Notes under the pieces: generated by a model
Seen by the model: only the letters and a program-made list of their open reading frames with translations
What the model was told of the DNA's origin: nothing
The model's database searches: none
Shown: in pieces, positions 1 through 64,000 of the stretch
Numbering within the stretch: position 1 is the stretch's first letter
Layout of the letters: every line of letters starts with the position of its first letter
Translations under genes and position numbers: made by a program
NCBI GenBank assembly: GCA_043745465.1
Contig: JAYTSV010000207.1
Location: forward strand, 16,983 to 80,982
Direction: 5' to 3'
DNA: 64,000 nt
Source of the DNA: Fimbriiglobus sp.
GTDB taxonomy: Bacteria; Planctomycetota; Planctomycetia; Gemmatales; Gemmataceae

Positions 1-3000
1 CGGGAACACGATGCTCAGGGCGATTCCGCCCGCGACGGTCAGGGCGATCGTCAGGTACTTGGCGACGGTCGAGTTGGCGAACCCGTCCCAGCGGCGCGAC
101 AGCCAGCCGGCCGCCCGGTCGTACCAGGACGACCCCGGCGCGACGCTGAATGCGTCGGGCGGGTTCAACTCCGCCCGGGTGAGACCCCGGACACGAGTCA
201 CCTCGGCCCGCGCCACGTTCACGGACGACTCGCGGTTGGCCTTCGCGGCGTTCACCCGGCCGGCCGCATCGGCCGTCGCCTTGGCGACTGCCGCGGTCAC
301 CAGGGCCGCGCCCAGGGCCGTCGCGGCGGTCACCGCGTTCTGCGCCTGGCCCAGGAGTGCCTTCGCCACCGCCGCCGCGACCGCCCCGGCCTCGGCCTTC
401 GCCGCCTGGGCCTCCTGCTCGATCGCGCTGACTTCGGCGTTCAACTCCGTCTCGACGAACGCCTTAACCGCGTCCGCCTTCCCCTTGCGGGCCTTTTCCT
501 GGTCGGACGCCGACTGCTTCTGGTCGCGGTTGTAGTCACTCGCCAGCGTGTCGATCGCCTGCTTCTCGGCGTCGGCCGCATCGACGGAGGCGTCCCGGGT
601 CGCGGTCGCCTCGGCGTCGGCCGCAGCCCGCTCGGCGTCCGAGACGGCGTCCGACACGTCGCGGTTCTCGTCGGCCTGGGCCTGCGCCGCCGACTGCTCG
701 GCGGCCGTCGTCGAGTCCGCCCACGCCGTGTTCGCGGCCGTGGCGCTCGCCACTCCGGAGGAGTACGCCGCAGCGGACTCGCCGCGCGCCGCGTTTTCAG
801 CCGCCTGCTGCGAGCGCAGGGAACCGGCCCACGCGACTAGCTCGGCGCGGTCGGCGGCGACGGCGGCCCGGTCCTCGGCTCGGGCGGCACCCAAGGCCGC
901 GGCGTCCTGGGCCTTCTGGTCGCTGACCCAAGCAGCCGTCGCCGCAGCGTCGGCCTGAACCACGTCCTGTAAGGCCCCCGGCATGTAGGCCGCCCAATCG
1001 GCGTACCACCCGGCGACGTACTGGGCGTAACGGCTGTTCGGGTTGGCCGAGGCCCAGGACGCCGCCGCGCCCGACGCCGCGGCGGCCCAGGAGGTCATCG
1101 CGGCGGCCCAGGCACCATCGGTCGAGGCCTGCCACGCCGTTTCGGCCTGGCCCCAGGCGTCCATCAGGGACGCGCGGGCCGGGCCGACGGCCGCCCACCA
1201 CAGGTCGTCTGCCGTCACGGTCGCGTCCATGGCAGCCGTCTCGGCGGCGACCGTCGCTGCGGTCCACGCATTGCCGGCCGCGCTTATCGCTGCCGCGTAG
1301 GATGTAACCGCGGCCGCGTAGGCTTGAAGTTGGGCGTTCTCGGCGGCCACCATCGCCTTCGTGTAGGCGGTTGCCGCGGCGGCGTAGGCGTAAGCCTCGT
1401 CGCGCTCGGACCGCGATCGCGCGCGGTCCCAGTCGTTGGCCGCGGCGTTGTAGGCCGCGGCCCAGTCGTAGTCGGCCCGGGCGACGGCCGTGTCGTGGGC
1501 GTGGGTCGCTGCGGCGAGGGCGGTGGCGCGCGCCACCTCGGCGTCGGTCATCGCGTCGGCGAACGCCTTCTCCGCGTCCGCGATGGCGTACTCCCGCGCC
1601 ACGAGCGCGTCGGCCTCGCGGGTGTTCCGCTCCTTGGTCGCCTGGGCCGTCTCGATCTGGAAGGTCGCCTCCGCCTCGGCGACCGCCCGCACCATCGTTT
1701 CGAGTGCGGGGGCGACGGCGTTCGCCATGGCGAGGTCCGCCTTGGCCGAATCGACCGCGAAGTCCCGCTCTGCCTCGGCCACCGCCCGGGCGTTGTCGAT
1801 CATGGGCTGCCGCGTGGCCTCTTCCATGCCGACCGAAGCGTCCCCGGCGGCCTGAGCGTAGTTCTGGGAAGCGACGGCGGTGGCGATGAGGTAAGCCTTG
1901 AACGCATCCTTGTAGGCGTTCCCGGCGGCCTCCCTCCGGGCCGCGACTTGCTCCATCCACGCCGCGTAGGCGGCGGTGTCGCCGGGCGGGGGACTGCCCA
2001 TGCCGGCGGAATACATCGCCCTCGTGAACGACTGGGCGGCCGAGTACAGACCCCGCTGCGCCGCGTCCACCGCTTGGCTCTGGGTCAGCGTGGCGTCGTC
2101 CATGGCCGCCGTGTACGCCGCCGCCGCCGACCGGACGGCCCCTTCCAGCGCCCGTTGAGCTCGCGTCAAGGCGTGTTGGGCGGTCGTTTGAAGCTCCGCC
2201 TTCGCCGACTCGTTCGCCGACTTGGCCGCGTCGAAGCCGTCTTGGTAAGCCTTTTTCGCGTCGGCGGTTGTCCGATTGCGCGCCGCCTCTGCGGCCTGCG
2301 TCCGGGTAGTGTATGCCGCCTCCGCGCTGGCCTTGGCGGACTTGTACTGGTCGGTGGCGCTCTGGATCGCCTGGTCCCGGACGGCCGGGGCCGTCGCCGC
2401 GACGGCGTTGTAAGCGGCCTCCGCGGCCGCCTTGGCGGCGGCCTCAGCGGCGTCCGCCGAATCGACGGTCGCGGCGTGAGTCGCGTCGGCGGCCGCGACG
2501 GTGGCGTCGTAGGCCGAGTCCGCCGTCGCGTCCGCTTGTTTTCGGGCGGTGGTGGCCGCTGTCGTCGTGGCCGACCACGCGGCGTCCGCCTGTTGGGCGG
2601 CCGACGCCTGCTCAGCGTCCGCAGCCCGGATCGCGCCGTCGTAAGAGGTGTTCGCCGACGACGCCGCACCGTTGTAGGCGGAATCGGCCGCAGCCCGTGC
2701 CTGCACGCGGCCCTGCTCGGCGACCGTCACGGCCGTGTCGTAAGCCGCGTCAGCGGACCGCACGACTTCGCTGTAAGCAGCCTGAGCGGGCGTAACCGCG
2801 GCCGTGTAAGCCGCGTCGGCCGCGGTTACGGCGGCGTCGTAAGTCGATTTCAGCGCGGCAACGGCGGCCTGGTAGCCCGGCGCGGCGCTGAAGTCGAGGG
2901 GCGGCGTTGACGTCTCGTCCTGGGTACCGGCTTCGTACTGCTGACGGAGAGTCGCTACGGACTGGTCGTAGGCGTTGCCTGCCGCATCAAGCAGGGACTG

Positions 3001-4503
3001 AGCCGCCGCGCCGGCGGCGTTGACCGCGGCGTCGTATGCTGTCCGGGCGGCCGTGACCTTCTCCGCCTTACCCGACTCAGCGGCCGCGAGGTCCGCCGCG
3101 TACGTGGTGTTGATGGCGGCGCGACGGGCGTCGAGGGCGGTCAAATTCTGCGCGTCCGCGGTTGCGTGCGCCGCCCGAGCCTGGTCGGTTCGGGAGGTGT
3201 AAGCAGCGTCCGCCGCCGTTCGGGAGGCGTCGAACGCTTGGTCCGCTTGCTGCTTGGACGCCGCCAGTTGGCTCTGGATGGCGGCGGTCGTTTGCTCGTA
3301 ACCCCGGCCTTGCGCGTCCTTGACCGCGGTGAGTCGAGCTTCCGCCGCCGCGATTGCCGCGTCACGCGACGTAGCGAGTTGATCGACACGACTCCGGATG
3401 GCACTCACGGCCGCGGCTTGACCGTTGGCGGCCCCCGTCGAAGTGCGGTCCGCCGCAGCCTGCCAGAGGGCTTGCTGCCGGCTGCTCGCAGTAGTGTAGG
3501 TCGCCAGGCCGGCGGCTGATGTCGCCGAGAGTTGGGAGTCAGCGCTCTGAAAGGCGGCTGCCGTCTGGGTGGCGACTTGATTTGTCGTAGCGGTGAGGGC
3601 GTCCCCTTCCGCCTGGTTCGCCGCGCCGAAGTCCGCCTGCACATGCGTCGCCGTCGCCGAGAGGGCCGTGTCCGCCTGGGCGTTCGCGTCGGCGTCGGTC
3701 TGCTGGTAGTTGTGGTCGTAGCCGGAGTTGTCGCGCTCGGCGGCCGGGATTACATTCCCTTGGCCCCCGCCGGCCCCCGGACCGCCGCCTCCGGAACTGC
3801 CGCCTGAGGAACCCGTGCCGCCCGAGCCGGTGCCGCCCCCGGCCGAGGAGCCGCCGGCCGAAGGGTTCCCCCCGCCGCCGGCACCCGGGAGCGTCGCCGC
3901 AGGACCGCCCGACGCCCCGACTGCCCCCGCGCCGGACGGGTCGGAGGAGCCGCCCGGCGAAGTGCCGCCGGTCGGGCTGCCGGTTTCGGACCCGGTTGGC
4001 GTACCTACTCCCCCCGATGCCCCGTAGGAGTTTGACCCCCCTCCGCCGCTCGTACTAGCGGTTAAAGGATCGTCGCCCAGGGTATCCGGCGTTCCGCTCC
4101 CTGACGAAGAGCCGTAGCCGCCCCCCGCGCCGGCGTTGCCAGCCGCAGGAGTTGACAGGGGCACACTCCACGGGAACCCGTCGGACGACCCAGGGCCGAT
4201 ACCTGCTTGCGGTGGGGTGCCCGACGCACCGCGGACGGCCGTAGCGGCGGGCGGCGAGGAAGACGGGAGAACCCAGCCCATCATCTGGGCGAACTGGGCC
4301 ATCGGGTCGGAGAAGGGCATGCCCCCGAGCAGCGTGGGCAACGACCCTGACGCCTCGCCCGGCGCGTTGCGGTCCTCTAAAACGACTACCCCCAGCGGGT
4401 TGGGCAGTCCACTGCGACTCCTGCTTCCTGTTCCCTGGCGAGGGTCAAGTTCCTCAAGCCAGCGACGAACCGGGCGAAAGCCAAACCATGAGGAGAGTGT
4501 CAT
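1..4503 (-). CDS. Very large (>=1501 aa, runs off the left edge) secreted Ala-rich helical protein; possible polymorphic toxin or adhesin
   Basis: Not in the ORF track because it has no stop in the window. ATG at 4503 is preceded by GAGG. No stop in the portions translated (all of 1-600 and 3061-4503, spot checks between). N-terminus MTLSSWFGFRPVRRWLEELD...LGVVVLEDRNAPG (planctomycete LEDR-type motif), then a Gly/Ser/Pro linker, long Ala/Tyr-periodic helices and a hydrophobic segment YLTIALTVAGGIALSIVFP at the window edge. Confidence 0.85.
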   Translation of the reverse strand, partial: MTLSSWFGFRPVRRWLEELDPRQGTGSRSRSGLPNPLGVVVLEDRNAPGEASGSLPTLLGGMPFSDPMAQFAQMMGWVLPSSSPPAATAVRGASGTPPQAGIGPGSSDGFPWSVPLSTPAAGNAGAGGGYGSSSGSGTPDTLGDDPLTASTSGGGGSNSYGASGGVGTPTGSETGSPTGGTSPGGSSDPSGAGAVGASGGPAATLPGAGGGGNPSAGGSSAGGGTGSGGTGSSGGSSGGGGPGAGGGQGNVIPAAERDNSGYDHNYQQTDADANAQADTALSATATHVQADFGAANQAEGDALTATTNQVATQTAAAFQSADSQLSATSAAGLATYTTASSRQQALWQAAADRTSTGAANGQAAAVSAIRSRVDQLATSRDAAIAAAEARLTAVKDAQGRGYEQTTAAIQSQLAASKQQADQAFDASRTAADAAYTSRTDQARAAHATADAQNLTALDARRAAINTTYAADLAAAESGKAEKVTAARTAYDAAVNAAGAAAQSLLDAAGNAYDQSVATLRQQYEAGTQDETSTPPLDFSAAPGYQAAVAALKSTYDAAVTAADAAYTAAVTPAQAAYSEVVRSADAAYDTAVTVAEQGRVQARAAADSAYNGAASSANTSYDGAIRAADAEQASAAQQADAAWSATTTAATTARKQADATADSAYDATVAAADATHAATVDSADAAEAAAKAAAEAAYNAVAATAPAVRDQAIQSATDQYKSAKASAEAAYTTRTQAAEAARNRTTADAKKAYQDGFDAAKSANESAKAELQTTAQHALTRAQRALEGAVRSAAAAYTAAMDDATLTQSQAVDAAQRGLYSAAQSFTRAMYSAGMGSPPPGDTAAYAAWMEQVAARREAAGNAYKDAFKAYLIATAVASQNYAQAAGDASVGMEEATRQPMIDNARAVAEAERDFAVDSAKADLAMANAVAPALETMVRAVAEAEATFQIETAQATKERNTREADALVAREYAIADAEKAFADAMTDAEVARATALAAATHAHDTAVARADYDWAAAYNAAANDWDRARSRSERDEAYAYAAAATAYTKAMVAAENAQLQAYAAAVTSYAAAISAAGNAWTAATVAAETAAMDATVTADDLWWAAVGPARASLMDAWGQAETAWQASTDGAWAAAMTSWAAAASGAAASWASANPNSRYAQYVAGWYADWAAYMPGALQDVVQADAAATAAWVSDQKAQDAAALGAARAEDRAAVAADRAELVAWAGSLRSQQAAENAARGESAAAYSSGVASATAANTAWADSTTAAEQSAAQAQADENRDVSDAVSDAERAAADAEATATRDASVDAADAEKQAIDTLASDYNRDQKQSASDQEKARKGKADAVKAFVETELNAEVSAIEQEAQAAKAEAGAVAAAVAKALLGQAQNAVTAATALGAALVTAAVAKATADAAGRVNAAKANRESSVNVARAEVTRVRGLTRAELNPPDAFSVAPGSSWYDRAAGWLSRRWDGFANSTVAKYLTIALTVAGGIALSIVFP

Positions 4504-5482
4504 GGTGATGCCTCGGAGAGGACGACAAGTTTGAATTAGAGAAAGTGTAGTCCTGACGATTTATCCGGCCATAGGAATTCTGCCGAAATTTCCACTGATA
4601 TCCGCTGTTACTTGCCGCACCAGTAGTTCCGTCTTCCAAGATTTGTGCGGGCAGGAGGATTTCGTCAGCGTTGATTTCGATGTACGGCTTCCCTGGATCG
4701 CTACCGCTCAAGCTCGTTTCGCTGCGGCAGATGTCGAAATAGACAGCCGTCGAGCCGACTCAGATGGCGATCACCCGTTGGCGTGGCTACTGACGCAAGA
4801 CTGGATTCTCCACGGTGCCGCCGACCCACCCGCGATCATGGCCGCCCCGCTAGCCAAATCGGTCCGCCGGTCCCCGTAGATGCGGGGCTGGCCTAGCTTC
4901 CCCAACCGGGCCGCCGGGGCGGTTCGCAGATTCGCGTCCTTTCGGAGCCGGCTGAGCACGGTGACGGCGAGCGCCCGCATCGGCTTGAAGAACGGGGCCG
5001 TGGCGCGTAGCCAAGTCAAGTACAGTCTGAGGTGCCGGGGTGTTGGCGACACGCTCACCGCGCCGATGACGCTTACTTTCTCCCGTCCCCCCCGCCGTCG
5101 CCGGGTAAGACCGGGGTTTAGCCACGCGGGGCCCAGGGGGCACCCCACGAACTGGTTGTGAAACTGCCCGGACATGCCGATTAGGACGATCATGACGAAG
5201 ATAAGGTGAAAGGAAAAGTTGGGCGACTACTTGCTCCCGAAACACGTGGTCGCGGACATCGCAACCGAGCGAAACCCTCAAAATCCCAGGGTACGGCTTA
5301 TTCAAGGGACCGCACGGTTCGCATGCGGTGGCACAGCTTGCTCGGAGGTTGCTGCAAGTTGCTGCAACGACTACCCGTTGCATGCGCCCGCGTGACAGCT
5401 TATTATACGGCGTCCCTGTAGTGGACTTGTTTGTCGTAGGCGGCGGGCCCAGCATCTGAGATACCCGTAGAGGAGTCACCTC

Positions 5483-5665
5483 TTGGCAGAGCAATCGAAA
5501 GATACAGCGGTCGGGCGGTTCTTTCACGAGGACGCGCCAGCCGCTGCGAAGCCGGGTGAGCTAATCCGTGAAGGGCATGACTACTCCGCGACCTTGCGGC
5601 TCTTGGCCCAGTTGAAGGCGGTAAGACCGCCGGTGCCGGCCCCGCTCAGCAAGAAGCTGAAGTGA
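5483..5665 (+). CDS. Small hypothetical protein (60 aa)
   Basis: GAGGAG SD before a TTG start; stop overlaps the next start (GTGA). Confidence 0.4.
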   Translation: MAEQSKDTAVGRFFHEDAPAAAKPGELIREGHDYSATLRLLAQLKAVRPPVPAPLSKKLK

Positions 5666-6621
5666 CCGGCGGGATGCGCAAGGAACTTGCGAAACTACAA
5701 AGCGACATCGCGGACCTACGGCGTGGGTACGACGAAGCCACGGGTACGCTGCTGGGTCTGTACGCCGGCAGGTCGAAGAAGGGGGACCGGCTCGCCGCGT
5801 TCCGCGCGTGGTCTGACGCCGGCACCGCCCTCTTCAATGCGAACGAGCGGCTCGTTGCCGTCGGGTCTCTTTCGGGTGCGGTCGATGACCCCTCGTGGTA
5901 CACGGCCCTGGCGGAAAACGCCGTCGGAATTTTGAACGTGATCAGCCAATACTACGGTGCGTTATCCGCCCGTGCGGCCGACCTCGGACTGCCCGGCGAC
6001 TCCTACCGGCCGAGCCGGGCCGCGTTCGCGGGCCTCCAGCGGCTCGTCAAAGCGACTCAACCCGCCGTCGCCCGGGGTATTCGCGACGACTTCGTTAGTG
6101 GCGGGCTGCCGACCCACGGCTTCGACACCGAAGAGTCTAACCACGGCTGGGCGGCCTACCGGGTGAGCCTGTGGGAGCGGATCGTCGCGGTCTCGGCCGC
6201 GTCGCTCGTCGTTTTGTGTTGCCTGGACGCCGCGATGCGGGACAAACCCTTCGCGGACCCGAACCAGGTGGTATTGCTGCGCACACTGCTCAGCTTCGGG
6301 GTCGCCGCCCTGGGCGCGGTGATCCCCGGCTTTCTTCACGTCGGTGTGAATGTGGGGGGCCTTGCGGTTCGGGCGGGAGGGGCGTTGGCCCTCTTCGTGC
6401 TCACGTACTTTTACAACCCGACGGTGCTGCCCGTGGCCCCACCGCCGGTCGTCGAGACCGCACGCGCGGGGGACACCGTACTGGACAAGCTCGAACTCGT
6501 GGACATCGGGTTCGAGGACTACGAAGGGGAGGCGAGGGAACCGCGGCTCGACATTAAGGTGATCATTCATCCACATGGGCAGTTGTCCACCTCTGCAAAA
6601 CATCTGGCCAGCTCGTCCTGA
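5662..6621 (+). CDS. Membrane protein of unknown function (about 3-4 TM helices), C-terminus possibly truncated
   Basis: Soluble N-terminal ~170 aa, then hydrophobic segments ending IPGFLHV...VRAGGALALFVLTYFYNP. The tail after PRLDIKV looks non-conserved. Confidence 0.7.
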   Translation: MTGGMRKELAKLQSDIADLRRGYDEATGTLLGLYAGRSKKGDRLAAFRAWSDAGTALFNANERLVAVGSLSGAVDDPSWYTALAENAVGILNVISQYYGALSARAADLGLPGDSYRPSRAAFAGLQRLVKATQPAVARGIRDDFVSGGLPTHGFDTEESNHGWAAYRVSLWERIVAVSAASLVVLCCLDAAMRDKPFADPNQVVLLRTLLSFGVAALGAVIPGFLHVGVNVGGLAVRAGGALALFVLTYFYNPTVLPVAPPPVVETARAGDTVLDKLELVDIGFEDYEGEAREPRLDIKVIIHPHGQLSTSAKHLASSS

Positions 6622-6659
6622 TCCTTACACTGTACGTGACGCCCATCAGGTGGTTTGAA

Positions 6660-9600
6660 ATGACTTCACCGACAGCAGGACAAGCCCATCCATACTGGTA
6701 CGAATGGTTCGTTGGCGCTGAAGAAATCATCAGCATGCTCCGCCCGGACTCGGATGTGGTATCGGTGGCCCTCCAGATGAGCGGCATCAAAGGCTGGGAT
6801 GATGTCGTAGTCAGGTTGAAGGACGGCCGATCACGCCTTTATCAGGTCAAACATTCGCGGGCGGCTGACCGGCTTACTTTCGGAGACATGGTGACCGTAG
6901 TGGACGGCGAGTCGATGCTTGGCGCATTGTTCGCCAGCTGGCGAACCCTGGGTCACGCCAAGGGTACTCACCAGTGCGTTTTGTATACAAACCGGGTCGC
7001 AGGGGAGCGTCCCGGAACCTCGCGGAGTGGCGTGCGCCGGCCGCCGCTTACCGACTTTTTAACCTGGCTCACCAATTCCTTGGCAGGGGCACAGGCACTT
7101 TCCGACCTCAGCCCCCCGGTCGATTGGCAGGCAGCATGGGCGGAATGGCTGTCAGCGCTTGCGGGGGGCACCTCCGACGAACAGATAGCTTTCGTTCACT
7201 CGCTCGAGATCCGAACCGGAGAGGCGGACACCGACGAGATCGTGCGACGTGTCAACCAGGAATTGGCGACGATTTTTGGGGTGGATGAGCAGCGGGTCGC
7301 CCCGGTTGTCGATGCTCTGCACCGAGCGCTACGGTCGTGGACGACCGGCGGTCCGCCGGTGACCGCCGAATCACTCTGTGAGGCGCTCGTGTTGCCACCC
7401 GAGCCGGCTGAACTGGCACCCGCACCCCCACCACCCTCGCCGTTCTTTCCGGGTCGTCTGCCGGCCGCCGAAGATTTGGAGCGCGAATTGTTGTCGCTCC
7501 ATGCCGAACCGGTCTTCTTCCTCACGGCAGAACCGGGGTCGGGTAAGACGAGCCTAGTCAGTTGGCTGACCAACCGCCGGCCTGACAGGCCATTCGCGGC
7601 GCTGGTCGGTCTCCGCTTCTTTTGCTTCGAGCCGATCCGCCCCGAGTCGCCGTTCATCGCGGCCGACGCCTCCAGGGTACGCCCGACAGAATTGTGGTTC
7701 AGCCTGCTCGCCCAACTCCGAGCAGGGCTGACGGGGCGGCTGAAAGAACTGCTCGTCCCGCTCAGGAACAGCCTTCTTGACTGGCGGCAGGCCCGGAGTC
7801 ACGTCATTCGGTTGGCCTCCCAACTCGGCCGGGAATCGGGACGGCCGTTCGTCATTGTCGTGGACGGGATCGACCACGCCGCGCGGGCCGGACAGACGAA
7901 CCCGCAGCAGGCCGCCGAGTTTCTCAACTCCCTCCCCGGTCCCGACGAGTTGAGCGGCAAACACATCCGGCTGCTGGTCGCGGGGCAGCCGGCGGCGGCC
8001 TACGAGTCGGTTTACCCCACCTGGCTCGTCTCGCCCCACGACGGCGTCCGCCGGGTCGGACTACCCGGCTTGGAGATCGACGACGTGCGGGAACTTTACC
8101 AAGCGGCCCCGTCCCGCCTGCCGCCTGACTCGGCGGAAGAGGCCGTACGCGTCATCCACGCCCACGCCCGTGGAAACACCCTGGCCACCGTGTTCGCCGT
8201 CGCCGAGGCCGAGCGGGTCGCCTCGGTCGAGGCGTTGGCCGACCGTCTCAGGGCCAGACGCTTGGCCGACGGGCCGGCCGCCTACTACCGCTCCGTCTGG
8301 ACGAGTGCGATCCACCAAATCGGCGGTGCTGCCGACGACGCCGACGACGGACTGGTGGTGCTACTCTCGATCGGCCGACGGGGCGTGACGCCCGAGTCCC
8401 TCGCGGCCGCCTTCGCGGGCAGTGGCCGCTCCGTCGGGTGGTGGGCGCGGGTGCTCGACGCCCTCAGCCCACTGCTCACCCTCGGTGCCGACGGATACCG
8501 CGTGAGGCATAACGACATTCGCGTGTTCCTGGCGGAGCGCCGGGCGGGTCTGTCGCCGCCGCGGCAGCGCCGGGCGGCCTCCCAGTTGGTCGATCACCTG
8601 CTTTCGGCCAACGCCGATCGGGCGTCAGCCCACCTCCACAAGCTCGTGCTAATCGACTTGGCTGGCCGCGGTGCCGAATGGCCGCGCCACTTCACTGCCC
8701 GGTGGGTGGTCGAAGGCGGGGCACTCAGCATCGATCTCGACCACCTGACCCGCGAGGGCGTGGAGGCCGTGCGAAGGCTGCCCGACGCACACGAATGGTC
8801 TGTCGTGGTATCCGTAGCGTGCGCCCTGCAGACCCTTGATCGGCTGACGGAGTTTAAGGAGTTCAGGTCCGGAGACGACGTGCCGCGGCCCGAGGTTCCG
8901 CCGTTCCTGCCGTCCGAGGTGGCCGTTCGGCCGGTCACCGAGTGGGAGTCCAGCCACGTCCGCACGCTGGCACAAGACGTAAGCACGCTGTGCGCTCACG
9001 GCGATCGACACCGCGCGGCGGCCCTCTTGGGACGGTGGCTCGGCGGGCTGGAACTCGGCGGCGTGGTTTGCCGTGTGTCAGGGGCCGCTGGGCAGTCCGA
9101 GGGGGGCCAACCACGCCAGCTCGATCACGACGCTACGGTGGCGTTCCAAGACCTGGGGCGCGCCTGTGGGCAAGCGGGTTGGTCTCCGGACTTCGGGGAT
9201 TACAGCGAAACAATTGTAACTGCTGCTCAATGTGCGTTTGAACGGGGGTACGCCGAGGCTCGGGCTGAAGCGAACCACGCTGCCGTGAACGCTGACGAGC
9301 TGTTCGACGAGTACAGCCCGCGATATCTGACGGCTTGGGAAACTGCACTCCGAGCGATCGCCACGCAGGAGCGTTGGGTATTACTACGGGATCTGCTTTC
9401 GAGACTATTTGATTGTCGGGATAGTCTGTCCCCGCGACTCAAGGCTGAAGCGGCGGCGTGGGCCTTGAGGTCAGGTGCCGACGCGGACGACCCCGGTTGG
9501 CTGGACGTGTTGACATTACCGGGCTTCGGGCTCTCTGAGTCGGCGTTCCGCCCTACCGATGAGGATGACGCTTTCGCGCCGTATGTGGCCGTTGCGTTCG

Positions 9601-12590
9601 CCACGGGTTGGCGGCGGCTCGGGCTAGACCCCAGGGACATCGCCGCAACGGTTTACGCGGCATACGACCCGCAAGAACGGTACGAGGATGGTAGAGCCGC
9701 TTTTTTGGCGGTCCTGCGCGTGGCTGCCTTGACGGGAAGGGTTAATGCTGCGATTCAGGCCTCTGAGGCTGTACCTGGCGATTGGGTAACTCCAGTTCAA
9801 GTGGGTGAAGCGTTCGATTCGCTCTGGGGGCCGGTCATGACCGGCAACTGGCGGTCGCCGCGTCGGGCCGCGGGCCGTCTAGCGGGCGACCTTATTCGTC
9901 TGTGCCGGTCCCTCGGCGGTGGGCACGCGGAGACGGCCTGCCGGCGGGCACTGCGGTACGCCGAGGAGTATCCCGTCGATTTCCGTTGGCCTTCGATCTG
10001 GGAGGCGTTAGGCCAACACGGGTTGCGGGACGTCCAGCGTCGGTGGCTCGAACACTGGCTCGGTCCGTCCGGTAAAGTCTGGGGATTGTCCCACGACGAG
10101 GCCCCCGGCATCGTCCGCGACTTCTCTCCGGTCGCCGCGGCCATCGGCGAACAGGAACTGGCGGAGCAAGCTCGACAGCGGGTCCGCTGGCTCGGCGTGG
10201 GTTACCGCAGTCGCAAAGAGTACGGATTCGCGCAGGTACTCGACTGGTTCCGCCGGGCCGCCCGTGCGGACCCGCGCTCATGCCGACTCCCCGGTCGACG
10301 CTTGTGGGAGCTTTGCGACGCGTGCCGCCGTCAAAGTGGCGACAACCGGCTCGACGAGGACGTGCGAGTCGCTGTCGCCGCGGCCGCAGCCGCGTGCGGT
10401 GCGGGCGAGTGGTGGGCTCTCGTCGAGCGGGGGGTGACGACGGAAGAATCATGGCACTCCCGGACGAGGGCGACCTTAGTCGAGGGGGTGACTACGGCGG
10501 TCACCGCCGGCTGGCCACCCCCGCCGGCCCAGTGGCCGTACATATGGGCCTCCGCTCTCTCGCTGAGCTACTGGCACGACGAGGGCGACAACGCCGCGTT
10601 GAGGGGACTGCGGGACGCCTTGCTCGGCGCGGCGGCGGGGGCGGATCAGCGGCGATTGCTGCTCGAGGCCCTGGCGAGAACGACCCGTAGCGGTTCACTG
10701 GACCGGCCGCCGCGAGAGGCCGCCGCTGACTCGTCAAGGCCCGTCGTGACCAACACCGCAGCGGTTGCAACCGCCGAAGTGGAGTTGGCACTCAGCGGCC
10801 GGGTCACCTTGGCCACGGCTGCCGCAGCGGCAAGCGAACTCGGCAACCTGGGTGATACCGGCCACGACCGGGTATCACACCTTTTGGCGGCCGTCGGGAC
10901 CGAGATGGGCGGCAGTTGGGATCACAGCTTCCATGAAATTTCGGCGTCGCTGGATGACATCGTCCGGCACGTCAGCGACGACCTGCTCTGGCAACTGATC
11001 CGGGCAATCGGCCGGGACGCGAGCGGCCCGGCGAGTTACCACCTTCATGCCGCCGGCCCCAACTTGTTGGCCGTCGCGCTGGCCCGGTCTGCCTCGCGTG
11101 GAAAGGGCGAACTGCTGGCGGGGGTGGCCTCTCAGTTGGACATGCACGACCTGTGGGCAGGAGAGGCTCCTCGGCCGGCCGACGACCACGGGCGACCTGC
11201 CGATCTGGGCCCTCCGTCGGTCGGCTGGCGGGAGGTGGCTGTCCAGCTCGTGACAGTCTTGCTCAGCTCGCGCAGCGCGGAGGCTCTTAACGCCGCGTTC
11301 GAGGGGGCACACGCCCTGGTCGATCACGACCCGACGGTCATCAGAGACCTGCTCTCGGAACCGCCCGACGAGTGGCGGACCTACTGGCTGCTCCACGCGG
11401 CTGAGTGCTGGGCCGCCCGCCACCCCTCCGCAATCGCTTCCGTCCGGTCGCAGCTTGAGGGGTTTCTCCAAGAGGGATCGCTGACGGAGCGGCTCCAGAC
11501 CTGGGTAGTCTTGTGTCGGCACGCCGATGTCATCGGCCTCACCCGGCCGGACTTCCCGTCGTCCGTCGTCGCTCCTTCGGGGCTCCCGCTTTTAGCGGGC
11601 AATCTGGTATGGCCGCTGCATACCCCAGGCCGCGTGGTGGGCCACACCCGGTTCAGCGACCGCCACTCAGCTGTACGGGCTGTTCTGAACGACCTGCGAG
11701 ACTGTGGGTGCGATTTCACCCACCTCGGCGGGGCAGTCGCCGCCACTTTAGTCGAGTTGCGGGGCAACAACCCCCAAAGCCGGAGGAACGTATTGCGTCG
11801 CCACGGCGACATCGACTGCCACGAGTTGTTCGCGGAGCTTGCGGTGGGGCGGGTAATCCTACCACGACTGACCATGGCCTCCTGCACGCCCCAACGCCTG
11901 GTGCGTCTTGCTCAGGGGTTCCTCGACAACGACGAACCTTGGCTCCAGCGTTGCCCGCCTCGGCGGTCGGCGGAAGACACGTGGCCTTCGCAAGACGACT
12001 GGCCGCGAGCGGCGGGTCCGGGAGTCGGGATGGAAGAGCGGTTGACGGAGATCGCCCGGACACTCGACGTGCCGTCCGGCTGGCGCGTGTTCTCGGCACG
12101 CGTGGTGTTTTGCGTCGGCGGGTGGGACTACATTTTACTGTATTGGCACGAGCCGTCTCCGGAAGACGGCGACCTGAGCCGGCGGGACCCGCCCTCTTGT
12201 CCGAGCGGTCGAACGTTCCTGGCGTGGCTCGGCTCGGCCTACGAGCCGGGCGGCCGTGGTGGGCCGCTGAGCGTGTCCGGCCTCTTCGCAGGCGGCCGGT
12301 CGAGGCTGCACCACGCCCGCGTCGAGATTCACCCCGCGCGGGCGTGGAGCGAAATCTTCGGCTGGGAGCCGTCGCCCGACGACCCGCTCATTTGGCGATG
12401 CGGAGCGGATGTGGTGGCGTGGTACGAGCGGCTCCACGGGCCGCTTCGCGACTCGCGACGTTCGCCCGTCCACCGGCTGCCAGTAATCGACCGTTGGCTG
12501 GTGTCGGAGGCCGGGTTGATCCAAATTGAACAGTCGGTCGGGACGGCACGGCCCCGCACTCAACTCGACGCGCACGAATTCAAGAACTGA
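6660..12590 (+). CDS. Avs/AVAST-like antiviral STAND NTPase with N-terminal PD-(D/E)xK-type nuclease and long helical sensor region (~1976 aa)
   Basis: Nuclease motif GWDDVVV...YQVKH (nt ~6792-6854), Walker A AEPGSGKT (7527-7550), Walker B IVVDGIDH (~7854-7877), then >1500 aa predicted helical. ATG at 6660 preferred to GTG at 6636. Confidence 0.8.
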   Translation: MTSPTAGQAHPYWYEWFVGAEEIISMLRPDSDVVSVALQMSGIKGWDDVVVRLKDGRSRLYQVKHSRAADRLTFGDMVTVVDGESMLGALFASWRTLGHAKGTHQCVLYTNRVAGERPGTSRSGVRRPPLTDFLTWLTNSLAGAQALSDLSPPVDWQAAWAEWLSALAGGTSDEQIAFVHSLEIRTGEADTDEIVRRVNQELATIFGVDEQRVAPVVDALHRALRSWTTGGPPVTAESLCEALVLPPEPAELAPAPPPPSPFFPGRLPAAEDLERELLSLHAEPVFFLTAEPGSGKTSLVSWLTNRRPDRPFAALVGLRFFCFEPIRPESPFIAADASRVRPTELWFSLLAQLRAGLTGRLKELLVPLRNSLLDWRQARSHVIRLASQLGRESGRPFVIVVDGIDHAARAGQTNPQQAAEFLNSLPGPDELSGKHIRLLVAGQPAAAYESVYPTWLVSPHDGVRRVGLPGLEIDDVRELYQAAPSRLPPDSAEEAVRVIHAHARGNTLATVFAVAEAERVASVEALADRLRARRLADGPAAYYRSVWTSAIHQIGGAADDADDGLVVLLSIGRRGVTPESLAAAFAGSGRSVGWWARVLDALSPLLTLGADGYRVRHNDIRVFLAERRAGLSPPRQRRAASQLVDHLLSANADRASAHLHKLVLIDLAGRGAEWPRHFTARWVVEGGALSIDLDHLTREGVEAVRRLPDAHEWSVVVSVACALQTLDRLTEFKEFRSGDDVPRPEVPPFLPSEVAVRPVTEWESSHVRTLAQDVSTLCAHGDRHRAAALLGRWLGGLELGGVVCRVSGAAGQSEGGQPRQLDHDATVAFQDLGRACGQAGWSPDFGDYSETIVTAAQCAFERGYAEARAEANHAAVNADELFDEYSPRYLTAWETALRAIATQERWVLLRDLLSRLFDCRDSLSPRLKAEAAAWALRSGADADDPGWLDVLTLPGFGLSESAFRPTDEDDAFAPYVAVAFATGWRRLGLDPRDIAATVYAAYDPQERYEDGRAAFLAVLRVAALTGRVNAAIQASEAVPGDWVTPVQVGEAFDSLWGPVMTGNWRSPRRAAGRLAGDLIRLCRSLGGGHAETACRRALRYAEEYPVDFRWPSIWEALGQHGLRDVQRRWLEHWLGPSGKVWGLSHDEAPGIVRDFSPVAAAIGEQELAEQARQRVRWLGVGYRSRKEYGFAQVLDWFRRAARADPRSCRLPGRRLWELCDACRRQSGDNRLDEDVRVAVAAAAAACGAGEWWALVERGVTTEESWHSRTRATLVEGVTTAVTAGWPPPPAQWPYIWASALSLSYWHDEGDNAALRGLRDALLGAAAGADQRRLLLEALARTTRSGSLDRPPREAAADSSRPVVTNTAAVATAEVELALSGRVTLATAAAAASELGNLGDTGHDRVSHLLAAVGTEMGGSWDHSFHEISASLDDIVRHVSDDLLWQLIRAIGRDASGPASYHLHAAGPNLLAVALARSASRGKGELLAGVASQLDMHDLWAGEAPRPADDHGRPADLGPPSVGWREVAVQLVTVLLSSRSAEALNAAFEGAHALVDHDPTVIRDLLSEPPDEWRTYWLLHAAECWAARHPSAIASVRSQLEGFLQEGSLTERLQTWVVLCRHADVIGLTRPDFPSSVVAPSGLPLLAGNLVWPLHTPGRVVGHTRFSDRHSAVRAVLNDLRDCGCDFTHLGGAVAATLVELRGNNPQSRRNVLRRHGDIDCHELFAELAVGRVILPRLTMASCTPQRLVRLAQGFLDNDEPWLQRCPPRRSAEDTWPSQDDWPRAAGPGVGMEERLTEIARTLDVPSGWRVFSARVVFCVGGWDYILLYWHEPSPEDGDLSRRDPPSCPSGRTFLAWLGSAYEPGGRGGPLSVSGLFAGGRSRLHHARVEIHPARAWSEIFGWEPSPDDPLIWRCGADVVAWYERLHGPLRDSRRSPVHRLPVIDRWLVSEAGLIQIEQSVGTARPRTQLDAHEFKN

Positions 12591-12813
12591 CGCGCAATAT
12601 TTTGTATATGGGCCGAGTGACTGCCGGAATGTCAGCGTCAGAATCGGCAGTCGGTGGGTGAGCTGGCCAATATACGGGCCTTCAAAAACGGCCTCTAACC
12701 CTGGCGATGCATCGAGATCAGTGTAAACCAGACATACGGTTTCGCATCCTTTTTCGTAGGAATTTTCGTATTGCCCGACGCTTTTCCTCAGTAAGACGTG
12801 ATAGATCACATCG

Positions 12814-12992
12814 TTATCCACGTACAGTTGGTCGCGCCCGCCGCTTATCCACGTGCAGTCACTCGCGTGTTTCACGTACAGTTGGTCGCCTTTGACCTCC
12901 AGTAACTGCGAGCCGCCCGCGTACACTTGGTCGCTCAAACCTATAATACCTATAACTTATTCCTATAACTAAACCTCCATTCCTGTGGATAA
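12814..12992. promoter_or_regulatory. Candidate plasmid-type replication origin (iterons, AT-rich segment, DnaA box)
   Basis: Four related direct repeats with core CACGTACAGTTGGTCGC end at 12835, 12866, 12889 and 12934. Three CCTATAA repeats (12940, 12949, 12962). Perfect DnaA box TGTGGATAA at 12984-12992. Lies just downstream of repA. Confidence 0.75.
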
Positions 12993-13208
12993 GCGGCCCG
13001 GCCCCCGTCGAACCGTCGTGGAGTAGCCTCAGCAGGCTTGCAGGTGACGGGGAGGCACGGACGGAGAAAACGAATGCTCCCAATCGCCGCGGGAGGGGTC
13101 CATGAGCGGCGAAGCACGCCCTCCGGCTACTACCCCAGCCGCCACCCCTTTAGGCTTCTGCAAGGGCAGTTTGCGGGCCGGCACGTCGACCTGCTGTTTC
13201 TGTGGGGG

Positions 13209-14117
13209 TTACCCAATCAGGCCGGCGTCGTTGCGGGCGGTGACCGGCGGCGGGCTCGCCTCCAGGGTCAGGCCCCGCTCGTCGGCCGACAGCCGCGCCC
13301 CAGGGTACACCGCGTGTACCTGCCGCAGCGTGTCCAGGAACCCCCGCCGGAAGTCCCGCAGCCGCGCGTACCCCGGCCCGAACTGCTCCTGCAGGCTCGT
13401 CCACGGCACGAGCTGCGACCTGCCCGCCGGGACCCGGTGCAGCCGCTGGGCCAGCCAGACGTACAGGTCGAGCGCCAGGCTCGACCCCGACAGGGCCCCC
13501 ACCGCCCGGCGGTCCAGGGGGACGGCGTGCTTCTTCAGGCTCTGGAAGTAGTCGGTGCCGAGACGCACCGTCGAGGGCCAGAGCGTTCTCTGCCCCGGCT
13601 CCTCGGGGAACCAGAGGTCGAACGCCCCGACGATCTGCGTGTTCACCTGCACCGCCCGACCCCCCTCCACCATGCCCATGCGGACCGTGGCCGCCGCCAG
13701 GCGCGAGAGCTGGTCCTTCAGGTGCCGCAGGTGCGTGCCGTTGGTGGCCAGGCCGAGCGAGCGGGCGAAGGCCGTCATCGAGTCCTCCACGTCCACGACC
13801 GGCGACCCCGTGCGGACGGCCTCGGTGGCCAGGTGGATGAGGACGAGCCGGGGCTTCTCGCCGTACGGCAGGCCGAGGCGCACGTAGTCCCCAGTCCGGG
13901 GGTCGAGGGCCGAGCCGGCCTCGATGCGGAGCGACGTGTGCCCCTGCTTGCGGTCCCACTCGCGGACGTCGTCGCCGGGGTTGGAGTACGGCAGGCCGCA
14001 CTGGCACTGGACGGTGTGCAGAAAATCGACGGCGGTCGCCCTCGACGTGCGGATGTCAGCCGACGCGGCGATCAACCGCTCCTGCTTGCGGGTCAGGCTC
14101 AGCGGCGGGTAGGTCAC
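13209..14117 (-). CDS. repA: Plasmid replication initiator, RepA_C (IncW-like) family
   Basis: Motifs FLHTVQCQCGLPY, GLPYGEKPRLVL, LWPSTVRL...VPLD...SLALDLYVWLAQRL. GTG start at 14117 overlaps the upstream stop (GTGA). Confidence 0.85.
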   Translation of the reverse strand: MTYPPLSLTRKQERLIAASADIRTSRATAVDFLHTVQCQCGLPYSNPGDDVREWDRKQGHTSLRIEAGSALDPRTGDYVRLGLPYGEKPRLVLIHLATEAVRTGSPVVDVEDSMTAFARSLGLATNGTHLRHLKDQLSRLAAATVRMGMVEGGRAVQVNTQIVGAFDLWFPEEPGQRTLWPSTVRLGTDYFQSLKKHAVPLDRRAVGALSGSSLALDLYVWLAQRLHRVPAGRSQLVPWTSLQEQFGPGYARLRDFRRGFLDTLRQVHAVYPGARLSADERGLTLEASPPPVTARNDAGLIG

Positions 14118-14422
14118 GGCACGTAGCCGTGGGCCTTGAGCCACGGGCCAAGGGCTTCTTCGAGAATCTCTTGCAAGGTGTTGGGCAGATCGCCGCTGAG
14201 TTGACGCTCCAGCGAAGCCCGTTTGAGGGCTGTTGCGTAGTCGGCCCGCACCCGCGTCGTGATCGGCGCGCGGCTCAACGGCGCGGCTTGCTTCTCCACC
14301 GCCGGCTCGTCCGGCTTGGCCTGGGGCTTCCCCCCGTAGACGAACTGCCGCTCGATGTCAGGGTCGACCGGCGGGGCGGGCGGCTTGAGGCCCTCGGTGA
14401 GCGGGCGGCGGTCGGCCATCAC
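14114..14422 (-). CDS. Small partition/regulatory protein, probable ParG-like ribbon-helix-helix
   Basis: About 100 aa, coupled between parA and repA. Disordered N-terminus, then ITTRVRADYATALKRASLER...LQEILEEAL (strand-helix-helix pattern). Confidence 0.65.
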   Translation of the reverse strand: MMADRRPLTEGLKPPAPPVDPDIERQFVYGGKPQAKPDEPAVEKQAAPLSRAPITTRVRADYATALKRASLERQLSGDLPNTLQEILEEALGPWLKAHGYVP

Positions 14423-15093
14423 GCTACACCCTTTGTGCGAGGCCGAGTGCGACCGCGTTTGCGGACCGCGCCCGGTAAGACCTCACGGAACAGCGCCTCG
14501 ATCTCGGCCGCCGCGTCCCGGCCCCGGGCCCCCATCCGCCACACGACCTTGCCCTGGCCCGGCGCGTCCGCGTAGATCTGCTTGAGCGTCAGCGCGGTCT
14601 TGGCCAGCGGCAGGCCGAGCGCCGCGGCCGCGTCCTTCATGTCCTGCGTCAGCCGATACGTCTTGCCCACCATACTGAGGATAATCGTCGCGTCCGGCTT
14701 GCCCTGGCGGATGTCCTGCGACTGCCGCAGCACCGCCGTCGCCTGGGCCAGGGCCCGAACCTCGAGCATCGACGCCTTGCAGGGCACGAGTGCCAGGTCG
14801 GCGCGGAGCAGCAGGGCGCGGCTGGTCTCGGTGTTGGAGCCGGGGCCGTCGGCGACGACGTAGTCGGCTTCTTGCCCGAGCTGCGGCAGGGCGTCCAGGA
14901 TGGCGGTCGGGTCGGCGAGGCGGACGGTTCGGATCTCCGGGGCGGCCTCGGCAATCCACTCGGAGGAGGACTGCTGGCCGTCGCAGTCGGCGAGCACGAC
15001 CGAGTGGCCCTGCTCGGCGAGCCAGGTAGCGAGGTGGACGGAAATCGACGTCTTGCCGACGCCGCCCTTGGAGTTGGCGAGCACGATGATCAT
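14419..15093 (-). CDS. parA: ParA/ParF-type partition ATPase (short, type Ib)
   Basis: Deviant Walker A NSKGGVGKT, DCDGQQS, VVADGP, LVPCKAS; no N-terminal HTH. Confidence 0.92.
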   Translation of the reverse strand: MIIVLANSKGGVGKTSISVHLATWLAEQGHSVVLADCDGQQSSSEWIAEAAPEIRTVRLADPTAILDALPQLGQEADYVVADGPGSNTETSRALLLRADLALVPCKASMLEVRALAQATAVLRQSQDIRQGKPDATIILSMVGKTYRLTQDMKDAAAALGLPLAKTALTLKQIYADAPGQGKVVWRMGARGRDAAAEIEALFREVLPGAVRKRGRTRPRTKGVA

Positions 15094-15202
15094 GGGGACG
15101 GACCGTAGCGCATTGGAGCCGTGCTGGCAAGCAAGATGTGCAGGGTGCAAGCATGTCGTCGTGCCGTGTTACCGGCGCGCCACACTGTTTGCACGTCGGC
15201 TC

Positions 15203-15270
15203 GCCTGGCGGCCGGCAAGCCGTCAGGCCGTCAGGCCAGCCCGATGGCTTGCTTTCTTGTTGGCAGGCCT
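15203..15270. repeat. Degenerate 4-bp periodic array upstream of parA (operator/centromere candidate)
   Basis: Parses as gcct ggcg gccg gcaa gccg tcag gccg tcag gcca gccc gatg gctt gctt tctt gttg gcag gcct. Confidence 0.5.
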
Positions 15271-15779
15271 TAGAGCTGTTCTTTCCGCGACTTGGACGCA
15301 TTCAGGCGGTGAGGACGAGCAGGCGTTCCGTGGCCGTCAGGATTTCCTGCTCGGTCAACCCGGCCCGTAGAGTCGCGTGGATTTCTCCGGCCAGCAGCTC
15401 CCGCCGCCACGCCCGCTGCTTGGGGCGATCAGCGGATCGTGGTCGGCAGGACCGAGGTCAGCTTCTCCTGCGAGGACCCCGTCGTCCAGGCGAACTTCGA
15501 GGGGGTGTTGCCCGAGCGGGTTGCGGAGGTGGTCATCGCCGATGTGCTGGCGATTCTGATGGCAGTCACGGGCCAGGAGGGGCGACTCACCCGGATCGCG
15601 TGACTGCCGGGCCGGAGCATCTCGGCGGGGAGATCGCCGCCTCAGATTGGTTGGCCCGATGTGAATGAAGTCGCGCAAAGTGCAAGTGTGTCATCTTCCG
15701 CGGCATTTCCCTTTTAGTGTGGCATATGTTGGCTCAGGTAGCGACCGTTGCGCGAACCCAGTAAACTGGACAGGCGTCC

Positions 15780-16712
15780 TTGACCTCGAAAGCCGCCCCA
15801 CCTCTGGTGAGTGACCTAATGACCGTCTCCCAGATCGAAAAGACTTTCCAGAGCGTTTCGGCGGGCATCGAACTCGCACTCTCCAACATGACGCTGCACA
15901 GCCCAGCGTACTTAAAGACACTTGCGCAAATCAGATCGGCGGGCGCGCAAATCGAGTCACTGAACGTCAGATACTCGCCCTCCATCTTCGACGCGCGAAT
16001 CTTCGCATCGGTTGTTCATATCCCCGAGCTCGGCTCACAGCTCACCAAGGCCGTCACAGACTTTGGGAGATGGAGTCAGACTTCTACGCACTGGCAAGAC
16101 GAGTCCATGCGACTGACACAAATGTTACTCGAAATGAGCATCAAATCTCGTTGGCCGGTTCCAGGACACTTACCCGCAAGCACTTGCAATCGCATTGTTA
16201 GGGCGTATGAGAAAGGTGAACTGTCCGACGATGACCTGGACTACCTCTTTGTCAAACTTCACCCCCCGGAGTCTATGGATCAGTTCAAGCAGAGATGGGG
16301 TCGGTACGAGTGGCTGGGCAAGAGAACTCCGATCGTGCTCGAAGCACTGACGTGCTATGCGAACGAGACGCACTACGCTGTGGTCTCCCTGCTGCTGACT
16401 CAAATCGAAGGCGTGCTCTACGACGCGGTAGGCGGTAAGATCGACTACAGACGCGGCGACCACGAGGTCCTATTCAAAAAGGCCAGCTTCGCTGTGGCTA
16501 CGCGAGACTTCTGGCTCAACGTGGTCCGTGAACAGGGCAAAGCGGACGGCTACATTGACACCATCAACCAGCTCGGTCGCCACACCGTGCTCCACGGCAT
16601 CGGCACGGATTACGGCACGGCGGTCCATTCATTGCGACTCATCTTGCTCGCGGACAATATCTTTGGCTCCCTCGACCTGCACTATTTGCGAAAGGAAGAG
16701 TTGGCCGCGTAA
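15780..16712 (+). CDS. Stand-alone HEPN-like protein (putative RNase)
   Basis: C-terminal LLLTQIEGVL...INQLGRHTVLHG..YGT...SLRLILL carries an Rx4H motif in a helical context. Visibly lower GC than the backbone. Start uncertain (TTG 15780 or ATG 15819). Confidence 0.6.
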   Translation: MTSKAAPPLVSDLMTVSQIEKTFQSVSAGIELALSNMTLHSPAYLKTLAQIRSAGAQIESLNVRYSPSIFDARIFASVVHIPELGSQLTKAVTDFGRWSQTSTHWQDESMRLTQMLLEMSIKSRWPVPGHLPASTCNRIVRAYEKGELSDDDLDYLFVKLHPPESMDQFKQRWGRYEWLGKRTPIVLEALTCYANETHYAVVSLLLTQIEGVLYDAVGGKIDYRRGDHEVLFKKASFAVATRDFWLNVVREQGKADGYIDTINQLGRHTVLHGIGTDYGTAVHSLRLILLADNIFGSLDLHYLRKEELAA

Positions 16713-16896
16713 GTGGCCTACTGACACTCTTGCCGCCGGATGAACTCTCGTTCCTGCGCTTAAGTGCTTTCACGAGAGGTTTGTTGCAGCCGGGCTGAAG
16801 CCCCGCCAGGGCCTCGAGCGCCCCGACCGCTGCAAGAGCCAGGCAAGCGCGTAGAACGCCAAGGCAATGAGCGTGAGGGCCATGCCGCGCAGCATG

Positions 16897-17223
16897 TCAG
16901 TCACTGCTCGTCCCCTTCAACTCCGCCCGGAACATCTCCCGCGGGATTAGGAACGTCTCCTCGAACTCCAGGGCTTTCGAGATCGGCACCCGGCCCTGCG
17001 GCCGCAGGTACTCCGAGATTACCGTCTGCGTCATGCCGAGGAGCGTCGTAAGCTTCCAACGCGTGCATTCTTGAGCAGCTCCCGAGCAGTCCCGAGCAGT
17101 CCCGGGCGTCGTAAGCTTCCAATGCGTGCATTCTTGAGCAGCCGGGCCATGCCGGGGTTGGTGTAGTCGTGGCGGCGCTTGCGGGTTCGGGTGCGGTTGG
17201 TGATGATTGGGCGAGCGTACCAT
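16897..17223 (-). pseudogene. Degenerate Cro/CI-like HTH gene with internal duplication
   Basis: C-terminal LLGMTQTVISEYLRPQGRVP..KALEFEETF is HTH-like. The upstream part reads more naturally in another frame (MARLLKNARIGS) and contains the 63-bp-period duplication. Confidence 0.4.
17043..17142. repeat. Two 37-bp direct repeats separated by a 26-bp spacer made of short tandem units
   Basis: GCGTCGTAAGCTTCCAA(C/T)GCGTGCATTCTTGAGCAGC at 17043-17079 and 17106-17142; spacer TCCCGAGCAGTCCCGAGCAGTCCCGG. Confidence 0.9.
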
Positions 17224-17411
17224 GTCCAGACGCTCGGCGCTAGAGACGTCGGGTAGCACGGACGGTACTGGGACGCGACGGGCGGTTGCACAGCGGGGAG
17301 AACAGTCGTTGTGAAGTTTGCATGAAGGGGGTAAACGCCCAAGGCCCGCCGGCGAACCAAAAGCAGGGGACGGAACTCTTACAACCGGCAGCTATCACCA
17401 GGAGGATCACG

Positions 17412-17996
17412 ATGCGTGACTCAACCGAAACCGCTACGTCGAGCAAGCGACCCCTGTCGAGCCGGGCGCACATCATCTCGGCGGCCTGCGCATGTGTCGC
17501 GGTCCTCGGCGTCGTCTTCGCGCTCTACAAGTACATCGACGACCGGGACATGGAGAAGGAACGGCAGACCGAGCGGGCCATAGCCCACCTCTACCCACTC
17601 GAGAACGGCCTAAGCCGGTACCTCGCCGACAACGTCGACATGCACGTCTGTCTCGACGACGACCCGGACGGCTCACTCTGGCTCAACCAGATGCCCAACG
17701 AGCGCATCCAGTTCCGCGCCGTGTGCGCGATGGTGGCGGACGAACTCGAGTACTATCTGCTGATCCGCGACAACATCCTGACGCACCCGCGGGGGCACGA
17801 CATCGTGAAGGCGTGGGACAACAACCTCAAGGGCTACTGCCGGAACAGCTACGGCTTCCGGGCGTTCATCAAGAGGGAGCCTCGGGTGTGGACCGACATG
17901 TTCCTGGACATTTTCAAGGAGCATACGAAGGACCTTCCTTCGACCGAGGAGGACAAGCTCGGCAGCACGAAGCCCCCTAGCAACAAGTTGAAGTGA
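17412..17996 (+). CDS. Single-pass membrane hypothetical protein (194 aa)
   Basis: SD AGGAGG before ATG 17412; N-terminal TM IISAACACVAVLGVVFALY followed by a helical soluble domain. Confidence 0.7.
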   Translation: MRDSTETATSSKRPLSSRAHIISAACACVAVLGVVFALYKYIDDRDMEKERQTERAIAHLYPLENGLSRYLADNVDMHVCLDDDPDGSLWLNQMPNERIQFRAVCAMVADELEYYLLIRDNILTHPRGHDIVKAWDNNLKGYCRNSYGFRAFIKREPRVWTDMFLDIFKEHTKDLPSTEEDKLGSTKPPSNKLK

Positions 17997-18030
17997 CCCG
18001 ATCCAGCGGCATCCGAAGAAACGGGTTCGT

Positions 18031-18216
18031 ATGAAGCTCATCACCATCGGCCACGGCCGCCATACCAATGGCGACTACCTGAAACTCGTCAAGGACGCCG
18101 GCGTCAAGACCGTCATCGCCATCCGCCTGCGCCCGAACCGGGCCAGCATGGGAATTTGGGTGTACCCGCCACCTTTCCCGCTCAGATGCACTAAGTCGCG
18201 GAAAGTGCAGCTTTGA
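18031..18216 (+). pseudogene. Truncated DUF488-family gene fragment
   Basis: MKLITIGHG...LVKDAGVKTVIAIRLRP matches the DUF488 N-terminal pattern (TIGHS...V.DVR..P), then degrades after ~45 codons. Confidence 0.6.
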
Positions 18217-18256
18217 GCCGTCCCGCTGACAATGCGTCATGTCACCTTGTCGTCGT

Positions 18257-18392
18257 ACAGGTTTGCTGACTCTCTGTCGTGCCGGCCGGCTGTCCGCCAG
18301 GTTTGCCGGCATGGCGTCCTGCTGGCTTGCTGTCGTGTCAACTTGCTGGCTTGCTGGCGGGCCGACACGACGGCCGGCTAGCCGGCTTACTG
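18257..18392. repeat. Longer degenerate 4-bp periodic array (centromere candidate)
   Basis: About 34 consecutive tetramers dominated by GCTG/GCCG/GCTT/GTTT, e.g. gctg gctt gctg tcgt gtca actt gctg gctt gctg gcgg gccg. Confidence 0.55.
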
Positions 18393-18596
18393 AGTTTCGC
18401 GGCGAAACTGGTCCTTAGCGGAGCTAAGGGAAGACGTCTGAAGATCATTCTCACTTGCATTCAGGAAACTCGCCGGCCCAACAGGCCCCTCAAACGGGGT
18501 CCGATGTCGGCTCGCGCCCACGCGTGCCGCGCTGCGAATGGGGCTCAGATCCAAGCGATTTGGAGATGCCCGGCCGCCGCCGCGAAGGGCCGGATG

Positions 18597-18980
18597 TCAG
18601 CGGATGAGTTCGACCGCCAGCCCGAGGTCGAGCTTGGCCCAGTCGCGGTCGCCCGTCAGCACCGGCAGCCGGCGGAGCATCCCCAGCGTCAGGCAGGCCC
18701 GGTCGGCGAGCGACAGGCCCAAGGGCCGGGTGGCGGGCAGCAGTGACGCGGACACGGCGGCCTGCACGGCGTCGAACGGGACCACGTCGAAGACGTGCCG
18801 GTCGACCCGCCGCTTCGCCTCCTCCAGCGACCCGCACAGCCGGGCGGCGCGGCCGAGCACCTCGGCGTAGTTCACCGCGGACACGCACGCCCCGGCCAGG
18901 CGGGGCGCGACGTGGTCGGCCCCCGGCTCGCCCAGGAGCACCGCGAGGACGGCCGAGGCGTCGAGGACGGACTCAGGCAC
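18597..18980 (-). CDS. vapC: VapC PIN-domain toxin
   Basis: VLDASAVLA...SAVNYAEV...LSLADRACL...VLTGDRDW PIN motifs. Confidence 0.92.
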   Translation of the reverse strand: MPESVLDASAVLAVLLGEPGADHVAPRLAGACVSAVNYAEVLGRAARLCGSLEEAKRRVDRHVFDVVPFDAVQAAVSASLLPATRPLGLSLADRACLTLGMLRRLPVLTGDRDWAKLDLGLAVELIR

Positions 18981-19254
18981 CCGCGGCGTCGGCCGCCTCG
19001 CGGGCCGCCTCGGCGCGGCGGTCGGCGATCAAGCCGTCGACGACGCCCTCGCCGGGGGTGAGGAACTGGCGGAAGTAGCCCTGGGTCTCGCGCAGCACCG
19101 CGTCGTAGCTGCGCACCAGCAGGCTGTCGCCGTCGGACTCGACGAGCAGGGGCTGGCCCGGCGCGAGGTTGAGCTGGCGGCGGGCGTCGGCGGGGATGGT
19201 GAGGCGGCCGTCGTCGCCGAGGGTCGCGGGGAAGCAGGTGGTGAGGTCGGACAT
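18973..19254 (-). CDS. vapB: VapB antitoxin, AbrB/MazE/SpoVT fold
   Basis: LGDDGRLTIPADARRQLNLAPGQPLLVESDGDSLLVR; overlaps the vapC start. Confidence 0.9.
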   Translation of the reverse strand: MSDLTTCFPATLGDDGRLTIPADARRQLNLAPGQPLLVESDGDSLLVRSYDAVLRETQGYFRQFLTPGEGVVDGLIADRRAEAAREAADAAGA

Positions 19255-19347
19255 GGTAGCTACCGGGGTTGTTGCAGGCTTCGGCCAGGGTGCCACGGGC
19301 CGCGGCTTCGGGCAACCCCTTTATGCGCCCGGCGGGGCCGCCCCGGC

Positions 19348-20611
19348 CAGGGCCATTCCTTGATTGATCTTGGCCGGGGTCGTGAGGTTGGGTACTCCGG
19401 GGACTTATTGTCCGCCGACTCCGGAGTGGTGCCATGACCTCCCCCAGCTTGCTCGAAGTCCTGGCCGACGTGCCCGACCCCCGGTCCCGGCACGGCCAGA
19501 TCCACCCCCTGCCCGCGGTCCTCGGGCTCGTCGTCCTCGCCATGCTCCTGGGCCGCACCAGCCTGACCGCCGTCAGCCGCTTCGGTCGCCAGCACGGCGC
19601 GCCCCTCGCCTGGGCCCTCGGGTTCCGACGCGGCAAGACGCCCACCGCGTCCACCCTCTCCCGGACGCTCCGACGCTTCGACGCCGGCGCACTCGAGGCC
19701 GCCTTCGCCCGCTGGATCGAGGGCCGGGTCGCCCACCGGCCGTTCGAGCGCATCTCGCTCGACGGCAAGACCTTGCACGGCAGCCGGGACGGCACCGTCC
19801 CCGGCGTCCACCTCGTCGCCGCCTACGCCCCGCACGTCGAGGCCGTCCTGCGCCAGGTCCGCGTCGATGCCAAGACGAACGAGCACAAGGCCGCCCCGGA
19901 ACTCCTCGGCCTCCTACCCGTGCGGGGCAAGGTCGTCGTCGGCGACGCGATGTTCTGCCAGCGCGACGTGGCCGAGGCGGTCGCCGACGCCGGCGGGGAT
20001 TACGTCCTGTTCGTCAAGGACAACCAGAAGGCGTTGAGGGCCGACATCGAGGCCGGCCTGACGTTCGAGGACTCCGCCCGCCGCCTCGCGGCGGCCGCCC
20101 CCCCCTGCGGACCGACCGCCCCTGTCGGCCGAGGCCGAGGCGCGGACGGCCAGTGAGGGCGACAAGGGCCACGGCCGGCGGGAGCGTCGGACGCTCCGGC
20201 TGACGCCGATCCCGACGGCCCACGGGCGGTGGAAGGGCTTGACGCAAGGGTTCCGGCTGACGCGGCAGCGGACGGTCGCGGGCGTGACGACCGTGCAGGT
20301 CGCGCACGGGATCACGACGCTCACGGGCGCGCGGGGCACGGCGAAGGCCCTGCTGAAGTTGACGCGGGACCACTGGGCGATCGAGAACGGCTTGCACCAC
20401 GTGCGGGACGTGACGCTCCGGGAGGACGCCTGCCGGGTGCGGAGCGGGAGCGCGCCGCAGGTGCTCGCGGTAGTCCGGAACGCGGTCGTCCACTTGCTGT
20501 CCGGGGTCGCGGCGAAGAGCCGACCGGAGGCCATCGAGTACCTGCAAATCCATCCCGACGAGGCCCGAAGCCTCATCGGCATCCCGCAGCCTCAATAAAG
20601 GAATGGCCCTG
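19348..20611 (+). mobile_element. ISAs1-family insertion sequence (1264 bp)
   Basis: 20-bp terminal IRs CAGGGCCATTCCTT(G/T)ATTGA (19348-19367 and 20592-20611, one mismatch). 10-bp target duplication CCGCCCCGGC (19338-19347 and 20612-20621). Confidence 0.92.
19434..20598 (+). pseudogene. ISAs1 transposase split by a +1 frame change near a C8 run (~20098-20105)
   Basis: ORF1 has DPR...HPL, ISLDGKT, KTNEH, DAMFCQ, VKDNQ. The +1 frame carries DKGHGRRE and HWAIENGLHHVRDVTLRED. Confidence 0.85.
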
Positions 20612-20718
20612 CCGCCCCGGCGAAAAACCGGCGCGCGGCGGGGCATGGAGGGGTGCCGTCGGGCGGCTCGGCCCGCGGCGTTAACGGATTCTCAACCAAT
20701 GCCCCGTAGGGTCGTCCC

Positions 20719-23376
20719 ATGCTCCGCGTCGTCCCCGCCCGCTCCGCCGCCCAGGCGAAGAGTTACTACAGCCACTCGGACTACTACACCGAGGACCAGG
20801 AGCTCGCGGGCGTGTGGCGCGGCCGGGCCGCCGACCGCCTCGGCCTCGCCGGCACCGTCGAGAAGCGCGACTTCGACGCCCTGTGCGACAACCGCCACCC
20901 GGCCACCGGAGAGCGGGTCACGGCGCGGGACCGCGCCGACCGCACCGTCGGTTACGATTTCAACTTCCACGCGCCGAAGTCGCTCTCGCTCCTGCACGCG
21001 CTGACCGGCGACGAGGCCGTACTCCGCGCCTTTCAGGACTCGGTCGATGGCGCCATGCGCTTGGTCGAGGCCGACATGGCGACCCGCGTCCGCAAGGGCA
21101 AGGTCTACGAGGACCGCGCGACGGGCGAGATGGCCTGGGCGAGGTTCGACCACCTGACCGCGCGGCCGGTCGGCGGGGTGCCGGACCCGCACCTGCACAG
21201 CCACTGCTTCGCGCCCAACATGACCTTCGACGCCGACGAGGGGCAGTGGAAGGCGGGGCAGTTCCGCCAACTCAAGCGCGACGCCCCGTACTACCAGGCC
21301 GCCTTCCACGCCTCGCTCGCCTCGCGGCTGACGGCCCTGGGCTACCCGGTCGGGAAGACCCCCGGCGGCTGGGAGGTGGCGGGGCTGGCCCGCTCGACGC
21401 TCGAGAAGTTCTCGCGGCGGACCGCCCGGATCGAGAAGCTCGCGGCCGAGAGGGGGGTCGCCGGCTCGCCCGAGGCCAAGGCCGCCCTGGGGGCGACGAC
21501 CCGCGAGGCGAAGGCCAAGAACCTGACCATGCGCGAGCTCCGACGGCACTGGGCCGACCGGCTCGACGCCGGCGAACGCGACGCCCTCGACGCCCTCGCG
21601 GCCCGGCCGGGGGGCGTGGGCACGCGGGCCGGGCTGGACGCCCCCGCGGCGCTCGGCTTCGCCTGCCGGCACCTGTTCGAGCGGGACTCGGTGGTGTGCG
21701 AGCGGCGGCTGGCCGCCGCGGCGCTCGACGCCGGCCTGGGGCGCTTCACCGCCGGGCAGGCCTTTGCGGCTATCGCCGAGTCGGGCGTGATCGTCCGCGA
21801 GGTGGGGGGCCGCCGGCTGGCCACGACCCGCGAAGTACTCGGCGAGGAGGCCCGCCAGGTCGCCTTCGCCCGCGGGGGCCGGGGCACCTGCGCGCCGCTG
21901 GGCCTCGGGCCGCACCAGTTCACGCGGGACTGGCTCAACGCCGGCCAGAAGGCGGCCGTCCGCCACGTCCTCGCGTCGCCCGACCGCGTCATGCTGGTCC
22001 GCGGCGCGGCCGGGACGGGCAAGACCTCGCTCATGCAGGAGGCCGCCGAGGCCATCGAGGAGCGCGGCAAGAAGGTGTTCGCCTTCGCGCCGTCGGCGGG
22101 TGCGAGCCGCGGCGTGCTGCGGTCGGAGGGTTTCGCCGGGGCCGACACGGTGGCCCGGCTGCTCGTCGACGTCAAACTTCAGGAGGAGGCGCGGGGGCAG
22201 GTGCTGTGGGTCGACGAGGCGGGACTCCTCGGCTCGAGGCAGACCGGCCGGCTGTTCGAGCTGGCGAAGGGTCTCGACTGCCGGGTGGTCCTGTCGGGCG
22301 ACCGCCGGCAGCACGGCGCGGTGGAGCGGGGGTCGGTCCTGCGGGTGCTGGAGTCGCAGGCGGGGCTGGTGGCCGCCGAGGTGCGTGAGGTGCAGCGGCA
22401 GACCGGGGCGTACAAGGCGGCGGTCGAGCGGCTCGCCGAGGGCCGGGCGGCCGAGGGGTTCGGCATGCTCGACGCGCTGGGCTGGGTGCGGGAGGCGGCC
22501 GACGCCGACCGCTACACGCTGCTGGCTGCGGACTACGCCGAAGCGACCGAGGCTGGCCGGTCGTGCCTGGTGGTGTCGCCCACGCACGCCGAGGGCTCCC
22601 TCGCCACGGCCGCCATCCGCGACGCCCTGCGGGCCGCCGGACGGCTCGACCGCGAGGAGCACACCGTCCCCCGGCTGACCCGGCTCGACCTGACCGAGGC
22701 GGAGCGCGGGGAGGCGGGGAGCTACCGCCCCGGCGACGTGCTCGAGTTCCACCAGAACGCCAAAGGGCACCGCATCGGCGAGCGGGTCCTCGTCAAAGAC
22801 AGTGAGACGCCGCCGGTGGAACACGCCGTGCGGTTCCAGGCCTTCCGGCCGGGCGAGTTGCGGCTCTCCGCCGGCGACCGGGTGCGGGTCACCAAGGGGG
22901 GCAGGACGACCGACGGCCACCGGCTGGAGACGGGGGCGGCGTTCGGCGTGGCGGGGTTCACGCCCGCTGGCGACGTGCGGCTCGACAACGGCTGGGTGGT
23001 GGCCAGGGACTTCGGGCACCTGGCGCACGGCTACGTGACGACCTCGCACGCCGCGCAGGGCAAGACCGTCGACCGGGTGCTGGTGGCCCAGTCGGCGGCG
23101 TCGCTGGGTGCCACGTCGCGCGAGCAGTTCTACGTGTCGGCGTCGCGGGGCCGCGAGCGGGTGACCGTCTACACCGACGACAAGGCGGCGCTGCGCGACG
23201 CGGTCACCCGCTCGGACGAGGGCATGGCGGCGACCGAGTTGGTGGCCGCCGGGGCCCGCCCGGACGCGCTGCGGCAGCGGCTGCGCCTCAACCGGGCGGC
23301 GGAGCGGCCCCGCGAAGAGTCCCGCGACGGGCGCGCCGCCGAGCGCGAGCGGAAGGAGGCGGGCCGTGGACGGTAG
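20719..23376 (+). CDS. MOBF (TrwC/TraI-like) relaxase with C-terminal RecD-like helicase
   Basis: N-terminal YY..YY tyrosines (KSYYSHSDYY), FHAPKS, HLTARP...DPHLHSHC HUH motif, helicase Walker A GAAGTGKT, VDEAG, HGYVTTSHAAQGKTVD. Confidence 0.95.
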   Translation: MLRVVPARSAAQAKSYYSHSDYYTEDQELAGVWRGRAADRLGLAGTVEKRDFDALCDNRHPATGERVTARDRADRTVGYDFNFHAPKSLSLLHALTGDEAVLRAFQDSVDGAMRLVEADMATRVRKGKVYEDRATGEMAWARFDHLTARPVGGVPDPHLHSHCFAPNMTFDADEGQWKAGQFRQLKRDAPYYQAAFHASLASRLTALGYPVGKTPGGWEVAGLARSTLEKFSRRTARIEKLAAERGVAGSPEAKAALGATTREAKAKNLTMRELRRHWADRLDAGERDALDALAARPGGVGTRAGLDAPAALGFACRHLFERDSVVCERRLAAAALDAGLGRFTAGQAFAAIAESGVIVREVGGRRLATTREVLGEEARQVAFARGGRGTCAPLGLGPHQFTRDWLNAGQKAAVRHVLASPDRVMLVRGAAGTGKTSLMQEAAEAIEERGKKVFAFAPSAGASRGVLRSEGFAGADTVARLLVDVKLQEEARGQVLWVDEAGLLGSRQTGRLFELAKGLDCRVVLSGDRRQHGAVERGSVLRVLESQAGLVAAEVREVQRQTGAYKAAVERLAEGRAAEGFGMLDALGWVREAADADRYTLLAADYAEATEAGRSCLVVSPTHAEGSLATAAIRDALRAAGRLDREEHTVPRLTRLDLTEAERGEAGSYRPGDVLEFHQNAKGHRIGERVLVKDSETPPVEHAVRFQAFRPGELRLSAGDRVRVTKGGRTTDGHRLETGAAFGVAGFTPAGDVRLDNGWVVARDFGHLAHGYVTTSHAAQGKTVDRVLVAQSAASLGATSREQFYVSASRGRERVTVYTDDKAALRDAVTRSDEGMAATELVAAGARPDALRQRLRLNRAAERPREESRDGRAAERERKEAGRGR

Positions 23377-23791
23377 CCCCAGCCTGGTGGACCGCATCGT
23401 CGCCCGGCGGCCGGCGGCCGCCCCCGCGACTGAGCCCGACGAGGACGCGGCCGACGACCTGGGGGCGTTCGGCTGCCTGCGGGGGCCGCGGGAGCGCGCC
23501 CTCATGATCGACTTCCGCCTGCTCACGGGAGAGCGGGTGGCGTTCCCCTACGCGACCCTGGACCGGGTGGCGTACGACCCGTCGGCGGGCGTCACGCTGC
23601 GGTTCGCGGGGGCCGAAGTGGTCCTCGAAGGGCGGAACCTGGCGTCGCCGAAGGCCGCGGGGCCGGGCCTGCTCGACGCGCTGCACCGGCACCGCGCCGC
23701 GTGGGTCCGCGAGGCGGACGGGCTGCGCGGCCAGCTCCTGCCGGCCGACGCGGCCGTGGTGACGCGGATCGAAATCCGCGAGTGCCGCTGA
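23366..23791 (+). CDS. Hypothetical protein coupled to the relaxase (141 aa)
   Basis: Overlaps the relaxase stop, host-like codon usage, globular-looking core (IDFRLLTGERVAFPY). Confidence 0.7.
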   Translation: MDGSPSLVDRIVARRPAAAPATEPDEDAADDLGAFGCLRGPRERALMIDFRLLTGERVAFPYATLDRVAYDPSAGVTLRFAGAEVVLEGRNLASPKAAGPGLLDALHRHRAAWVREADGLRGQLLPADAAVVTRIEIRECR

Positions 23792-23825
23792 CCCCCGGCG
23801 CGAGCGCCGGGGGCCGCGGGGGCGG

Positions 23826-24593
23826 CTACGGGGTCGCCCCGCCGGCGGGGCGGGTGAAGACGACGCAGGTGTCGTGCAGCCCGGGGATGAAGCTGCTCGC
23901 GTAGGCCTTGCGGCCGCTCGACGCACCGTGGCTGAAGCGGACGATGTCCGTGCACTCTTGTCGGAGGCCCGCCCGGAACGCCAGCACCTTGGTCCAGTGC
24001 ACCAGCGGCACGAACCCCTCGCGGCGGTCCGAGTAGTCGCCCATGAGCACCGCCAGCCGGCCGCCCGGCTCGAGGACCCGGGCGCAGTTGGCCAGGAACC
24101 GGCCGTAGCGGTCGAGGAAGTCGTCCAGGGTCGGCGACCGGGACAGGTCGCGGGGGTCGTCGGCGTACAGCTTCTGCCGCCAGTAGGGCGGGTGGGCCCA
24201 GACGAAGTCGAACGACCCGGCGGGCGGGAAGGCGGCCGGGTCGCAGGCGTCGAAGCCCCGGTGCACGTCCAGGGCGACGCAGGGGAGGGCGAGTTCCTGG
24301 CAGACGTCGGCGCAGGTGCCGCTGCCGGACATGGGGTCGAGGACGCGACGGGGTTGGAAGTAGAGCAGCAGGTCCTTGATGAGGTTGCCGCCGCAGTTGC
24401 CGGGGTAGCGGCGGTCGCCGTAGGCCCCGGCGTCGGGGTTGTGGTAGAGGCTCGTGAGGTGCGGCACCGGGCTGGCGGTTCGGGGGGCCCGCGGCAGGCG
24501 GGCGTAGACGTTGTCCGGGCCCGCCGGGGGCGGCCCGGCCGGTCGGGCCTGGCGGCGGGCGGCGTAGAAGGGGTTGGCGGGGGCGTGGGTCAT
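23826..24593 (-). CDS. Orphan amino-DNA methyltransferase (N4-C/N6-A type)
   Basis: SAM-binding VLDPMSGSGT and catalytic-like HPPY; no cognate restriction gene adjacent. Confidence 0.8.
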   Translation of the reverse strand: MTHAPANPFYAARRQARPAGPPPAGPDNVYARLPRAPRTASPVPHLTSLYHNPDAGAYGDRRYPGNCGGNLIKDLLLYFQPRRVLDPMSGSGTCADVCQELALPCVALDVHRGFDACDPAAFPPAGSFDFVWAHPPYWRQKLYADDPRDLSRSPTLDDFLDRYGRFLANCARVLEPGGRLAVLMGDYSDRREGFVPLVHWTKVLAFRAGLRQECTDIVRFSHGASSGRKAYASSFIPGLHDTCVVFTRPAGGATP

Positions 24594-24653
24594 GGGGTCG
24601 GCTCCTTTCGGTCGGTTGAGGGGGGCGAGCCTCTCGGCCCGCCCGGTCGGGGG

Positions 24654-24860
24654 TCAGTCCTTCTTGTCGGCGGCGACGCGGAGGCTGACGCGGCCGTCGA
24701 GGGGGACGGCGTCGAGCTGGACCGTGAAGCCCCTGCCGTCGGCGTGGGGCCAGGCGGACCCGACGCGGGTCCAGAGGCCCTTCAGCCCGTCGCGGTCGCG
24801 GACCTGGTAGGCGGCGTGGGTGGGGGCCTTCGGCGAGGCGTTCGTGCTGGTGTCGGACAT
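24654..24860 (-). CDS. Small conserved plasmid/ICE protein (68 aa), loosely DUF736-like
   Basis: WTRVGSAWPHADGRGFTVQLDAVPLDGRVSLR beta-rich motif; AGGAGA SD before ATG 24860. Confidence 0.65.
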   Translation of the reverse strand: MSDTSTNASPKAPTHAAYQVRDRDGLKGLWTRVGSAWPHADGRGFTVQLDAVPLDGRVSLRVAADKKD

Positions 24861-25192
24861 GGCGTGTTCTCCTTCTCTGTGTTCCCGGCCGCGACCACCG
24901 CGGCCTGATGGCACCGGAAAGAAAGCCGCTTGAGTCCGGGGCGCAGCGCACCGCTCCGGCGGAAAATTGGGGGCGACCTTCTTCAGGGGGAACCGATTTT
25001 CCGCTGGAACGGCCCGGCGGCGGCTTTACAGGTGACGTCGGAAGGCCGCGGGTCGGGGCGGGCGGCTGGGGAGGAGACGGCGGCTGCCGACGCGGAACGT
25101 TTTCGCGGTGCCCACGCGCGTCGGACAGCCGGGGGCGGCGGATTCGGGGTCAGGTTGCCCTGTGGCTCGTCGGGTTGCGGCCCGCGGGGGCG

Positions 25193-25801
25193 TCAGCGCG
25201 TGAAGCCGGCGGCCGGCTCGTCGCCCTGCTCGCGGAGCCAGTCTTCGCTCGCCGCCACGAGCTTGCCGGCCTCGACCGCGCCGGGGTGGGAGAGCCCGCC
25301 GCGGGCGGCCAGGTGCCGCACCGCCTCCATCCACCCCCGCTCCCGCATGACCGATTCGAGCTCGGCGGCGTCGACGGCCGGGTACTCGCTCAGGGCCCCC
25401 AGGTGGCGGTCGATCCGCCGTGCGAGGGGGCACGGGGCCGGCCCGTCGCACGGGTGAAGAGTGTTGTCCCGCCCCGCACCGGCTGAACGCTCACGCTCGG
25501 CGTCGCGGACGGCGTCGAGGACCTGCCGCTCGGTGAGCTCCCACCCCTCGGCCGGCAGGGCCGCCACGAGGCGGGCCTTGAGCCGCTGGTAGGCGGCCCG
25601 CGCCCGGTCGTCGTCGCCGGTGGCGTCGGCGGCCAGGGCCAGGGCGAGTTGGGCGGGCCCGCTGCCGGCGAATCCCCAGGAGAACCCGGCAGGGCTATGG
25701 TCCCGCAGGTCGCGGCGCGGGTCCAGGCCGCGGCAGCCGCCCTCGTCCTCCACCGTCACCGCGCTGCCGTGGTCCGTGACCGCCCCTCGATACCGCTTCA
25801 T
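25193..25801 (-). CDS. DUF6166-like domain protein
   Basis: HSPAGFSWGFAGSGPAQLALALAAD signature in the N-terminal half. Confidence 0.7.
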   Translation of the reverse strand: MKRYRGAVTDHGSAVTVEDEGGCRGLDPRRDLRDHSPAGFSWGFAGSGPAQLALALAADATGDDDRARAAYQRLKARLVAALPAEGWELTERQVLDAVRDAERERSAGAGRDNTLHPCDGPAPCPLARRIDRHLGALSEYPAVDAAELESVMRERGWMEAVRHLAARGGLSHPGAVEAGKLVAASEDWLREQGDEPAAGFTR

Positions 25802-25897
25802 GAGTACCCCATTCGTTCGCTGTTTCGCCACGACGGGTGCCACGGATCGGCGGGGCTGTCAAGCGCTCGCCACTGGCCCGCCAGGGGCCGCGGCGGC

Positions 25898-25933
25898 AAA
25901 GAAAACCCCGCCGACCTTTCGGTGGGCGGGGTT
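25898..25933 (-). terminator. Rho-independent terminator after the GP88-like gene
   Basis: Minus strand AACCCCGCC-CACCGAAAGGTC-GGCGGGGTT followed by TTCTTT. Confidence 0.7.
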
Positions 25934-25942
25934 CCAGTTCGG

Positions 25943-26596
25943 TCACTCCCAGCAGCGCCGGCAGCTCCCGCAGTTGACGTCGTCCGCGCGGCCCCTCGGG
26001 GTCTCGTGCGGGCAGACCAGGTCGAGGCCCACGCGCTTCGCCCTCAAGCCGCGCACCCGGAACACCAAGTCAGCCGGCTGCGCGTCGTCCGACTCGTCCA
26101 CCCGCAGGTAGGCCAGGCGGACCCCAGGCGGCACGGTCGGCGGCGTCCCGGTCTCGGAGTCGACGCTGTACCAGGCGCGGACGCACTTGAGTGCCGCCAT
26201 CCGCCCCAGCACCTCGGCGATGTCGGGCTGACGCCACGAGCGCGAGTAGAAGTAGTAGCGGGCCTTCGGCTGCTTGCGCATCACCCACAGCCACTTCTCC
26301 GCGTACTCGGCGTCGTAGAAGTCGCCGGCCGAGTGGACCCGCACGACCAGACACCCCTTCCTCCGCACCTCCCTCGCCATCGCGTCGGCGAAGTCGGGCC
26401 GGCGGCTCCGCTCCAGGTTCCACGTCAGTCGCGCGCGGACGGTCGGAAGCCGGAACCTCCCCTTCCGCGCGTAGCACACCCCTTCGCAGAGCGAACTCAT
26501 CCCCGGGCAGGTCTCCACTGCTGGCAAGCCCCACAGGTGAATCCCTTCCCCGACTTTCGCATTCCCTTGCGAAAGTAGTCCACGTATAGTTCCCAT
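25943..26596 (-). CDS. Phage GP88-like Cys-rich protein (possible Fe-S enzyme)
   Basis: LLSQGNAK...LPAVETCPGMSSLCEGVCYA (Cx6Cx3C), VRVHSAGDFY, YFYSRSW, C-terminal CPHE...CGSCRRCW; AGGAG SD. Confidence 0.7.
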   Translation of the reverse strand: MGTIRGLLSQGNAKVGEGIHLWGLPAVETCPGMSSLCEGVCYARKGRFRLPTVRARLTWNLERSRRPDFADAMAREVRRKGCLVVRVHSAGDFYDAEYAEKWLWVMRKQPKARYYFYSRSWRQPDIAEVLGRMAALKCVRAWYSVDSETGTPPTVPPGVRLAYLRVDESDDAQPADLVFRVRGLRAKRVGLDLVCPHETPRGRADDVNCGSCRRCWE

Positions 26597-26625
26597 CGCG
26601 ATCGTCTCCTAACAGACGAAAGCCG

Positions 26626-26658
26626 GCGGGCCGGGGTGCTACTAACACCTCGGCCCGC
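26626..26658. other. Stem-loop in the leader of the GP88-like gene
   Basis: GCGGGCCG-GGGTG-CTACTAA-CACCT-CGGCCCGC, ~30 nt upstream of the start codon on the minus strand, no U-tract. Confidence 0.45.
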
Positions 26659-27090
26659 GCTCGTAATGGCGCGCCGCGAGACACTCTCACAGCTCAACAC
26701 GCGTAACCGACCCCTTCGATTGCTCAGAGGGGTCGGTAAACGACGCGGACCGTAGCAGAGGGAGAGGCATGCGCAAGGGGATTCGCGCGGTAGCCGGGGG
26801 AGGGGGCGTGAAGGGTGCCGCAGTCGGGCAGCGGGAGTCGGCGGGCGTGCCGAGAGCGCGGGCGACCGGCGCAACCTGCCTGGCCGGCTGCAGGTTTTCC
26901 TCAGCAATGTGAATACGTGACGCTAGTGATTCGAGGCAGTCGCGTTGGGGCGGATGTGGTCCCTGTTCGTGACAGGTAATCTTACTTCGCTTCGGTCGGG
27001 CCGCAGGACCGGGGACCCGCCCGATTGCCCCGCCCCGTGCAGGGGCGGACGTGGCGGCGTCCACTCCCCCTGCGGCTCCGTAGTGCTGAG

Positions 27091-28581
27091 TTAGGCTGAA
27101 GCCTTATGCCGCCTGCGCGCCCCGCCGCCCGTGCTGTTGGTTCCGGGGGCGGTCAGGCTATCGAACGCGGCCCGCGTCAACACGAGGGTCTTCTGCTTCA
27201 GCACCGCATAGGCGCATAACTCCGCGGCCGGGAGCACCTTCACGCCGCTGAGGTTGCGGCTCGACTTGTACACGTTCATGTCGTGGCCGGCCGTGGCGAT
27301 CAGCGCCGTCGTGTCGAACAGCGTCACGTCTCTCTCGGTCATCGTCTCGACGTTGTCGGCATCGACGCCCTTGACCATCTTCTTGCCGGCCTTGATCGCC
27401 TTCAAGATCATGACCATCTGCTTGGTCGCGGGGGCCGCCATCGTGAGCGTATCGACGATGATGACCTGGCCGTCGACGAACTTGCTGAGGATCGCCTGGC
27501 GGGTCGCGGCCTTCACGGCCTGCTTGGGCAGGTGGTACTCGTAGTCGCGGGGCTTGGGGCCTTTGGCCGTGCCGCCGCCGCGCCGCTTGTTGGTCCGCAC
27601 CGTACCGGCGCGGGCGTTGCCCGTGCCCTTTTGGCGGAACAGCTTCTTCGTGCTGCCCGCAACCTCGCCGCGGCGGAGGGTCGAGGCGGTACCCGACCGC
27701 TGGTTCGCCAGGTACATCAGCACCGCCTCGTGCAGTAAGGCCTTGCTGATCTTGCCGCCGAAGGCTGCGGGGTTCATCTCGACCGAGCCGACCTTTTCTC
27801 CGTCGGTGTTAACAACCGCCACGCTGATCGGGGCCGCATACTCGGTGACGAGGGCGAGAGGGCGGGACAGCCGCTCGGCAAATTCTTCGTAACCCAGCTT
27901 CCCGACGAGGCCGATGAATTCGGCAGCCAAACCGCCCCGTCGGCTGTCGGCCAGGCAAGAAGCGAGGAGAGGCCAAAGGTCTTGCCGATGAACTGCGTCT
28001 TTCGCGAACCCGACGAGGAACAGCGTCACCGGGATGCGACGCGTTTTCAGCAGCTCCACCACACCGGGCAACTCTCTAACGGCGGCGGCCCCGTCCACCC
28101 GGAAGAGCAGTCCATGGGCTGCGGCGGCGTAGTTGTGGCCTCGGAGATCCCGATCGATCATGTGGCGTACGGCTCCTTCCCCCTGATGTGGCACCCAGTG
28201 CGTCGTCAGACAGAACAGGGCCTCTCGGTGAATATCGACGTGGGGGTCAGGCCGGCCCCTCAGTCCGGAATTCTGGGCGATCGATGAGACCAAGGCGGTG
28301 CATCCGGGTGCCGGGCAGCCGGTCAGTACGGTGAGGAGTCGGGCCACCGCGGCCCGGGACTCGCCGGTAACCGGGCGAGAGAAAAATCCTTTTAACAGTG
28401 CTGACGCACGGGTGCCGAACCCCGCCCGCGTCGCCTCGGGCGCGTCGTGAAGGAGTGAGAGGAAGTGAGTGAAGGGGTTGGGGTAGTCCTGGGGCAGGGT
28501 CACGCCTCGGACCGGACGGCCCGCGACAAGATCTCCCAGTCGGTCCTGGTAAACCCACAGCACGCTCTGGACGTTACTCAT
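27091..28581 (-). CDS. rplD: Fusion of an unknown ~250-aa helical domain to an essentially complete ribosomal protein uL4 (496 aa)
   Basis: Residues ~252-476 (nt 27828-27154) read ISVAVVNTDGEKVG...LLHEAVLMYLANQRSGT...RGEVAGSTKKLFRQKGTGNARAG...RRGGGTAKGPKPRDY...SRNLSGVKVL...VLKQKTLVLTRAAF, clearly uL4. Single uninterrupted frame from ATG 28581 with GGGGAG SD. Confidence 0.92.
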   Translation of the reverse strand: MSNVQSVLWVYQDRLGDLVAGRPVRGVTLPQDYPNPFTHFLSLLHDAPEATRAGFGTRASALLKGFFSRPVTGESRAAVARLLTVLTGCPAPGCTALVSSIAQNSGLRGRPDPHVDIHREALFCLTTHWVPHQGEGAVRHMIDRDLRGHNYAAAAHGLLFRVDGAAAVRELPGVVELLKTRRIPVTLFLVGFAKDAVHRQDLWPLLASCLADSRRGGLAAEFIGLVGKLGYEEFAERLSRPLALVTEYAAPISVAVVNTDGEKVGSVEMNPAAFGGKISKALLHEAVLMYLANQRSGTASTLRRGEVAGSTKKLFRQKGTGNARAGTVRTNKRRGGGTAKGPKPRDYEYHLPKQAVKAATRQAILSKFVDGQVIIVDTLTMAAPATKQMVMILKAIKAGKKMVKGVDADNVETMTERDVTLFDTTALIATAGHDMNVYKSSRNLSGVKVLPAAELCAYAVLKQKTLVLTRAAFDSLTAPGTNSTGGGARRRHKASA

Positions 28582-28597
28582 AGCTCTCCCCCGCGGG

Positions 28598-29434
28598 CTA
28601 CCGGATGACCTCGACGAACGTCACGTTGCGCTTTCCGAGTTCCTGTGTCACCACCTCCTCCGCGCCGCGGCAGGGTGCACTGTGCTGAGGGTCGGGCATC
28701 GGCTGCGTAAGGTCTTGCGTCCACCCGTGACTCGGAACCGGAGTCCCGCGCGTGTACGGCTCAGGAATGAAGTGCGGGTTGTCGAACGCGTCGTAGCCTG
28801 TGGGCACGAAAATTCCCGGGATCGGCTGTCCGGCTAATCGCAGGCGGATGACGGCCGTCGCGTCCAAGTCCCCGCCGATCCCCAAGAATCTGCGCAGGTC
28901 GGCCACGCTGGCCCGAGGGAAATCGACCACCCGCTCCTCTGACGCCCAGAACAGCCGCCTAAGAGTGTTGCGGAACACTGCCCGCTCGCAGAGAATTTCG
29001 TCGAAGGTGCCTGCGCCTAAGAGAGCCATGTCGTGGGCGAACTCTCGTGGCAGGCGGCTGTAGCGGCTTAACGTCGCCGGCTCCAGATACCGATTCTCTG
29101 GTGTGGTGAACGACGCCGCCGGCATGATGGTCGTCAGGGGTCCTATGAACGTGGCCGGAGGCCCCGCACAGACCAGGCAGGGCTTTTCGCCCGGCGAGCC
29201 GTTGATCGCCTGCAGTGCCTGTCGCTTCGCGTCTTCCAGCGAGGGCTGGGGAGGGAGTCGGGTGCCGAACACTTCCAGGTGTTCAGCCGCATGCGCGTCG
29301 TTGTGGTGCAGCAAGTCGTCCGCGTCGAAGTTGCCCGACACCGCTTGGTGCTCAGGTTGGCTACTGAGACGTTGCCACCACCCGGCCAACTTCGCGGCAG
29401 ACCGGCAGTTCACGACGCGATCCTGAAACGGCAT
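28598..29434 (-). CDS. Unknown 278-aa protein, co-operonic with the uL4 fusion; weak ART-like motif pattern
   Basis: AGGAG SD before ATG 29434; stop is 16 bp from the fusion start. C-terminal half RRLFWAS...LRRFLGI...FVPTGYDAFDNPHF...HGWTQDL...GAEEVV. Confidence 0.75.
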   Translation of the reverse strand: MPFQDRVVNCRSAAKLAGWWQRLSSQPEHQAVSGNFDADDLLHHNDAHAAEHLEVFGTRLPPQPSLEDAKRQALQAINGSPGEKPCLVCAGPPATFIGPLTTIMPAASFTTPENRYLEPATLSRYSRLPREFAHDMALLGAGTFDEILCERAVFRNTLRRLFWASEERVVDFPRASVADLRRFLGIGGDLDATAVIRLRLAGQPIPGIFVPTGYDAFDNPHFIPEPYTRGTPVPSHGWTQDLTQPMPDPQHSAPCRGAEEVVTQELGKRNVTFVEVIR

Positions 29435-29603
29435 GAGACAGGCTCCTGGCACCGGACCGCGTGGCGACCTTACCGCGGGGGCTGTACCGCGGTGCCTCAC
29501 GCATAGACGAGCTGGCCAGTATATCCAGGTGCCGCCGCCGTACAATCGCCTCAATAACAATAATGCTGGTTACTCGCGGTGACCCTTCAGCCACATGATT
29601 CTG

Positions 29604-30581
29604 TTAGCCCACTCGCCGGTAGCCCGCATGGTTCCTAGCCAAGGCTCGATCGATCTCGGCTTGGAGGTGGGAGTTCCTTGAGTCGCCGTACATGTAAAGG
29701 CGACGGAGCGCCGGCAACCGGGGTGACACCGCCACGGCGCGGATCGCGTCTGCCGTCAGCGTGTTGCCCTCCAGGACTAGCGTTTCGAGGGAAGTGAGGT
29801 GGGGGGAGGCGGCGATGGCGCAGGCCCCCGAGTCACCGATGGCGTTGTACCCCAGGTCGAGCCGGCGGACACGTGTCATGGCCGACGAGCCCACAAGGGC
29901 AATCGCCCCGGCGTCAGCGACCCGGTTGTGCATCAGGTCTAGGTACTCGAGCTGCCCGCCCTCGCCCGGTTCGAAGCAGGACGCCTCTGCGAGGGCGGTC
30001 GCGCCGGCCGGGCCGACCGAGTTGCCGCGCAACACCAGCCCCCGTACGGCCCCGACCCAGGGGCACCGCGCGGTTAGGGCGACGCACCCGGCGTCCCCGA
30101 CGCGGCTGTGACTGAAGTCCGCCCAGTCGATCTGACCGCTGCCGAGGCCGACCGCCTCCGTGAATTCCGCGTGGACGGTGAAGCGAGCGAAGAGGACCGC
30201 GCGGACAGTAGGATTCGTTCTGAGCAGGCAGCCGTCGAGAGAGGCTACGGTGGCGGGCTGGAGCGTGATCTTCCAGGGGAACCCGCGGTGGAGTGCGACT
30301 TCGAACCTGTCGAAGTCGGCGGCGGCCGGCCGGAAATGCGGCCCGTAATCGCCTAAGAGACCCCGCTCGCGGGCTACCAGAGACGCCCGCTCCTCCTCGC
30401 CTGTCACCGACGCCAACTCGCACTGGACGCGGATCAGTTCGGCCCAGACATCCCGGCCGTGCTCGTCCAGCCAGTCGGCGAACACGAGGCGCGGCAAGTC
30501 GTCGTCGGGGGCTTGTGCCACCGCCGCAATCAAAGCCCGCTCGTCGTCACCGGCGGGGCCGTCCTTGGCCAACAGTTCCAT
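29604..30581 (-). CDS. TIGR02996-domain leucine-rich-repeat protein
   Basis: ALIAAVAQAPDDDLPRLVFADWLDEHG...AELIRVQCELA, then RI-like LRRs (LVLRGNSVG, LDLMHNRVA, LDLGYNAIG, LVLEGNTLT). Confidence 0.9.
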   Translation of the reverse strand: MELLAKDGPAGDDERALIAAVAQAPDDDLPRLVFADWLDEHGRDVWAELIRVQCELASVTGEEERASLVARERGLLGDYGPHFRPAAADFDRFEVALHRGFPWKITLQPATVASLDGCLLRTNPTVRAVLFARFTVHAEFTEAVGLGSGQIDWADFSHSRVGDAGCVALTARCPWVGAVRGLVLRGNSVGPAGATALAEASCFEPGEGGQLEYLDLMHNRVADAGAIALVGSSAMTRVRRLDLGYNAIGDSGACAIAASPHLTSLETLVLEGNTLTADAIRAVAVSPRLPALRRLYMYGDSRNSHLQAEIDRALARNHAGYRRVG

Positions 30582-30921
30582 CTCTAGAACGTATCGGCTG
30601 TTTCGCGGCGGCCGACAAGCGCAAAGTGGGTGGCGGCAGGCTCAGGGGTTGCGGGCGACCGGGTCTTGTCTCGGCCGGCGATCAGGGCGACGACAAACGA
30701 GCCATACACTACAGGTGACCCGTGCAGGCACCTTAGATCGCGAGCGGGACGCATGCGAAACTGAGCGGGCTACTCCCGCGGCGGTTACCCACGGGCGTCC
30801 GCGGCCTTAGCCACGGGGATCGCTGGCAGCGGCCGCCCGCGGGTAAACGCACCCTTGCCAAGCGTGACGCGCGGGGTGTAGAAGCGGGTAGAAGACTTAT
30901 TAAGGAGGCGGACGGGGGCGG

Positions 30922-31554
30922 GTGACCAGGGCGGTTCAGGACTTAATTCTCAAGCCGATGCAGGCGATTTTTCCGCCGCCGCTCCACCTGCGGCAGGACG
31001 CCCAGCGCCGGGCGGCCGCGCTCGCCGCCTACGCGGACGCGCTCGCGGACTTCGACGCGGCAACGCTCGCTTCCGCTTGGATGGCGGTCGTCGCCCAGCA
31101 CACGTTCTGGTGCTGGCCCTCAGCCGGCACGATCGCCGAGGCGTGCCGCCGCTTCGCCCCCCCGCCCCCGGCCGGGGGCGAGCAAGAGAAACTCGGGCAA
31201 CAGGCCGAGGCGATGGCCGACGCGTACACGGCGCGGTTCATGAAGACGACCCACGTCGCCAGACTGGCCCGGGCCGGAGGTTGGGACGCGAAGCTCGCCG
31301 AGTTCGTCCGGGACGCCGCCAACGTGCAGGGACAACTGATCTGCGGCGTGCGGGGCGTGTCGTTCGCCTCGACCCTGGTGCCGCCCGAGCAGCGGCACCT
31401 TTCAGCGGCCGAGTTCTTCGCCGGCTACCGGGAAACGGTGGCGGCCGCGGTTGAGTGCGGCCGCATCCGCGTCACCGTCCCGCCGGCCCGGCTGCGCGAG
31501 TGGAAGGCCGCACTCGGTGCCGCCGGGCAGGACCGCCCGGCGGGCCGCGGTTGA
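30922..31554 (+). CDS. Hypothetical protein; N-terminus resembles phage helicase loader/inhibitor proteins
   Basis: Strong TAAGGAGG SD; AYADALADFD...AW.AVV....WCWPSAGTIAEAC pattern. Confidence 0.55.
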   Translation: MTRAVQDLILKPMQAIFPPPLHLRQDAQRRAAALAAYADALADFDAATLASAWMAVVAQHTFWCWPSAGTIAEACRRFAPPPPAGGEQEKLGQQAEAMADAYTARFMKTTHVARLARAGGWDAKLAEFVRDAANVQGQLICGVRGVSFASTLVPPEQRHLSAAEFFAGYRETVAAAVECGRIRVTVPPARLREWKAALGAAGQDRPAGRG

Positions 31555-31880
31555 GCGGCTAGTCCGCCGCCGGCACTGGGTGCGGCCGCAGGACGATCGA
31601 GAACTGCGGGCCGAGCGGGACGACGTCCAGCAAGACGGCGATGTCGCCGCCGTCTCGGGCGTGAGCGAGTCGGATGTCAGCGTCGAAGGCGGTGCGGCCG
31701 CTCCGCTAAGGCACGTCGTGGGCCTGGCTACGCACTACCGTTTGAATGGAAGAGGCGAACGCTGGGTAGCTATGCGTCACCGCAGGCCGGCCGAATGGGT
31801 GGTTCTCGCGTGGGGGCGACGAACACGGGGGCCGGATGGAACGCGGTGTTGACACGGGTCGCGCAGACCGAAGCGGAACC

Positions 31881-32846
31881 TCAACGGGTCATATCGTAAC
31901 CCGCTGCCCGAACGAACCAGCTCGGGTGCTTTTGGAACATCGCGAACGTGCCTTTGTAGCCGCCGAACTCTAGGCTCATGTCGGGAGGAAAGCCCGCTCG
32001 GGTCAGCTGTAACATCCCTTGCCAGGTAACCCCCCACGGCTCGCCGCCGCGGAAATCTTGCAGCACCAGTTGGCTCAGGCTCCCGAGTCTTTGTGAGTTC
32101 ACAATAGCCTCGACCCCTTCATCGCTGATCCAGTTTGAGGATACGTCGAGATGCGTTAACTGTTCAGCCATTGGCGAATCGACTAATACGCGTACACCTC
32201 CCGCCGTGATATGATTGTGGCGTAGGTTAAGGTAGCGTAATGATGGAAGACATGGAGTGTACGCGAGCAGTGCCACCCCGTCGTCATCGATGCCGCACCC
32301 GTGAAGTCCGAGTTCCGCCAGACCGTTCAAGTGATCCGACGCTGTTAGGGCACGCAACCCTTCCAGGGACAAAAAGCAGCGCGCCAAATCGAGTTGGTCC
32401 AACCGCTGCGATGAAGGACAGGAGGCTACCACTTCCGCCGCGGGGGAGTCACCACGCGCGTGGCATTGCACCCTCAGCCTATGAACCGTTGGCGGGCAGG
32501 CTTCGAGAAGCTGCTCAAGTTTGTCCAGCCGATCATCGCGTATCCACACTCCCTCCAGAATCCCGCGGTAGTATTCGACATTGTCCGCGCCCGCAGCGTA
32601 GAGAGGCCTTGCCCACTCGCGGGCGTGGGCTTTGACCATGGCCCCGGCCAGTACAGCCAGTTTCGTGGCCCCGTCAGGGTCAGTCGGCTGAACATTATAA
32701 GCTTCGCACTGGATGCGAATCAGCGAGGCTTCGTCGTCGTGCCCGTGCTCTTCGAGCCAGTCGGCATACACTAGCCGCACAAGATCGTCCGCGGGATTAG
32801 CGCGGATGACTTTCAGGAAACAGGCTTGGTCCGTGTCGAGAATCAT
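31881..32846 (-). CDS. Second TIGR02996-domain LRR protein
   Basis: FLKVIRANPADDLVRLVYADWLEEHG...LIRIQCE, then LRRs (LDLARCFLS, LGLHGCGID, LNLRHNHIT, LDVSSNWIS). Confidence 0.9.
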   Translation of the reverse strand: MILDTDQACFLKVIRANPADDLVRLVYADWLEEHGHDDEASLIRIQCEAYNVQPTDPDGATKLAVLAGAMVKAHAREWARPLYAAGADNVEYYRGILEGVWIRDDRLDKLEQLLEACPPTVHRLRVQCHARGDSPAAEVVASCPSSQRLDQLDLARCFLSLEGLRALTASDHLNGLAELGLHGCGIDDDGVALLAYTPCLPSLRYLNLRHNHITAGGVRVLVDSPMAEQLTHLDVSSNWISDEGVEAIVNSQRLGSLSQLVLQDFRGGEPWGVTWQGMLQLTRAGFPPDMSLEFGGYKGTFAMFQKHPSWFVRAAGYDMTR

Positions 32847-32894
32847 GTCGAGGCCTAATCGTCGTTAATCCCTCCATATCATGCCATTGCACAG

Positions 32895-32923
32895 TTAAAT
32901 AAATATTAAATATTTTAAATAAT
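32895..32923. promoter_or_regulatory. 29-bp pure A/T block in a divergent promoter region
   Basis: TTAAATAAATATTAAATATTTTAAATAAT between the LRR gene (minus) and the SIR2 gene (plus). Confidence 0.55.
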
Positions 32924-33010
32924 GCCACCTTGATTTGCCAGATTTGCTGCCTTTGTGCTGGACCCAGTATCCTCACTGGGCGACAATTTGCCGGTCACCG
33001 AGGGCCCACG

Positions 33011-36000
33011 ATGAGCGTAGTCACTCCGACTGACTTGAATACGGTCAAGTCAGTCAAGGTCATGGATGCGGTCCGCACGGCTTGGTACGCTGGCCGCCCG
33101 ATCGTGCCGATCGTAGGCGCGGGTCTGTCCGCCGACTCCGGGTTTCCGGTACTCTCGTCCGTGACGCGGTACTTCGGGAAGTTCAAGTCTTACGTCTCGT
33201 CCCGCGCGTACCTCTTCCCGACTGACAAGCGCGATCCGCTCGAGGCGCTGGCGTTGCAGTACGACGACGCGCCGTGGCGCTTCGTCGAGGACTTCGGCTG
33301 GCCCGACCGGTTCCAGTTGAACCAAGACCTGCTGACGTACCTCAACGGAACGGGCGACAGGGCCACGCCGAGTAAGGTCGTCGAGCAGTCTGTCCGGGAT
33401 GGGCTGGATGCCGTCCTCCGGCACATCAACCCGCATGGGTGGGAGCAGTTCCAACGTCTTAAAACCGCTGTTGTGGGTGGAAAGACTTCCAGCGGCGAAT
33501 CGGTCCATGGAGCCCTTGACCCGAGGTACGCTCTTGACCGAACGGCGCGGTTGATCGACGGGATGGATTTGCGCCCCGTCGGGCACCGCCCATTAAATCC
33601 CGTGGACCTGGGCGGTCAGGCGCTCCCCCGCGTTCTTGGTGCCCTCCGCAATCACGTAGAGGAGCGGTTTGAACGGTTCTGGTCGAACAGTGTCGCTTTC
33701 GACCTGGTCGGCGACTGGAAGAAACTAATCCAGTACTTCACCCGATCCCAGGGGGACTACGCCGACGCCCTCTTCGCCACGTTCGGGGCCAGCCGCGAGC
33801 CCTCGCCCGGCCACCGCTACCTGGCCTTCCTCGCCAAGCTCCTGGGCTGCCGCACGATCTTCACGTTCAACTTCGACACCCTGATCGAGCAGGCTCTGGA
33901 GGCCGAGGGCGTGAGGCCCGAGGTGTTCGCCATGGAGGCCGGGGCCGGGCTGCCCCACCACACGCTAATCCGCGACGCAGTTGCCGTGATCAAGCTGCAC
34001 GGCGGGAACCACTCGCTGCTCCTGGACGAGCGGCTCGACCGACCGCTCGGGGACGAGTACATGAATCGCTTCGACCGCATCGTCCGCGAGAACCCGCTCC
34101 TGCTGGTCGTGGGGTGCAGCGGGAACGATTACCGGCTCCGCGACCTCGTCCTGCACGTCCTGAAGCGAGCCCAGGCCGGCCGGGCGCGGTCCGGTCGGCC
34201 GGCGGCCGGGCCGGACGTCGTGTGGCTCCACTACGAGCGCGACGCGCCGGCCTTTCTCGACACCTTCGTCGGCGACTCCACGGTGCGACAAGCCGCGGTG
34301 TACGCCCAGGGGACGAACAGCCCAGGTGCGGCACTCCTGCACCTGCATTCGTGGCTAACACGCCGCTGCCCGGCGGGCCGGAGCCCTTACCTCACGCACG
34401 TGCAGCGTCCGATCCCGCTCCGCGGGCCGTTGGCCGACAAGGCGTTCGAGACCCTCGGGGACAGCAACTTCTACCTCTGCTCGACCCTCGCCGAGGCCCC
34501 GGTCCCGACGGCGTCGGCGTCGCAGACCGTACTCAGTCTGGCCCTCGACTGGTCGCGTAACGGCTACCAGACGATCTGGGTCGACCTGGAGTCCGTCCAC
34601 ACCCTGGCGGGGGTGGTCGGCGCGATCGTGGACCAGTGCCGTCAACTCGACGCGACCCTCCCCCCGTCCGTCCTGCCGCTCGACGACCTGGGGACCAACG
34701 CCGAGTCCGTCATCGGGCGCGCGGTCGAACTGGTGGTGCGGGCGCTCCGGCGGACCAGGTACCTCGTCGTGCTGGACGGCCTGGAGACCTACCCCTGGCC
34801 GGCCACCACGCACCACGGCCTCACGCACCTATACCACCACCGCGGCGTGGTGAGACTGACGAACCTGTGCAAGTTCTTGATAGATCTCGTCGGCAAGGAG
34901 TTAGGGGAGTCGCGAGTCTGTTTGGCTGTCGATGGATCGAAGTCCCGACACGTGAACCCTACGCTCGACCAAGAATTGGGCCTCCGTGAGAAGGTGAAGA
35001 AGTTACAGCTTAGCGCAGTATGCGTCGCCCCCGAGCGTCTGGAGCAGAAGGGTCAGGATCAGGTTCGGCTTCCCTCATTGATCAACTGCTTGAAGACTCC
35101 TGAGGCGCAAGACGAATCGCCGCTCGTGGCCGTGACAGCGGACGGTGGGACGACACTGGCGGCCGCGGGTGTCGGACCCCTGGTCTTGTTCTACCTCGCT
35201 TGTTTTCGGAGGACCCGGACCCTCGTGTCGCTCGACACGGTGCTACGGCCGATCCTCGGCAGCCGGGGGGCGGTCGATGCCGCTTTGGCCGCCCTGCCCA
35301 TTGAGAGCACGCCGTGGCTCGGGATGACTGTGCTGGAGGGGGGGAGTCACTGGTTCGACCGGAGGGTAAGGAACTACCTCTACGAAAACTGCACGAACTT
35401 CACTTCGACTGGCCATTTAGAGCGGTGTTTTTCAAAAGACCCGCAGACTTGTAACCTGCGGGCGGCGGCGGCCCAACTGCTCCTGACTGCGGTCGTGCAT
35501 CAGCATATCGCGAGGGTGTACCACTCGACGCTGTTCGTGCAGTCCCAAGACGCCGTCTCTTTCATGGAGTACACCTACCACCGGTTGTCGAGCATCCGGA
35601 GCCTCGCCAAATTGATAGGCCTGATCCGACACGTCAAATCCCTCACTCCCGAACACTATCGGGCGGTCGTCGAAGGCGTACGGCTTTGCGGCGAAGCCTT
35701 CCGGCAGGCGTCCCCAGGCTCGATTGACGCCTTCGACGCGACACAATTCGAGGTCGATGACTCCAACCCGCCGCAAGGGCCGCTGACGAAGGTCGTTCGC
35801 AGACTGTTCGACTGGACGCCCGGCATAAAAACCCCCAAATTCGCCGCCGAACAGTTTGCAAGTGATAACTCCTGGGCGGCAGTAATCAAACTAATCGAGC
35901 GGGAACTCCAAGAACGTCACCGACGCGAACTTCAAAGCCTCCACCGGGCGTGGGTTCGCTGCGAGGGCGTGGTGCGAGCCCAGGTGCCCGCCGAGCAACT

Positions 36001-37837
36001 CTTGAACTGGTGCGAAATACTCCTTGAGGACGATCTCGAACACCGGGTTAACAGCGTCGTGATTGGCTACCACGAGCAGAAGGAAAGCGGGGGGCGTGGC
36101 ACTCTTTACACCCCGCGGTTTGCGCCCCCACCGACCGGCGACCATGTCGTCAAGGATCCGCCAGATCCAGTCCCTGTCGTCAACGACACGGCGGAGCCGG
36201 TTCTTAATGACATAAAGACCTACTTCAAAGATTTTCAGGCTAAGACATATATCGAGCGGTCGGACTTCTCGGCCTGCATCCGGCTGCGCCATGAGCAGCT
36301 GACCAAGGATAAAGCAATCCTGGTCATTAATTTGCCTGACCCCCTTAAGCCAGAAGAGATGTTCAAAGAGAAGCTTTTCGAGCCCGTTCTTGAGAAATGT
36401 ACGATTGCTCACTGCCATTACCTGCTAGACATCGTGGCGTGCCTGATCAGACGGGCTCAGGAGCTAACCACTGCAGACGATGAACTCAATAAAAAGTTGG
36501 AATCATCCCCTCTGAAATTGCTTAAGGATATTCAGGTTCAACTTAAACACTTGGGCGGGCAGGTGTCGGCGGCGACTCCGACCGGCCGCGAGCCGACTGC
36601 GGCGGACCACGAACCCGTTGGCGTGCTAGCAGAGCCGGGCGGTGACATGCACGAGGCTGGGCTACGCCTCTTGTACTTAGAGGCCGAGTGCGACTTGCAG
36701 CGGTCATCGGTGTTCTCGCACGACGGTTTCGTCCCGCCCGTTGCGTCCACGGGGAGCGGCGGAGTGGCCCAGCCACCAACAAAAACCCTTGAGGTCGCGC
36801 GCGGAGCGGTCAGAGCCGGGTTGGAGCAGATCCGCGATCAGAACCCGCGGGCCGGCGGCGTCCACCGGAGCGTCGTCGTCGAGCCGACCGCGGACGGGTC
36901 GCTGTATTTCCAGTACCGCTCACTCTTTCACACCTTAAGAGGGCGGCTCAAGTGGATGGACCGGGCCGGCGATGACCCAGAAGAGGCTTTCGAGGCGGCG
37001 TTCCGCCAATTCGACTTGGCCCGTGGGGGGCTTGGCGAAGGCAACCCGCTGATCGCGGCACTCGCGGAACTGTACGCGGTCGAGGCCTCCTTGGCTCGGG
37101 CCCGACACATCTTGAGCCAAGACTGCAAGACACCCCACGGTTCACTACCGTTGGACGCGGCCGTTGCCAAGTTCGAGACGGCGCGGGTCGCGCTGCAAAG
37201 GGCCCGCCACCACTTGCAGAGGGGTCGGCGGAACGTCATCTGGTGGAAGCTCTACTTCTCGCTGACCTCGCAGTACCACGCGGACAGGTTGCTCCTCGGC
37301 TACGCACGCCTCTACGACCGCGTCGCCGCTTCGGTCCGTGACCCTCAGCCACACGACGACAATCCGGTCGGCCGCGAGGCCGTGACGCAGTACGTGACCC
37401 GTCTGCGTCGCGGCTACCAGAGCGTCCGGAACACTCTCGACTTGTACCTGCCCGGGCCGGTGGGCCGACCCACTCCCCGCTGGCCGTGCCGTGCGTGGCT
37501 GCAGATGACGCTGGCGGCGTACGCTGTCGGCCGCCTAGGCTTCGAACGCCACCCCGAGAGCCCCTTTTGTCTAAAGAATAGAAAAGAGGGAGATATTCAG
37601 GATATTCGGGAGGCCCAGGCTAGCGTGATCCATTATTTGGGAGGCTTGAACGAAGGTGCCCTGCTTCTAATGGAGCCGAACATCAAACCCTACTTTGAAA
37701 AGTTTGCGAATACCATCAAAGAAGAAGAGCCGGCCGCACTTTGTCCCCACCTGGTCGGTGACACCTCCTTGTCCAAGTGGGCGTCACTACTGCGGTTGGT
37801 GTCCGGCTCAACGTTTACTCCAGAGCAAACCCAGTAG
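33011..37837 (+). CDS. Large SIR2-domain defence protein with degenerate STAND-like module and helical C-terminus (~1608 aa)
   Basis: SIR2 motifs IVGAGLS (GAGLS at 33116-33130), TFNFD (33863), KLHG (33992), VVGCSGND. Walker-B-like YLVVLDGLE (VVLDG at 34766) but no recognisable Walker A. TPR-like helices at the C-terminus. Confidence 0.8.
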   Translation: MSVVTPTDLNTVKSVKVMDAVRTAWYAGRPIVPIVGAGLSADSGFPVLSSVTRYFGKFKSYVSSRAYLFPTDKRDPLEALALQYDDAPWRFVEDFGWPDRFQLNQDLLTYLNGTGDRATPSKVVEQSVRDGLDAVLRHINPHGWEQFQRLKTAVVGGKTSSGESVHGALDPRYALDRTARLIDGMDLRPVGHRPLNPVDLGGQALPRVLGALRNHVEERFERFWSNSVAFDLVGDWKKLIQYFTRSQGDYADALFATFGASREPSPGHRYLAFLAKLLGCRTIFTFNFDTLIEQALEAEGVRPEVFAMEAGAGLPHHTLIRDAVAVIKLHGGNHSLLLDERLDRPLGDEYMNRFDRIVRENPLLLVVGCSGNDYRLRDLVLHVLKRAQAGRARSGRPAAGPDVVWLHYERDAPAFLDTFVGDSTVRQAAVYAQGTNSPGAALLHLHSWLTRRCPAGRSPYLTHVQRPIPLRGPLADKAFETLGDSNFYLCSTLAEAPVPTASASQTVLSLALDWSRNGYQTIWVDLESVHTLAGVVGAIVDQCRQLDATLPPSVLPLDDLGTNAESVIGRAVELVVRALRRTRYLVVLDGLETYPWPATTHHGLTHLYHHRGVVRLTNLCKFLIDLVGKELGESRVCLAVDGSKSRHVNPTLDQELGLREKVKKLQLSAVCVAPERLEQKGQDQVRLPSLINCLKTPEAQDESPLVAVTADGGTTLAAAGVGPLVLFYLACFRRTRTLVSLDTVLRPILGSRGAVDAALAALPIESTPWLGMTVLEGGSHWFDRRVRNYLYENCTNFTSTGHLERCFSKDPQTCNLRAAAAQLLLTAVVHQHIARVYHSTLFVQSQDAVSFMEYTYHRLSSIRSLAKLIGLIRHVKSLTPEHYRAVVEGVRLCGEAFRQASPGSIDAFDATQFEVDDSNPPQGPLTKVVRRLFDWTPGIKTPKFAAEQFASDNSWAAVIKLIERELQERHRRELQSLHRAWVRCEGVVRAQVPAEQLLNWCEILLEDDLEHRVNSVVIGYHEQKESGGRGTLYTPRFAPPPTGDHVVKDPPDPVPVVNDTAEPVLNDIKTYFKDFQAKTYIERSDFSACIRLRHEQLTKDKAILVINLPDPLKPEEMFKEKLFEPVLEKCTIAHCHYLLDIVACLIRRAQELTTADDELNKKLESSPLKLLKDIQVQLKHLGGQVSAATPTGREPTAADHEPVGVLAEPGGDMHEAGLRLLYLEAECDLQRSSVFSHDGFVPPVASTGSGGVAQPPTKTLEVARGAVRAGLEQIRDQNPRAGGVHRSVVVEPTADGSLYFQYRSLFHTLRGRLKWMDRAGDDPEEAFEAAFRQFDLARGGLGEGNPLIAALAELYAVEASLARARHILSQDCKTPHGSLPLDAAVAKFETARVALQRARHHLQRGRRNVIWWKLYFSLTSQYHADRLLLGYARLYDRVAASVRDPQPHDDNPVGREAVTQYVTRLRRGYQSVRNTLDLYLPGPVGRPTPRWPCRAWLQMTLAAYAVGRLGFERHPESPFCLKNRKEGDIQDIREAQASVIHYLGGLNEGALLLMEPNIKPYFEKFANTIKEEEPAALCPHLVGDTSLSKWASLLRLVSGSTFTPEQTQ

Positions 37838-38125
37838 TATCGTCTTCGTGGGAAGGTGCGCGGCTCGCCGCACCGATTATAGGGCAAGGCTCTCGAAGAT
37901 GCGGGCGGCGATGGTTTCCTGATTGACGGTTCAAGTCGATTCCGACTCACAACGTTTTAGGGTCCGGGCGTGCTGGGATAGTTATGCGTGAATTTTGAAT
38001 GCCATCTTCGGGCATGTTCCGGTCCAGCTATAGTGGGCTGCGGTCAGGTGTAGCGGCTCGGGCTCGGGCTTGGCGTAGACGACTAAAAACCCCTCAGCTG
38101 ACGCTACACTTGCCCGAAGCCTGCT

Positions 38126-38541
38126 CTAATCCCCCGCCGAAGTGTTCTGCGGCATCCTTTGCTCAACCCCCCGGTCACTTAACTCGCGGACCTCATAGGC
38201 CACACCGATCCGCCTCGGGGGCGTAGCCCGCCGGCGGAGTCTGTCGGCGACGCACCTCCTCGCCCCCGACTCGCCTTCGACCAAGTAATACGCTTCCCAG
38301 GAAATAACTGCCGGGTATTGTTCGCCGATACAACTCTAAATCAAGACGTATTGGGTACAAGACCCGGCAGTTATTTCCTGGGAAGCGTATAACGCGCCCG
38401 TCGGCCGGTCGCGCCGGTCCGGCCTACGGTGACCTCGTCGAGCCAGTCGCCGAAGAGGTCGGTCCCGGCCTCGACGCGGTAACGGCGGAAGCACCCCCGT
38501 TCCGGGTCACGGGCTTCGAGTACTGCGACGAACGCGTCCAT
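38126..38541 (-). pseudogene. WGR-like domain gene interrupted by a MITE
   Basis: MDAFVAVLEARDPERGCFRRYRVEAGTDLFGDWL...GRTG...RRARY. Removing 38289-38389 plus one TAA restores a 103-aa frame continuing YLVEGESGARRC...RRRATPPRRIGVAYEVREL. Confidence 0.85.
38289..38389. mobile_element. 101-bp MITE with 28-bp perfect terminal inverted repeats and TAA target duplication
   Basis: TACGCTTCCCAGGAAATAACTGCCGGGT at 38289-38316 and its exact reverse complement at 38362-38389; TAA at 38286-38288 and 38390-38392. Confidence 0.9.
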
Positions 38542-38579
38542 CAAGGCCAACCCCTGTCTCCCCGACTCGCCCACGACCA

Positions 38580-38735
38580 GGCACTCCGGACCGAGTCGAG
38601 AAAACGGTCGTTTGTTTTACTGGCTCTAGTGTGAACGGGTGGCGTGCGATTTCCCTTGCGCGAAGGCGTAAAGTAACCCATCCAAGAAACCAAGGTAAAC
38701 ATTGGACCGTCGCCGACGGGTTCCTTGACGGTTTC
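38580..38735. promoter_or_regulatory. Probable res/promoter region of the serine recombinase
   Basis: AT-enriched non-coding stretch directly upstream of the resolvase (GAGAAAACGGTCGTTTGTTTT...). Assigned by position; subsites not mapped. Confidence 0.35.
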
Positions 38736-38738
38736 AGC

Positions 38739-39299
38739 ATGCGCATCGGCTACGCCCGCGTCTCCACCCCCGACCAGAGCCTCGACCTGCAGACCGACGC
38801 CCTCGCGGCCGCGGGGTGCGACCGGGTGTTCACAGACATCGCGAGCGGCAAGTCGGCGGCCCGGCCGGGCCTGGACCGGGCGCGAGAACAGCTGCGGGCC
38901 GGGGACGTGTTCGTCGTGTGGCGGCTCGACCGCCTGGGCCGTTCCCTCGGGCACCTGATCGAGTCGCTGACCGCGCTCGAGGCAGCGGGCGTAGGCTTCC
39001 TGAGCCTGGCCGAGGCCATCGACACCACGACCGCCGGCGGGCGGCTCGTCTTCCACGTCATGGGGGCGCTGGCGGAGTTCGAGCGGAACCTTGTGCGCGA
39101 CCGGACCCAGGCCGGGCTGGCGGCGGCGCGGGCACGTGGTCGCAAGGGCGGCCGGCCGAAGGCGCTGGCCGCGCCCCAGCGGGACTTGGCCGTCGGGCTG
39201 TACCGCGGGAAGAAGCACACGATCGACGAGATCTGCACGGCGGTGGGGGTGTCGCGGCCGACGCTCTACGCCTACGTCCGGGCGGCCGACCTGCCGTAG
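38739..39299 (+). CDS. Serine recombinase (resolvase/invertase) with C-terminal HTH
   Basis: MRIGYARVST.DQ, RPGL, VVWRLDRLGRS, AEFERNL..DRT..GL.AAR.RGR.GGRP. Confidence 0.95.
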   Translation: MRIGYARVSTPDQSLDLQTDALAAAGCDRVFTDIASGKSAARPGLDRAREQLRAGDVFVVWRLDRLGRSLGHLIESLTALEAAGVGFLSLAEAIDTTTAGGRLVFHVMGALAEFERNLVRDRTQAGLAAARARGRKGGRPKALAAPQRDLAVGLYRGKKHTIDEICTAVGVSRPTLYAYVRAADLP

Positions 39300-39385
39300 G
39301 AACTCCGCCGTTGTCCCGCGACATGCCGTTGCGGCGGGGCTGTTTGCCGACAGACGAAGGGATCCGCCCAAGCGTTGACAGGCCC

Positions 39386-41020
39386 CTACCGAATGCCGCC
39401 GGACTCGCGGACCCACTGGTCGAGCGTCTTGCGGACTTTTTCGGCCCGCGGGGAGCCCGCGGCCTCGTAACACGCGATCGCCCGTTTTCCGAGGTGGATC
39501 GCGTGGACGCGGTGACCCATCGAATGTAGGATCGACGCGAAACTGGCGGTCGCGTTCCCCTCCTCAATGCCGTCCCCGACCTCCCAGGCTATGACGAGCT
39601 GCCGGTCGTGACACGCTAGCGCCGCCGGGAGGTCCCCGAGCTTCCTAAGCGTCAGGCCGAGGTTGCCCGAAGTTCGCCCCTCGCCGCAGCGGTCGCCGGC
39701 CTCCCTCGCGATGGCGAGGTGTTGCTCGAACATGGATTTGGCCCTGGCGTGGTCGCCGAGTGCCGAGTAGGCGTTGCCGAGGTTGCCCAACGCCGTGCCT
39801 TCCCCGATCCGGTCCCCGATCCCGCGGGCGACGGCGAGATCCTGCTCGAAATGGTCGATCGCTTTCGGGTATTCGCCGAGTCCGGCGAAGGCGCACCCGA
39901 GGTTCCCGAGCGCTGAGCTCTCCGCCCGCCGGTCGCGTGTCTGGCGGGCGATCGCGAGGTGCCGCTCGTGGAGGCTGACGGCTTTCCGGGCGTCGCCGAG
40001 GGCCAGCCACGACACCCCGAGGTTGCCGAGCGCGGCCCCCTCCCCCCTCCTGTCGCCCGTCTGGCGGGCGAGGGCGAGGTGATGCTCGTAGCACTCCACG
40101 GCTTTGCGGTGGTCCGCCACGAGGGCGTACGCCCCACCGAGGTTCCCGAACGCCGCCCCCTCCAAGACGCGGTCGCCGATCTCCACCGCGACGGCGAGGT
40201 GCCGCTCGAAGCACTCCGCTGCCTTGACCCCGTCGCCGAGGGCCGCGTACCCGCGGCCCAGGTCGCTTAGGGCGGCCCCCTCGCCGAGGCGGTTCCCGGT
40301 CTCTCGGGATATCGTCAGGTGCTGTACGTAGTACCCCATGGCCCGCCGGGGGTCGCCGAGGGCGGCGTACGCGCCGCCGATGCCGCTGAGCGCCGCCCCC
40401 TCCGCGGCGCGGTCCCCCGACTCCCGTGCGACCGCGAGGCGTCGCTCGAACGCGTGGAGCGACTTCCCGGCGTCCCCCATGGCGGCGTACGCCCGCCCCG
40501 TGGTTCCCAGAGCGTTCCCCTCCCCGACTCGGTCGCCGAGTTCGCGGGCGATGTCGAGGGCATGCGCGAGCAGCCCCAGCGACCTCTGCGTCTCGCCCGT
40601 CAGGATCAGGACGCTGGCGAGGTTGTTGGTCGCGTACCCCTCCAGGCGGCGGTCGCCGAGCCGGACGCACGCCGCGATGCCGGCTTCGAGCCAGCCGACG
40701 AGGGCCGCGGCGTTGAGTCGCGCGGCCACCACCGGCGACGCCGCGAGGGCGAACAGCCTGCACATCTCGGCCGCGAAGGTGTCGCTCGGGTCGGCCCGCA
40801 GAGCCTCGGCCGCCCAGCCCTGGCGGTACCGGATGCCGGCTGACTCCCGATCGAACGCCGCCAGCCCGTCCGCGACGCCCCCCCCGCCCCCGAGGTAGAG
40901 CGCCCCCGCCCCGGCCAACTTGTCCGCGTAGTGACGCGCGGCCCGCACGTCCCTCAGCCGCAGGCGGGCAGCGCGGTCGATGCGGCGGGGGTGGCGGCCC
41001 CCCCAAGCGAAGTCGTTCAC
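39386..41020 (-). CDS. TPR-repeat protein; C-terminal half of a split NLR-like gene (544 aa from GTG 41020)
   Basis: About nine 40-aa repeats LGNLG.AY..LGD..KA....E.HLAIAR..GDR..EG, preceded by RAARHY...LYLGG...GLAAFD. GTG overlaps the upstream TGA. Confidence 0.8.
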   Translation of the reverse strand: MNDFAWGGRHPRRIDRAARLRLRDVRAARHYADKLAGAGALYLGGGGGVADGLAAFDRESAGIRYRQGWAAEALRADPSDTFAAEMCRLFALAASPVVAARLNAAALVGWLEAGIAACVRLGDRRLEGYATNNLASVLILTGETQRSLGLLAHALDIARELGDRVGEGNALGTTGRAYAAMGDAGKSLHAFERRLAVARESGDRAAEGAALSGIGGAYAALGDPRRAMGYYVQHLTISRETGNRLGEGAALSDLGRGYAALGDGVKAAECFERHLAVAVEIGDRVLEGAAFGNLGGAYALVADHRKAVECYEHHLALARQTGDRRGEGAALGNLGVSWLALGDARKAVSLHERHLAIARQTRDRRAESSALGNLGCAFAGLGEYPKAIDHFEQDLAVARGIGDRIGEGTALGNLGNAYSALGDHARAKSMFEQHLAIAREAGDRCGEGRTSGNLGLTLRKLGDLPAALACHDRQLVIAWEVGDGIEEGNATASFASILHSMGHRVHAIHLGKRAIACYEAAGSPRAEKVRKTLDQWVRESGGIR

Positions 41021-42321
41021 GTGAAGAGCCCCGCGGCGATCGGCTTCATCAGGTCGTGGAGCCGGTAGCGGGACGACGACTCGTCGAAGAGGACCAGGCT
41101 CCTGGCCACCAGCTCGGACAGTCCCTCGCGGACGTCGTGGTCGTCGCTCCCGAGCCCCCAGATCTCGGCCGCGTAGTCGGCGGCGAAGTCCGACGGCGCG
41201 TCGGCGAGGTCGGACCACCGCGTGGCGAGGTCCTCGTCGTCCCGCATGAGCTCCGCGGAACTCAGCTTCAGGACCGCCTCCACGTCGCGCCCCTGGCCCC
41301 GCAGCCACCGTAGCCGCTCCCGCTCAAGGGCGAGGATGTACCGCCCGACGGTCCACCCGGCCCGACCGCGGACGAAGTCGCCCGCCACCCGCAGCGCCAG
41401 AGGCAGGTGGCCGCACAACGCCGCCACCGTGTGCAACTCCTCGTCGGTCCCCTTCGCCCCGGCGGCCCCGCGCAAGAGCACGAGGGACTCTTCCGGGGGC
41501 AGCACGTCCACCCGCACGGAGGCGACGCCGTCCAGCAGCAGGGCGTTCCGGCTGGTGACGATGAAGCCGTTGGACTCCCCGGCGATCAGGCTCTTGACCT
41601 GGGCCTCCCCGGCCGCGTTGTCGAGCACGACCAGGGCCCGCCGGCCCGACATGGCGCTGCGGTAGAGGGGCAGCAGCGCGTCCTCGGCCTCGGGCAGGTC
41701 GGCCGCGTCGGGGTGGAAGTCGCGGATGAACCGCGTCATCGCCTCCGCGGGCGTGACGGGCCGCTCGCTCACGCCCCGGAGGTCGAGGAAGAGTTGGGCG
41801 TCGGGGAAGAGGTCCTTGACGGCGTGGGCGACCCGCACGGCCAGCGTCGTCTTGCCAACCCCGCCCATGCCGCGCAGCGCCGACAGGCCGACCCGCCCCC
41901 CGGCCCCCCGCAGCCGCCCCACGATCTCCGCGAACTCCGCCCCGCGCCCGGTGAAGTCACCGAGGTCGGCAGGCAGTTGGTGCAACCGGCTGAACGCCGG
42001 GGCCGGGGCGTCCGCCCGACCCGCGGGGCCGGCCCTCTGGGGTCGCCGACGCGACTCGCCCGCGGGCCGCACGACGCGACGGCGGAACTCGGGCGTCAGC
42101 AGCTCGTCGAGGTCGACGGCCAGGGCCTGGGCGACCTTGCGGACGTTCTCGACATCCGCCTGCCTCACGCCCGCGGCCTCCCACTTCTGGACCGTACTCC
42201 TGCCGACGGCGGCCTTTTCGGCCAGCGAGTCCGGGGTCAGCCCCCGCATCCTCCGCAACCTTTGCACGGCGTGGCCGTCGATTTCGACCTTGCCGACCCA
42301 GGCGTCGAAGGGGCTGCTCAT
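41017..42321 (-). CDS. XRE-HTH + NB-ARC (STAND) protein; N-terminal half of the split NLR-like gene
   Basis: HTH LRRMRGLTPDSLAEKAAVGRSTVQKWE; QLPAD..DFTGR, Walker A GMGGVGKT, Walker B VVLDNA, IVTSR, CGHLPLAL, RYRLHDL. Confidence 0.9.
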   Translation of the reverse strand: MSSPFDAWVGKVEIDGHAVQRLRRMRGLTPDSLAEKAAVGRSTVQKWEAAGVRQADVENVRKVAQALAVDLDELLTPEFRRRVVRPAGESRRRPQRAGPAGRADAPAPAFSRLHQLPADLGDFTGRGAEFAEIVGRLRGAGGRVGLSALRGMGGVGKTTLAVRVAHAVKDLFPDAQLFLDLRGVSERPVTPAEAMTRFIRDFHPDAADLPEAEDALLPLYRSAMSGRRALVVLDNAAGEAQVKSLIAGESNGFIVTSRNALLLDGVASVRVDVLPPEESLVLLRGAAGAKGTDEELHTVAALCGHLPLALRVAGDFVRGRAGWTVGRYILALERERLRWLRGQGRDVEAVLKLSSAELMRDDEDLATRWSDLADAPSDFAADYAAEIWGLGSDDHDVREGLSELVARSLVLFDESSSRYRLHDLMKPIAAGLFT

Positions 42322-42450
42322 GGCGATCCGGTGGCGATGGTGTGGCGGCCGGGTGGCTAAAACGATGGGGCGAATGGACACGCACGCGCCAGGTACAGTC
42401 TAACGTCCCGGCTCCGATTGTCCACCCGGCACCACGCCCAAGGAGTTCCC

Positions 42451-42915
42451 ATGACGAATGCACCGCGCAACCGACCGCCCGCCGAGGCCGCCCCGTGCCG
42501 GGGGCTCCGGCTCCGGCGGCACGACCGCGAAGACATCGAACAGGACGCTTGCCTCAAGCTCCTCGAGGCCGGGGGGCGGGAGCGGCCCCACGCCTGGCTC
42601 GCGGCGGTCGTCCGCAACGCCGGCCTCAACCGCCTCAAGCGCGACACCGCCCTGGGCGGCCGACGGATCCCCTTGGACGGCCTGGCTGCCCCGGACGCGG
42701 CCGACCCCGCGCAGCGCCACGAGGCGATCGAGGCCGTCCGCGCGGCGGTCGGCCGGCTGCCGGCCGCCCAGCAGGCCGTCGTCCGGCTGGCGATGGCCGG
42801 GCGCTGTCAGGCGGGAGTCGCGGGCCTCGCCGGGTGTTCGACCCGCACGGTCCGCCGCCACCTGCGTCTGGCCCTGGCGACGCTCCGGCGTGAGTTGTCG
42901 GGGTTCGCCCCGTGA
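42451..42915 (+). CDS. Short ECF-type sigma factor-like protein
   Basis: EDIEQDACLKLL...AWL..VVRN region-2 pattern and LPAAQQAVVRL...VAGLAGCSTRTVRRHLRLA region-4 HTH; AAGGAG SD. Confidence 0.75.
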   Translation: MTNAPRNRPPAEAAPCRGLRLRRHDREDIEQDACLKLLEAGGRERPHAWLAAVVRNAGLNRLKRDTALGGRRIPLDGLAAPDAADPAQRHEAIEAVRAAVGRLPAAQQAVVRLAMAGRCQAGVAGLAGCSTRTVRRHLRLALATLRRELSGFAP

Positions 42916-42940
42916 CGGCGGTGCCGGCCGGCCGTCGGCG

Positions 42941-43348
42941 TTAGCGTCGCCGGCCGCGTTCGTCGCCCCGCCGGACTTGCCGGAGGAGCCACTCGTGCGA
43001 GGCGTCGTCGAGGCCCTCGAGCTTTCGGGCCTGCTCGGGGTCGGTGAGCTTGAACGGGTTGACGAGGACCGGCCCCTCCGCGGTCGACTGGTACGCCGAG
43101 AGGAGCACGTCGGTCAGCCCAGGGAGGGGGGTGCCGTCGGGGCGGAGGGCGAGTGCCCGCTTCAAGCCGGCGACGGCGTCGGCTCCCACCTCGCCGCCGC
43201 GGCCTTGGGCCACCTCGACGAGCGCGTCGAACAGCGGGCGGTCCCCGTTCAACAGCCCCTCGAGGATGCCCAGGTAAGCCTGGCCGAGTCCCGCCTCGAC
43301 CTCGGCCCCGCTCCGCAGCGGCAGTGTGGTTCGGCGGTTGATCGGCAA
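42941..43348 (-). CDS. Hypothetical protein (135 aa)
   Basis: Plausible composition and codon bias; no recognised motif. Confidence 0.55.
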   Translation of the reverse strand: MPINRRTTLPLRSGAEVEAGLGQAYLGILEGLLNGDRPLFDALVEVAQGRGGEVGADAVAGLKRALALRPDGTPLPGLTDVLLSAYQSTAEGPVLVNPFKLTDPEQARKLEGLDDASHEWLLRQVRRGDERGRRR

Positions 43349-43404
43349 AGGTTCCTCGTAAGTGAATGAGACACGTCCCGGCGCGAAGTCCGGGAAGTAT
43401 GATC

Positions 43405-43435
43405 ATATATAACCATATAATATATTTATTTATTA
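43405..43435. promoter_or_regulatory. A/T-rich block in a divergent promoter region
   Basis: ATATATAACCATATAATATATTTATTTATTA, containing TATAAT, upstream of the hypothetical-parB-T4CP-xis run. Confidence 0.5.
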
Positions 43436-43583
43436 CTGTCAAGCGTTTGATTGCGGCCTCTGCACCCCCAGGCGGCCGGACCCGATATTTCCTGTCCTCC
43501 ACGCCCCACCCCGATTGTCTCTCCGTCGGGCGGGGAGCGATGGTCCCCCGCACGGTTACGACACCCGAACGTGGGAGGCGGTC

Positions 43584-44333
43584 ATGCAAGATTCCAGTGA
43601 GCTCGTCGCGGCGTTCGAGGCCCGGGTGGGGCGGCGGATCGCACAGCGTTGCGGGCGGGCGGCTGCTGACCTCCTGCTCAGGGACCCCCTCGGCCGCTAC
43701 GCGGCCGCGTTCATCCGCGACGCCGGGGGCGTCCACGCCGAACACGTCGCGGCCGCCTACGCGAAGCCGCTCTCGGTACTCGCGGCGATGGTCGCGGGCG
43801 GCACCGTCACCTCGTTCGCCGGGCTGATCGACATGATGGCCCGGGTCGTCGCCGTGACGGCCCGACACTACGCGGTCAAGTCGCGGCGCAAGTGGGACCC
43901 CTGGGTCCGGGTCGCCGGGGGCCGCCCGGGCGAGTCCATGCCCCTCGTCCGCGTCACCGACGCGGACCTCGACCGCCGCGTCGCGCGAACGGCCGCCCCC
44001 CCGCCCGCGGCCGCCCGCGCCGACCTGTTACGGCTGCTGCTGCGGGAGGCCCGGGGCCTGGGCCGCCTCCGGGTCCGCGTCTTCCGCGAGGTGCGTGCCG
44101 CCGCGTGCCGCCGGGGCACCGACCACGGGGCCATCCGGGAAGTCGCTCGTCTGGCGGTCCTTGACGGCGGGGGCCGTGTCGTCGGCGTCGCTCGGGCCGG
44201 CCCCGCCTTGCCGGCAGGGCCGGGCCCGGCCGCCGCGACCGTACGGCGGGTCCGCCGGCTGTACCTGGAGGCCGAGTGGTACGTCGAGTGCCGCGCGTAC
44301 CTCCTCGGCTACCGGGCGAAGTCCCCGTTCTGA
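43584..44333 (+). CDS. Arg/Ala-rich hypothetical protein (249 aa)
   Basis: GGGAGG SD before ATG 43584; no confident motif. Confidence 0.55.
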   Translation: MQDSSELVAAFEARVGRRIAQRCGRAAADLLLRDPLGRYAAAFIRDAGGVHAEHVAAAYAKPLSVLAAMVAGGTVTSFAGLIDMMARVVAVTARHYAVKSRRKWDPWVRVAGGRPGESMPLVRVTDADLDRRVARTAAPPPAAARADLLRLLLREARGLGRLRVRVFREVRAAACRRGTDHGAIREVARLAVLDGGGRVVGVARAGPALPAGPGPAAATVRRVRRLYLEAEWYVECRAYLLGYRAKSPF

Positions 44334-44456
44334 GGCCCCGGAAGTCCCGACTTCGGCCCCCTCGTCGGCGGCCGCGGTCATTTTGCCGGCGTCCGCGGGC
44401 ATGAGTGGTTGCCCGCGGGTCCGGACCCGCTTGAACTCTCCGTGAGGGTATCGCGA

Positions 44457-45284
44457 ATGACGACTCTCTGCGTCCCGATCGACCGACTGGTCCCCGACCC
44501 GACCCAGCCGCGACGGTCCGTCCCGCCCGACGACCTGGCCCGCCTGGCCGCCAGCCTCCGCGCCCGCGGCCAACTCCAACCGCTCCGCGTGAAGCCCGCC
44601 GACGCCGCCGGCCGCCACGCCGTCGTCAGCGGCCACCGCCGCCTCGCCGCCCTCACGATGAATGGGGCGGCCCACGCCGACTGCGTGGTCGTCGACGCGC
44701 CCCAGGACGAGGCCGAAACCCTGGCCGAGCAGCTCGCCGAAAACCTCCTCCGCGAGGACCTGTCGCCCGTCGAGGAGGCCGAGGGCTACCGCCGCTACCT
44801 GGCGTTGACCGGCCTCCCCGCCGCCCGCGCCGCCGAGGCGCTCCACGTCCCCCCGCCGCGGCTCAGCCGCCGCCTCGCGCTGCTCGACCTGTCGGCCGAG
44901 GTCCGCGACAAGGTCCACGCCGGCGACCTGGCCCCCGACACCGCCTACCACGTCGCCCGCCTGCCCGCGGGGGTCGAGCGCGACCGGCTCTTGGCCGAGG
45001 CCGCCGCCGGAACCCTGAGCCGCGACGCCGCAGCCTCGGCCGCCAAGGCCGCGCGCAAGCCGCAGTCCACCCCGGCCGAATCGCCCGCGCCGGGCCGCGT
45101 CACCTGCAAGTTGCCGGGCGGCCGGTCGCTGAGTGTCACAGCCTCGTCGGTCGGCCTGGCGACACTGATCGATGCGCTCGAGGAAGTGCTGAAGGAGGCC
45201 CGCAAGGCGCGGCAGCAGGGCCTCGACGTGACGACCCTCTCCAAGGTCCTGCGCGACCGCGCCGCGAACGGGGGCGCCGCGTGA
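44457..45284 (+). CDS. parB: ParB/RepB/Spo0J-family protein
   Basis: PDPTQPRR...LAASL...GQLQPL.V, VVSGHRRLAA, ENLLREDLSPVEEAEGY, HTH. Confidence 0.92.
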   Translation: MTTLCVPIDRLVPDPTQPRRSVPPDDLARLAASLRARGQLQPLRVKPADAAGRHAVVSGHRRLAALTMNGAAHADCVVVDAPQDEAETLAEQLAENLLREDLSPVEEAEGYRRYLALTGLPAARAAEALHVPPPRLSRRLALLDLSAEVRDKVHAGDLAPDTAYHVARLPAGVERDRLLAEAAAGTLSRDAAASAAKAARKPQSTPAESPAPGRVTCKLPGGRSLSVTASSVGLATLIDALEEVLKEARKARQQGLDVTTLSKVLRDRAANGGAA

Positions 45285-46783
45285 CCGTCAACCCCCTCCG
45301 CTGGCTCCTCGGCCGCCGCCGGCCCGCCGGCCCGCCCGGCCGCTGGCCGCTCGACCTCGAACTCCTCCGCTGGACTCGTGACGAGCCGTTCACCCTGGAG
45401 GACGCCTGCAAGGGCGTGCAGGTCTGGGGCATGACCGGCTCGGGCAAGAGCTCTGGCAGTGGCAAGTGCCTCGCGCTCAGCTACCTCCGCGCCGGCTTCG
45501 GCGGGCTGGTTCTGTGCGCCAAGCCCGGCGAGGCCGACACGTGGCGGGGCTACGCCCGCGCCGCCGGCCGCGAGGCCTACCTCGTCGTCTTCTCGCCCAC
45601 TTCGCCGTGGCGGTATGACTTTTTAGACTATGAATTGCAGCGGCCGGGGGCCGGCGCGGGCCTGACCGAGAACCTGCTGCAGCTCTTCGTGACCGTCGCC
45701 GAGGTCGCCGGCCGCGGCTCCGGCAAGGGGGGCCGCGACGACGAGGGGTACTGGCAGCGCGCCCTGCAGCAGCTCCTCCGCAACGCCATCGACCTGCTCG
45801 TGGCCGCGACCGGCCGCGTCTCCGTCCCCGACCTGTACCGCCTGGTCGTCTCCGCGCCGGCGAGCTTCGACCAGGTCGCGTCGGCCGCCTGGCAGGCGCG
45901 GTCGTTCTGCTGGGAGTGCCTGCGGACGGGCGACGCCGCCCCCAAGACCGGCTACCGCGGCCACGACTTCTCCGTCGCCGCCGACTACTTCCTGGTCGAG
46001 TACCCCGGCCTCAGCGAGAAGACGCGGTCGGTCGTGGTGTCGAGCTTCACGTCGATGGCCGACGCGCTCAACCGCGGCGTCCTGCGCGAGCTGTTCGGCA
46101 CGGCGACCAACGTCACCCCGGACGACTGCCTGGCCGGCAAGGTCGTCGTCGTGGACCTGAACGTCAAGGAGTACGACGCCGTAGGCCGGTACGCCGCGGC
46201 GGTCTGGAAGTCCCAGTTCCAGCGGGCCGTCGAGCGGCGGGCCGCCGGCGAGGCCGACCCGCGGCCGTGCTTCCTGTTCGCCGACGAGTCGCAGCTGTTC
46301 ACCGGCCGGCAGGACGCCCTGTTCCAGACGACCGCGCGGTCGGCCCGGTGCTGCACGGTGTACCTGACGCAGAACCTGTCGAACTACCTGTCCGCCTACG
46401 CCGGCGAGGCCGGGGACGCCGACGCCCGCAGTCTCTTGGGCAACCTGACGACGCACGTCGTCCACGCCCTGGGCGACAGCGCGACCGCCGAGTTCGTGGC
46501 GGACCTGATCGGCCGGTCGAAGCAGTGGTTCTCGAACGGCAGCGTGACGCACCAGCCGTACCACCCGCTGGACGACCTGTGGGGCGGCGGGGGCGGGCAG
46601 TCGTCGGGCGGGTACAGCGAGTCGTTCGAGTACGAGGTGCAGCCCTCGGAGCTGTGCCGGATGGCGACGGGCGGGGCCGAGTGCGGGTATCAAGTCGGGG
46701 CCCTGGTGTGGCGGGGCGGCCGGCCGTTCCGCTCGACCGGCAAGTCGTACGTGTGGACATCCTTCAACCAACGGGAGAGTTGA
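45281..46783 (+). CDS. VirD4/TraG-like type IV coupling protein
   Basis: Walker A GMTGSGKS, LVLCAKPGE, Walker B FLFADESQ, YLTQN; translationally coupled to parB. Confidence 0.85.
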   Translation: MTVNPLRWLLGRRRPAGPPGRWPLDLELLRWTRDEPFTLEDACKGVQVWGMTGSGKSSGSGKCLALSYLRAGFGGLVLCAKPGEADTWRGYARAAGREAYLVVFSPTSPWRYDFLDYELQRPGAGAGLTENLLQLFVTVAEVAGRGSGKGGRDDEGYWQRALQQLLRNAIDLLVAATGRVSVPDLYRLVVSAPASFDQVASAAWQARSFCWECLRTGDAAPKTGYRGHDFSVAADYFLVEYPGLSEKTRSVVVSSFTSMADALNRGVLRELFGTATNVTPDDCLAGKVVVVDLNVKEYDAVGRYAAAVWKSQFQRAVERRAAGEADPRPCFLFADESQLFTGRQDALFQTTARSARCCTVYLTQNLSNYLSAYAGEAGDADARSLLGNLTTHVVHALGDSATAEFVADLIGRSKQWFSNGSVTHQPYHPLDDLWGGGGGQSSGGYSESFEYEVQPSELCRMATGGAECGYQVGALVWRGGRPFRSTGKSYVWTSFNQRES

Positions 46784-46784
46784 C

Positions 46785-47384
46785 ATGCCGCAGCAGCAAC
46801 AGGGTCAAGAGTCGCCGCCGGCGGGCGGCGGGGCGCGGGAGCACCTGAACGTCGTCGTCAACGTATCGCAGGTCGTTGCCGCCCCGATCGCGCCGTGGGC
46901 GACGCGGCTGGGGACCTGGGGCCAGAACTACCTCACCGCCCCCGCGGTGGCCGGGTGCCTGCTGTGGCCGCCGGTGTTCGCGGCGTTCTACGGGCCGCAC
47001 CCGCGGCTCGGCGACGTGTACGACTTCTGGGCCGTGACGGTCCTGCTCGTGTTCGTCCACCAGGCGGCCGGCGTGCAGCAGCGGCGGAAGGGCTACCGGT
47101 GCCACTCGCGGTACTGCGGCGACTCGTGGCTGGAGGGGGGCAGCCGGGGCCTGCCGCAGCGGGCGGCCCGGCTCGCGGACGGGCTGCTGGCGGTCGGGGC
47201 GGGCTTCATCGCGGCCGACCTGGGCAGCGCGCCCCTGGGGTCGCTGCTCATGCTTGGGGGGACGGCCAAGCTGCTCGGCGACGTGCTGGCGTTCCAGGCG
47301 GCGGAGGCGCGGGTGCGGCAGATGGAGGACGCGCGGGCCGAGAGCGAGTACTACGCGGGCGTCTTCCGCGAGCGGCAGCGGTAA
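46785..47384 (+). CDS. Membrane protein downstream of the coupling protein (199 aa)
   Basis: Several hydrophobic segments and a HSRYCGDSW motif; starts 1 bp after the T4CP stop. Confidence 0.7.
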   Translation: MPQQQQGQESPPAGGGAREHLNVVVNVSQVVAAPIAPWATRLGTWGQNYLTAPAVAGCLLWPPVFAAFYGPHPRLGDVYDFWAVTVLLVFVHQAAGVQQRRKGYRCHSRYCGDSWLEGGSRGLPQRAARLADGLLAVGAGFIAADLGSAPLGSLLMLGGTAKLLGDVLAFQAAEARVRQMEDARAESEYYAGVFRERQR

Positions 47385-47463
47385 ATTGGCGGCCCGGCGG
47401 GGCATAGGAGGGTGCCGGGGGGCGCGGGGCCGGACCGGCGGTAACACGGCGGGAGGGGACACA

Positions 47464-47592
47464 ATGTTGACGTTACTCGTTCTGGTGGGGTTGGTCGGGT
47501 TCGGGGTGTACCAGGCCGGGTCGCTGGCGGCCCAGCACCCGGACGCCGCGGCGGGGGTGGGCAAGGCGCTCTTCGGGCTGTTCCGCAAGTAG
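47464..47592 (+). CDS. Small membrane peptide (42 aa)
   Basis: GGAGGGG SD; MLTLLVLVGLVGFGVYQAGSLAAQHPDAAAGVGKALFGLFRK. Confidence 0.6.
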   Translation: MLTLLVLVGLVGFGVYQAGSLAAQHPDAAAGVGKALFGLFRK

Positions 47593-47668
47593 CGCGGGGC
47601 GTCCGGACGCCGGGCGGCCGACGCCGCCCGGCGGAGTCGGGGGTTGAACGCAACGGGAGGAGGGGATC

Positions 47669-47938
47669 ATGGCGACAGGGGAAGCGCCCCGCAAGCTGTT
47701 CGCGGGGGCCGGGATGGCGGCGCTAAGGCAGGGCGGTAAGGAAATCGGAACGATGCTCAAAGCGTTCCCGGATTCGATCTCGATCGACGAGCCGGGGACG
47801 GTGTTCTCGCCGACGCAGGGCGAGATCGCTGAGGCGAACCGCGGCGGGTCGGTGTGGGGCCGGGTGCAGGACGCCCAGGAGCGAGCTGAGGCGGCTAAGG
47901 GTAAGGAGACGCCGGAGAAGACGCCCGAGCGGGAGTGA
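47669..47938 (+). CDS. Hypothetical protein (89 aa)
   Basis: GGAGGAGG SD; same-strand run of small genes. Confidence 0.65.
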   Translation: MATGEAPRKLFAGAGMAALRQGGKEIGTMLKAFPDSISIDEPGTVFSPTQGEIAEANRGGSVWGRVQDAQERAEAAKGKETPEKTPERE

Positions 47939-48024
47939 CAGGCGCGGGCAGCAGAGTGAAGTCGACTGGCCGGCCCCCGCCGTGGGGGCCAGGGCATCCA
48001 AGGTCTGAACGGGAGGGGTTCGTC

Positions 48025-48153
48025 ATGGCGATCAAGGTAACCCAGGTCCGGGAGTCGGTCCGCGAGTTCGCCCGCCAGCTGCAAGCGCAACTGCGGGCCT
48101 GGCAGCGGCAGGTCCGGAAGAGCCTGGAGGCGCGGCTGCGGCGCGGCAAGTAA
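48025..48153 (+). CDS. Small basic helical peptide (42 aa)
   Basis: GGAGGG SD; MAIKVTQVRESVREFARQLQAQLRAWQRQVRKSLEARLRRGK. Confidence 0.55.
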   Translation: MAIKVTQVRESVREFARQLQAQLRAWQRQVRKSLEARLRRGK

Positions 48154-48169
48154 ACCTGAAGGCAACACG

Positions 48170-48204
48170 GCCGCCGGGGACCTGCGGGTGCCCGGCGGCT
48201 TTTT
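48170..48204 (+). terminator. Rho-independent terminator upstream of the excisionase gene
   Basis: GCCGCCGGGG-ACCTGCGGGT-GCCCGGCGGC followed by TTTTT. Confidence 0.7.
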
Positions 48205-48242
48205 CGTTCCGCCAGCCCTGACACTTGAGGGAGGTTGCGACC

Positions 48243-48515
48243 ATGGAAGCGTTCACTGAGCGGCTCGGCCGCATCGAGGCGATGCTCCTGGAACTCGTCG
48301 GCCAGGCCCCCGGCCGGGAGTGGCTCACCCCCGCGGAGGCCGGCCGCGCCCTGGGCAAGGCCGAGTTTACCGTCCGCGAGTGGTGCCGCCACGGCCGGCT
48401 TCGCGCCCAGAAGCGGGCCAGCGGCCGCGGGCCGCACCCGGCCTGGGTCGTCAGCCGCCAGGAGCTGGACCGCTACCGGCGGGAGGGCCTTCTGCCCCTC
48501 CGAACACGCCCCTGA
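48243..48515 (+). CDS. xis: Excisionase-like helix-turn-helix protein
   Basis: EWLTPAEAGRALGKAEFTVREWCRHGRLRA.K MerR/HTH_17-like; convergent with the integrase; GGGAGG SD. Confidence 0.8.
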   Translation: MEAFTERLGRIEAMLLELVGQAPGREWLTPAEAGRALGKAEFTVREWCRHGRLRAQKRASGRGPHPAWVVSRQELDRYRREGLLPLRTRP

Positions 48516-49668
48516 TCGCCTCCCGCTGGGCGTCCGGGTAGAGGTGCCGGTACCGCCGCGACGTCTTCTCGTCCACGTGCCCGCACCACTCCTGGACCAG
48601 CCGCTGGTCCACCCCCTTCGACGCGCAGGCCGACACGAAGCTGTGCCGCAGCGTGTGGAAGCCGCCGAGCACCTCCCACTTCGACCCCGCCAGGGCGGCC
48701 CGCAGCAGCTCCTGGGCGGCCTGCGGCGAGAGCGCCCGCTCCCCCCGGCCCAGCAGGTAGACCGCGCCGGGCCGGGACGCGGTCCACTCGCCGAGCAGTT
48801 TCTGAAGGAAGCCCGTGAGCGGCACCCGCCTCGTCGTCCGCGACCCCTTCGCCCGCTTCTTCTCCCGCACGGTCACGACGCCGGCGGCCAAGTCGATGTC
48901 GGCCGCGTGGGCGCGAATCAACTCGGACCGCCGCATGCCCGTGTGGGCGGCGACGCAGACCATCGGGTAGAGCCAGCCCGGCCCCCGGGCCGTCCCCATG
49001 AATGCGAGCAACTCGTCCACCTCGGGCGCGGTAAGGTAGAGGCACCCCCACAGGGGGGCCGGGTTGGCCCCGCCCCGGACCCGCCGCGCGACCTCGGCCC
49101 AGGTCATGAACGGCGGCCGCTCGTCGGCCTTGGGGTAGACGGGCTTGCCGGGCGGGAACGGCCGGTCGAGTCGGCCCATGCCGGCCGCCCAGGCCCAGAC
49201 GGCCCGCAGCGTGTCGACCTCCTTCTTGATGGTCACTCCGGCCGCCTGCCGGCGGCCGACGTGCCGCTGGACGTCGGCCAGGGTAAGGCCGGCGAGCCGG
49301 AAGCGGTCGCCGAGGGTGGCGGCGAGGTGGCGGAAGTGGACGCGGGCGGTGGAGAGCGTGCTGGCCTCGAGCGCCCCGCCGCCCATCGCTACGAGGTAGG
49401 CGTCGCGGATCTCGGCGAGGGTGGGGTCCTTGGCCTCGGGCGTCGGGGCGGAGGGCGGCCGGCCGTCGTGGCGGAGGAAGTCGATCACCGAGGTGCCGGC
49501 GGGGAGCGTCAGAACCCGCTGGTCGAGGAGGCGGAGGAGGTACTCGACGCGGGCCTTGGCGGCCTCGGCGTCGGCGGGCGAGGGCCGGCCGAGGGAGTAG
49601 TTGAACTGCTTGCCGCCGTAGCGGAAGAGGACGCGGAAGTTGCCGTTGCGGTCGTCAAGTGCGGCCAT
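48451..49668 (-). CDS. int: Tyrosine recombinase/integrase
   Basis: HTGMRRSEL (catalytic R), REKK, FHTLRHSF (HxxR), WCGH, RRYRH (catalytic Y); adjacent to the tRNA. Confidence 0.95.
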   Translation of the reverse strand: MAALDDRNGNFRVLFRYGGKQFNYSLGRPSPADAEAAKARVEYLLRLLDQRVLTLPAGTSVIDFLRHDGRPPSAPTPEAKDPTLAEIRDAYLVAMGGGALEASTLSTARVHFRHLAATLGDRFRLAGLTLADVQRHVGRRQAAGVTIKKEVDTLRAVWAWAAGMGRLDRPFPPGKPVYPKADERPPFMTWAEVARRVRGGANPAPLWGCLYLTAPEVDELLAFMGTARGPGWLYPMVCVAAHTGMRRSELIRAHAADIDLAAGVVTVREKKRAKGSRTTRRVPLTGFLQKLLGEWTASRPGAVYLLGRGERALSPQAAQELLRAALAGSKWEVLGGFHTLRHSFVSACASKGVDQRLVQEWCGHVDEKTSRRYRHLYPDAQREAIRGVFGGAEGPPAGSGPAPGG

Positions 49669-49786
49669 TGCTGTGCCCTCAAGGGGAGCAACGCCAGTCT
49701 AACGCGAGCGAAGAGATGTTGCCAGCTTGTTGCCGAGATCCGAAGCAAGAAGTCGCAAATCCTTGATCTGCAATGACTTACGAAAG

Positions 49787-49857
49787 TTACCCGACTAGGA
49801 TTCGAACCTAGACAAACAGTGCCAAAAACTGTTGTGCTACCGTTACACTATCGGGTA
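49787..49857 (-). tRNA. trnQ: tRNA-Gln (anticodon UUG), CCA not encoded
   Basis: Minus strand TACCCGA...TAGTGTAACGGTAGCA...ACAGT-TTTTGGC-ACTGT...CTAGGTTCGAATCCTAG...TCGGGTA-A; all cloverleaf stems pair. Confidence 0.96.
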
Positions 49858-49920
49858 ATGTCACCTGAATCTTACCAGCCACGCGGGGCCGATCAACCCC
49901 ATTTTGACGCGGCCGGGCGG

Positions 49921-51159
49921 TTACGGGTTCGCGCCGCCGGCCGGAATCTTCGGCGACTCGATCAGGCGAGCGTCGGCGAAGTTCACGTCGTCTTGTGCGT
50001 CGCCGCCGGGGCCGTAATCGACGAGGAGCGTCAACTCGGTCGCGCCGGTCGTGTCCAGGCTCACCGGGACCGTGCCGGTCGCGGCGCTCAGGCGGCGCAG
50101 GGACTCCAGGGGCGCGGGCTTGCCGTCGAGGAGGATCGTCACGTCGGCGGCACCGCGGCGGCCGGTCGCGGCGTCGAGGCCGACTTGGGTCTCGAAGCGG
50201 CGGTACTTGCCCGCGAGGTCGTAGGTCAGTCGGGTGCGCGAGTGCAGCCCCAGGCCGCGGTCGAAGGTGCTCACCCCGGACTCGCCGCGGAGCCGGAGCG
50301 GTTCGCCCCGGACCGACCGGTCGGTCCGCCAGGGCCAACTCAGGCCGGTGAACGGCGTCACCTCCGCGGCCTTCGGCGTCAGGTCGGCCAGGCTCGTCGC
50401 CGGGCCGTTGACCACGTCCAGGGCGACGACCTCGGCCCACGCCACCTCGACGCGCGGGCCGGCGGGGGAGACGCCGCGGAACGTCGCGGCGTCGGCCGAA
50501 ACCTGGGTCAGCGTCAGCCGCGAGCCGTCGGCCAGGACCACCCGGGCGTGAACGGTCTTGACCTTGCGGACGCGGGCCAGGGTCGGGTCGAAGGCGACCG
50601 CGGCGACCCGGCCGAGCGGCACCACCTCGGCCGGCCGGTCGGCCGACTTGAAGCGGACGGCTTCGGGCGTGAGGCCGTCGATGCCGCCGCGGAGCACGTC
50701 CCGGGTGCGCAACAAGAGCGCGTCCCGCTTGCCGTCGCCGGCCCACGCGTACCGGGCCGGTTCGGCGGGCGTGTCGGCGTCGGGGGCGTCGAGCCAGGCG
50801 GCGGCGACGGCCGTCAGCGGGACGGCCCACGGCTCGGCCCGCGGCCCCAGAATCCGCGGGCGGAAGGTCACCCGGTTCGCGTCCCCGCCGAGCGTCGCGC
50901 CGGCGACCACGTCCCCGTTGGCCAGCACGAGCATCGGCTCGCGCGGCCGTGCCGGGATGGCCCGACCGACCCGGCGGAGCGCGACGAGGTCGCCCGGCGG
51001 AATCGCGGGGTCGTTCCAAACCACGGCGAACCCGCCACTCAACGACTTGACCCGGCCGACCGCCGTCCCCGCGACCGTGGACGCCTCGAACGCCGGCACG
51101 CCGGCGGCGGGCGGCACCAGGGCGAGGATCGGCAACAGCCAGGCCAGAGCAGAGACCAT
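49921..51159 (-). CDS. Secreted protein with C-terminal NPCBM/NEW2 domain
   Basis: Signal peptide MVSALAWLLPILALVPPAAG; C-terminal FDRGLGLHSRTRLTYDL.GKYRRFETQVGLD. Confidence 0.85.
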   Translation of the reverse strand: MVSALAWLLPILALVPPAAGVPAFEASTVAGTAVGRVKSLSGGFAVVWNDPAIPPGDLVALRRVGRAIPARPREPMLVLANGDVVAGATLGGDANRVTFRPRILGPRAEPWAVPLTAVAAAWLDAPDADTPAEPARYAWAGDGKRDALLLRTRDVLRGGIDGLTPEAVRFKSADRPAEVVPLGRVAAVAFDPTLARVRKVKTVHARVVLADGSRLTLTQVSADAATFRGVSPAGPRVEVAWAEVVALDVVNGPATSLADLTPKAAEVTPFTGLSWPWRTDRSVRGEPLRLRGESGVSTFDRGLGLHSRTRLTYDLAGKYRRFETQVGLDAATGRRGAADVTILLDGKPAPLESLRRLSAATGTVPVSLDTTGATELTLLVDYGPGGDAQDDVNFADARLIESPKIPAGGANP

Positions 51160-51449
51160 CGGAAACCCTCGGGTGCCTCGACGCGTGCGACCGCCGGTCC
51201 GGCCGGCGTCGCACGGTCGATGATAGTCGCGGCGCGGGGTCCGCACGGTTTTGCAGCGCAATTGCCCCGGGAGGCCGAATTGCGTATCCGGCCGGGTGCA
51301 ACCGTATCGGTGTACAGTTGCGGTGACGGCGGCCTGCTCGACACCGGACAGGGTGGGTCGGAACCAGGTGGCCGTCTGGAGTTCCGGCGCGTGCGACCTC
51401 CGCTCGTTCTCCGAACGGGTCGCCTCGTTCCTCGCCGTGATCGCCCCCG

Positions 51450-52163
51450 TTACTTTTTGCTCTTCTCGAAGAGATCGACGTACTTCTTCGGGTTCGCGTC
51501 GAACTCTTCGCGGCAGCCGGAGCAGCAGACGTAGTACGTCTTGCCGGCGAAGCTCACCGCCATCGTGCCCGCGCCGCCGGTGACGATGCACTCGGGCTTC
51601 TTCGACCCGCCGCCGGCGAAGCTCTCGCCCTCCTTGTTGCCTGCCAGCGAGAACTGCTCGCTGAACAGGCCCTTGCCCTTCGTCTGGACTTCGGACTTCA
51701 TCACCAGCCGCGCGCCGTCGGCGATGGTGTAGAGGGTGAGTCTTTGCACGTCGGCGGTGTCGGCGTCGGAGTGCGTGAAGATCAGGTTGCCCTTCACGAG
51801 GGTGCCGTCGAAGGCGGTCTCCTTCTTCGCCTTGTCGGTCATCGTCAGCTTGTACACCTTCTTCTCGGCGTCGTACCCCATCACGCCGGCGGTGAAGAAC
51901 TTGCCGTCCTTGATCTCCAGGGTCAGCGACGAGGTGCCGTCCTTGAACTTCCAGCCCATCGTCAGGGTTTCCTTCCAGTACGTCTCCTTGCCGGTGAGCT
52001 TGGTCTTGCCGTTGGCCTTCCACTCGCCGACGTACTCGCCGACCTTCTTGAGCGCGGCCTTCTCGGCACCCTCCTTGGGGTCGGGCTTCTTATCGGCCGC
52101 CGCCAGCGGCAGGGCGACGACGGACGCGAACAGGGCGAGGGCCGCCAGGAAACTTCGGCGCAT
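51450..52163 (-). CDS. Secreted protein with C-terminal YHS domain
   Basis: Signal peptide; C-terminal CIVTGG...GKTYYVCCSGCREEFDANPKKY. Confidence 0.85.
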   Translation of the reverse strand: MRRSFLAALALFASVVALPLAAADKKPDPKEGAEKAALKKVGEYVGEWKANGKTKLTGKETYWKETLTMGWKFKDGTSSLTLEIKDGKFFTAGVMGYDAEKKVYKLTMTDKAKKETAFDGTLVKGNLIFTHSDADTADVQRLTLYTIADGARLVMKSEVQTKGKGLFSEQFSLAGNKEGESFAGGGSKKPECIVTGGAGTMAVSFAGKTYYVCCSGCREEFDANPKKYVDLFEKSKK

Positions 52164-52229
52164 GGTCAACTCCGGGGGGTGTTTAAACTTCTGACGCGGC
52201 AGGAGGCGGGGCGGTTCCGTGCGGGCAGT

Positions 52230-53057
52230 TTACCCCAGCTTGGCGAAGAAGCCGAGCAACTGGGCGTTGGCGTCGAGAATGTCTCTCGGTGGGCCGCCGA
52301 TCCGCGGGTGTAACTGCCCCGCACCGCCCGGCCAGTGGTGCCCCAGGCCCGGTACGCGCAGACCGACCATCGGCACCGGGCCGGGGTAGACCCGGAAGGG
52401 GTTCTCGGGGAGCAGCGGCGACGCGGCGCAGCCGTTGGCGACCGACCACTTGCTGAGGGTCTCCGGCACGCTCGGCCGCACGACGACCGGCCCGCCCCAC
52501 GGCAGCCGCACCGGGCCGCCGGCCCAGGGGATCAGTGGGTCGGCGTCGCCCACGAGGTACAGCGTCGGCACGGGGCGGGCCGGCGTCGCGTCGGTCCAGC
52601 AATAGCCGGCGACGGGGGCGACGGCGGCGACGAGGTCGGCCCGCTCCGCGGCGAAGCGGAAGGCCATGCCCGCGCCGTTCGAGAAGCCCGCCACGAAGAC
52701 GCGCCGCCGGTCGCAGCCGCGGGCGACGAGGTTTTCGACGACGGCGGCGAGGAAGGCCACGTCGTCGGTGGCGGTGTGCAGCGGGTTGCCCGGGCGGGTG
52801 CTGCCGTCGTTCCAGCGGGCGGGGTTCGTCAGGAACTTCGGCTCCTTCGCCGGGTTGACCGGCAGGCCGTCCGGGTACGCGAGCGCGAACCCGGCCGCGA
52901 GCGCCGGGGCGAGCAGGCGGGTCTCGCTGTCGCACCAGGCCGCCGTGCCCCCGGTGCCGTGTAAGAACGCCACGACCGGCCACGGCCCCGGGGCGTCCGG
53001 CGCGGCGAACAAGTAGCTGCGGGGGGTGCCGGCGACGGTCAACGGGACGCGGGTCAT
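52230..53057 (-). CDS. Alpha/beta hydrolase, PHB depolymerase/LpqC-like esterase
   Basis: FLHGTGG, AYPDG, DDVAFL, nucleophile elbow GFSNG, GLGHHWPG. Confidence 0.9.
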   Translation of the reverse strand: MTRVPLTVAGTPRSYLFAAPDAPGPWPVVAFLHGTGGTAAWCDSETRLLAPALAAGFALAYPDGLPVNPAKEPKFLTNPARWNDGSTRPGNPLHTATDDVAFLAAVVENLVARGCDRRRVFVAGFSNGAGMAFRFAAERADLVAAVAPVAGYCWTDATPARPVPTLYLVGDADPLIPWAGGPVRLPWGGPVVVRPSVPETLSKWSVANGCAASPLLPENPFRVYPGPVPMVGLRVPGLGHHWPGGAGQLHPRIGGPPRDILDANAQLLGFFAKLG

Positions 53058-53149
53058 TCGGGGCCGGGCCGGGGGGGTGCGGTTGGATGCGGCGGGCGCA
53101 TCCGGTATGGTGATAGTGTTAGTGTGAGCCTCACCGAAGGACGACCGCG

Positions 53150-56100
53150 ATGCCCCGCAACATACTCGACTTGGCCCGGGACCGCGTGGTGATCCTCGAC
53201 GGCGGCATGGGCACGAGCCTGCACAAATTCCGCCCGACCGACGCCGACTGGGGGTACAACGACGCCGGCAAGTCCCTACTCAACCTGTCGGACTCGCTCG
53301 TCTACACGCACCCGGACTGGATTCGCACCATCCACGAGGGCTTTTTCGCCGCCGGGTGCGACGCCGTCGAGACGAACACGTTCAACGCCAACGGCATCGG
53401 CCTCGGCGAGTTCGGCATGGCCCACAAGCTCGACGACATCAACCGCGCGAACATCAAGATCGCCCGCGAAGTCGCCAACCGTTTCGCGACGGCCGACCGG
53501 CCACGCTACGTCATCGGCAGCGTCGGCCCGGGCACGAAGATGCCGTCCATCGACGACCCGGCCATTTACATCGACTTCGACACGATGGCCGAAGCCTACC
53601 GGCCGCAGATCGCCGTCATGCTCGACGAGGGCGTCGATGCCATCCTGATCGAGACCTGCTTCGACATCTTGCAGGCCAAGATCGTCACCATCGTCGCCGT
53701 CGAGGAGATGAAGAAGCGCGGCGTTAAGGTGCCGTTGATGGTGCAAGTGACCATCATGCAGGCCGACCAGAAGATGCTGCCCGGGACGGACATTGCCGGG
53801 GCGTTGACGACCCTCGAATGCTTCGACGAGATCGACGTGATCGGGATGAACTGCGCCGTCGGCCCGGACCTGATGATTTCGAGCCTGAAACATTTGGCCC
53901 AGTACTCGCCGAAGCTGATCAGCGTACTGCCCAACGCCGGCCTGCCCGAGACGCGCGGCGACGAGGCGTACTTCCCCCTCGACCCGGCCGGCCTGGCCGA
54001 CTGGCTCGACCGGTTCGTCAAAGACTTCGGCGTCAACATCGTCGGCGGCTGCTGCGGCACGACCACAGAGCACCTGAAGGCGGTGTGCGACCGGCTGCAC
54101 GGCCGCAAGCCCGCGAAGCGCACGCCGATTCGCGTCGCCGCCGTATCGAGCCTGCTCGGCACGACCGAGACGGTCATCGACAACCGGCCGCTGCTGGTGG
54201 GCGAGCGGACGAACACCAACGGCTCGCGGAAGTTCAAGGAACTGCTCGAAAAGCAGGACTGGAACGGCCTGACCGAGATGGCCCGCGCCCAGGAGCGCGA
54301 GGGCGTCCACCTGCTCGACGTGTGCGTCGATTACGTCGGCCGCGACGGCGTCGCCGACATGAAGCAAGTGATCCGCCGCTACAACGCGGTGCTGCAGAAG
54401 CCGATCATGATCGACTCCACGGAAGTCAACGTCGTCGAGGCCGCGCTCAAACTTTGCTCGGGCAAGACGGTCATCAACTCGATCAACCTGGAAGACGGCC
54501 GCAAGACCCTCGACCCCAAGACGATCCTCGCCAAAAAGTACGGCGCGGCTCTCGTCGCGCTCACCATCGACGAGGTCGGCCAGGCCGACACGGCGCAATG
54601 GAAGTTCGAGGTCGCCGAGCGCATGTATCGGATCGTCGTGGACGAGTACAACATCCCGCCGACCGACTTAATGTTCGACCCCTTAACGTTCCCGCTGTCC
54701 ACCGGCCAGGAGCAGACGCGCAAGTCGGCGATGGCGACCTTCGACTCGATCCGCCTCATCAAGAAACATTTGCCCGGGGCGTTGACGCACCTCGGCCTGT
54801 CGAACTGCTCGTTCGGGCTGTTGCCGTACACGCGGCAAGTCTTGAACTCCGTGTACCTGCACTACGCCGTGGAGGCCGGCCTCGACTCGGCCATCTTGCA
54901 CGCCGCCAAGATCATGCCGTTGGCGAGTATTGACGCGGAGGGCAAGGAACTGTGCCGCCGGCTCCTCTTCGACGAGCGGAAGTTTAACGAGGCCGGGGAC
55001 TGCGTCGAAGACCCGCTCGTGATGCTCATCGAGCACTACGCCGACGCGAAATCGACGGCCAGCAAGACCGAAAGCCTCGGCGAGACGGTCGAAGAGCGGC
55101 TGCGTCAGGCGATCATCCAGGGCCGCCGCGAGACCCTCGTCGCCGACCTCGACCTGGCCCGCGAGACGTACACGCCGATCGACATCATCAACAAGATTCT
55201 GCTCGCCGGCATGAAGGTCGTCGGCGACCTGTTCGGCGCGGGCCAGATGCAGTTGCCGTTCGTGTTGCAGTCCGCGGAGGTGATGAAAGTCTCCGTCGCG
55301 CACCTCGAACAGTACATGACCAAGGCCGACGGTCAGGAGAAGGGCAAGATCGTCCTCGCCACCGTCAAGGGGGACGTTCACGACATCGGTAAGAACCTCG
55401 TTGATATCATCCTGACCAACAACGGCTACAAGGTGTACAACCTCGGCATCAAGCAGCCGGTCGAGAACATGATCGCCGAGTTGCAGAAGACCAAGGCCGA
55501 CGCCATCGGCATGTCCGGGCTGCTGGTCAAGTCCACGGTCATCATGCGCGAAGACCTCATCACGATGAACGAGCGGGGCTTGAACCCGCCGGTCATCCTG
55601 GGCGGGGCGGCGTTGAACCGGCGGTACGTCGAGCAGGACTTGCGGGCGATCTACAAGGGCCAACTGTTCTACGGCGAGGACGCCTTCGAGGGCCTCCGCG
55701 TCATGGACAAGATCGCCGCCGACAAGCGGTTGGCGAGCGTGTCGCCGTCGATCCGCAAGGCCCAGGAGGGGGCCAACGCGGCCAAGCAGGCCGAGGCCAG
55801 CGCCCGCGCCGCCGCGAAGGTCTCGACCAACGGCCACGGCAGCGGCCACCCCGACGCTTTCGCCGGCGAGGGCCTGCGCACGTCCGCCAGCACCGTGCGG
55901 TCGAAGACCCTGCCGCACGCCCAGAACCTGCCGAAGCCGCCGTTCATCGGCTCGAAGGTCTTCACCGATTTCGACGTGGCCGAGGTGTTCGAGTACGTCA
56001 ACGAGCGGACGCTGTTCAGCAGTCAGTGGCAGTTCACCAAGGCCAAGATGAAGCCGGCCGAGTACGAGAAGTTAATGCAGGACGTGGCCGTCCCGACTCT

Positions 56101-56749
56101 CGCGCGGCTCAAGGCACAATGTTTGGCCGAGGGCATTCTGAAGCCGGCGGCGGTGTGCGGCTTCTACCCCGCCGCGTCCGTCGGCAACAGCATCGCCATC
56201 TATGCCGAGGACGGCGTCACCGAACTGCACCGGTTCGCCTTCCCGCGCCAGGACTTCGCCGACAACCTGTGCCTCGCGGACTACCTCGAACCGGCCGCCG
56301 ACGGCCACGCCGTGGACAGTCTCGGCCTGTTCGCGGTGACGGCCGGGCAGGCCGTCAGCGAGGCGACGAAGCGGCTGTACGACGGCGGCCAGTTCACCGA
56401 CTACCTGTACCTGCACGGCCTGGGCGTCGAGTTCGCCGAGGCGTTGGCCGAGTGCTTCCACCGGCGGATGCGGACCGCGTGGGGCATCCCGGACTCGCCG
56501 GACGTGCCGGTGAACAAGCTGTTCAAGGGCCACTACCGCGGCCGCCGGTACGCCTTCGGCTACCCCGCCTGCCCGAACCTGGAAGACCAGACCGGCCTGT
56601 TCGCACTGATCGACCCGGAGCGCATCGGCGTGACGCTGACCGAGCAGTTCCTACTCGAACCCGAGCAATCGACGACGGCCATCGTCTTCCACCACCCCGC
56701 CGCGAAGTACTTCAACGTCCACCGCACGGCCGAAGGCATGGCCGGATAA
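53150..56749 (+). CDS. metH: Cobalamin-dependent methionine synthase
   Basis: ILDGGMGT, GMNC, GGCCGT, pterin domain GERTN..GS, cobalamin motif VKGDVHDIGKNLV, C-terminal RYAFGYPACP. Confidence 0.97.
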   Translation: MPRNILDLARDRVVILDGGMGTSLHKFRPTDADWGYNDAGKSLLNLSDSLVYTHPDWIRTIHEGFFAAGCDAVETNTFNANGIGLGEFGMAHKLDDINRANIKIAREVANRFATADRPRYVIGSVGPGTKMPSIDDPAIYIDFDTMAEAYRPQIAVMLDEGVDAILIETCFDILQAKIVTIVAVEEMKKRGVKVPLMVQVTIMQADQKMLPGTDIAGALTTLECFDEIDVIGMNCAVGPDLMISSLKHLAQYSPKLISVLPNAGLPETRGDEAYFPLDPAGLADWLDRFVKDFGVNIVGGCCGTTTEHLKAVCDRLHGRKPAKRTPIRVAAVSSLLGTTETVIDNRPLLVGERTNTNGSRKFKELLEKQDWNGLTEMARAQEREGVHLLDVCVDYVGRDGVADMKQVIRRYNAVLQKPIMIDSTEVNVVEAALKLCSGKTVINSINLEDGRKTLDPKTILAKKYGAALVALTIDEVGQADTAQWKFEVAERMYRIVVDEYNIPPTDLMFDPLTFPLSTGQEQTRKSAMATFDSIRLIKKHLPGALTHLGLSNCSFGLLPYTRQVLNSVYLHYAVEAGLDSAILHAAKIMPLASIDAEGKELCRRLLFDERKFNEAGDCVEDPLVMLIEHYADAKSTASKTESLGETVEERLRQAIIQGRRETLVADLDLARETYTPIDIINKILLAGMKVVGDLFGAGQMQLPFVLQSAEVMKVSVAHLEQYMTKADGQEKGKIVLATVKGDVHDIGKNLVDIILTNNGYKVYNLGIKQPVENMIAELQKTKADAIGMSGLLVKSTVIMREDLITMNERGLNPPVILGGAALNRRYVEQDLRAIYKGQLFYGEDAFEGLRVMDKIAADKRLASVSPSIRKAQEGANAAKQAEASARAAAKVSTNGHGSGHPDAFAGEGLRTSASTVRSKTLPHAQNLPKPPFIGSKVFTDFDVAEVFEYVNERTLFSSQWQFTKAKMKPAEYEKLMQDVAVPTLARLKAQCLAEGILKPAAVCGFYPAASVGNSIAIYAEDGVTELHRFAFPRQDFADNLCLADYLEPAADGHAVDSLGLFAVTAGQAVSEATKRLYDGGQFTDYLYLHGLGVEFAEALAECFHRRMRTAWGIPDSPDVPVNKLFKGHYRGRRYAFGYPACPNLEDQTGLFALIDPERIGVTLTEQFLLEPEQSTTAIVFHHPAAKYFNVHRTAEGMAG

Positions 56750-56755
56750 GACTTC

Positions 56756-56898
56756 CACCACAGAGATCACAGAGGAAACAGAGCAGAAAAACCGAGTGTT
56801 CAAGACGGTCGAAGCCCGACTCGTTCGCTCTCGACGGGCTGAGCGACACGGGTTCTCTCTGTTTGGTTTGCTCTGTTTGCTCTGTGAACTCTGTGGTG
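56756..56898. repeat. REP-like inverted-repeat element / bidirectional hairpin
   Basis: CACCACAGAGATCACAGAG (56756-56774) pairs with CTCTGTGAACTCTGTGGTG (56880-56898, one mismatch); further ACAGAG/CTCTGT units inside. Confidence 0.75.
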
Positions 56899-56940
56899 CA
56901 ACTTTTCTCCGCAACCGCACGGGCGTGCTACGCTTTGCCC

Positions 56941-57792
56941 ATGACAGACACCGCGATTCACATCGACAAGTTGCGCGTCCAGTACGGCAAGTTCGTGGCC
57001 GTCGATGGGCTGGAGTTGGAGATTCGCAAGGGCGAGTTGTTCGGCCTGCTCGGGCCGAACGGCGCGGGCAAATCGACGACCATCCGCGTGCTCATCGGCC
57101 AGCGGCGGCCGACCGGCGGGGCGGTGCGGGTGTTGGGCCGGGACATCGTCCGCGAGTGGGCGCAGGTCAAGCCGCTGTTCGGCTACGTGCCGGACCGCGA
57201 GAACCACTTCGAGGAGTTCACCGGCCGCCGCAACCTCGAGTTCTTCGCCGACCTGTACGGCGTCCCCCGGCTCCGCGTGCGGGACTGCCTGCGCATGGTC
57301 GAACTCGACGACTCGGGGGACACCGTCGTCGGCGCGTACAGCCTGGGCATGCGCCGCAAGTTGTTGCTCGCCCGCGCCATGCTGCACGAGCCGCAAGTCC
57401 TTTACCTCGACGAACCGACGGCCAACCTCGACATCCACTCGGCCGAGGTCGTCCACCGCATCCTGCGCGAGCGGGTCGCGGCCGGGGCGACGGTCGTGCT
57501 CACCACCCACGACATGGACGAGGTCGAGAAGATTTGCGACCGCGTCGGCATCGTCTGCAAGGGCAAGCTCGTCGCGCTCGACAGCCCCTTGAACTTGCGC
57601 ACGGCCCACACCGAGCGGAAGGCGGACGTGGTCGTCGCCGACGGCACCCGCCGCACCTTCGACCTGACCGCCGACGCCGACCGCCAGGCCCTCGCCGAGG
57701 TCGTCCGGTCGGGCACGGCGGTGAGCCTGAAGACCCGCGAGTTCGACTTCCACGCGACCTTCCTCAAGCTCACCGGCCAGAGCTTCGACTGA
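56941..57792 (+). CDS. ABC transporter ATP-binding protein (ABC-2 type)
   Basis: GPNGAGKST, YSLGMRRK signature, LYLDEPT, TTH. Confidence 0.93.
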   Translation: MTDTAIHIDKLRVQYGKFVAVDGLELEIRKGELFGLLGPNGAGKSTTIRVLIGQRRPTGGAVRVLGRDIVREWAQVKPLFGYVPDRENHFEEFTGRRNLEFFADLYGVPRLRVRDCLRMVELDDSGDTVVGAYSLGMRRKLLLARAMLHEPQVLYLDEPTANLDIHSAEVVHRILRERVAAGATVVLTTHDMDEVEKICDRVGIVCKGKLVALDSPLNLRTAHTERKADVVVADGTRRTFDLTADADRQALAEVVRSGTAVSLKTREFDFHATFLKLTGQSFD

Positions 57793-57878
57793 GGCGGCGT
57801 TGCGGAGTGCCGGGCATACTGCGATACTCAACTCTCTCAGATGATCGCGTCGAAGCCAGTCTGCATGAGGACCGAGCC

Positions 57879-58205
57879 ATGAGCAGCGATCCCACCACCC
57901 CGCCCCGCCCCGATGTCCACGACCGGTTCCAGCGACTCGCCGAGCAGTGGCGCGAGGAGTCGCAGTCCATGTCCAACACCGGCCAGATGACGCTGCTGAA
58001 GTCCTACCTCGGCATCATCGGGATCGGCGAGCCGGCCGTTCCGCTCCTCCTCGAAGAGTTGAAACGGGATCCCGACTACTGGTTCCGCGCACTGGAAGCG
58101 ATCACGCTCGAAGACCCCGTCCCCCCCGAAGACAAGGGGCGGCTCGATCGGATGGCCGCGGCGTGGATCGCCTGGGGCGTCCGGTCGGGACACCTCGCGT
58201 CATGA
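57879..58205 (+). CDS. Conserved small helical hypothetical protein (108 aa)
   Basis: FQRLAEQW...YLGIIGIGEPAVPLLLEEL...YWFRALEAIT.EDPV...MAAAWIAWG. Confidence 0.8.
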   Translation: MSSDPTTPPRPDVHDRFQRLAEQWREESQSMSNTGQMTLLKSYLGIIGIGEPAVPLLLEELKRDPDYWFRALEAITLEDPVPPEDKGRLDRMAAAWIAWGVRSGHLAS

Positions 58206-58648
58206 ACGCGAGTCCGAAGTTCCCTCGCCTTACGCCGGACAACCACCGGGAGACGAGTCCGCGCGACAAGGCGTACAACTGCATGGCCTGGGCCGTCGGG
58301 GAGACGAAACAGTGGTGGGAACCGGGCCTCCGGTGGCTCCCACAAGACTGGCCGACCGACGACCGGAGTCTCGGAGCCTTGGAGAGCCTCTTCTCGGCGC
58401 TCGGGTACGCTGATTGCAACATGGACGACAGGCTGGAGCCTGGATTCGCCAAAGTCGCGCTCTACGCTGCGAGTGCTTTTGAAGGAACTCACGCCGCCCG
58501 CCAACTCCCTTCCGGGAAGTGGACGAGTAAGCTCGGGAAACTGATCGACATCGAGCACGACACCCCGGAAGTTATCGCCGGCGGGGAGTACGGCGAAGTC
58601 ATGCAGGTCATGAAACGGGGCGACGCCCCCGTGGACGCCGGGCCGTGA
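58202..58648 (+). CDS. Hypothetical protein with Cys/His motifs (DUF7689-like from memory; possible papain-like fold), 148 aa
   Basis: YNCMAWAVG...THAARQL.SGKWTSKLG...IEH...YG; ATGA overlap with the upstream gene. Confidence 0.75.
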   Translation: MNASPKFPRLTPDNHRETSPRDKAYNCMAWAVGETKQWWEPGLRWLPQDWPTDDRSLGALESLFSALGYADCNMDDRLEPGFAKVALYAASAFEGTHAARQLPSGKWTSKLGKLIDIEHDTPEVIAGGEYGEVMQVMKRGDAPVDAGP

Positions 58649-58695
58649 CGCCACCTTCCTCAAGCTCACCGGCCAGAGCTTCGACTGAGCGGTGG

Positions 58696-59724
58696 TTACT
58701 TCTTCGGCGGGTCGGCGGGCAGCTTGACCGATTTCCGCTGGAAGTGAAAGACGACGTACCCCGACCCCTCGGCCGCGCTGAACTCGGTCGGCAGGCCCTT
58801 GTGGACGCGCGCCACCGGGGCAGTCCGGGCCGCGGCGTCGGCCACGCACAGCGTCAGGTCGTCGCCCTTCAGGCGGTAGATGCCCTCGATCCCGGTGTAC
58901 GACTGGCCGTCGGGGTTCTTCATGAACACCTGGAACAGGTCGCGCTGGCCGTACCGCGTCGGGTGGAGCGACCCCCGCCACGACTGGCCGATCGCGGTGA
59001 TCTCGACCGTCAGGTCGTCCCGGACGAAGAGCGACCGCGTACCCGCGTCGGTGATCGGCTGGCCGTCCTTCACGCCGCCGGTACACACCCACCGGCCACC
59101 CCACAGCGGCAGCAACCGCTTGACCCGCGGCATCAGGTACATCGTCCCCGACTCGCAATCGATCACCGCCGAATGCTCCTGAAGAAACTTCATCCCGACC
59201 AACCCGTCCAAGGGTTCCACTTTCGCAACACCCGTCCGCAGGTCGACGTAGGATTCATCGGCGTTCATGCCGCCGACGTAGTCCACGGGCAATGGCCCAT
59301 CGACGACATAAGGCGAATTCTCGAACGAGATGCCATCGACCAAGCCGACGCGGATCCGGGTCTCGGTGATGTAAAAGGCCGATGCATTCGCTAAAACAAC
59401 GCCGTCGAGGTTGATGCCGACTTTCTGCAACGCCGGCAACCGCAGGTAGATGCCGTACTGCGCCCCGGTATCGATGCACAGGAGTAGTTTTTTGCGGTTG
59501 ATCGTAAGGTGTACTAAGAACACTTTCGGCCGATATTCATCGACGGTTACGCATCGCAACAGGGGCACGGGTATATAGCCCTGCTTTTCGAGCAGGGCAC
59601 CGAGTTGCGAGGGCGTACTGTCTGGCGGACCCCCACGCACCACTGCGGGATTGGCACCGTGGAGGATCGTCCCAAGCAGGACGGCCGCTCCGAGGGCGTA
59701 TTCCGAGCGCGAAAACCTGCGCAT
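58696..59724 (-). CDS. Secreted retropepsin-like aspartyl protease fused to a TIGR03067-type domain
   Basis: IDTGA and DGLVG motifs; C-terminal GRWVC...GIYRLKGDDLTLC...PTEF.A.EGSG. Confidence 0.75.
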   Translation of the reverse strand: MRRFSRSEYALGAAVLLGTILHGANPAVVRGGPPDSTPSQLGALLEKQGYIPVPLLRCVTVDEYRPKVFLVHLTINRKKLLLCIDTGAQYGIYLRLPALQKVGINLDGVVLANASAFYITETRIRVGLVDGISFENSPYVVDGPLPVDYVGGMNADESYVDLRTGVAKVEPLDGLVGMKFLQEHSAVIDCESGTMYLMPRVKRLLPLWGGRWVCTGGVKDGQPITDAGTRSLFVRDDLTVEITAIGQSWRGSLHPTRYGQRDLFQVFMKNPDGQSYTGIEGIYRLKGDDLTLCVADAAARTAPVARVHKGLPTEFSAAEGSGYVVFHFQRKSVKLPADPPKK

Positions 59725-59816
59725 GATTCGCTCCGTCGTGTGCGGTACGCCGGGGGGATCCGACCCGCCCGGTAGGAAATTATCGCCGACTCGTCAAGCG
59801 CGGCGGCGTCAGCCTG

Positions 59817-60560
59817 CTATGGCCTTTGCGGGTCCACCGGAAACGGAGTGATCGGACGGTAAGGCAGACCACCACGAACGCCCCCGGGATTGTGCGGGAA
59901 CCGTCCGTCATCTGGTCGTGTGGGGTCGTAGACAATGGGCCGTAAGAAGTCGGGCGGTAACAGGATTCCGCGAACCCCGCCGCCGGGTACGAGCGGCGGG
60001 TTGTATGGGAAGGGCCGAGTCGGGTCTATCGCGGTGATGGGGAGGAGGCTGTCGGGCAGGTAAGGGAACCTCGGGACGACGGGGAGGATGCCCCCACTCG
60101 CGCCGTCGATCACACCTTGGGGTAGCAACGCGAGGTCCACCACGCCCGTACCCGTCCGGGCGAGCGTGTCGCGATTGCCGGTGCTCCCGAACGCCGCCAT
60201 GAACGCATCGAGTGCGGGCGTGGCGGCGTAGGCCAAGTTCGTGTCGGCACTGTCCGTTCCGGTGTAGATCAGGTTGGTCGTCGCGTCGTAGTACGAGACG
60301 ACGTACCGGTCGCCGGCCTTCTCCAAAATCACCGCGATCCCCGTCGAATTCCCGGTGGCATCTTGAATCGTGAGGGCGGCCACGTTCGTAACCGTGACTG
60401 CCTGGCTCGGAGCCGTCTGCCCTGCGGTGGGATCGGCCGGCGGCACGACGGGCGTGGCATCGGGCACGATGCGGCCGTCGAGTGCCTCCAGGCGAAGTTT
60501 GCGGGCCAGGGGTGGCCGACTATCGCCCCCCCCCTTGATTAAGAGATTCCAGAACGTCAT
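59817..60560 (-). CDS. Secreted planctomycete protein with LRLEALDGR motif and Pro-rich repeated tail
   Basis: RKLRLEALDGRIVP; the tail repeats DPTRP..(Y/H)NP..GGVRG twice. Confidence 0.7.
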   Translation of the reverse strand: MTFWNLLIKGGGDSRPPLARKLRLEALDGRIVPDATPVVPPADPTAGQTAPSQAVTVTNVAALTIQDATGNSTGIAVILEKAGDRYVVSYYDATTNLIYTGTDSADTNLAYAATPALDAFMAAFGSTGNRDTLARTGTGVVDLALLPQGVIDGASGGILPVVPRFPYLPDSLLPITAIDPTRPFPYNPPLVPGGGVRGILLPPDFLRPIVYDPTRPDDGRFPHNPGGVRGGLPYRPITPFPVDPQRP

Positions 60561-60834
60561 GCATCTCTCCCGGTGTTGGACGCGCGAGCCGATAAAGTTC
60601 GCGTCACGAGAACTTACCCGACGGCACCGGGCGCGTTCAAGCAAAAAGCGGTAATTTTTACAAACCGGCCAGTGTCTTCCCACCGAGCCGTGTCGAGAAG
60701 ACCGCGACATCTCCAGCACGCTCGCCGGCCAGAGCTTCAGCAGCCGTGGCGGGTTGACGTTCGGGGCGGATTCGCGCACACCTACTGCGACGCTTTCGCG
60801 GTGACGATTGCCCTCCGGTTACGGATTCTTTGCT

Positions 60835-61194
60835 ATGGACATCCTCCTCGCCCTGCTGTGCATCGTCGCGGTCGCCCCGGCGGAACCGGCCCAGGACCCG
60901 CTCGGGAAGGGGTTCCTCGGGATTACCGTGCCGGTCGCGGGGATGACCGTGTCGAGCGTCCAGGCGGGCACCCCGGCCGACCTCGCGGGGTTCTTGCCGG
61001 GGGACGAGTTGGTCCGCGTCGGCGACCTCACGCCGACCGACTTCACGCAGGTGACCGCGCACCTCAAGTCGTTCCGCCCGGGGTCGCGGGTGACGTTCGT
61101 CGTCAAGCGGGGCGGCGAAAAAAAGACCCTGACGGCCAAACTCATGGCCCGACCGGCGGCGGCGGACTTTCAGGTCGAGGTGTTCCCGCCGTGA
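60835..61194 (+). CDS. Small secreted PDZ-domain protein
   Basis: Signal peptide, GFLGI, VSSV.AGTPA..AGFLPGDELVRVG. Confidence 0.85.
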   Translation: MDILLALLCIVAVAPAEPAQDPLGKGFLGITVPVAGMTVSSVQAGTPADLAGFLPGDELVRVGDLTPTDFTQVTAHLKSFRPGSRVTFVVKRGGEKKTLTAKLMARPAAADFQVEVFPP

Positions 61195-62485
61195 CCGCCC
61201 GGCCGGACTCGGAGCGCGCCACGAACACCGCCGTCGTCATGTCCGCCGTCACGTTCACCGTCGTCCGGCACATGTCCAGGAAGCGGTCCACGCCGAAGAT
61301 GATGGCGATGGCCCCGGCCGGCACCTGGCCGTCGGTCGCCGTGGTCAGGATGATGCCGATCAGCGGCAGCGACCCGCCCGGCACCCCCGCCATGCCGGTC
61401 GCGGTCAGGATGCACAGGACCAGCACGATCAGCTCTTGCGCCAGGCTCAACTCGAAGTCGAAGAGTTGCGCCAGGAAGATCACCGTCACGCCCTCGAAGA
61501 GCGCCGTGCCGTTGTGGTTCATCGACGCGCTCAGCGGCAGCACGAACCGGGAAATGCTCGCGGGCACGCCCAATTCCTCCTCCGCGCACTTCATCGCCGT
61601 CGGCAGGGTCGCGCTGGACGAACTCGTCGAGAAGGCGGTCAGCATCACGACGCGGACCTTGCGGAAGAACTCCACCGCGTTCATGCCGCCGACGAACTGC
61701 ACCAGGAGTGGCAGCACGACGAACTGGTGGACCGCCAGGCCGGCGAGCACGGTCACCACGTAGGCCCCGAGCGCGATCAGGAGCTGGTAGCCGAACTCGG
61801 CGGTCGTCTGGAAGATCAGCGCGAACACGGCGTAGGGGGCCATCGCCATTGCCAGGCGGATGACGAAGTCGGTGATCTGGTTGACGGCTTCGAGGAACTT
61901 CGTCAGGAGTTCCGCCTTGTCCGCGTCGATGCGGGTGAGCGCGACGCCGACGAGGACGGCCGTGAAGATGATGGCCAGCATGTCCTTCTCGACGAACGCC
62001 TTGAACGGGTTGCGGGGCACGACGTTGACGAACGTCTCGACGCCGAAGGTCGCCGGCTTCGCGGCCGCCTCGCTGCCCTTGGGGTAGTTCTCCCGCAGGT
62101 TTTTCCGCTGCTCCTCGGGCAACCGGTACCCGGGCCGGATGAGGTTGACCGCCGACAGGCCGATGACTGCGGCGAAACTCGTGGTGGCGAGGAAGTAGGC
62201 CAGGGTTTTCGCCCCGACCCGGCCGACGTTGCCGGTCCCGCCGAGCCGCGTCACCCCGACGGCCAGGGACGCGAACACGAGCGGCACGATGGCGAAGAAC
62301 AACAAGTTGAGGAAGATACTGCCGACCGGCCCGGCGACGTACTTGATGAGCCACGCGACGACCGGCTTGGCCTCGGCGAACCCGCCCTCGGTGACGGCGT
62401 AGTTGACCAGGGAGCCGAGCGCCGCGCCGAGCACGAGGCCGGCCAACACCTGCGTCTGCGAGACGGACGAACCGCCGGAGGACAT
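61142..62485 (-). CDS. Dicarboxylate/amino acid:cation (DAACS, GltP-like) symporter
   Basis: AFSTSSSSATLP, LSASMNHNGTAL, TGMAGVPGG, DRFLDMCRTTVNV. Confidence 0.93.
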   Translation of the reverse strand: MSSGGSSVSQTQVLAGLVLGAALGSLVNYAVTEGGFAEAKPVVAWLIKYVAGPVGSIFLNLLFFAIVPLVFASLAVGVTRLGGTGNVGRVGAKTLAYFLATTSFAAVIGLSAVNLIRPGYRLPEEQRKNLRENYPKGSEAAAKPATFGVETFVNVVPRNPFKAFVEKDMLAIIFTAVLVGVALTRIDADKAELLTKFLEAVNQITDFVIRLAMAMAPYAVFALIFQTTAEFGYQLLIALGAYVVTVLAGLAVHQFVVLPLLVQFVGGMNAVEFFRKVRVVMLTAFSTSSSSATLPTAMKCAEEELGVPASISRFVLPLSASMNHNGTALFEGVTVIFLAQLFDFELSLAQELIVLVLCILTATGMAGVPGGSLPLIGIILTTATDGQVPAGAIAIIFGVDRFLDMCRTTVNVTADMTTAVFVARSESGRAVTAGTPRPESPPPPVGP

Positions 62486-62615
62486 GGCACGGTCTCTGGT
62501 TTCGGCGGGCGGATCGGGCGGCGAGTTGCCCTCCTTCTTATGGGCCGCTGGCCGGGCCGGGACTGCCGCGGTAGATTCGGGGGGACGAAACCCTCACCCC
62601 GCCCCGGTAGCCGCC

Positions 62616-64000
62616 GTGTTCGACCTCCTCTTCCGCACCGGCCTCGTCGTCGACGGTTCCGGCACCCCCGGCGTCCGCGCGGACGTGGGCGTGACCGGCG
62701 ACCGCGTCGCCGCCGTCGGCGACCTGGCCGGGGCGGCCGCGCGGGAAACCCTCGACTGCACGGGCCTGGTCGTGTCGCCGGGGTTCATCGATGCCCACGT
62801 CCACGGCGACCTGCCACTGCTCACCGACGGCGCGTTCGAGGCGGGCGTCCGGCAGGGCGTGACGACGCTGATCGTCGGCCAGGACGGCGTCGCCTTCGCG
62901 CCGGGCACGCCGGACGTGCTCGCCTTCATGCACGACACGACCGCCGGGTTCAACGGCCGCGTCCCGCCGGGCACCTTCACCTGGCACGATGTCGGCGGCT
63001 ACTTGAAGCGGCTCGACGGGGCGAGTGCGGTGAACGCGGCGGTGCTCATCCCGAACGGCAACGTCCGCATGACGGCGATGGGCCTTGCCGACCGCCGCGC
63101 CACGCCGGCCGAGTTGGCGACGATGCGCCGGATCGTCCGCGAGAACATGGAGCAAGGGGCGGTCGGCCTGTCGAGCGGCCTCGACTACGTACCGAGCCTG
63201 TACGCCGACGAGGACGAGTTGGCGGCGCTGTGCGAAGAGATCGCGCCTTACGGCGGCGTCTACGTCACCCACATGCGCGGCTACAGCCCGGCGCGCTTCG
63301 AGTTGGGCATGACCGAGGCGCTGAACGTCGGCCGCCGCGCCAAGTGCGCCGTCCACATCTCGCACTTCAACGTGATCGCCGCGCAAGGAATCGCCGCCGT
63401 GGACGCGGCCGTGGCCGAGGGGCTGGACGTGACCTTCGACCTGTACCCGTACCTGTACGGCAGCACGACCCTGGCGATGCTCACACTGCCGGTGGCCCTG
63501 TTTGCCGGCGGCGTCGATGCCACCCTGGCGCGGCTGGAAGACCCCGGCGTGCGGCGCGCCCTCGACGCCGAGTTCGCCGCGCCGCGCTTCCCGCTGGAGA
63601 CGATCCGCTTCACCAACCTGCCGCACCCGGACTGGCAACACTTCGAGGGCCGCCTACTCACCGACGTTGCGAGTGACGTGCAGTTGTCACCGGCCGAGTT
63701 CGTCCGGCAAGCCCTGATCGCCACGCGCCTACAAGCCGGCTGCGTCGTGCGGCACTTCGCCGAGCGGCAGGACTCGGACATCGCGGCGCTGATGAACCAC
63801 CCGGCAATGACGGCCGGGAGCGACGGCATTTATTGCGGCGGCAACCCGCACCCGCGCGGCACCGGCTGTTTTGCGAAGTACGTCGGCGATCTCGTGCGCA
63901 ACGGCACCTGGCCGCTCGAAACCGCCGTCCGCCGTTGCGCCTTCGCCCCGGCCCGCCGGCACGGCCTCAACGATCGCGGCCTGCTCGCCCCGGGGATGGC
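62616..64000 (+). CDS. N-acyl-D-amino-acid deacylase (amidohydrolase), runs off the right edge
   Basis: Not in the ORF track. From GTG 62616: MFDLLFRTGLVVDGSG...ADVGV.GDR....PGFIDAHVHGD, GVTTLIVGQDG, GLSSGLDYVP, GSDG..NPHPR..GCF. Confidence 0.92.
   Translation, partial: MFDLLFRTGLVVDGSGTPGVRADVGVTGDRVAAVGDLAGAAARETLDCTGLVVSPGFIDAHVHGDLPLLTDGAFEAGVRQGVTTLIVGQDGVAFAPGTPDVLAFMHDTTAGFNGRVPPGTFTWHDVGGYLKRLDGASAVNAAVLIPNGNVRMTAMGLADRRATPAELATMRRIVRENMEQGAVGLSSGLDYVPSLYADEDELAALCEEIAPYGGVYVTHMRGYSPARFELGMTEALNVGRRAKCAVHISHFNVIAAQGIAAVDAAVAEGLDVTFDLYPYLYGSTTLAMLTLPVALFAGGVDATLARLEDPGVRRALDAEFAAPRFPLETIRFTNLPHPDWQHFEGRLLTDVASDVQLSPAEFVRQALIATRLQAGCVVRHFAERQDSDIAALMNHPAMTAGSDGIYCGGNPHPRGTGCFAKYVGDLVRNGTWPLETAVRRCAFAPARRHGLNDRGLLAPGM

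Follow-up and report, generated by a model that had tools for sequence, protein, structure and literature searches.

The 64,000-nucleotide stretch of Fimbriiglobus DNA analysed here (the window) raises the question of why an ICE would carry the ribosomal protein uL4 joined in frame behind an unrelated domain, and what such a protein might do. The parts of the fusion gene, its partner genes and the landmarks of the surrounding element are given in Table 1.

Table 1. Features of the fusion gene, its cassette and the surrounding ICE, in window coordinates.
Feature	Coordinates	Strand	Evidence
Fusion gene: PartB solenoid, uL4 and 17-aa tail	27091..28581	-	ORF of 496 aa with ATG start; Pfam and NCBIfam uL4 matches
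N-terminal PartB alpha-solenoid, aa 1-245	27847..28581	-	AF2 model; remote homologues
rplD-derived segment (canonical codons ~11-245), complete uL4 domain	27143..27846	-	DNA identity; mapped breakpoints
Non-homologous C-terminal tail, 17 codons and stop codon	27091..27142	-	rplD homology ends at codon 245
SD-like GGGGGAGAG just 5' of the fusion ATG, within the short PartA-PartB spacer	28584..28592	-	Read from sequence
PartA, 278 aa, conserved upstream partner gene	28598..29434	-	Homologous to genes upstream of PartB in L087, L090, L092 and L095
TIGR02996 and LRR protein, first cassette gene	29604..30581	-	Pfam LRR_6; TIGR02996 2.2e-18
Second LRR gene, paired with the SIR2_2 gene	31881-32846	-	
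SIR2_2-domain protein, 1635 aa, defence-like cargo	32930..37837	+	Pfam SIR2_2; PADLOC SIR2/ThsA-type matches
TrwC relaxase / TraI-type helicase of the ICE	20719..23376	+	Pfam TrwC 6.9e-67, AAA_30
Type IV coupling protein (TraG/TraD-like) of the ICE	45281..46783	+	Pfam TraG-D_C
Tyrosine integrase, ICE end	48451..49668	-	Pfam Phage_integrase 4.2e-25
tRNA-Gln, likely integration site and right ICE boundary	49786..49857	-	ARAGORN, Rfam

The first-pass annotation had described a single open frame with an SD, its strand unstated, in which an unrelated helical domain of residues 1–251 was followed by a complete-looking uL4 with its tunnel loop. Each of these elements was recovered: the ORF and its SD-like sequence lie on the minus strand exactly where they had been placed, and residues 1–245 were modelled by AF2 as an all-helical domain of 14 helices (pLDDT 89.4, pTM 0.86). 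The last 17 residues of the protein (TNSTGGGARRRHKASA) are not uL4, and a search for similarity between this tail and either the rplD-rplW spacer or rplW gave none. GC3 rises from ~0.73 in the N-domain to ~0.91–0.95 in the uL4 part. The only internal starts in the ORF are V254 (GTG) and M269 (ATG), both of which lack an SD, and no promoter-like sites, terminator-like sites or repeats were found flanking the rplD fragment. No RNA runs containing the locus were found; the exact 496-aa product is present in a public collection (NCBI contig, 103,785 bp). The N-terminal 245 codons were also considered as a spurious high-GC 5' extension of a normal rplD, an idea that was rejected, since no canonical start region is present; it is further countered by the homologues of the domain, its confident fold and the finding that a frame of this length stayed open in 0.27% of shuffles.

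The source of the window is a metagenome-assembled contig, and the middle of the uL4 part (about 27280–27625) shares words with more abundant rplD copies, fragmenting in the unitig graphs at 2.5–5 times the depth. Both features would suit an assembly artefact in which a plasmid gene was joined to a conserved rplD fragment, and a chimera at ~27830 had been raised in the first-pass annotation. Such an artefact requires two junctions, and both are spanned by long Logan contigs, of 22,190 bp and 2,901 bp in metagenome run X3 and likewise in X1, X2 and X4. Unitigs from X1 and X3 with at least 99% identity tile the whole middle of the uL4 part, where the paralogue-specific unitigs have a depth of ~40, equal to that of the flanks. 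An independent Logan contig reads through PartA and into the fusion as far as 78 codons of uL4, the copy is 11% different from canonical rplD along its entire length, and no alternative joints or broken variants were seen in the four samples. The artefact is largely refuted, its probability now being close to negligible, and the fusion gene is real and in frame.

The uL4 part is close to full length. Pfam Ribosomal_L4 (PF00573) matched residues 267–477 over positions 1–188 of the 190-position profile (E 1.7e-54), the bacterial rplD equivalog TIGR03953 scored 184.3 bits against a cutoff of 130.1, residues 3–201 of a solved bacterial uL4 could be aligned, and the extended tunnel loop KKLFRQKGTGNARAG was present. 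At the DNA level, homology to rplD extends from ~27848 to 27143, with 89.2% identity to canonical Fimbriiglobus rplD over 694 ungapped nucleotides and 91% identity between the encoded amino acids. The breakpoints lie at most 10 codons and 1–2 codons from the ends of the canonical CDS, and the operon flanks were not carried along. The copy joins in frame directly after the last solenoid helix, at a domain boundary where other PartB members end or bear another domain, and it is not free-standing, its own start and stop codons being missing from the 496-aa ORF.

Canonical rplD of related Fimbriiglobus MAGs sits in an rpsJ-rplD-rplW operon, and the Gemmataceae S10 operon has no rplC between rpsJ and rplD. 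All 80 of the closest uL4 genes were found in a uS10-uL4-uL23-uL2 context, with no other out-of-operon uL4 among these 80 species. In agreement with the earlier reading that rplC and rplW are missing beside the fusion, neither of these genes nor rpsJ was found near it, the direct neighbours being PartA and GP88 and the flanks consisting of ICE and defence-like genes. That reading had also asked for confirmation of a separate canonical rplD in the genome; the S10-operon copy was confirmed in related genomes, while the host's own copy is suggested by matching metagenome depth. The best reading of the sequence comparison is that the captured rplD interior probably came from a related Fimbriiglobus.

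The 694 nt of the copy contain 77 substitutions with no indels and no stops, and the nonsynonymous fraction is 0.33 compared to 0.74 expected for random changes. The dN/dS of the fused uL4 is 0.13 (0.12–0.14), well below the value near 1 that the first-pass annotation had named as contrary to its proposal, and above the 0–0.04 seen among canonical lineages. The copy carries ~25 amino-acid-changing differences compared to 0–5 between canonical lineages, and its amino acids have changed 3–6 times as much as those of canonical copies at comparable dS; it falls short of the strong purifying selection typical of housekeeping rplD. Only 2 of 94 columns that are at least 95% conserved across 80 Gemmataceae uL4 proteins bear a change specific to the fusion copy, so that 2 of 19 replacements fall in columns that make up 42% of the total (P = 0.0035, or 0.045 by a conservative count). 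In simulations, ~28 neutral substitutions left the frame open in about half of the runs. The substitution pattern shows an apparently relaxed but persisting constraint. The earlier suggestion that the intact motifs reflect selection for rRNA or partner binding is consistent with this dN/dS and with the avoidance of conserved columns, which are suggestive, a short recent neutral phase being also possible.

The proposal that the fusion is mobile-element cargo was borne out. The window contains an ICE at tRNA-Gln with an integrase, a relaxase, a type IV coupling protein and the partition and replication genes RepA_C, ParA and ParB, and housekeeping genes such as MetH lie to the right of the tRNA. 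The left end of the element and the tRNA-Gln att repeat were not found within the 64,000 nt. The cargo includes SIR2, STAND and NB-ARC-TPR genes, the STAND genes occupying loci separate from the fusion cassette.

In the cassette itself, the LRR protein has 34% identity with the first gene of the cassette in the related element L087. Relative to L087, a block of ~4.4 kb (methylase, DUF6166 and GP88) has been inserted beside the fusion gene. PartA, whose 278-aa form is the version called in public records, lies immediately upstream of PartB and on the same strand in the window, L087, L090/L096, L092, L095 and the P0020 contig, and a gene of this family (~270 aa) precedes PartB at all loci with enough flank except one; the module is therefore conserved. 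Loci L095 and L096 were obtained from a metagenome scan with the PartA alignment. The L090 locus is set in ordinary chromosomal surroundings that contain no defence genes. PartA had no family match in Pfam, PADLOC, NCBIfam or PDB sequences, its structure was predicted with a pLDDT of only 38, and the protein shows no obvious catalytic residues. The window cassette contains no recognisable effector or NTPase, the fusion, PartA and the LRR protein all lack a P-loop STAND NTPase (among relatives only L088 has one), and PADLOC-DB v2 gave no matches for these three proteins or for P0023 and P0022.

PartB proved to be a very rare family in its own right. An exhaustive phmmer search of 1.84 billion representative proteins returned seven remote homologues; a word-indexed search with the N-domain alone gave no match, and with its alignment gave only P0018. 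The fusion N-domain aligns end to end with standalone PartB members of ~250 aa, contains the conserved motifs D-x-H-R, Y-x-x-A-A and L-P (alignments A2 and A3), and keeps all of the invariant residues L83, P111, H118, R119, A167 and P172. An independent member, L095, matched the A3 profile with an E value of 2e-52. Foldseek comparisons with the PDB and BFVD gave no specific fold match for the confidently modelled solenoid, the HEAT/ARM/TPR-like matches being generic and all above E 0.1. PADLOC, NCBIfam and PDB sequence searches returned nothing for either PartA or PartB, nor did the IMG/VR scan, PLSDB tblastn or phage tblastn; rplD matches in the last three were ordinary operon copies in misfiled records. 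Together these searches define PartA and PartB as two new protein families.

The C-terminus of PartB carries uL4 in the window, uL13 in L095, uS9 in L088, a receiver domain (REC) in P0020, an unknown domain of 500 aa in P0022 and nothing in P0016 and P0021. Because uL4, uL13, uS9, the receiver and the 500-aa domain attach at the same site, this end of the protein is a swappable module, which answers the question raised in the first-pass annotation of whether the N-domain recurs fused to other host proteins. In L095, the gene after PartA encodes PartB with a complete uL13 attached (Pfam 6.4e-43; TIGR01066 177 bits against a cutoff of 93). The alternative, that PartB merely lies next to a native rplM-rpsI operon, was considered and rejected, rpsI being absent downstream. 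The TIR-STAND protein of L088 (1131 aa) has, in place of the usual TPR sensor arm, a solenoid resembling PartB (hhalign probability 98.6, E 7.8e-16) that is joined through a linker to uS9 (Pfam 4.9e-30); a free PartB gene comes next. The uS9 copy is divergent, yet its C-terminal rRNA/P-site tail is kept. All three fused ribosomal proteins are near-complete and not fragments. Each fusion is a metagenome-derived singleton, that of uL4 occurring in 1 of 17 cluster members and in none of 80 related species, and the bacteria with the uL13 and uS9 fusions are unrelated to Fimbriiglobus. Three independent fusions to ribosomal proteins argue against accident.

The explanation that we tentatively prefer, while giving it slightly less than an even chance, is that uL4 could serve as the input domain, a bait or sensor, of a conflict module not described before. 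The protein would be a genuine domain fusion within a rare two-gene module of PartA and PartB, preceded here by the TIGR02996-LRR gene, in which a constant alpha-solenoid carries a variable C-terminal domain and the variable slot has been filled by the coding interior of rplD. The uL4 domain may report a binder, for example a factor by which an invader attacks the ribosomal protein, or it may respond to rRNA that is free or damaged, or to intermediates of ribosome assembly. Its state would be relayed by the solenoid to PartA and the LRR protein, as is proposed by analogy with L088, where a homologous solenoid-uS9 unit occupies the sensor position of a TIR-STAND NTPase. The position of uS9 in that protein would favour the two sensor models of the first-pass annotation, an integrated decoy and a monitor of ribosome failure, over plain tethering to the ribosome. 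Of these elements, the role as sensor, the identity of ligand and output, and any function of the module in defence are conjectural. It may be noted that the retained rRNA-binding tails fit docking to the ribosome as well as they fit a bait, and that the faster amino acid change and the unameliorated GC3 of the uL4 copy fit a recent capture followed by drift.

Tethering itself would have the fusion copies of uL4, uL13 and uS9 replace their canonical counterparts in some ribosomes or pre-ribosomes, anchoring the solenoid with PartA or the TIR-STAND on the surface to act on or monitor translation. The complete uL4 domain with its loop and nearly all conserved columns intact, the full-length uL13 and the uS9 tail, which reaches the P site in ribosomes, are all as expected for this function, and by Rosetta-stone logic three near-complete ribosomal proteins would imply that PartB works with the ribosome. 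The receiver domain, the unknown domain or the empty position in other PartB members are left unexplained, and assembly might be impeded by the foreign 17-aa tail and the 245 aa carried at the N-terminus. STAND proteins need oligomerisation, with which a TIR-STAND of 1131 aa held in the 30S subunit is hard to square, and we regard tethering as unlikely. It is quite improbable that the fusion is an evolutionary accident, in which illegitimate recombination placed an rplD fragment in frame at the 3' end of PartB and the fragment is now drifting in a cassette that needs no uL4. The uniqueness of the uL4 fusion, the sharp GC3 discontinuity, the excess of amino acid changes, the readiness of the frame to stay open in neutral simulations and the adjoining ~4.4-kb insertion would all follow from such an event. 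It does not account for the same rare domain being joined to uL13 and uS9 elsewhere, for breakpoints so near the CDS ends and coincident with a PartB domain boundary, for replacements that avoid conserved columns, or for 694 nt free of indels and the lack of broken variants in four samples.

The ribosomal protein might instead be the effector, masked by the solenoid in a chaperone-like manner until a trigger exposes or releases it, so that operon repression or RNase E action shuts off ribosome synthesis and causes growth arrest or plasmid addiction. E. coli offers precedents: free uL4 acts there as a repressor of the S10 operon and also modulates RNase E, and rplM-rpsI is repressed by uL13. 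No other effector is recognisable in the window cassette, and a eukaryotic alpha-solenoid chaperone of uL4, Acl4, exists (PMC4598080). The L088 protein, by contrast, is already equipped with a TIR effector and has its ribosomal protein at the sensor end. Moreover, we know of no case in which uS9 is an operon repressor, regulation by uL4 of the Gemmataceae S10 operon, in which rplC is missing between rpsJ and rplD, would be an assumption, and a protease or release mechanism is not evident. This explanation is a long shot.

In bacteria, complete core ribosomal proteins are very seldom fused to other domains. Here a single rare family has acquired three of them in separate events; one of the fusions lies in the sensor arm of a TIR-STAND protein, and another is carried by a conjugative element amid defence genes. 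This pattern suggests that immune modules or mobile elements have a functional connection to the ribosome that had gone unrecognised. A wider proposal is that a class of bacterial conflict or immune modules has integrated copies of the cell's own core ribosomal proteins (uL4, uL13 and uS9) as baits or sensors, which a dedicated alpha-solenoid shows to PartA or to a TIR-STAND switch. Such modules would guard the ribosome against invader factors or report a failure of ribosome or rRNA integrity, and would be to prokaryotes what the integrated decoys of NLRs are to plants; on balance we consider this proposal rather doubtful. A bait or sensor role for the ribosomal proteins would give bacteria their first analogue of immune receptors with integrated decoys and would point to the ribosomal proteins that invaders attack; an anchoring role would reveal ribosome-resident surveillance modules. 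Under either reading, two new protein families and a concrete testable construct are gained.

No described system with this architecture was found in Pfam, NCBIfam, PADLOC, the PDB or the literature, as the first-pass annotation had supposed. One close comparison is housekeeping uL4 (rplD, TIGR03953/PF00573), with which the fusion shares the full fold, the tunnel loop, 91% amino acid identity and a score above the equivalog cutoff, and from which it differs in lying outside the S10 operon on an ICE, in lacking its own start and stop codons, in its 245-aa solenoid and 17-aa foreign tail, and in its 3–6 times faster amino acid substitution. The integrated-decoy (ID) domains of plant NLRs and the STAND/Avs receptors resemble L088 in its order of TIR effector, STAND NTPase and sensor arm with a host-derived uS9, whereas the window cassette has neither NTPase nor TIR and the bait role there is putative. 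Avs7 is a bacterial STAND that uses the host translation factor EF-Tu (PMC13581612); the literature searches turned up no bacterial STAND into which a ribosomal protein is built.

Among eukaryotes, Syo1 is a dedicated chaperone for uL18/uL5. Acl4 is an alpha-solenoid dedicated chaperone of uL4 (PMC4598080). These chaperones likewise pair an alpha-solenoid with a specific ribosomal protein that bears a long basic extension, but they have no sequence or specific fold similarity to PartB, whose link to its ribosomal protein is covalent, bacterial, on a mobile element and accompanied by a conserved partner gene. Viruses encode standalone ribosomal proteins. Kaur et al. (2020; PMC7159879) described L12/ClpS and S1-like OB domains inserted in NTP-dependent conflict systems. 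Both cases place ribosomal-protein-derived parts in conflict systems, mobile elements or viruses, as small multimerisation or RNA-binding modules or as free proteins, whereas here whole uL4, uL13 and uS9 are fused to one rare domain.

The first-pass annotation had described ribosomal protein uL4 fused behind an unknown domain of ~250 residues, and the fused reading frame was recovered as a gene with an ATG start encoding 496 aa (Table). The start is preceded a few bases 5' by the Shine-Dalgarno (SD)-like GGGGGAGAG and lies only 14 nt from the stop of the preceding gene. The Pfam model Ribosomal_L4 matched residues 267–477 over almost its entire profile (E 1.7e-54), and the NCBIfam rplD equivalog scored 184 bits (cutoff 130). 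The alignment of this domain with solved bacterial uL4 covers residues 3–201 of the latter, and the domain contains the ~18-residue insertion typical of Gemmataceae. No family was matched by residues 1–245, for which a 14-helix α-solenoid was predicted (AF2 pLDDT 89.4, pTM 0.86), and a 245-codon frame was open by chance in 0.27% of shuffles of the corresponding DNA. Together the open frame, the uL4 profile matches, the confident solenoid model and the shuffle test confirm the original observation. At residue 269 a V/I-to-M replacement gives rise to an internal ATG (27775–27777); since this has no SD and the resulting uL4 would miss its first strand, a separate product from M269 is unlikely.

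The window originates from a metagenome-assembled genome (MAG) of a sediment, and the locus was present in four runs (X1–X4). In X3 and X4 a single contig of 22,190 bp extends from the upstream genes through the solenoid into 74 uL4 codons, and another, of 2,901 bp, connects the last 63 uL4 codons with the downstream DNA; the contig pattern of X1 and X2 was the same. The middle of the uL4 part (about 27280–27625) splits into short unitigs because its words are common to more abundant rplD copies, and every base of it is tiled jointly by X1 and X3 unitigs at at least 99% identity. Paralogue-specific unitigs had a depth of ~40, with 37.6 and 39.8 in the flanks, and no alternative joints or indel variants at the fusion were seen in the contigs or unitigs of the runs. 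An independent Logan contig, L098, encodes SIR2, LRR, a 210-aa protein, LRR and PartA (the usual upstream neighbour of the solenoid gene), followed by the fusion to the contig end. The junction contigs, the flank-equal depth and this independent contig largely rule out an assembly artefact. Canonical rplD-rplW contigs were present in the same metagenomes at similar depth, which agrees with a separate host rplD but falls short of proof.

The cassette is situated in an integrative conjugative element (ICE). The annotated ICE and defence context was supported by the tRNA-Gln, integrase and conjugation genes and by SIR2, STAND and NB-ARC-TPR cargo. Further hallmarks were a TraG/TraD-like coupling protein, a TrwC/TraI relaxase, RepA_C, ParA, ParB and a resolvase, and on the far side of the tRNA are housekeeping genes, among them MetH. 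The first ~120 residues of the STAND protein matched endonuclease/PDDEXK-type effector models in PADLOC, the overlapping HTH-NB-ARC and TPR-rich ORFs may belong to a single STAND-TPR gene that is split by a frameshift or sequencing error, and the cargo systems of this ICE may repeatedly be accompanied by small LRR proteins. DNA methylase, DUF6166 and GP88-family genes form a block between the small relaxase-associated ORF and the fusion gene. This block is missing from the related conjugative element L087, so that, compared with L087, the rplD fragment sits at the border of an insertion.

Table. Locations of features in the window and in compared contigs.
Feature	Position	Strand	Remarks
STAND protein (AAA_22/NPHP3_N), 1984 aa	6636-12590	+	Endonuclease-like N-terminus
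Small ORF	23366-23791		Relaxase-associated
DNA methylase, DUF6166, GP88-family block	23826-26596	-
Fusion gene	27091-28581	-	Solenoid and uL4
SIR2_2 protein (1635 aa) and divergent LRR gene	31881-37837		PADLOC SIR2/ThsA-like matches
Second TIGR02996-type LRR gene, in this pair	31881-32846	-
TPR-rich and HTH-NB-ARC ORFs	39386-42381	-	39386-41308 and 41017-42381; ~290-nt overlap, different frames
tRNA-Gln	49786-49857		ICE hallmark; tyrosine integrase adjoining
Transposase and DUF4096 gene	L001:7896-9241
S10 operon	L001:9402-11149
RsgA_GTPase protein	L088:10065-11357
PartA-PartB and 1078-aa protein	L092:2723-5959

The 496-aa protein clusters at at least 90% identity with uL4 proteins of 246–247 aa, whose genes in Fimbriiglobus MAGs have the order rpsJ-rplD-rplW-rplB-rpsS. 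Window positions 27836..27143 aligned ungapped to nt 41–734 of the 741-nt canonical rplD with 89.2% DNA identity, and close inspection placed the breakpoints at about codon 10–11 and codon 245. Beyond these the fusion has no similarity to the rpsJ-rplD spacer, the rplD-rplW spacer or rplW, so the copy comprises only the interior of the coding sequence, without start or stop. It follows the last solenoid helix directly and in frame, and is itself followed by 17 foreign codons. GC3 is ~0.73 in the solenoid versus 0.91–0.95 in the uL4 part, the latter resembling the ICE backbone and chromosomal genes and not the low-GC3 cargo. Among species representatives the 80 closest uL4 genes all have normal operon context (80/80), and the window fusion is unique among them. 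The S10 operons of L001 and L003–L008 (Fimbriiglobus) read rpsJ-rplD-rplW with a ~260-nt spacer and have no rplC between rpsJ and rplD, indicating that uL3 is encoded elsewhere in these genomes. In one Fimbriiglobus MAG (JAYTBD01) contigs L009 and L040 each have a complete uS10-uL4-uL23-uL2 operon, and the two differ, likely through strain mixture or bin contamination rather than paralogy. Directly upstream of rpsJ, one relative has a DDE transposase gene and a DUF4096 gene; mobile DNA does reach the S10 operon edge in this lineage.

Comparison of the fusion copy with eight canonical genes gave ~52 synonymous and 25.5 nonsynonymous changes (dS 0.37–0.42, dN 0.051, dN/dS 0.12–0.14); canonical lineages differ from each other by 0–5 nonsynonymous changes (dS 0.18–0.25, dN 0–0.010, dN/dS 0–0.04). 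The nonsynonymous fraction of 0.33, versus 0.74 for random changes, argues clearly against overall neutrality, and replacements are about 3–6 times the housekeeping-gene number at that divergence. Across 80 Gemmataceae uL4, 94 of 225 columns are at least 95% conserved, and these were hit by two of 19 core replacements (A296S, N456C; binomial P 0.0035, or 0.045 when the count is restricted to the ~13 'excess' changes). In the loop region, K328V agrees with Ile in Bacillus. Since the frame was still open in about half of simulations of a recent neutral phase of about 28 substitutions, the sequence evidence for selection is suggestive, not decisive.

Word-based searches with the N-domain found nothing; phmmer, run exhaustively against 1.84 billion representatives, revealed seven remote relatives (245–770 aa) aligning over the solenoid end to end; this rare family is termed PartB. 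A homologous PartA gene (~260–290 aa; invariant motifs WW, GPP, FW and VPTGxDxF) directly precedes PartB in every sufficiently flanked locus except L088. Profile libraries detected no family for PartA and none recognises PartB, whose solenoid has only generic HEAT/ARM-like structural neighbours. The L087 cassette of TIGR02996-LRR, PartA and PartB adjoins the relaxase and matches the three window genes, but its PartB is free-standing. At its C-terminus PartB is extended by a receiver domain in P0020 and by an unknown domain of ~500 aa in P0022, and other members have no addition there. In L092 the gene next downstream of PartA-PartB, whose start codon overlaps the preceding stop, encodes a 1078-aa protein without family match, possibly a third component or effector of that module version.

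Fusion of the N-domain to other host proteins, raised in the first-pass annotation as a point to check, was found with uL13 and uS9. L095, reached via a PartA search, encodes PartA and then a 401-aa protein in which PartB (E 2e-52 with the family profile) is joined to a complete uL13 (Pfam 6.4e-43; rplM equivalog 177 bits, cutoff 93), with no rpsI downstream. L088 has a free PartB and, upstream of it, a gene for 1131 aa: TIR (2–114) and a STAND NTPase are followed by a PartB-like solenoid (633–874; hhalign probability 98.6, E 7.8e-16), which a proline-rich linker connects to uS9 (Pfam 4.9e-30); the protein ends in the natural ...QFSKR tail of uS9. Relatives of this protein have only the TIR-NTPase half in common and end in TPR arrays, so the solenoid-uS9 unit occupies the sensor arm. 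Two genes downstream of the uS9 fusion gene and its free PartB is a 430-aa protein of the RsgA_GTPase family of 30S maturation GTPases; its proximity may be coincidence or a link to the 30S subunit. The fusion is real, the PartA-PartB module is conserved, and the C-terminal position of PartB is swappable, with ribosomal proteins recurring there. Each ribosomal fusion so far is a metagenomic singleton, from genomes of 54% to 68% GC.

A chance joining of uL4 to PartB would fit the frame survival in the neutral simulations, but is unlikely because in three of roughly seven informative loci this very rare domain is joined to three different near-complete core ribosomal proteins, and because the L088 and L095 fusions, having no compositional discontinuity, are older. 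The STAND order of effector, switch and sensor suggests that solenoid and ribosomal protein form an input unit, a reading to which we give slightly less than an even chance. By analogy with L088, the window cassette would receive its input through PartB::uL4, with PartA and the LRR protein acting downstream or as partners. Such a sensor could have as its ligand either an invader factor directed at the ribosomal protein, which would make that protein bait or an integrated decoy, or unoccupied or damaged rRNA or assembly intermediates. The kept rRNA-contacting loop of uL4 and the uS9 tail are compatible with the rRNA or assembly ligands, and equally with a rival in which the fused protein simply docks the module on the ribosome. 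A further rival is an effector role, in which free uL4 or uL13 would act as an operon repressor.

In sequence the uL4 half is a member of the uL4 family, but the fusion differs from housekeeping rplD in operon context, free-standing state and selection. No description of the PartB-ribosomal protein architecture was found in the searched literature. The closest parallels in concept are the integrated decoys of plant NLRs and the STAND receptors of bacteria, among them Avs7 with its recruitment of host EF-Tu (PMC13581612); eukaryotic ribosomal-protein chaperones such as Acl4, dedicated to uL4 (PMC4598080); and the L12/ClpS and S1-like insertions of conflict systems (PMC7159879), all of which differ from it in architecture. 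The feature is real and unusual and forms part of a previously undescribed module with a putative function, and both its architecture and the PartA/PartB family pair are new.
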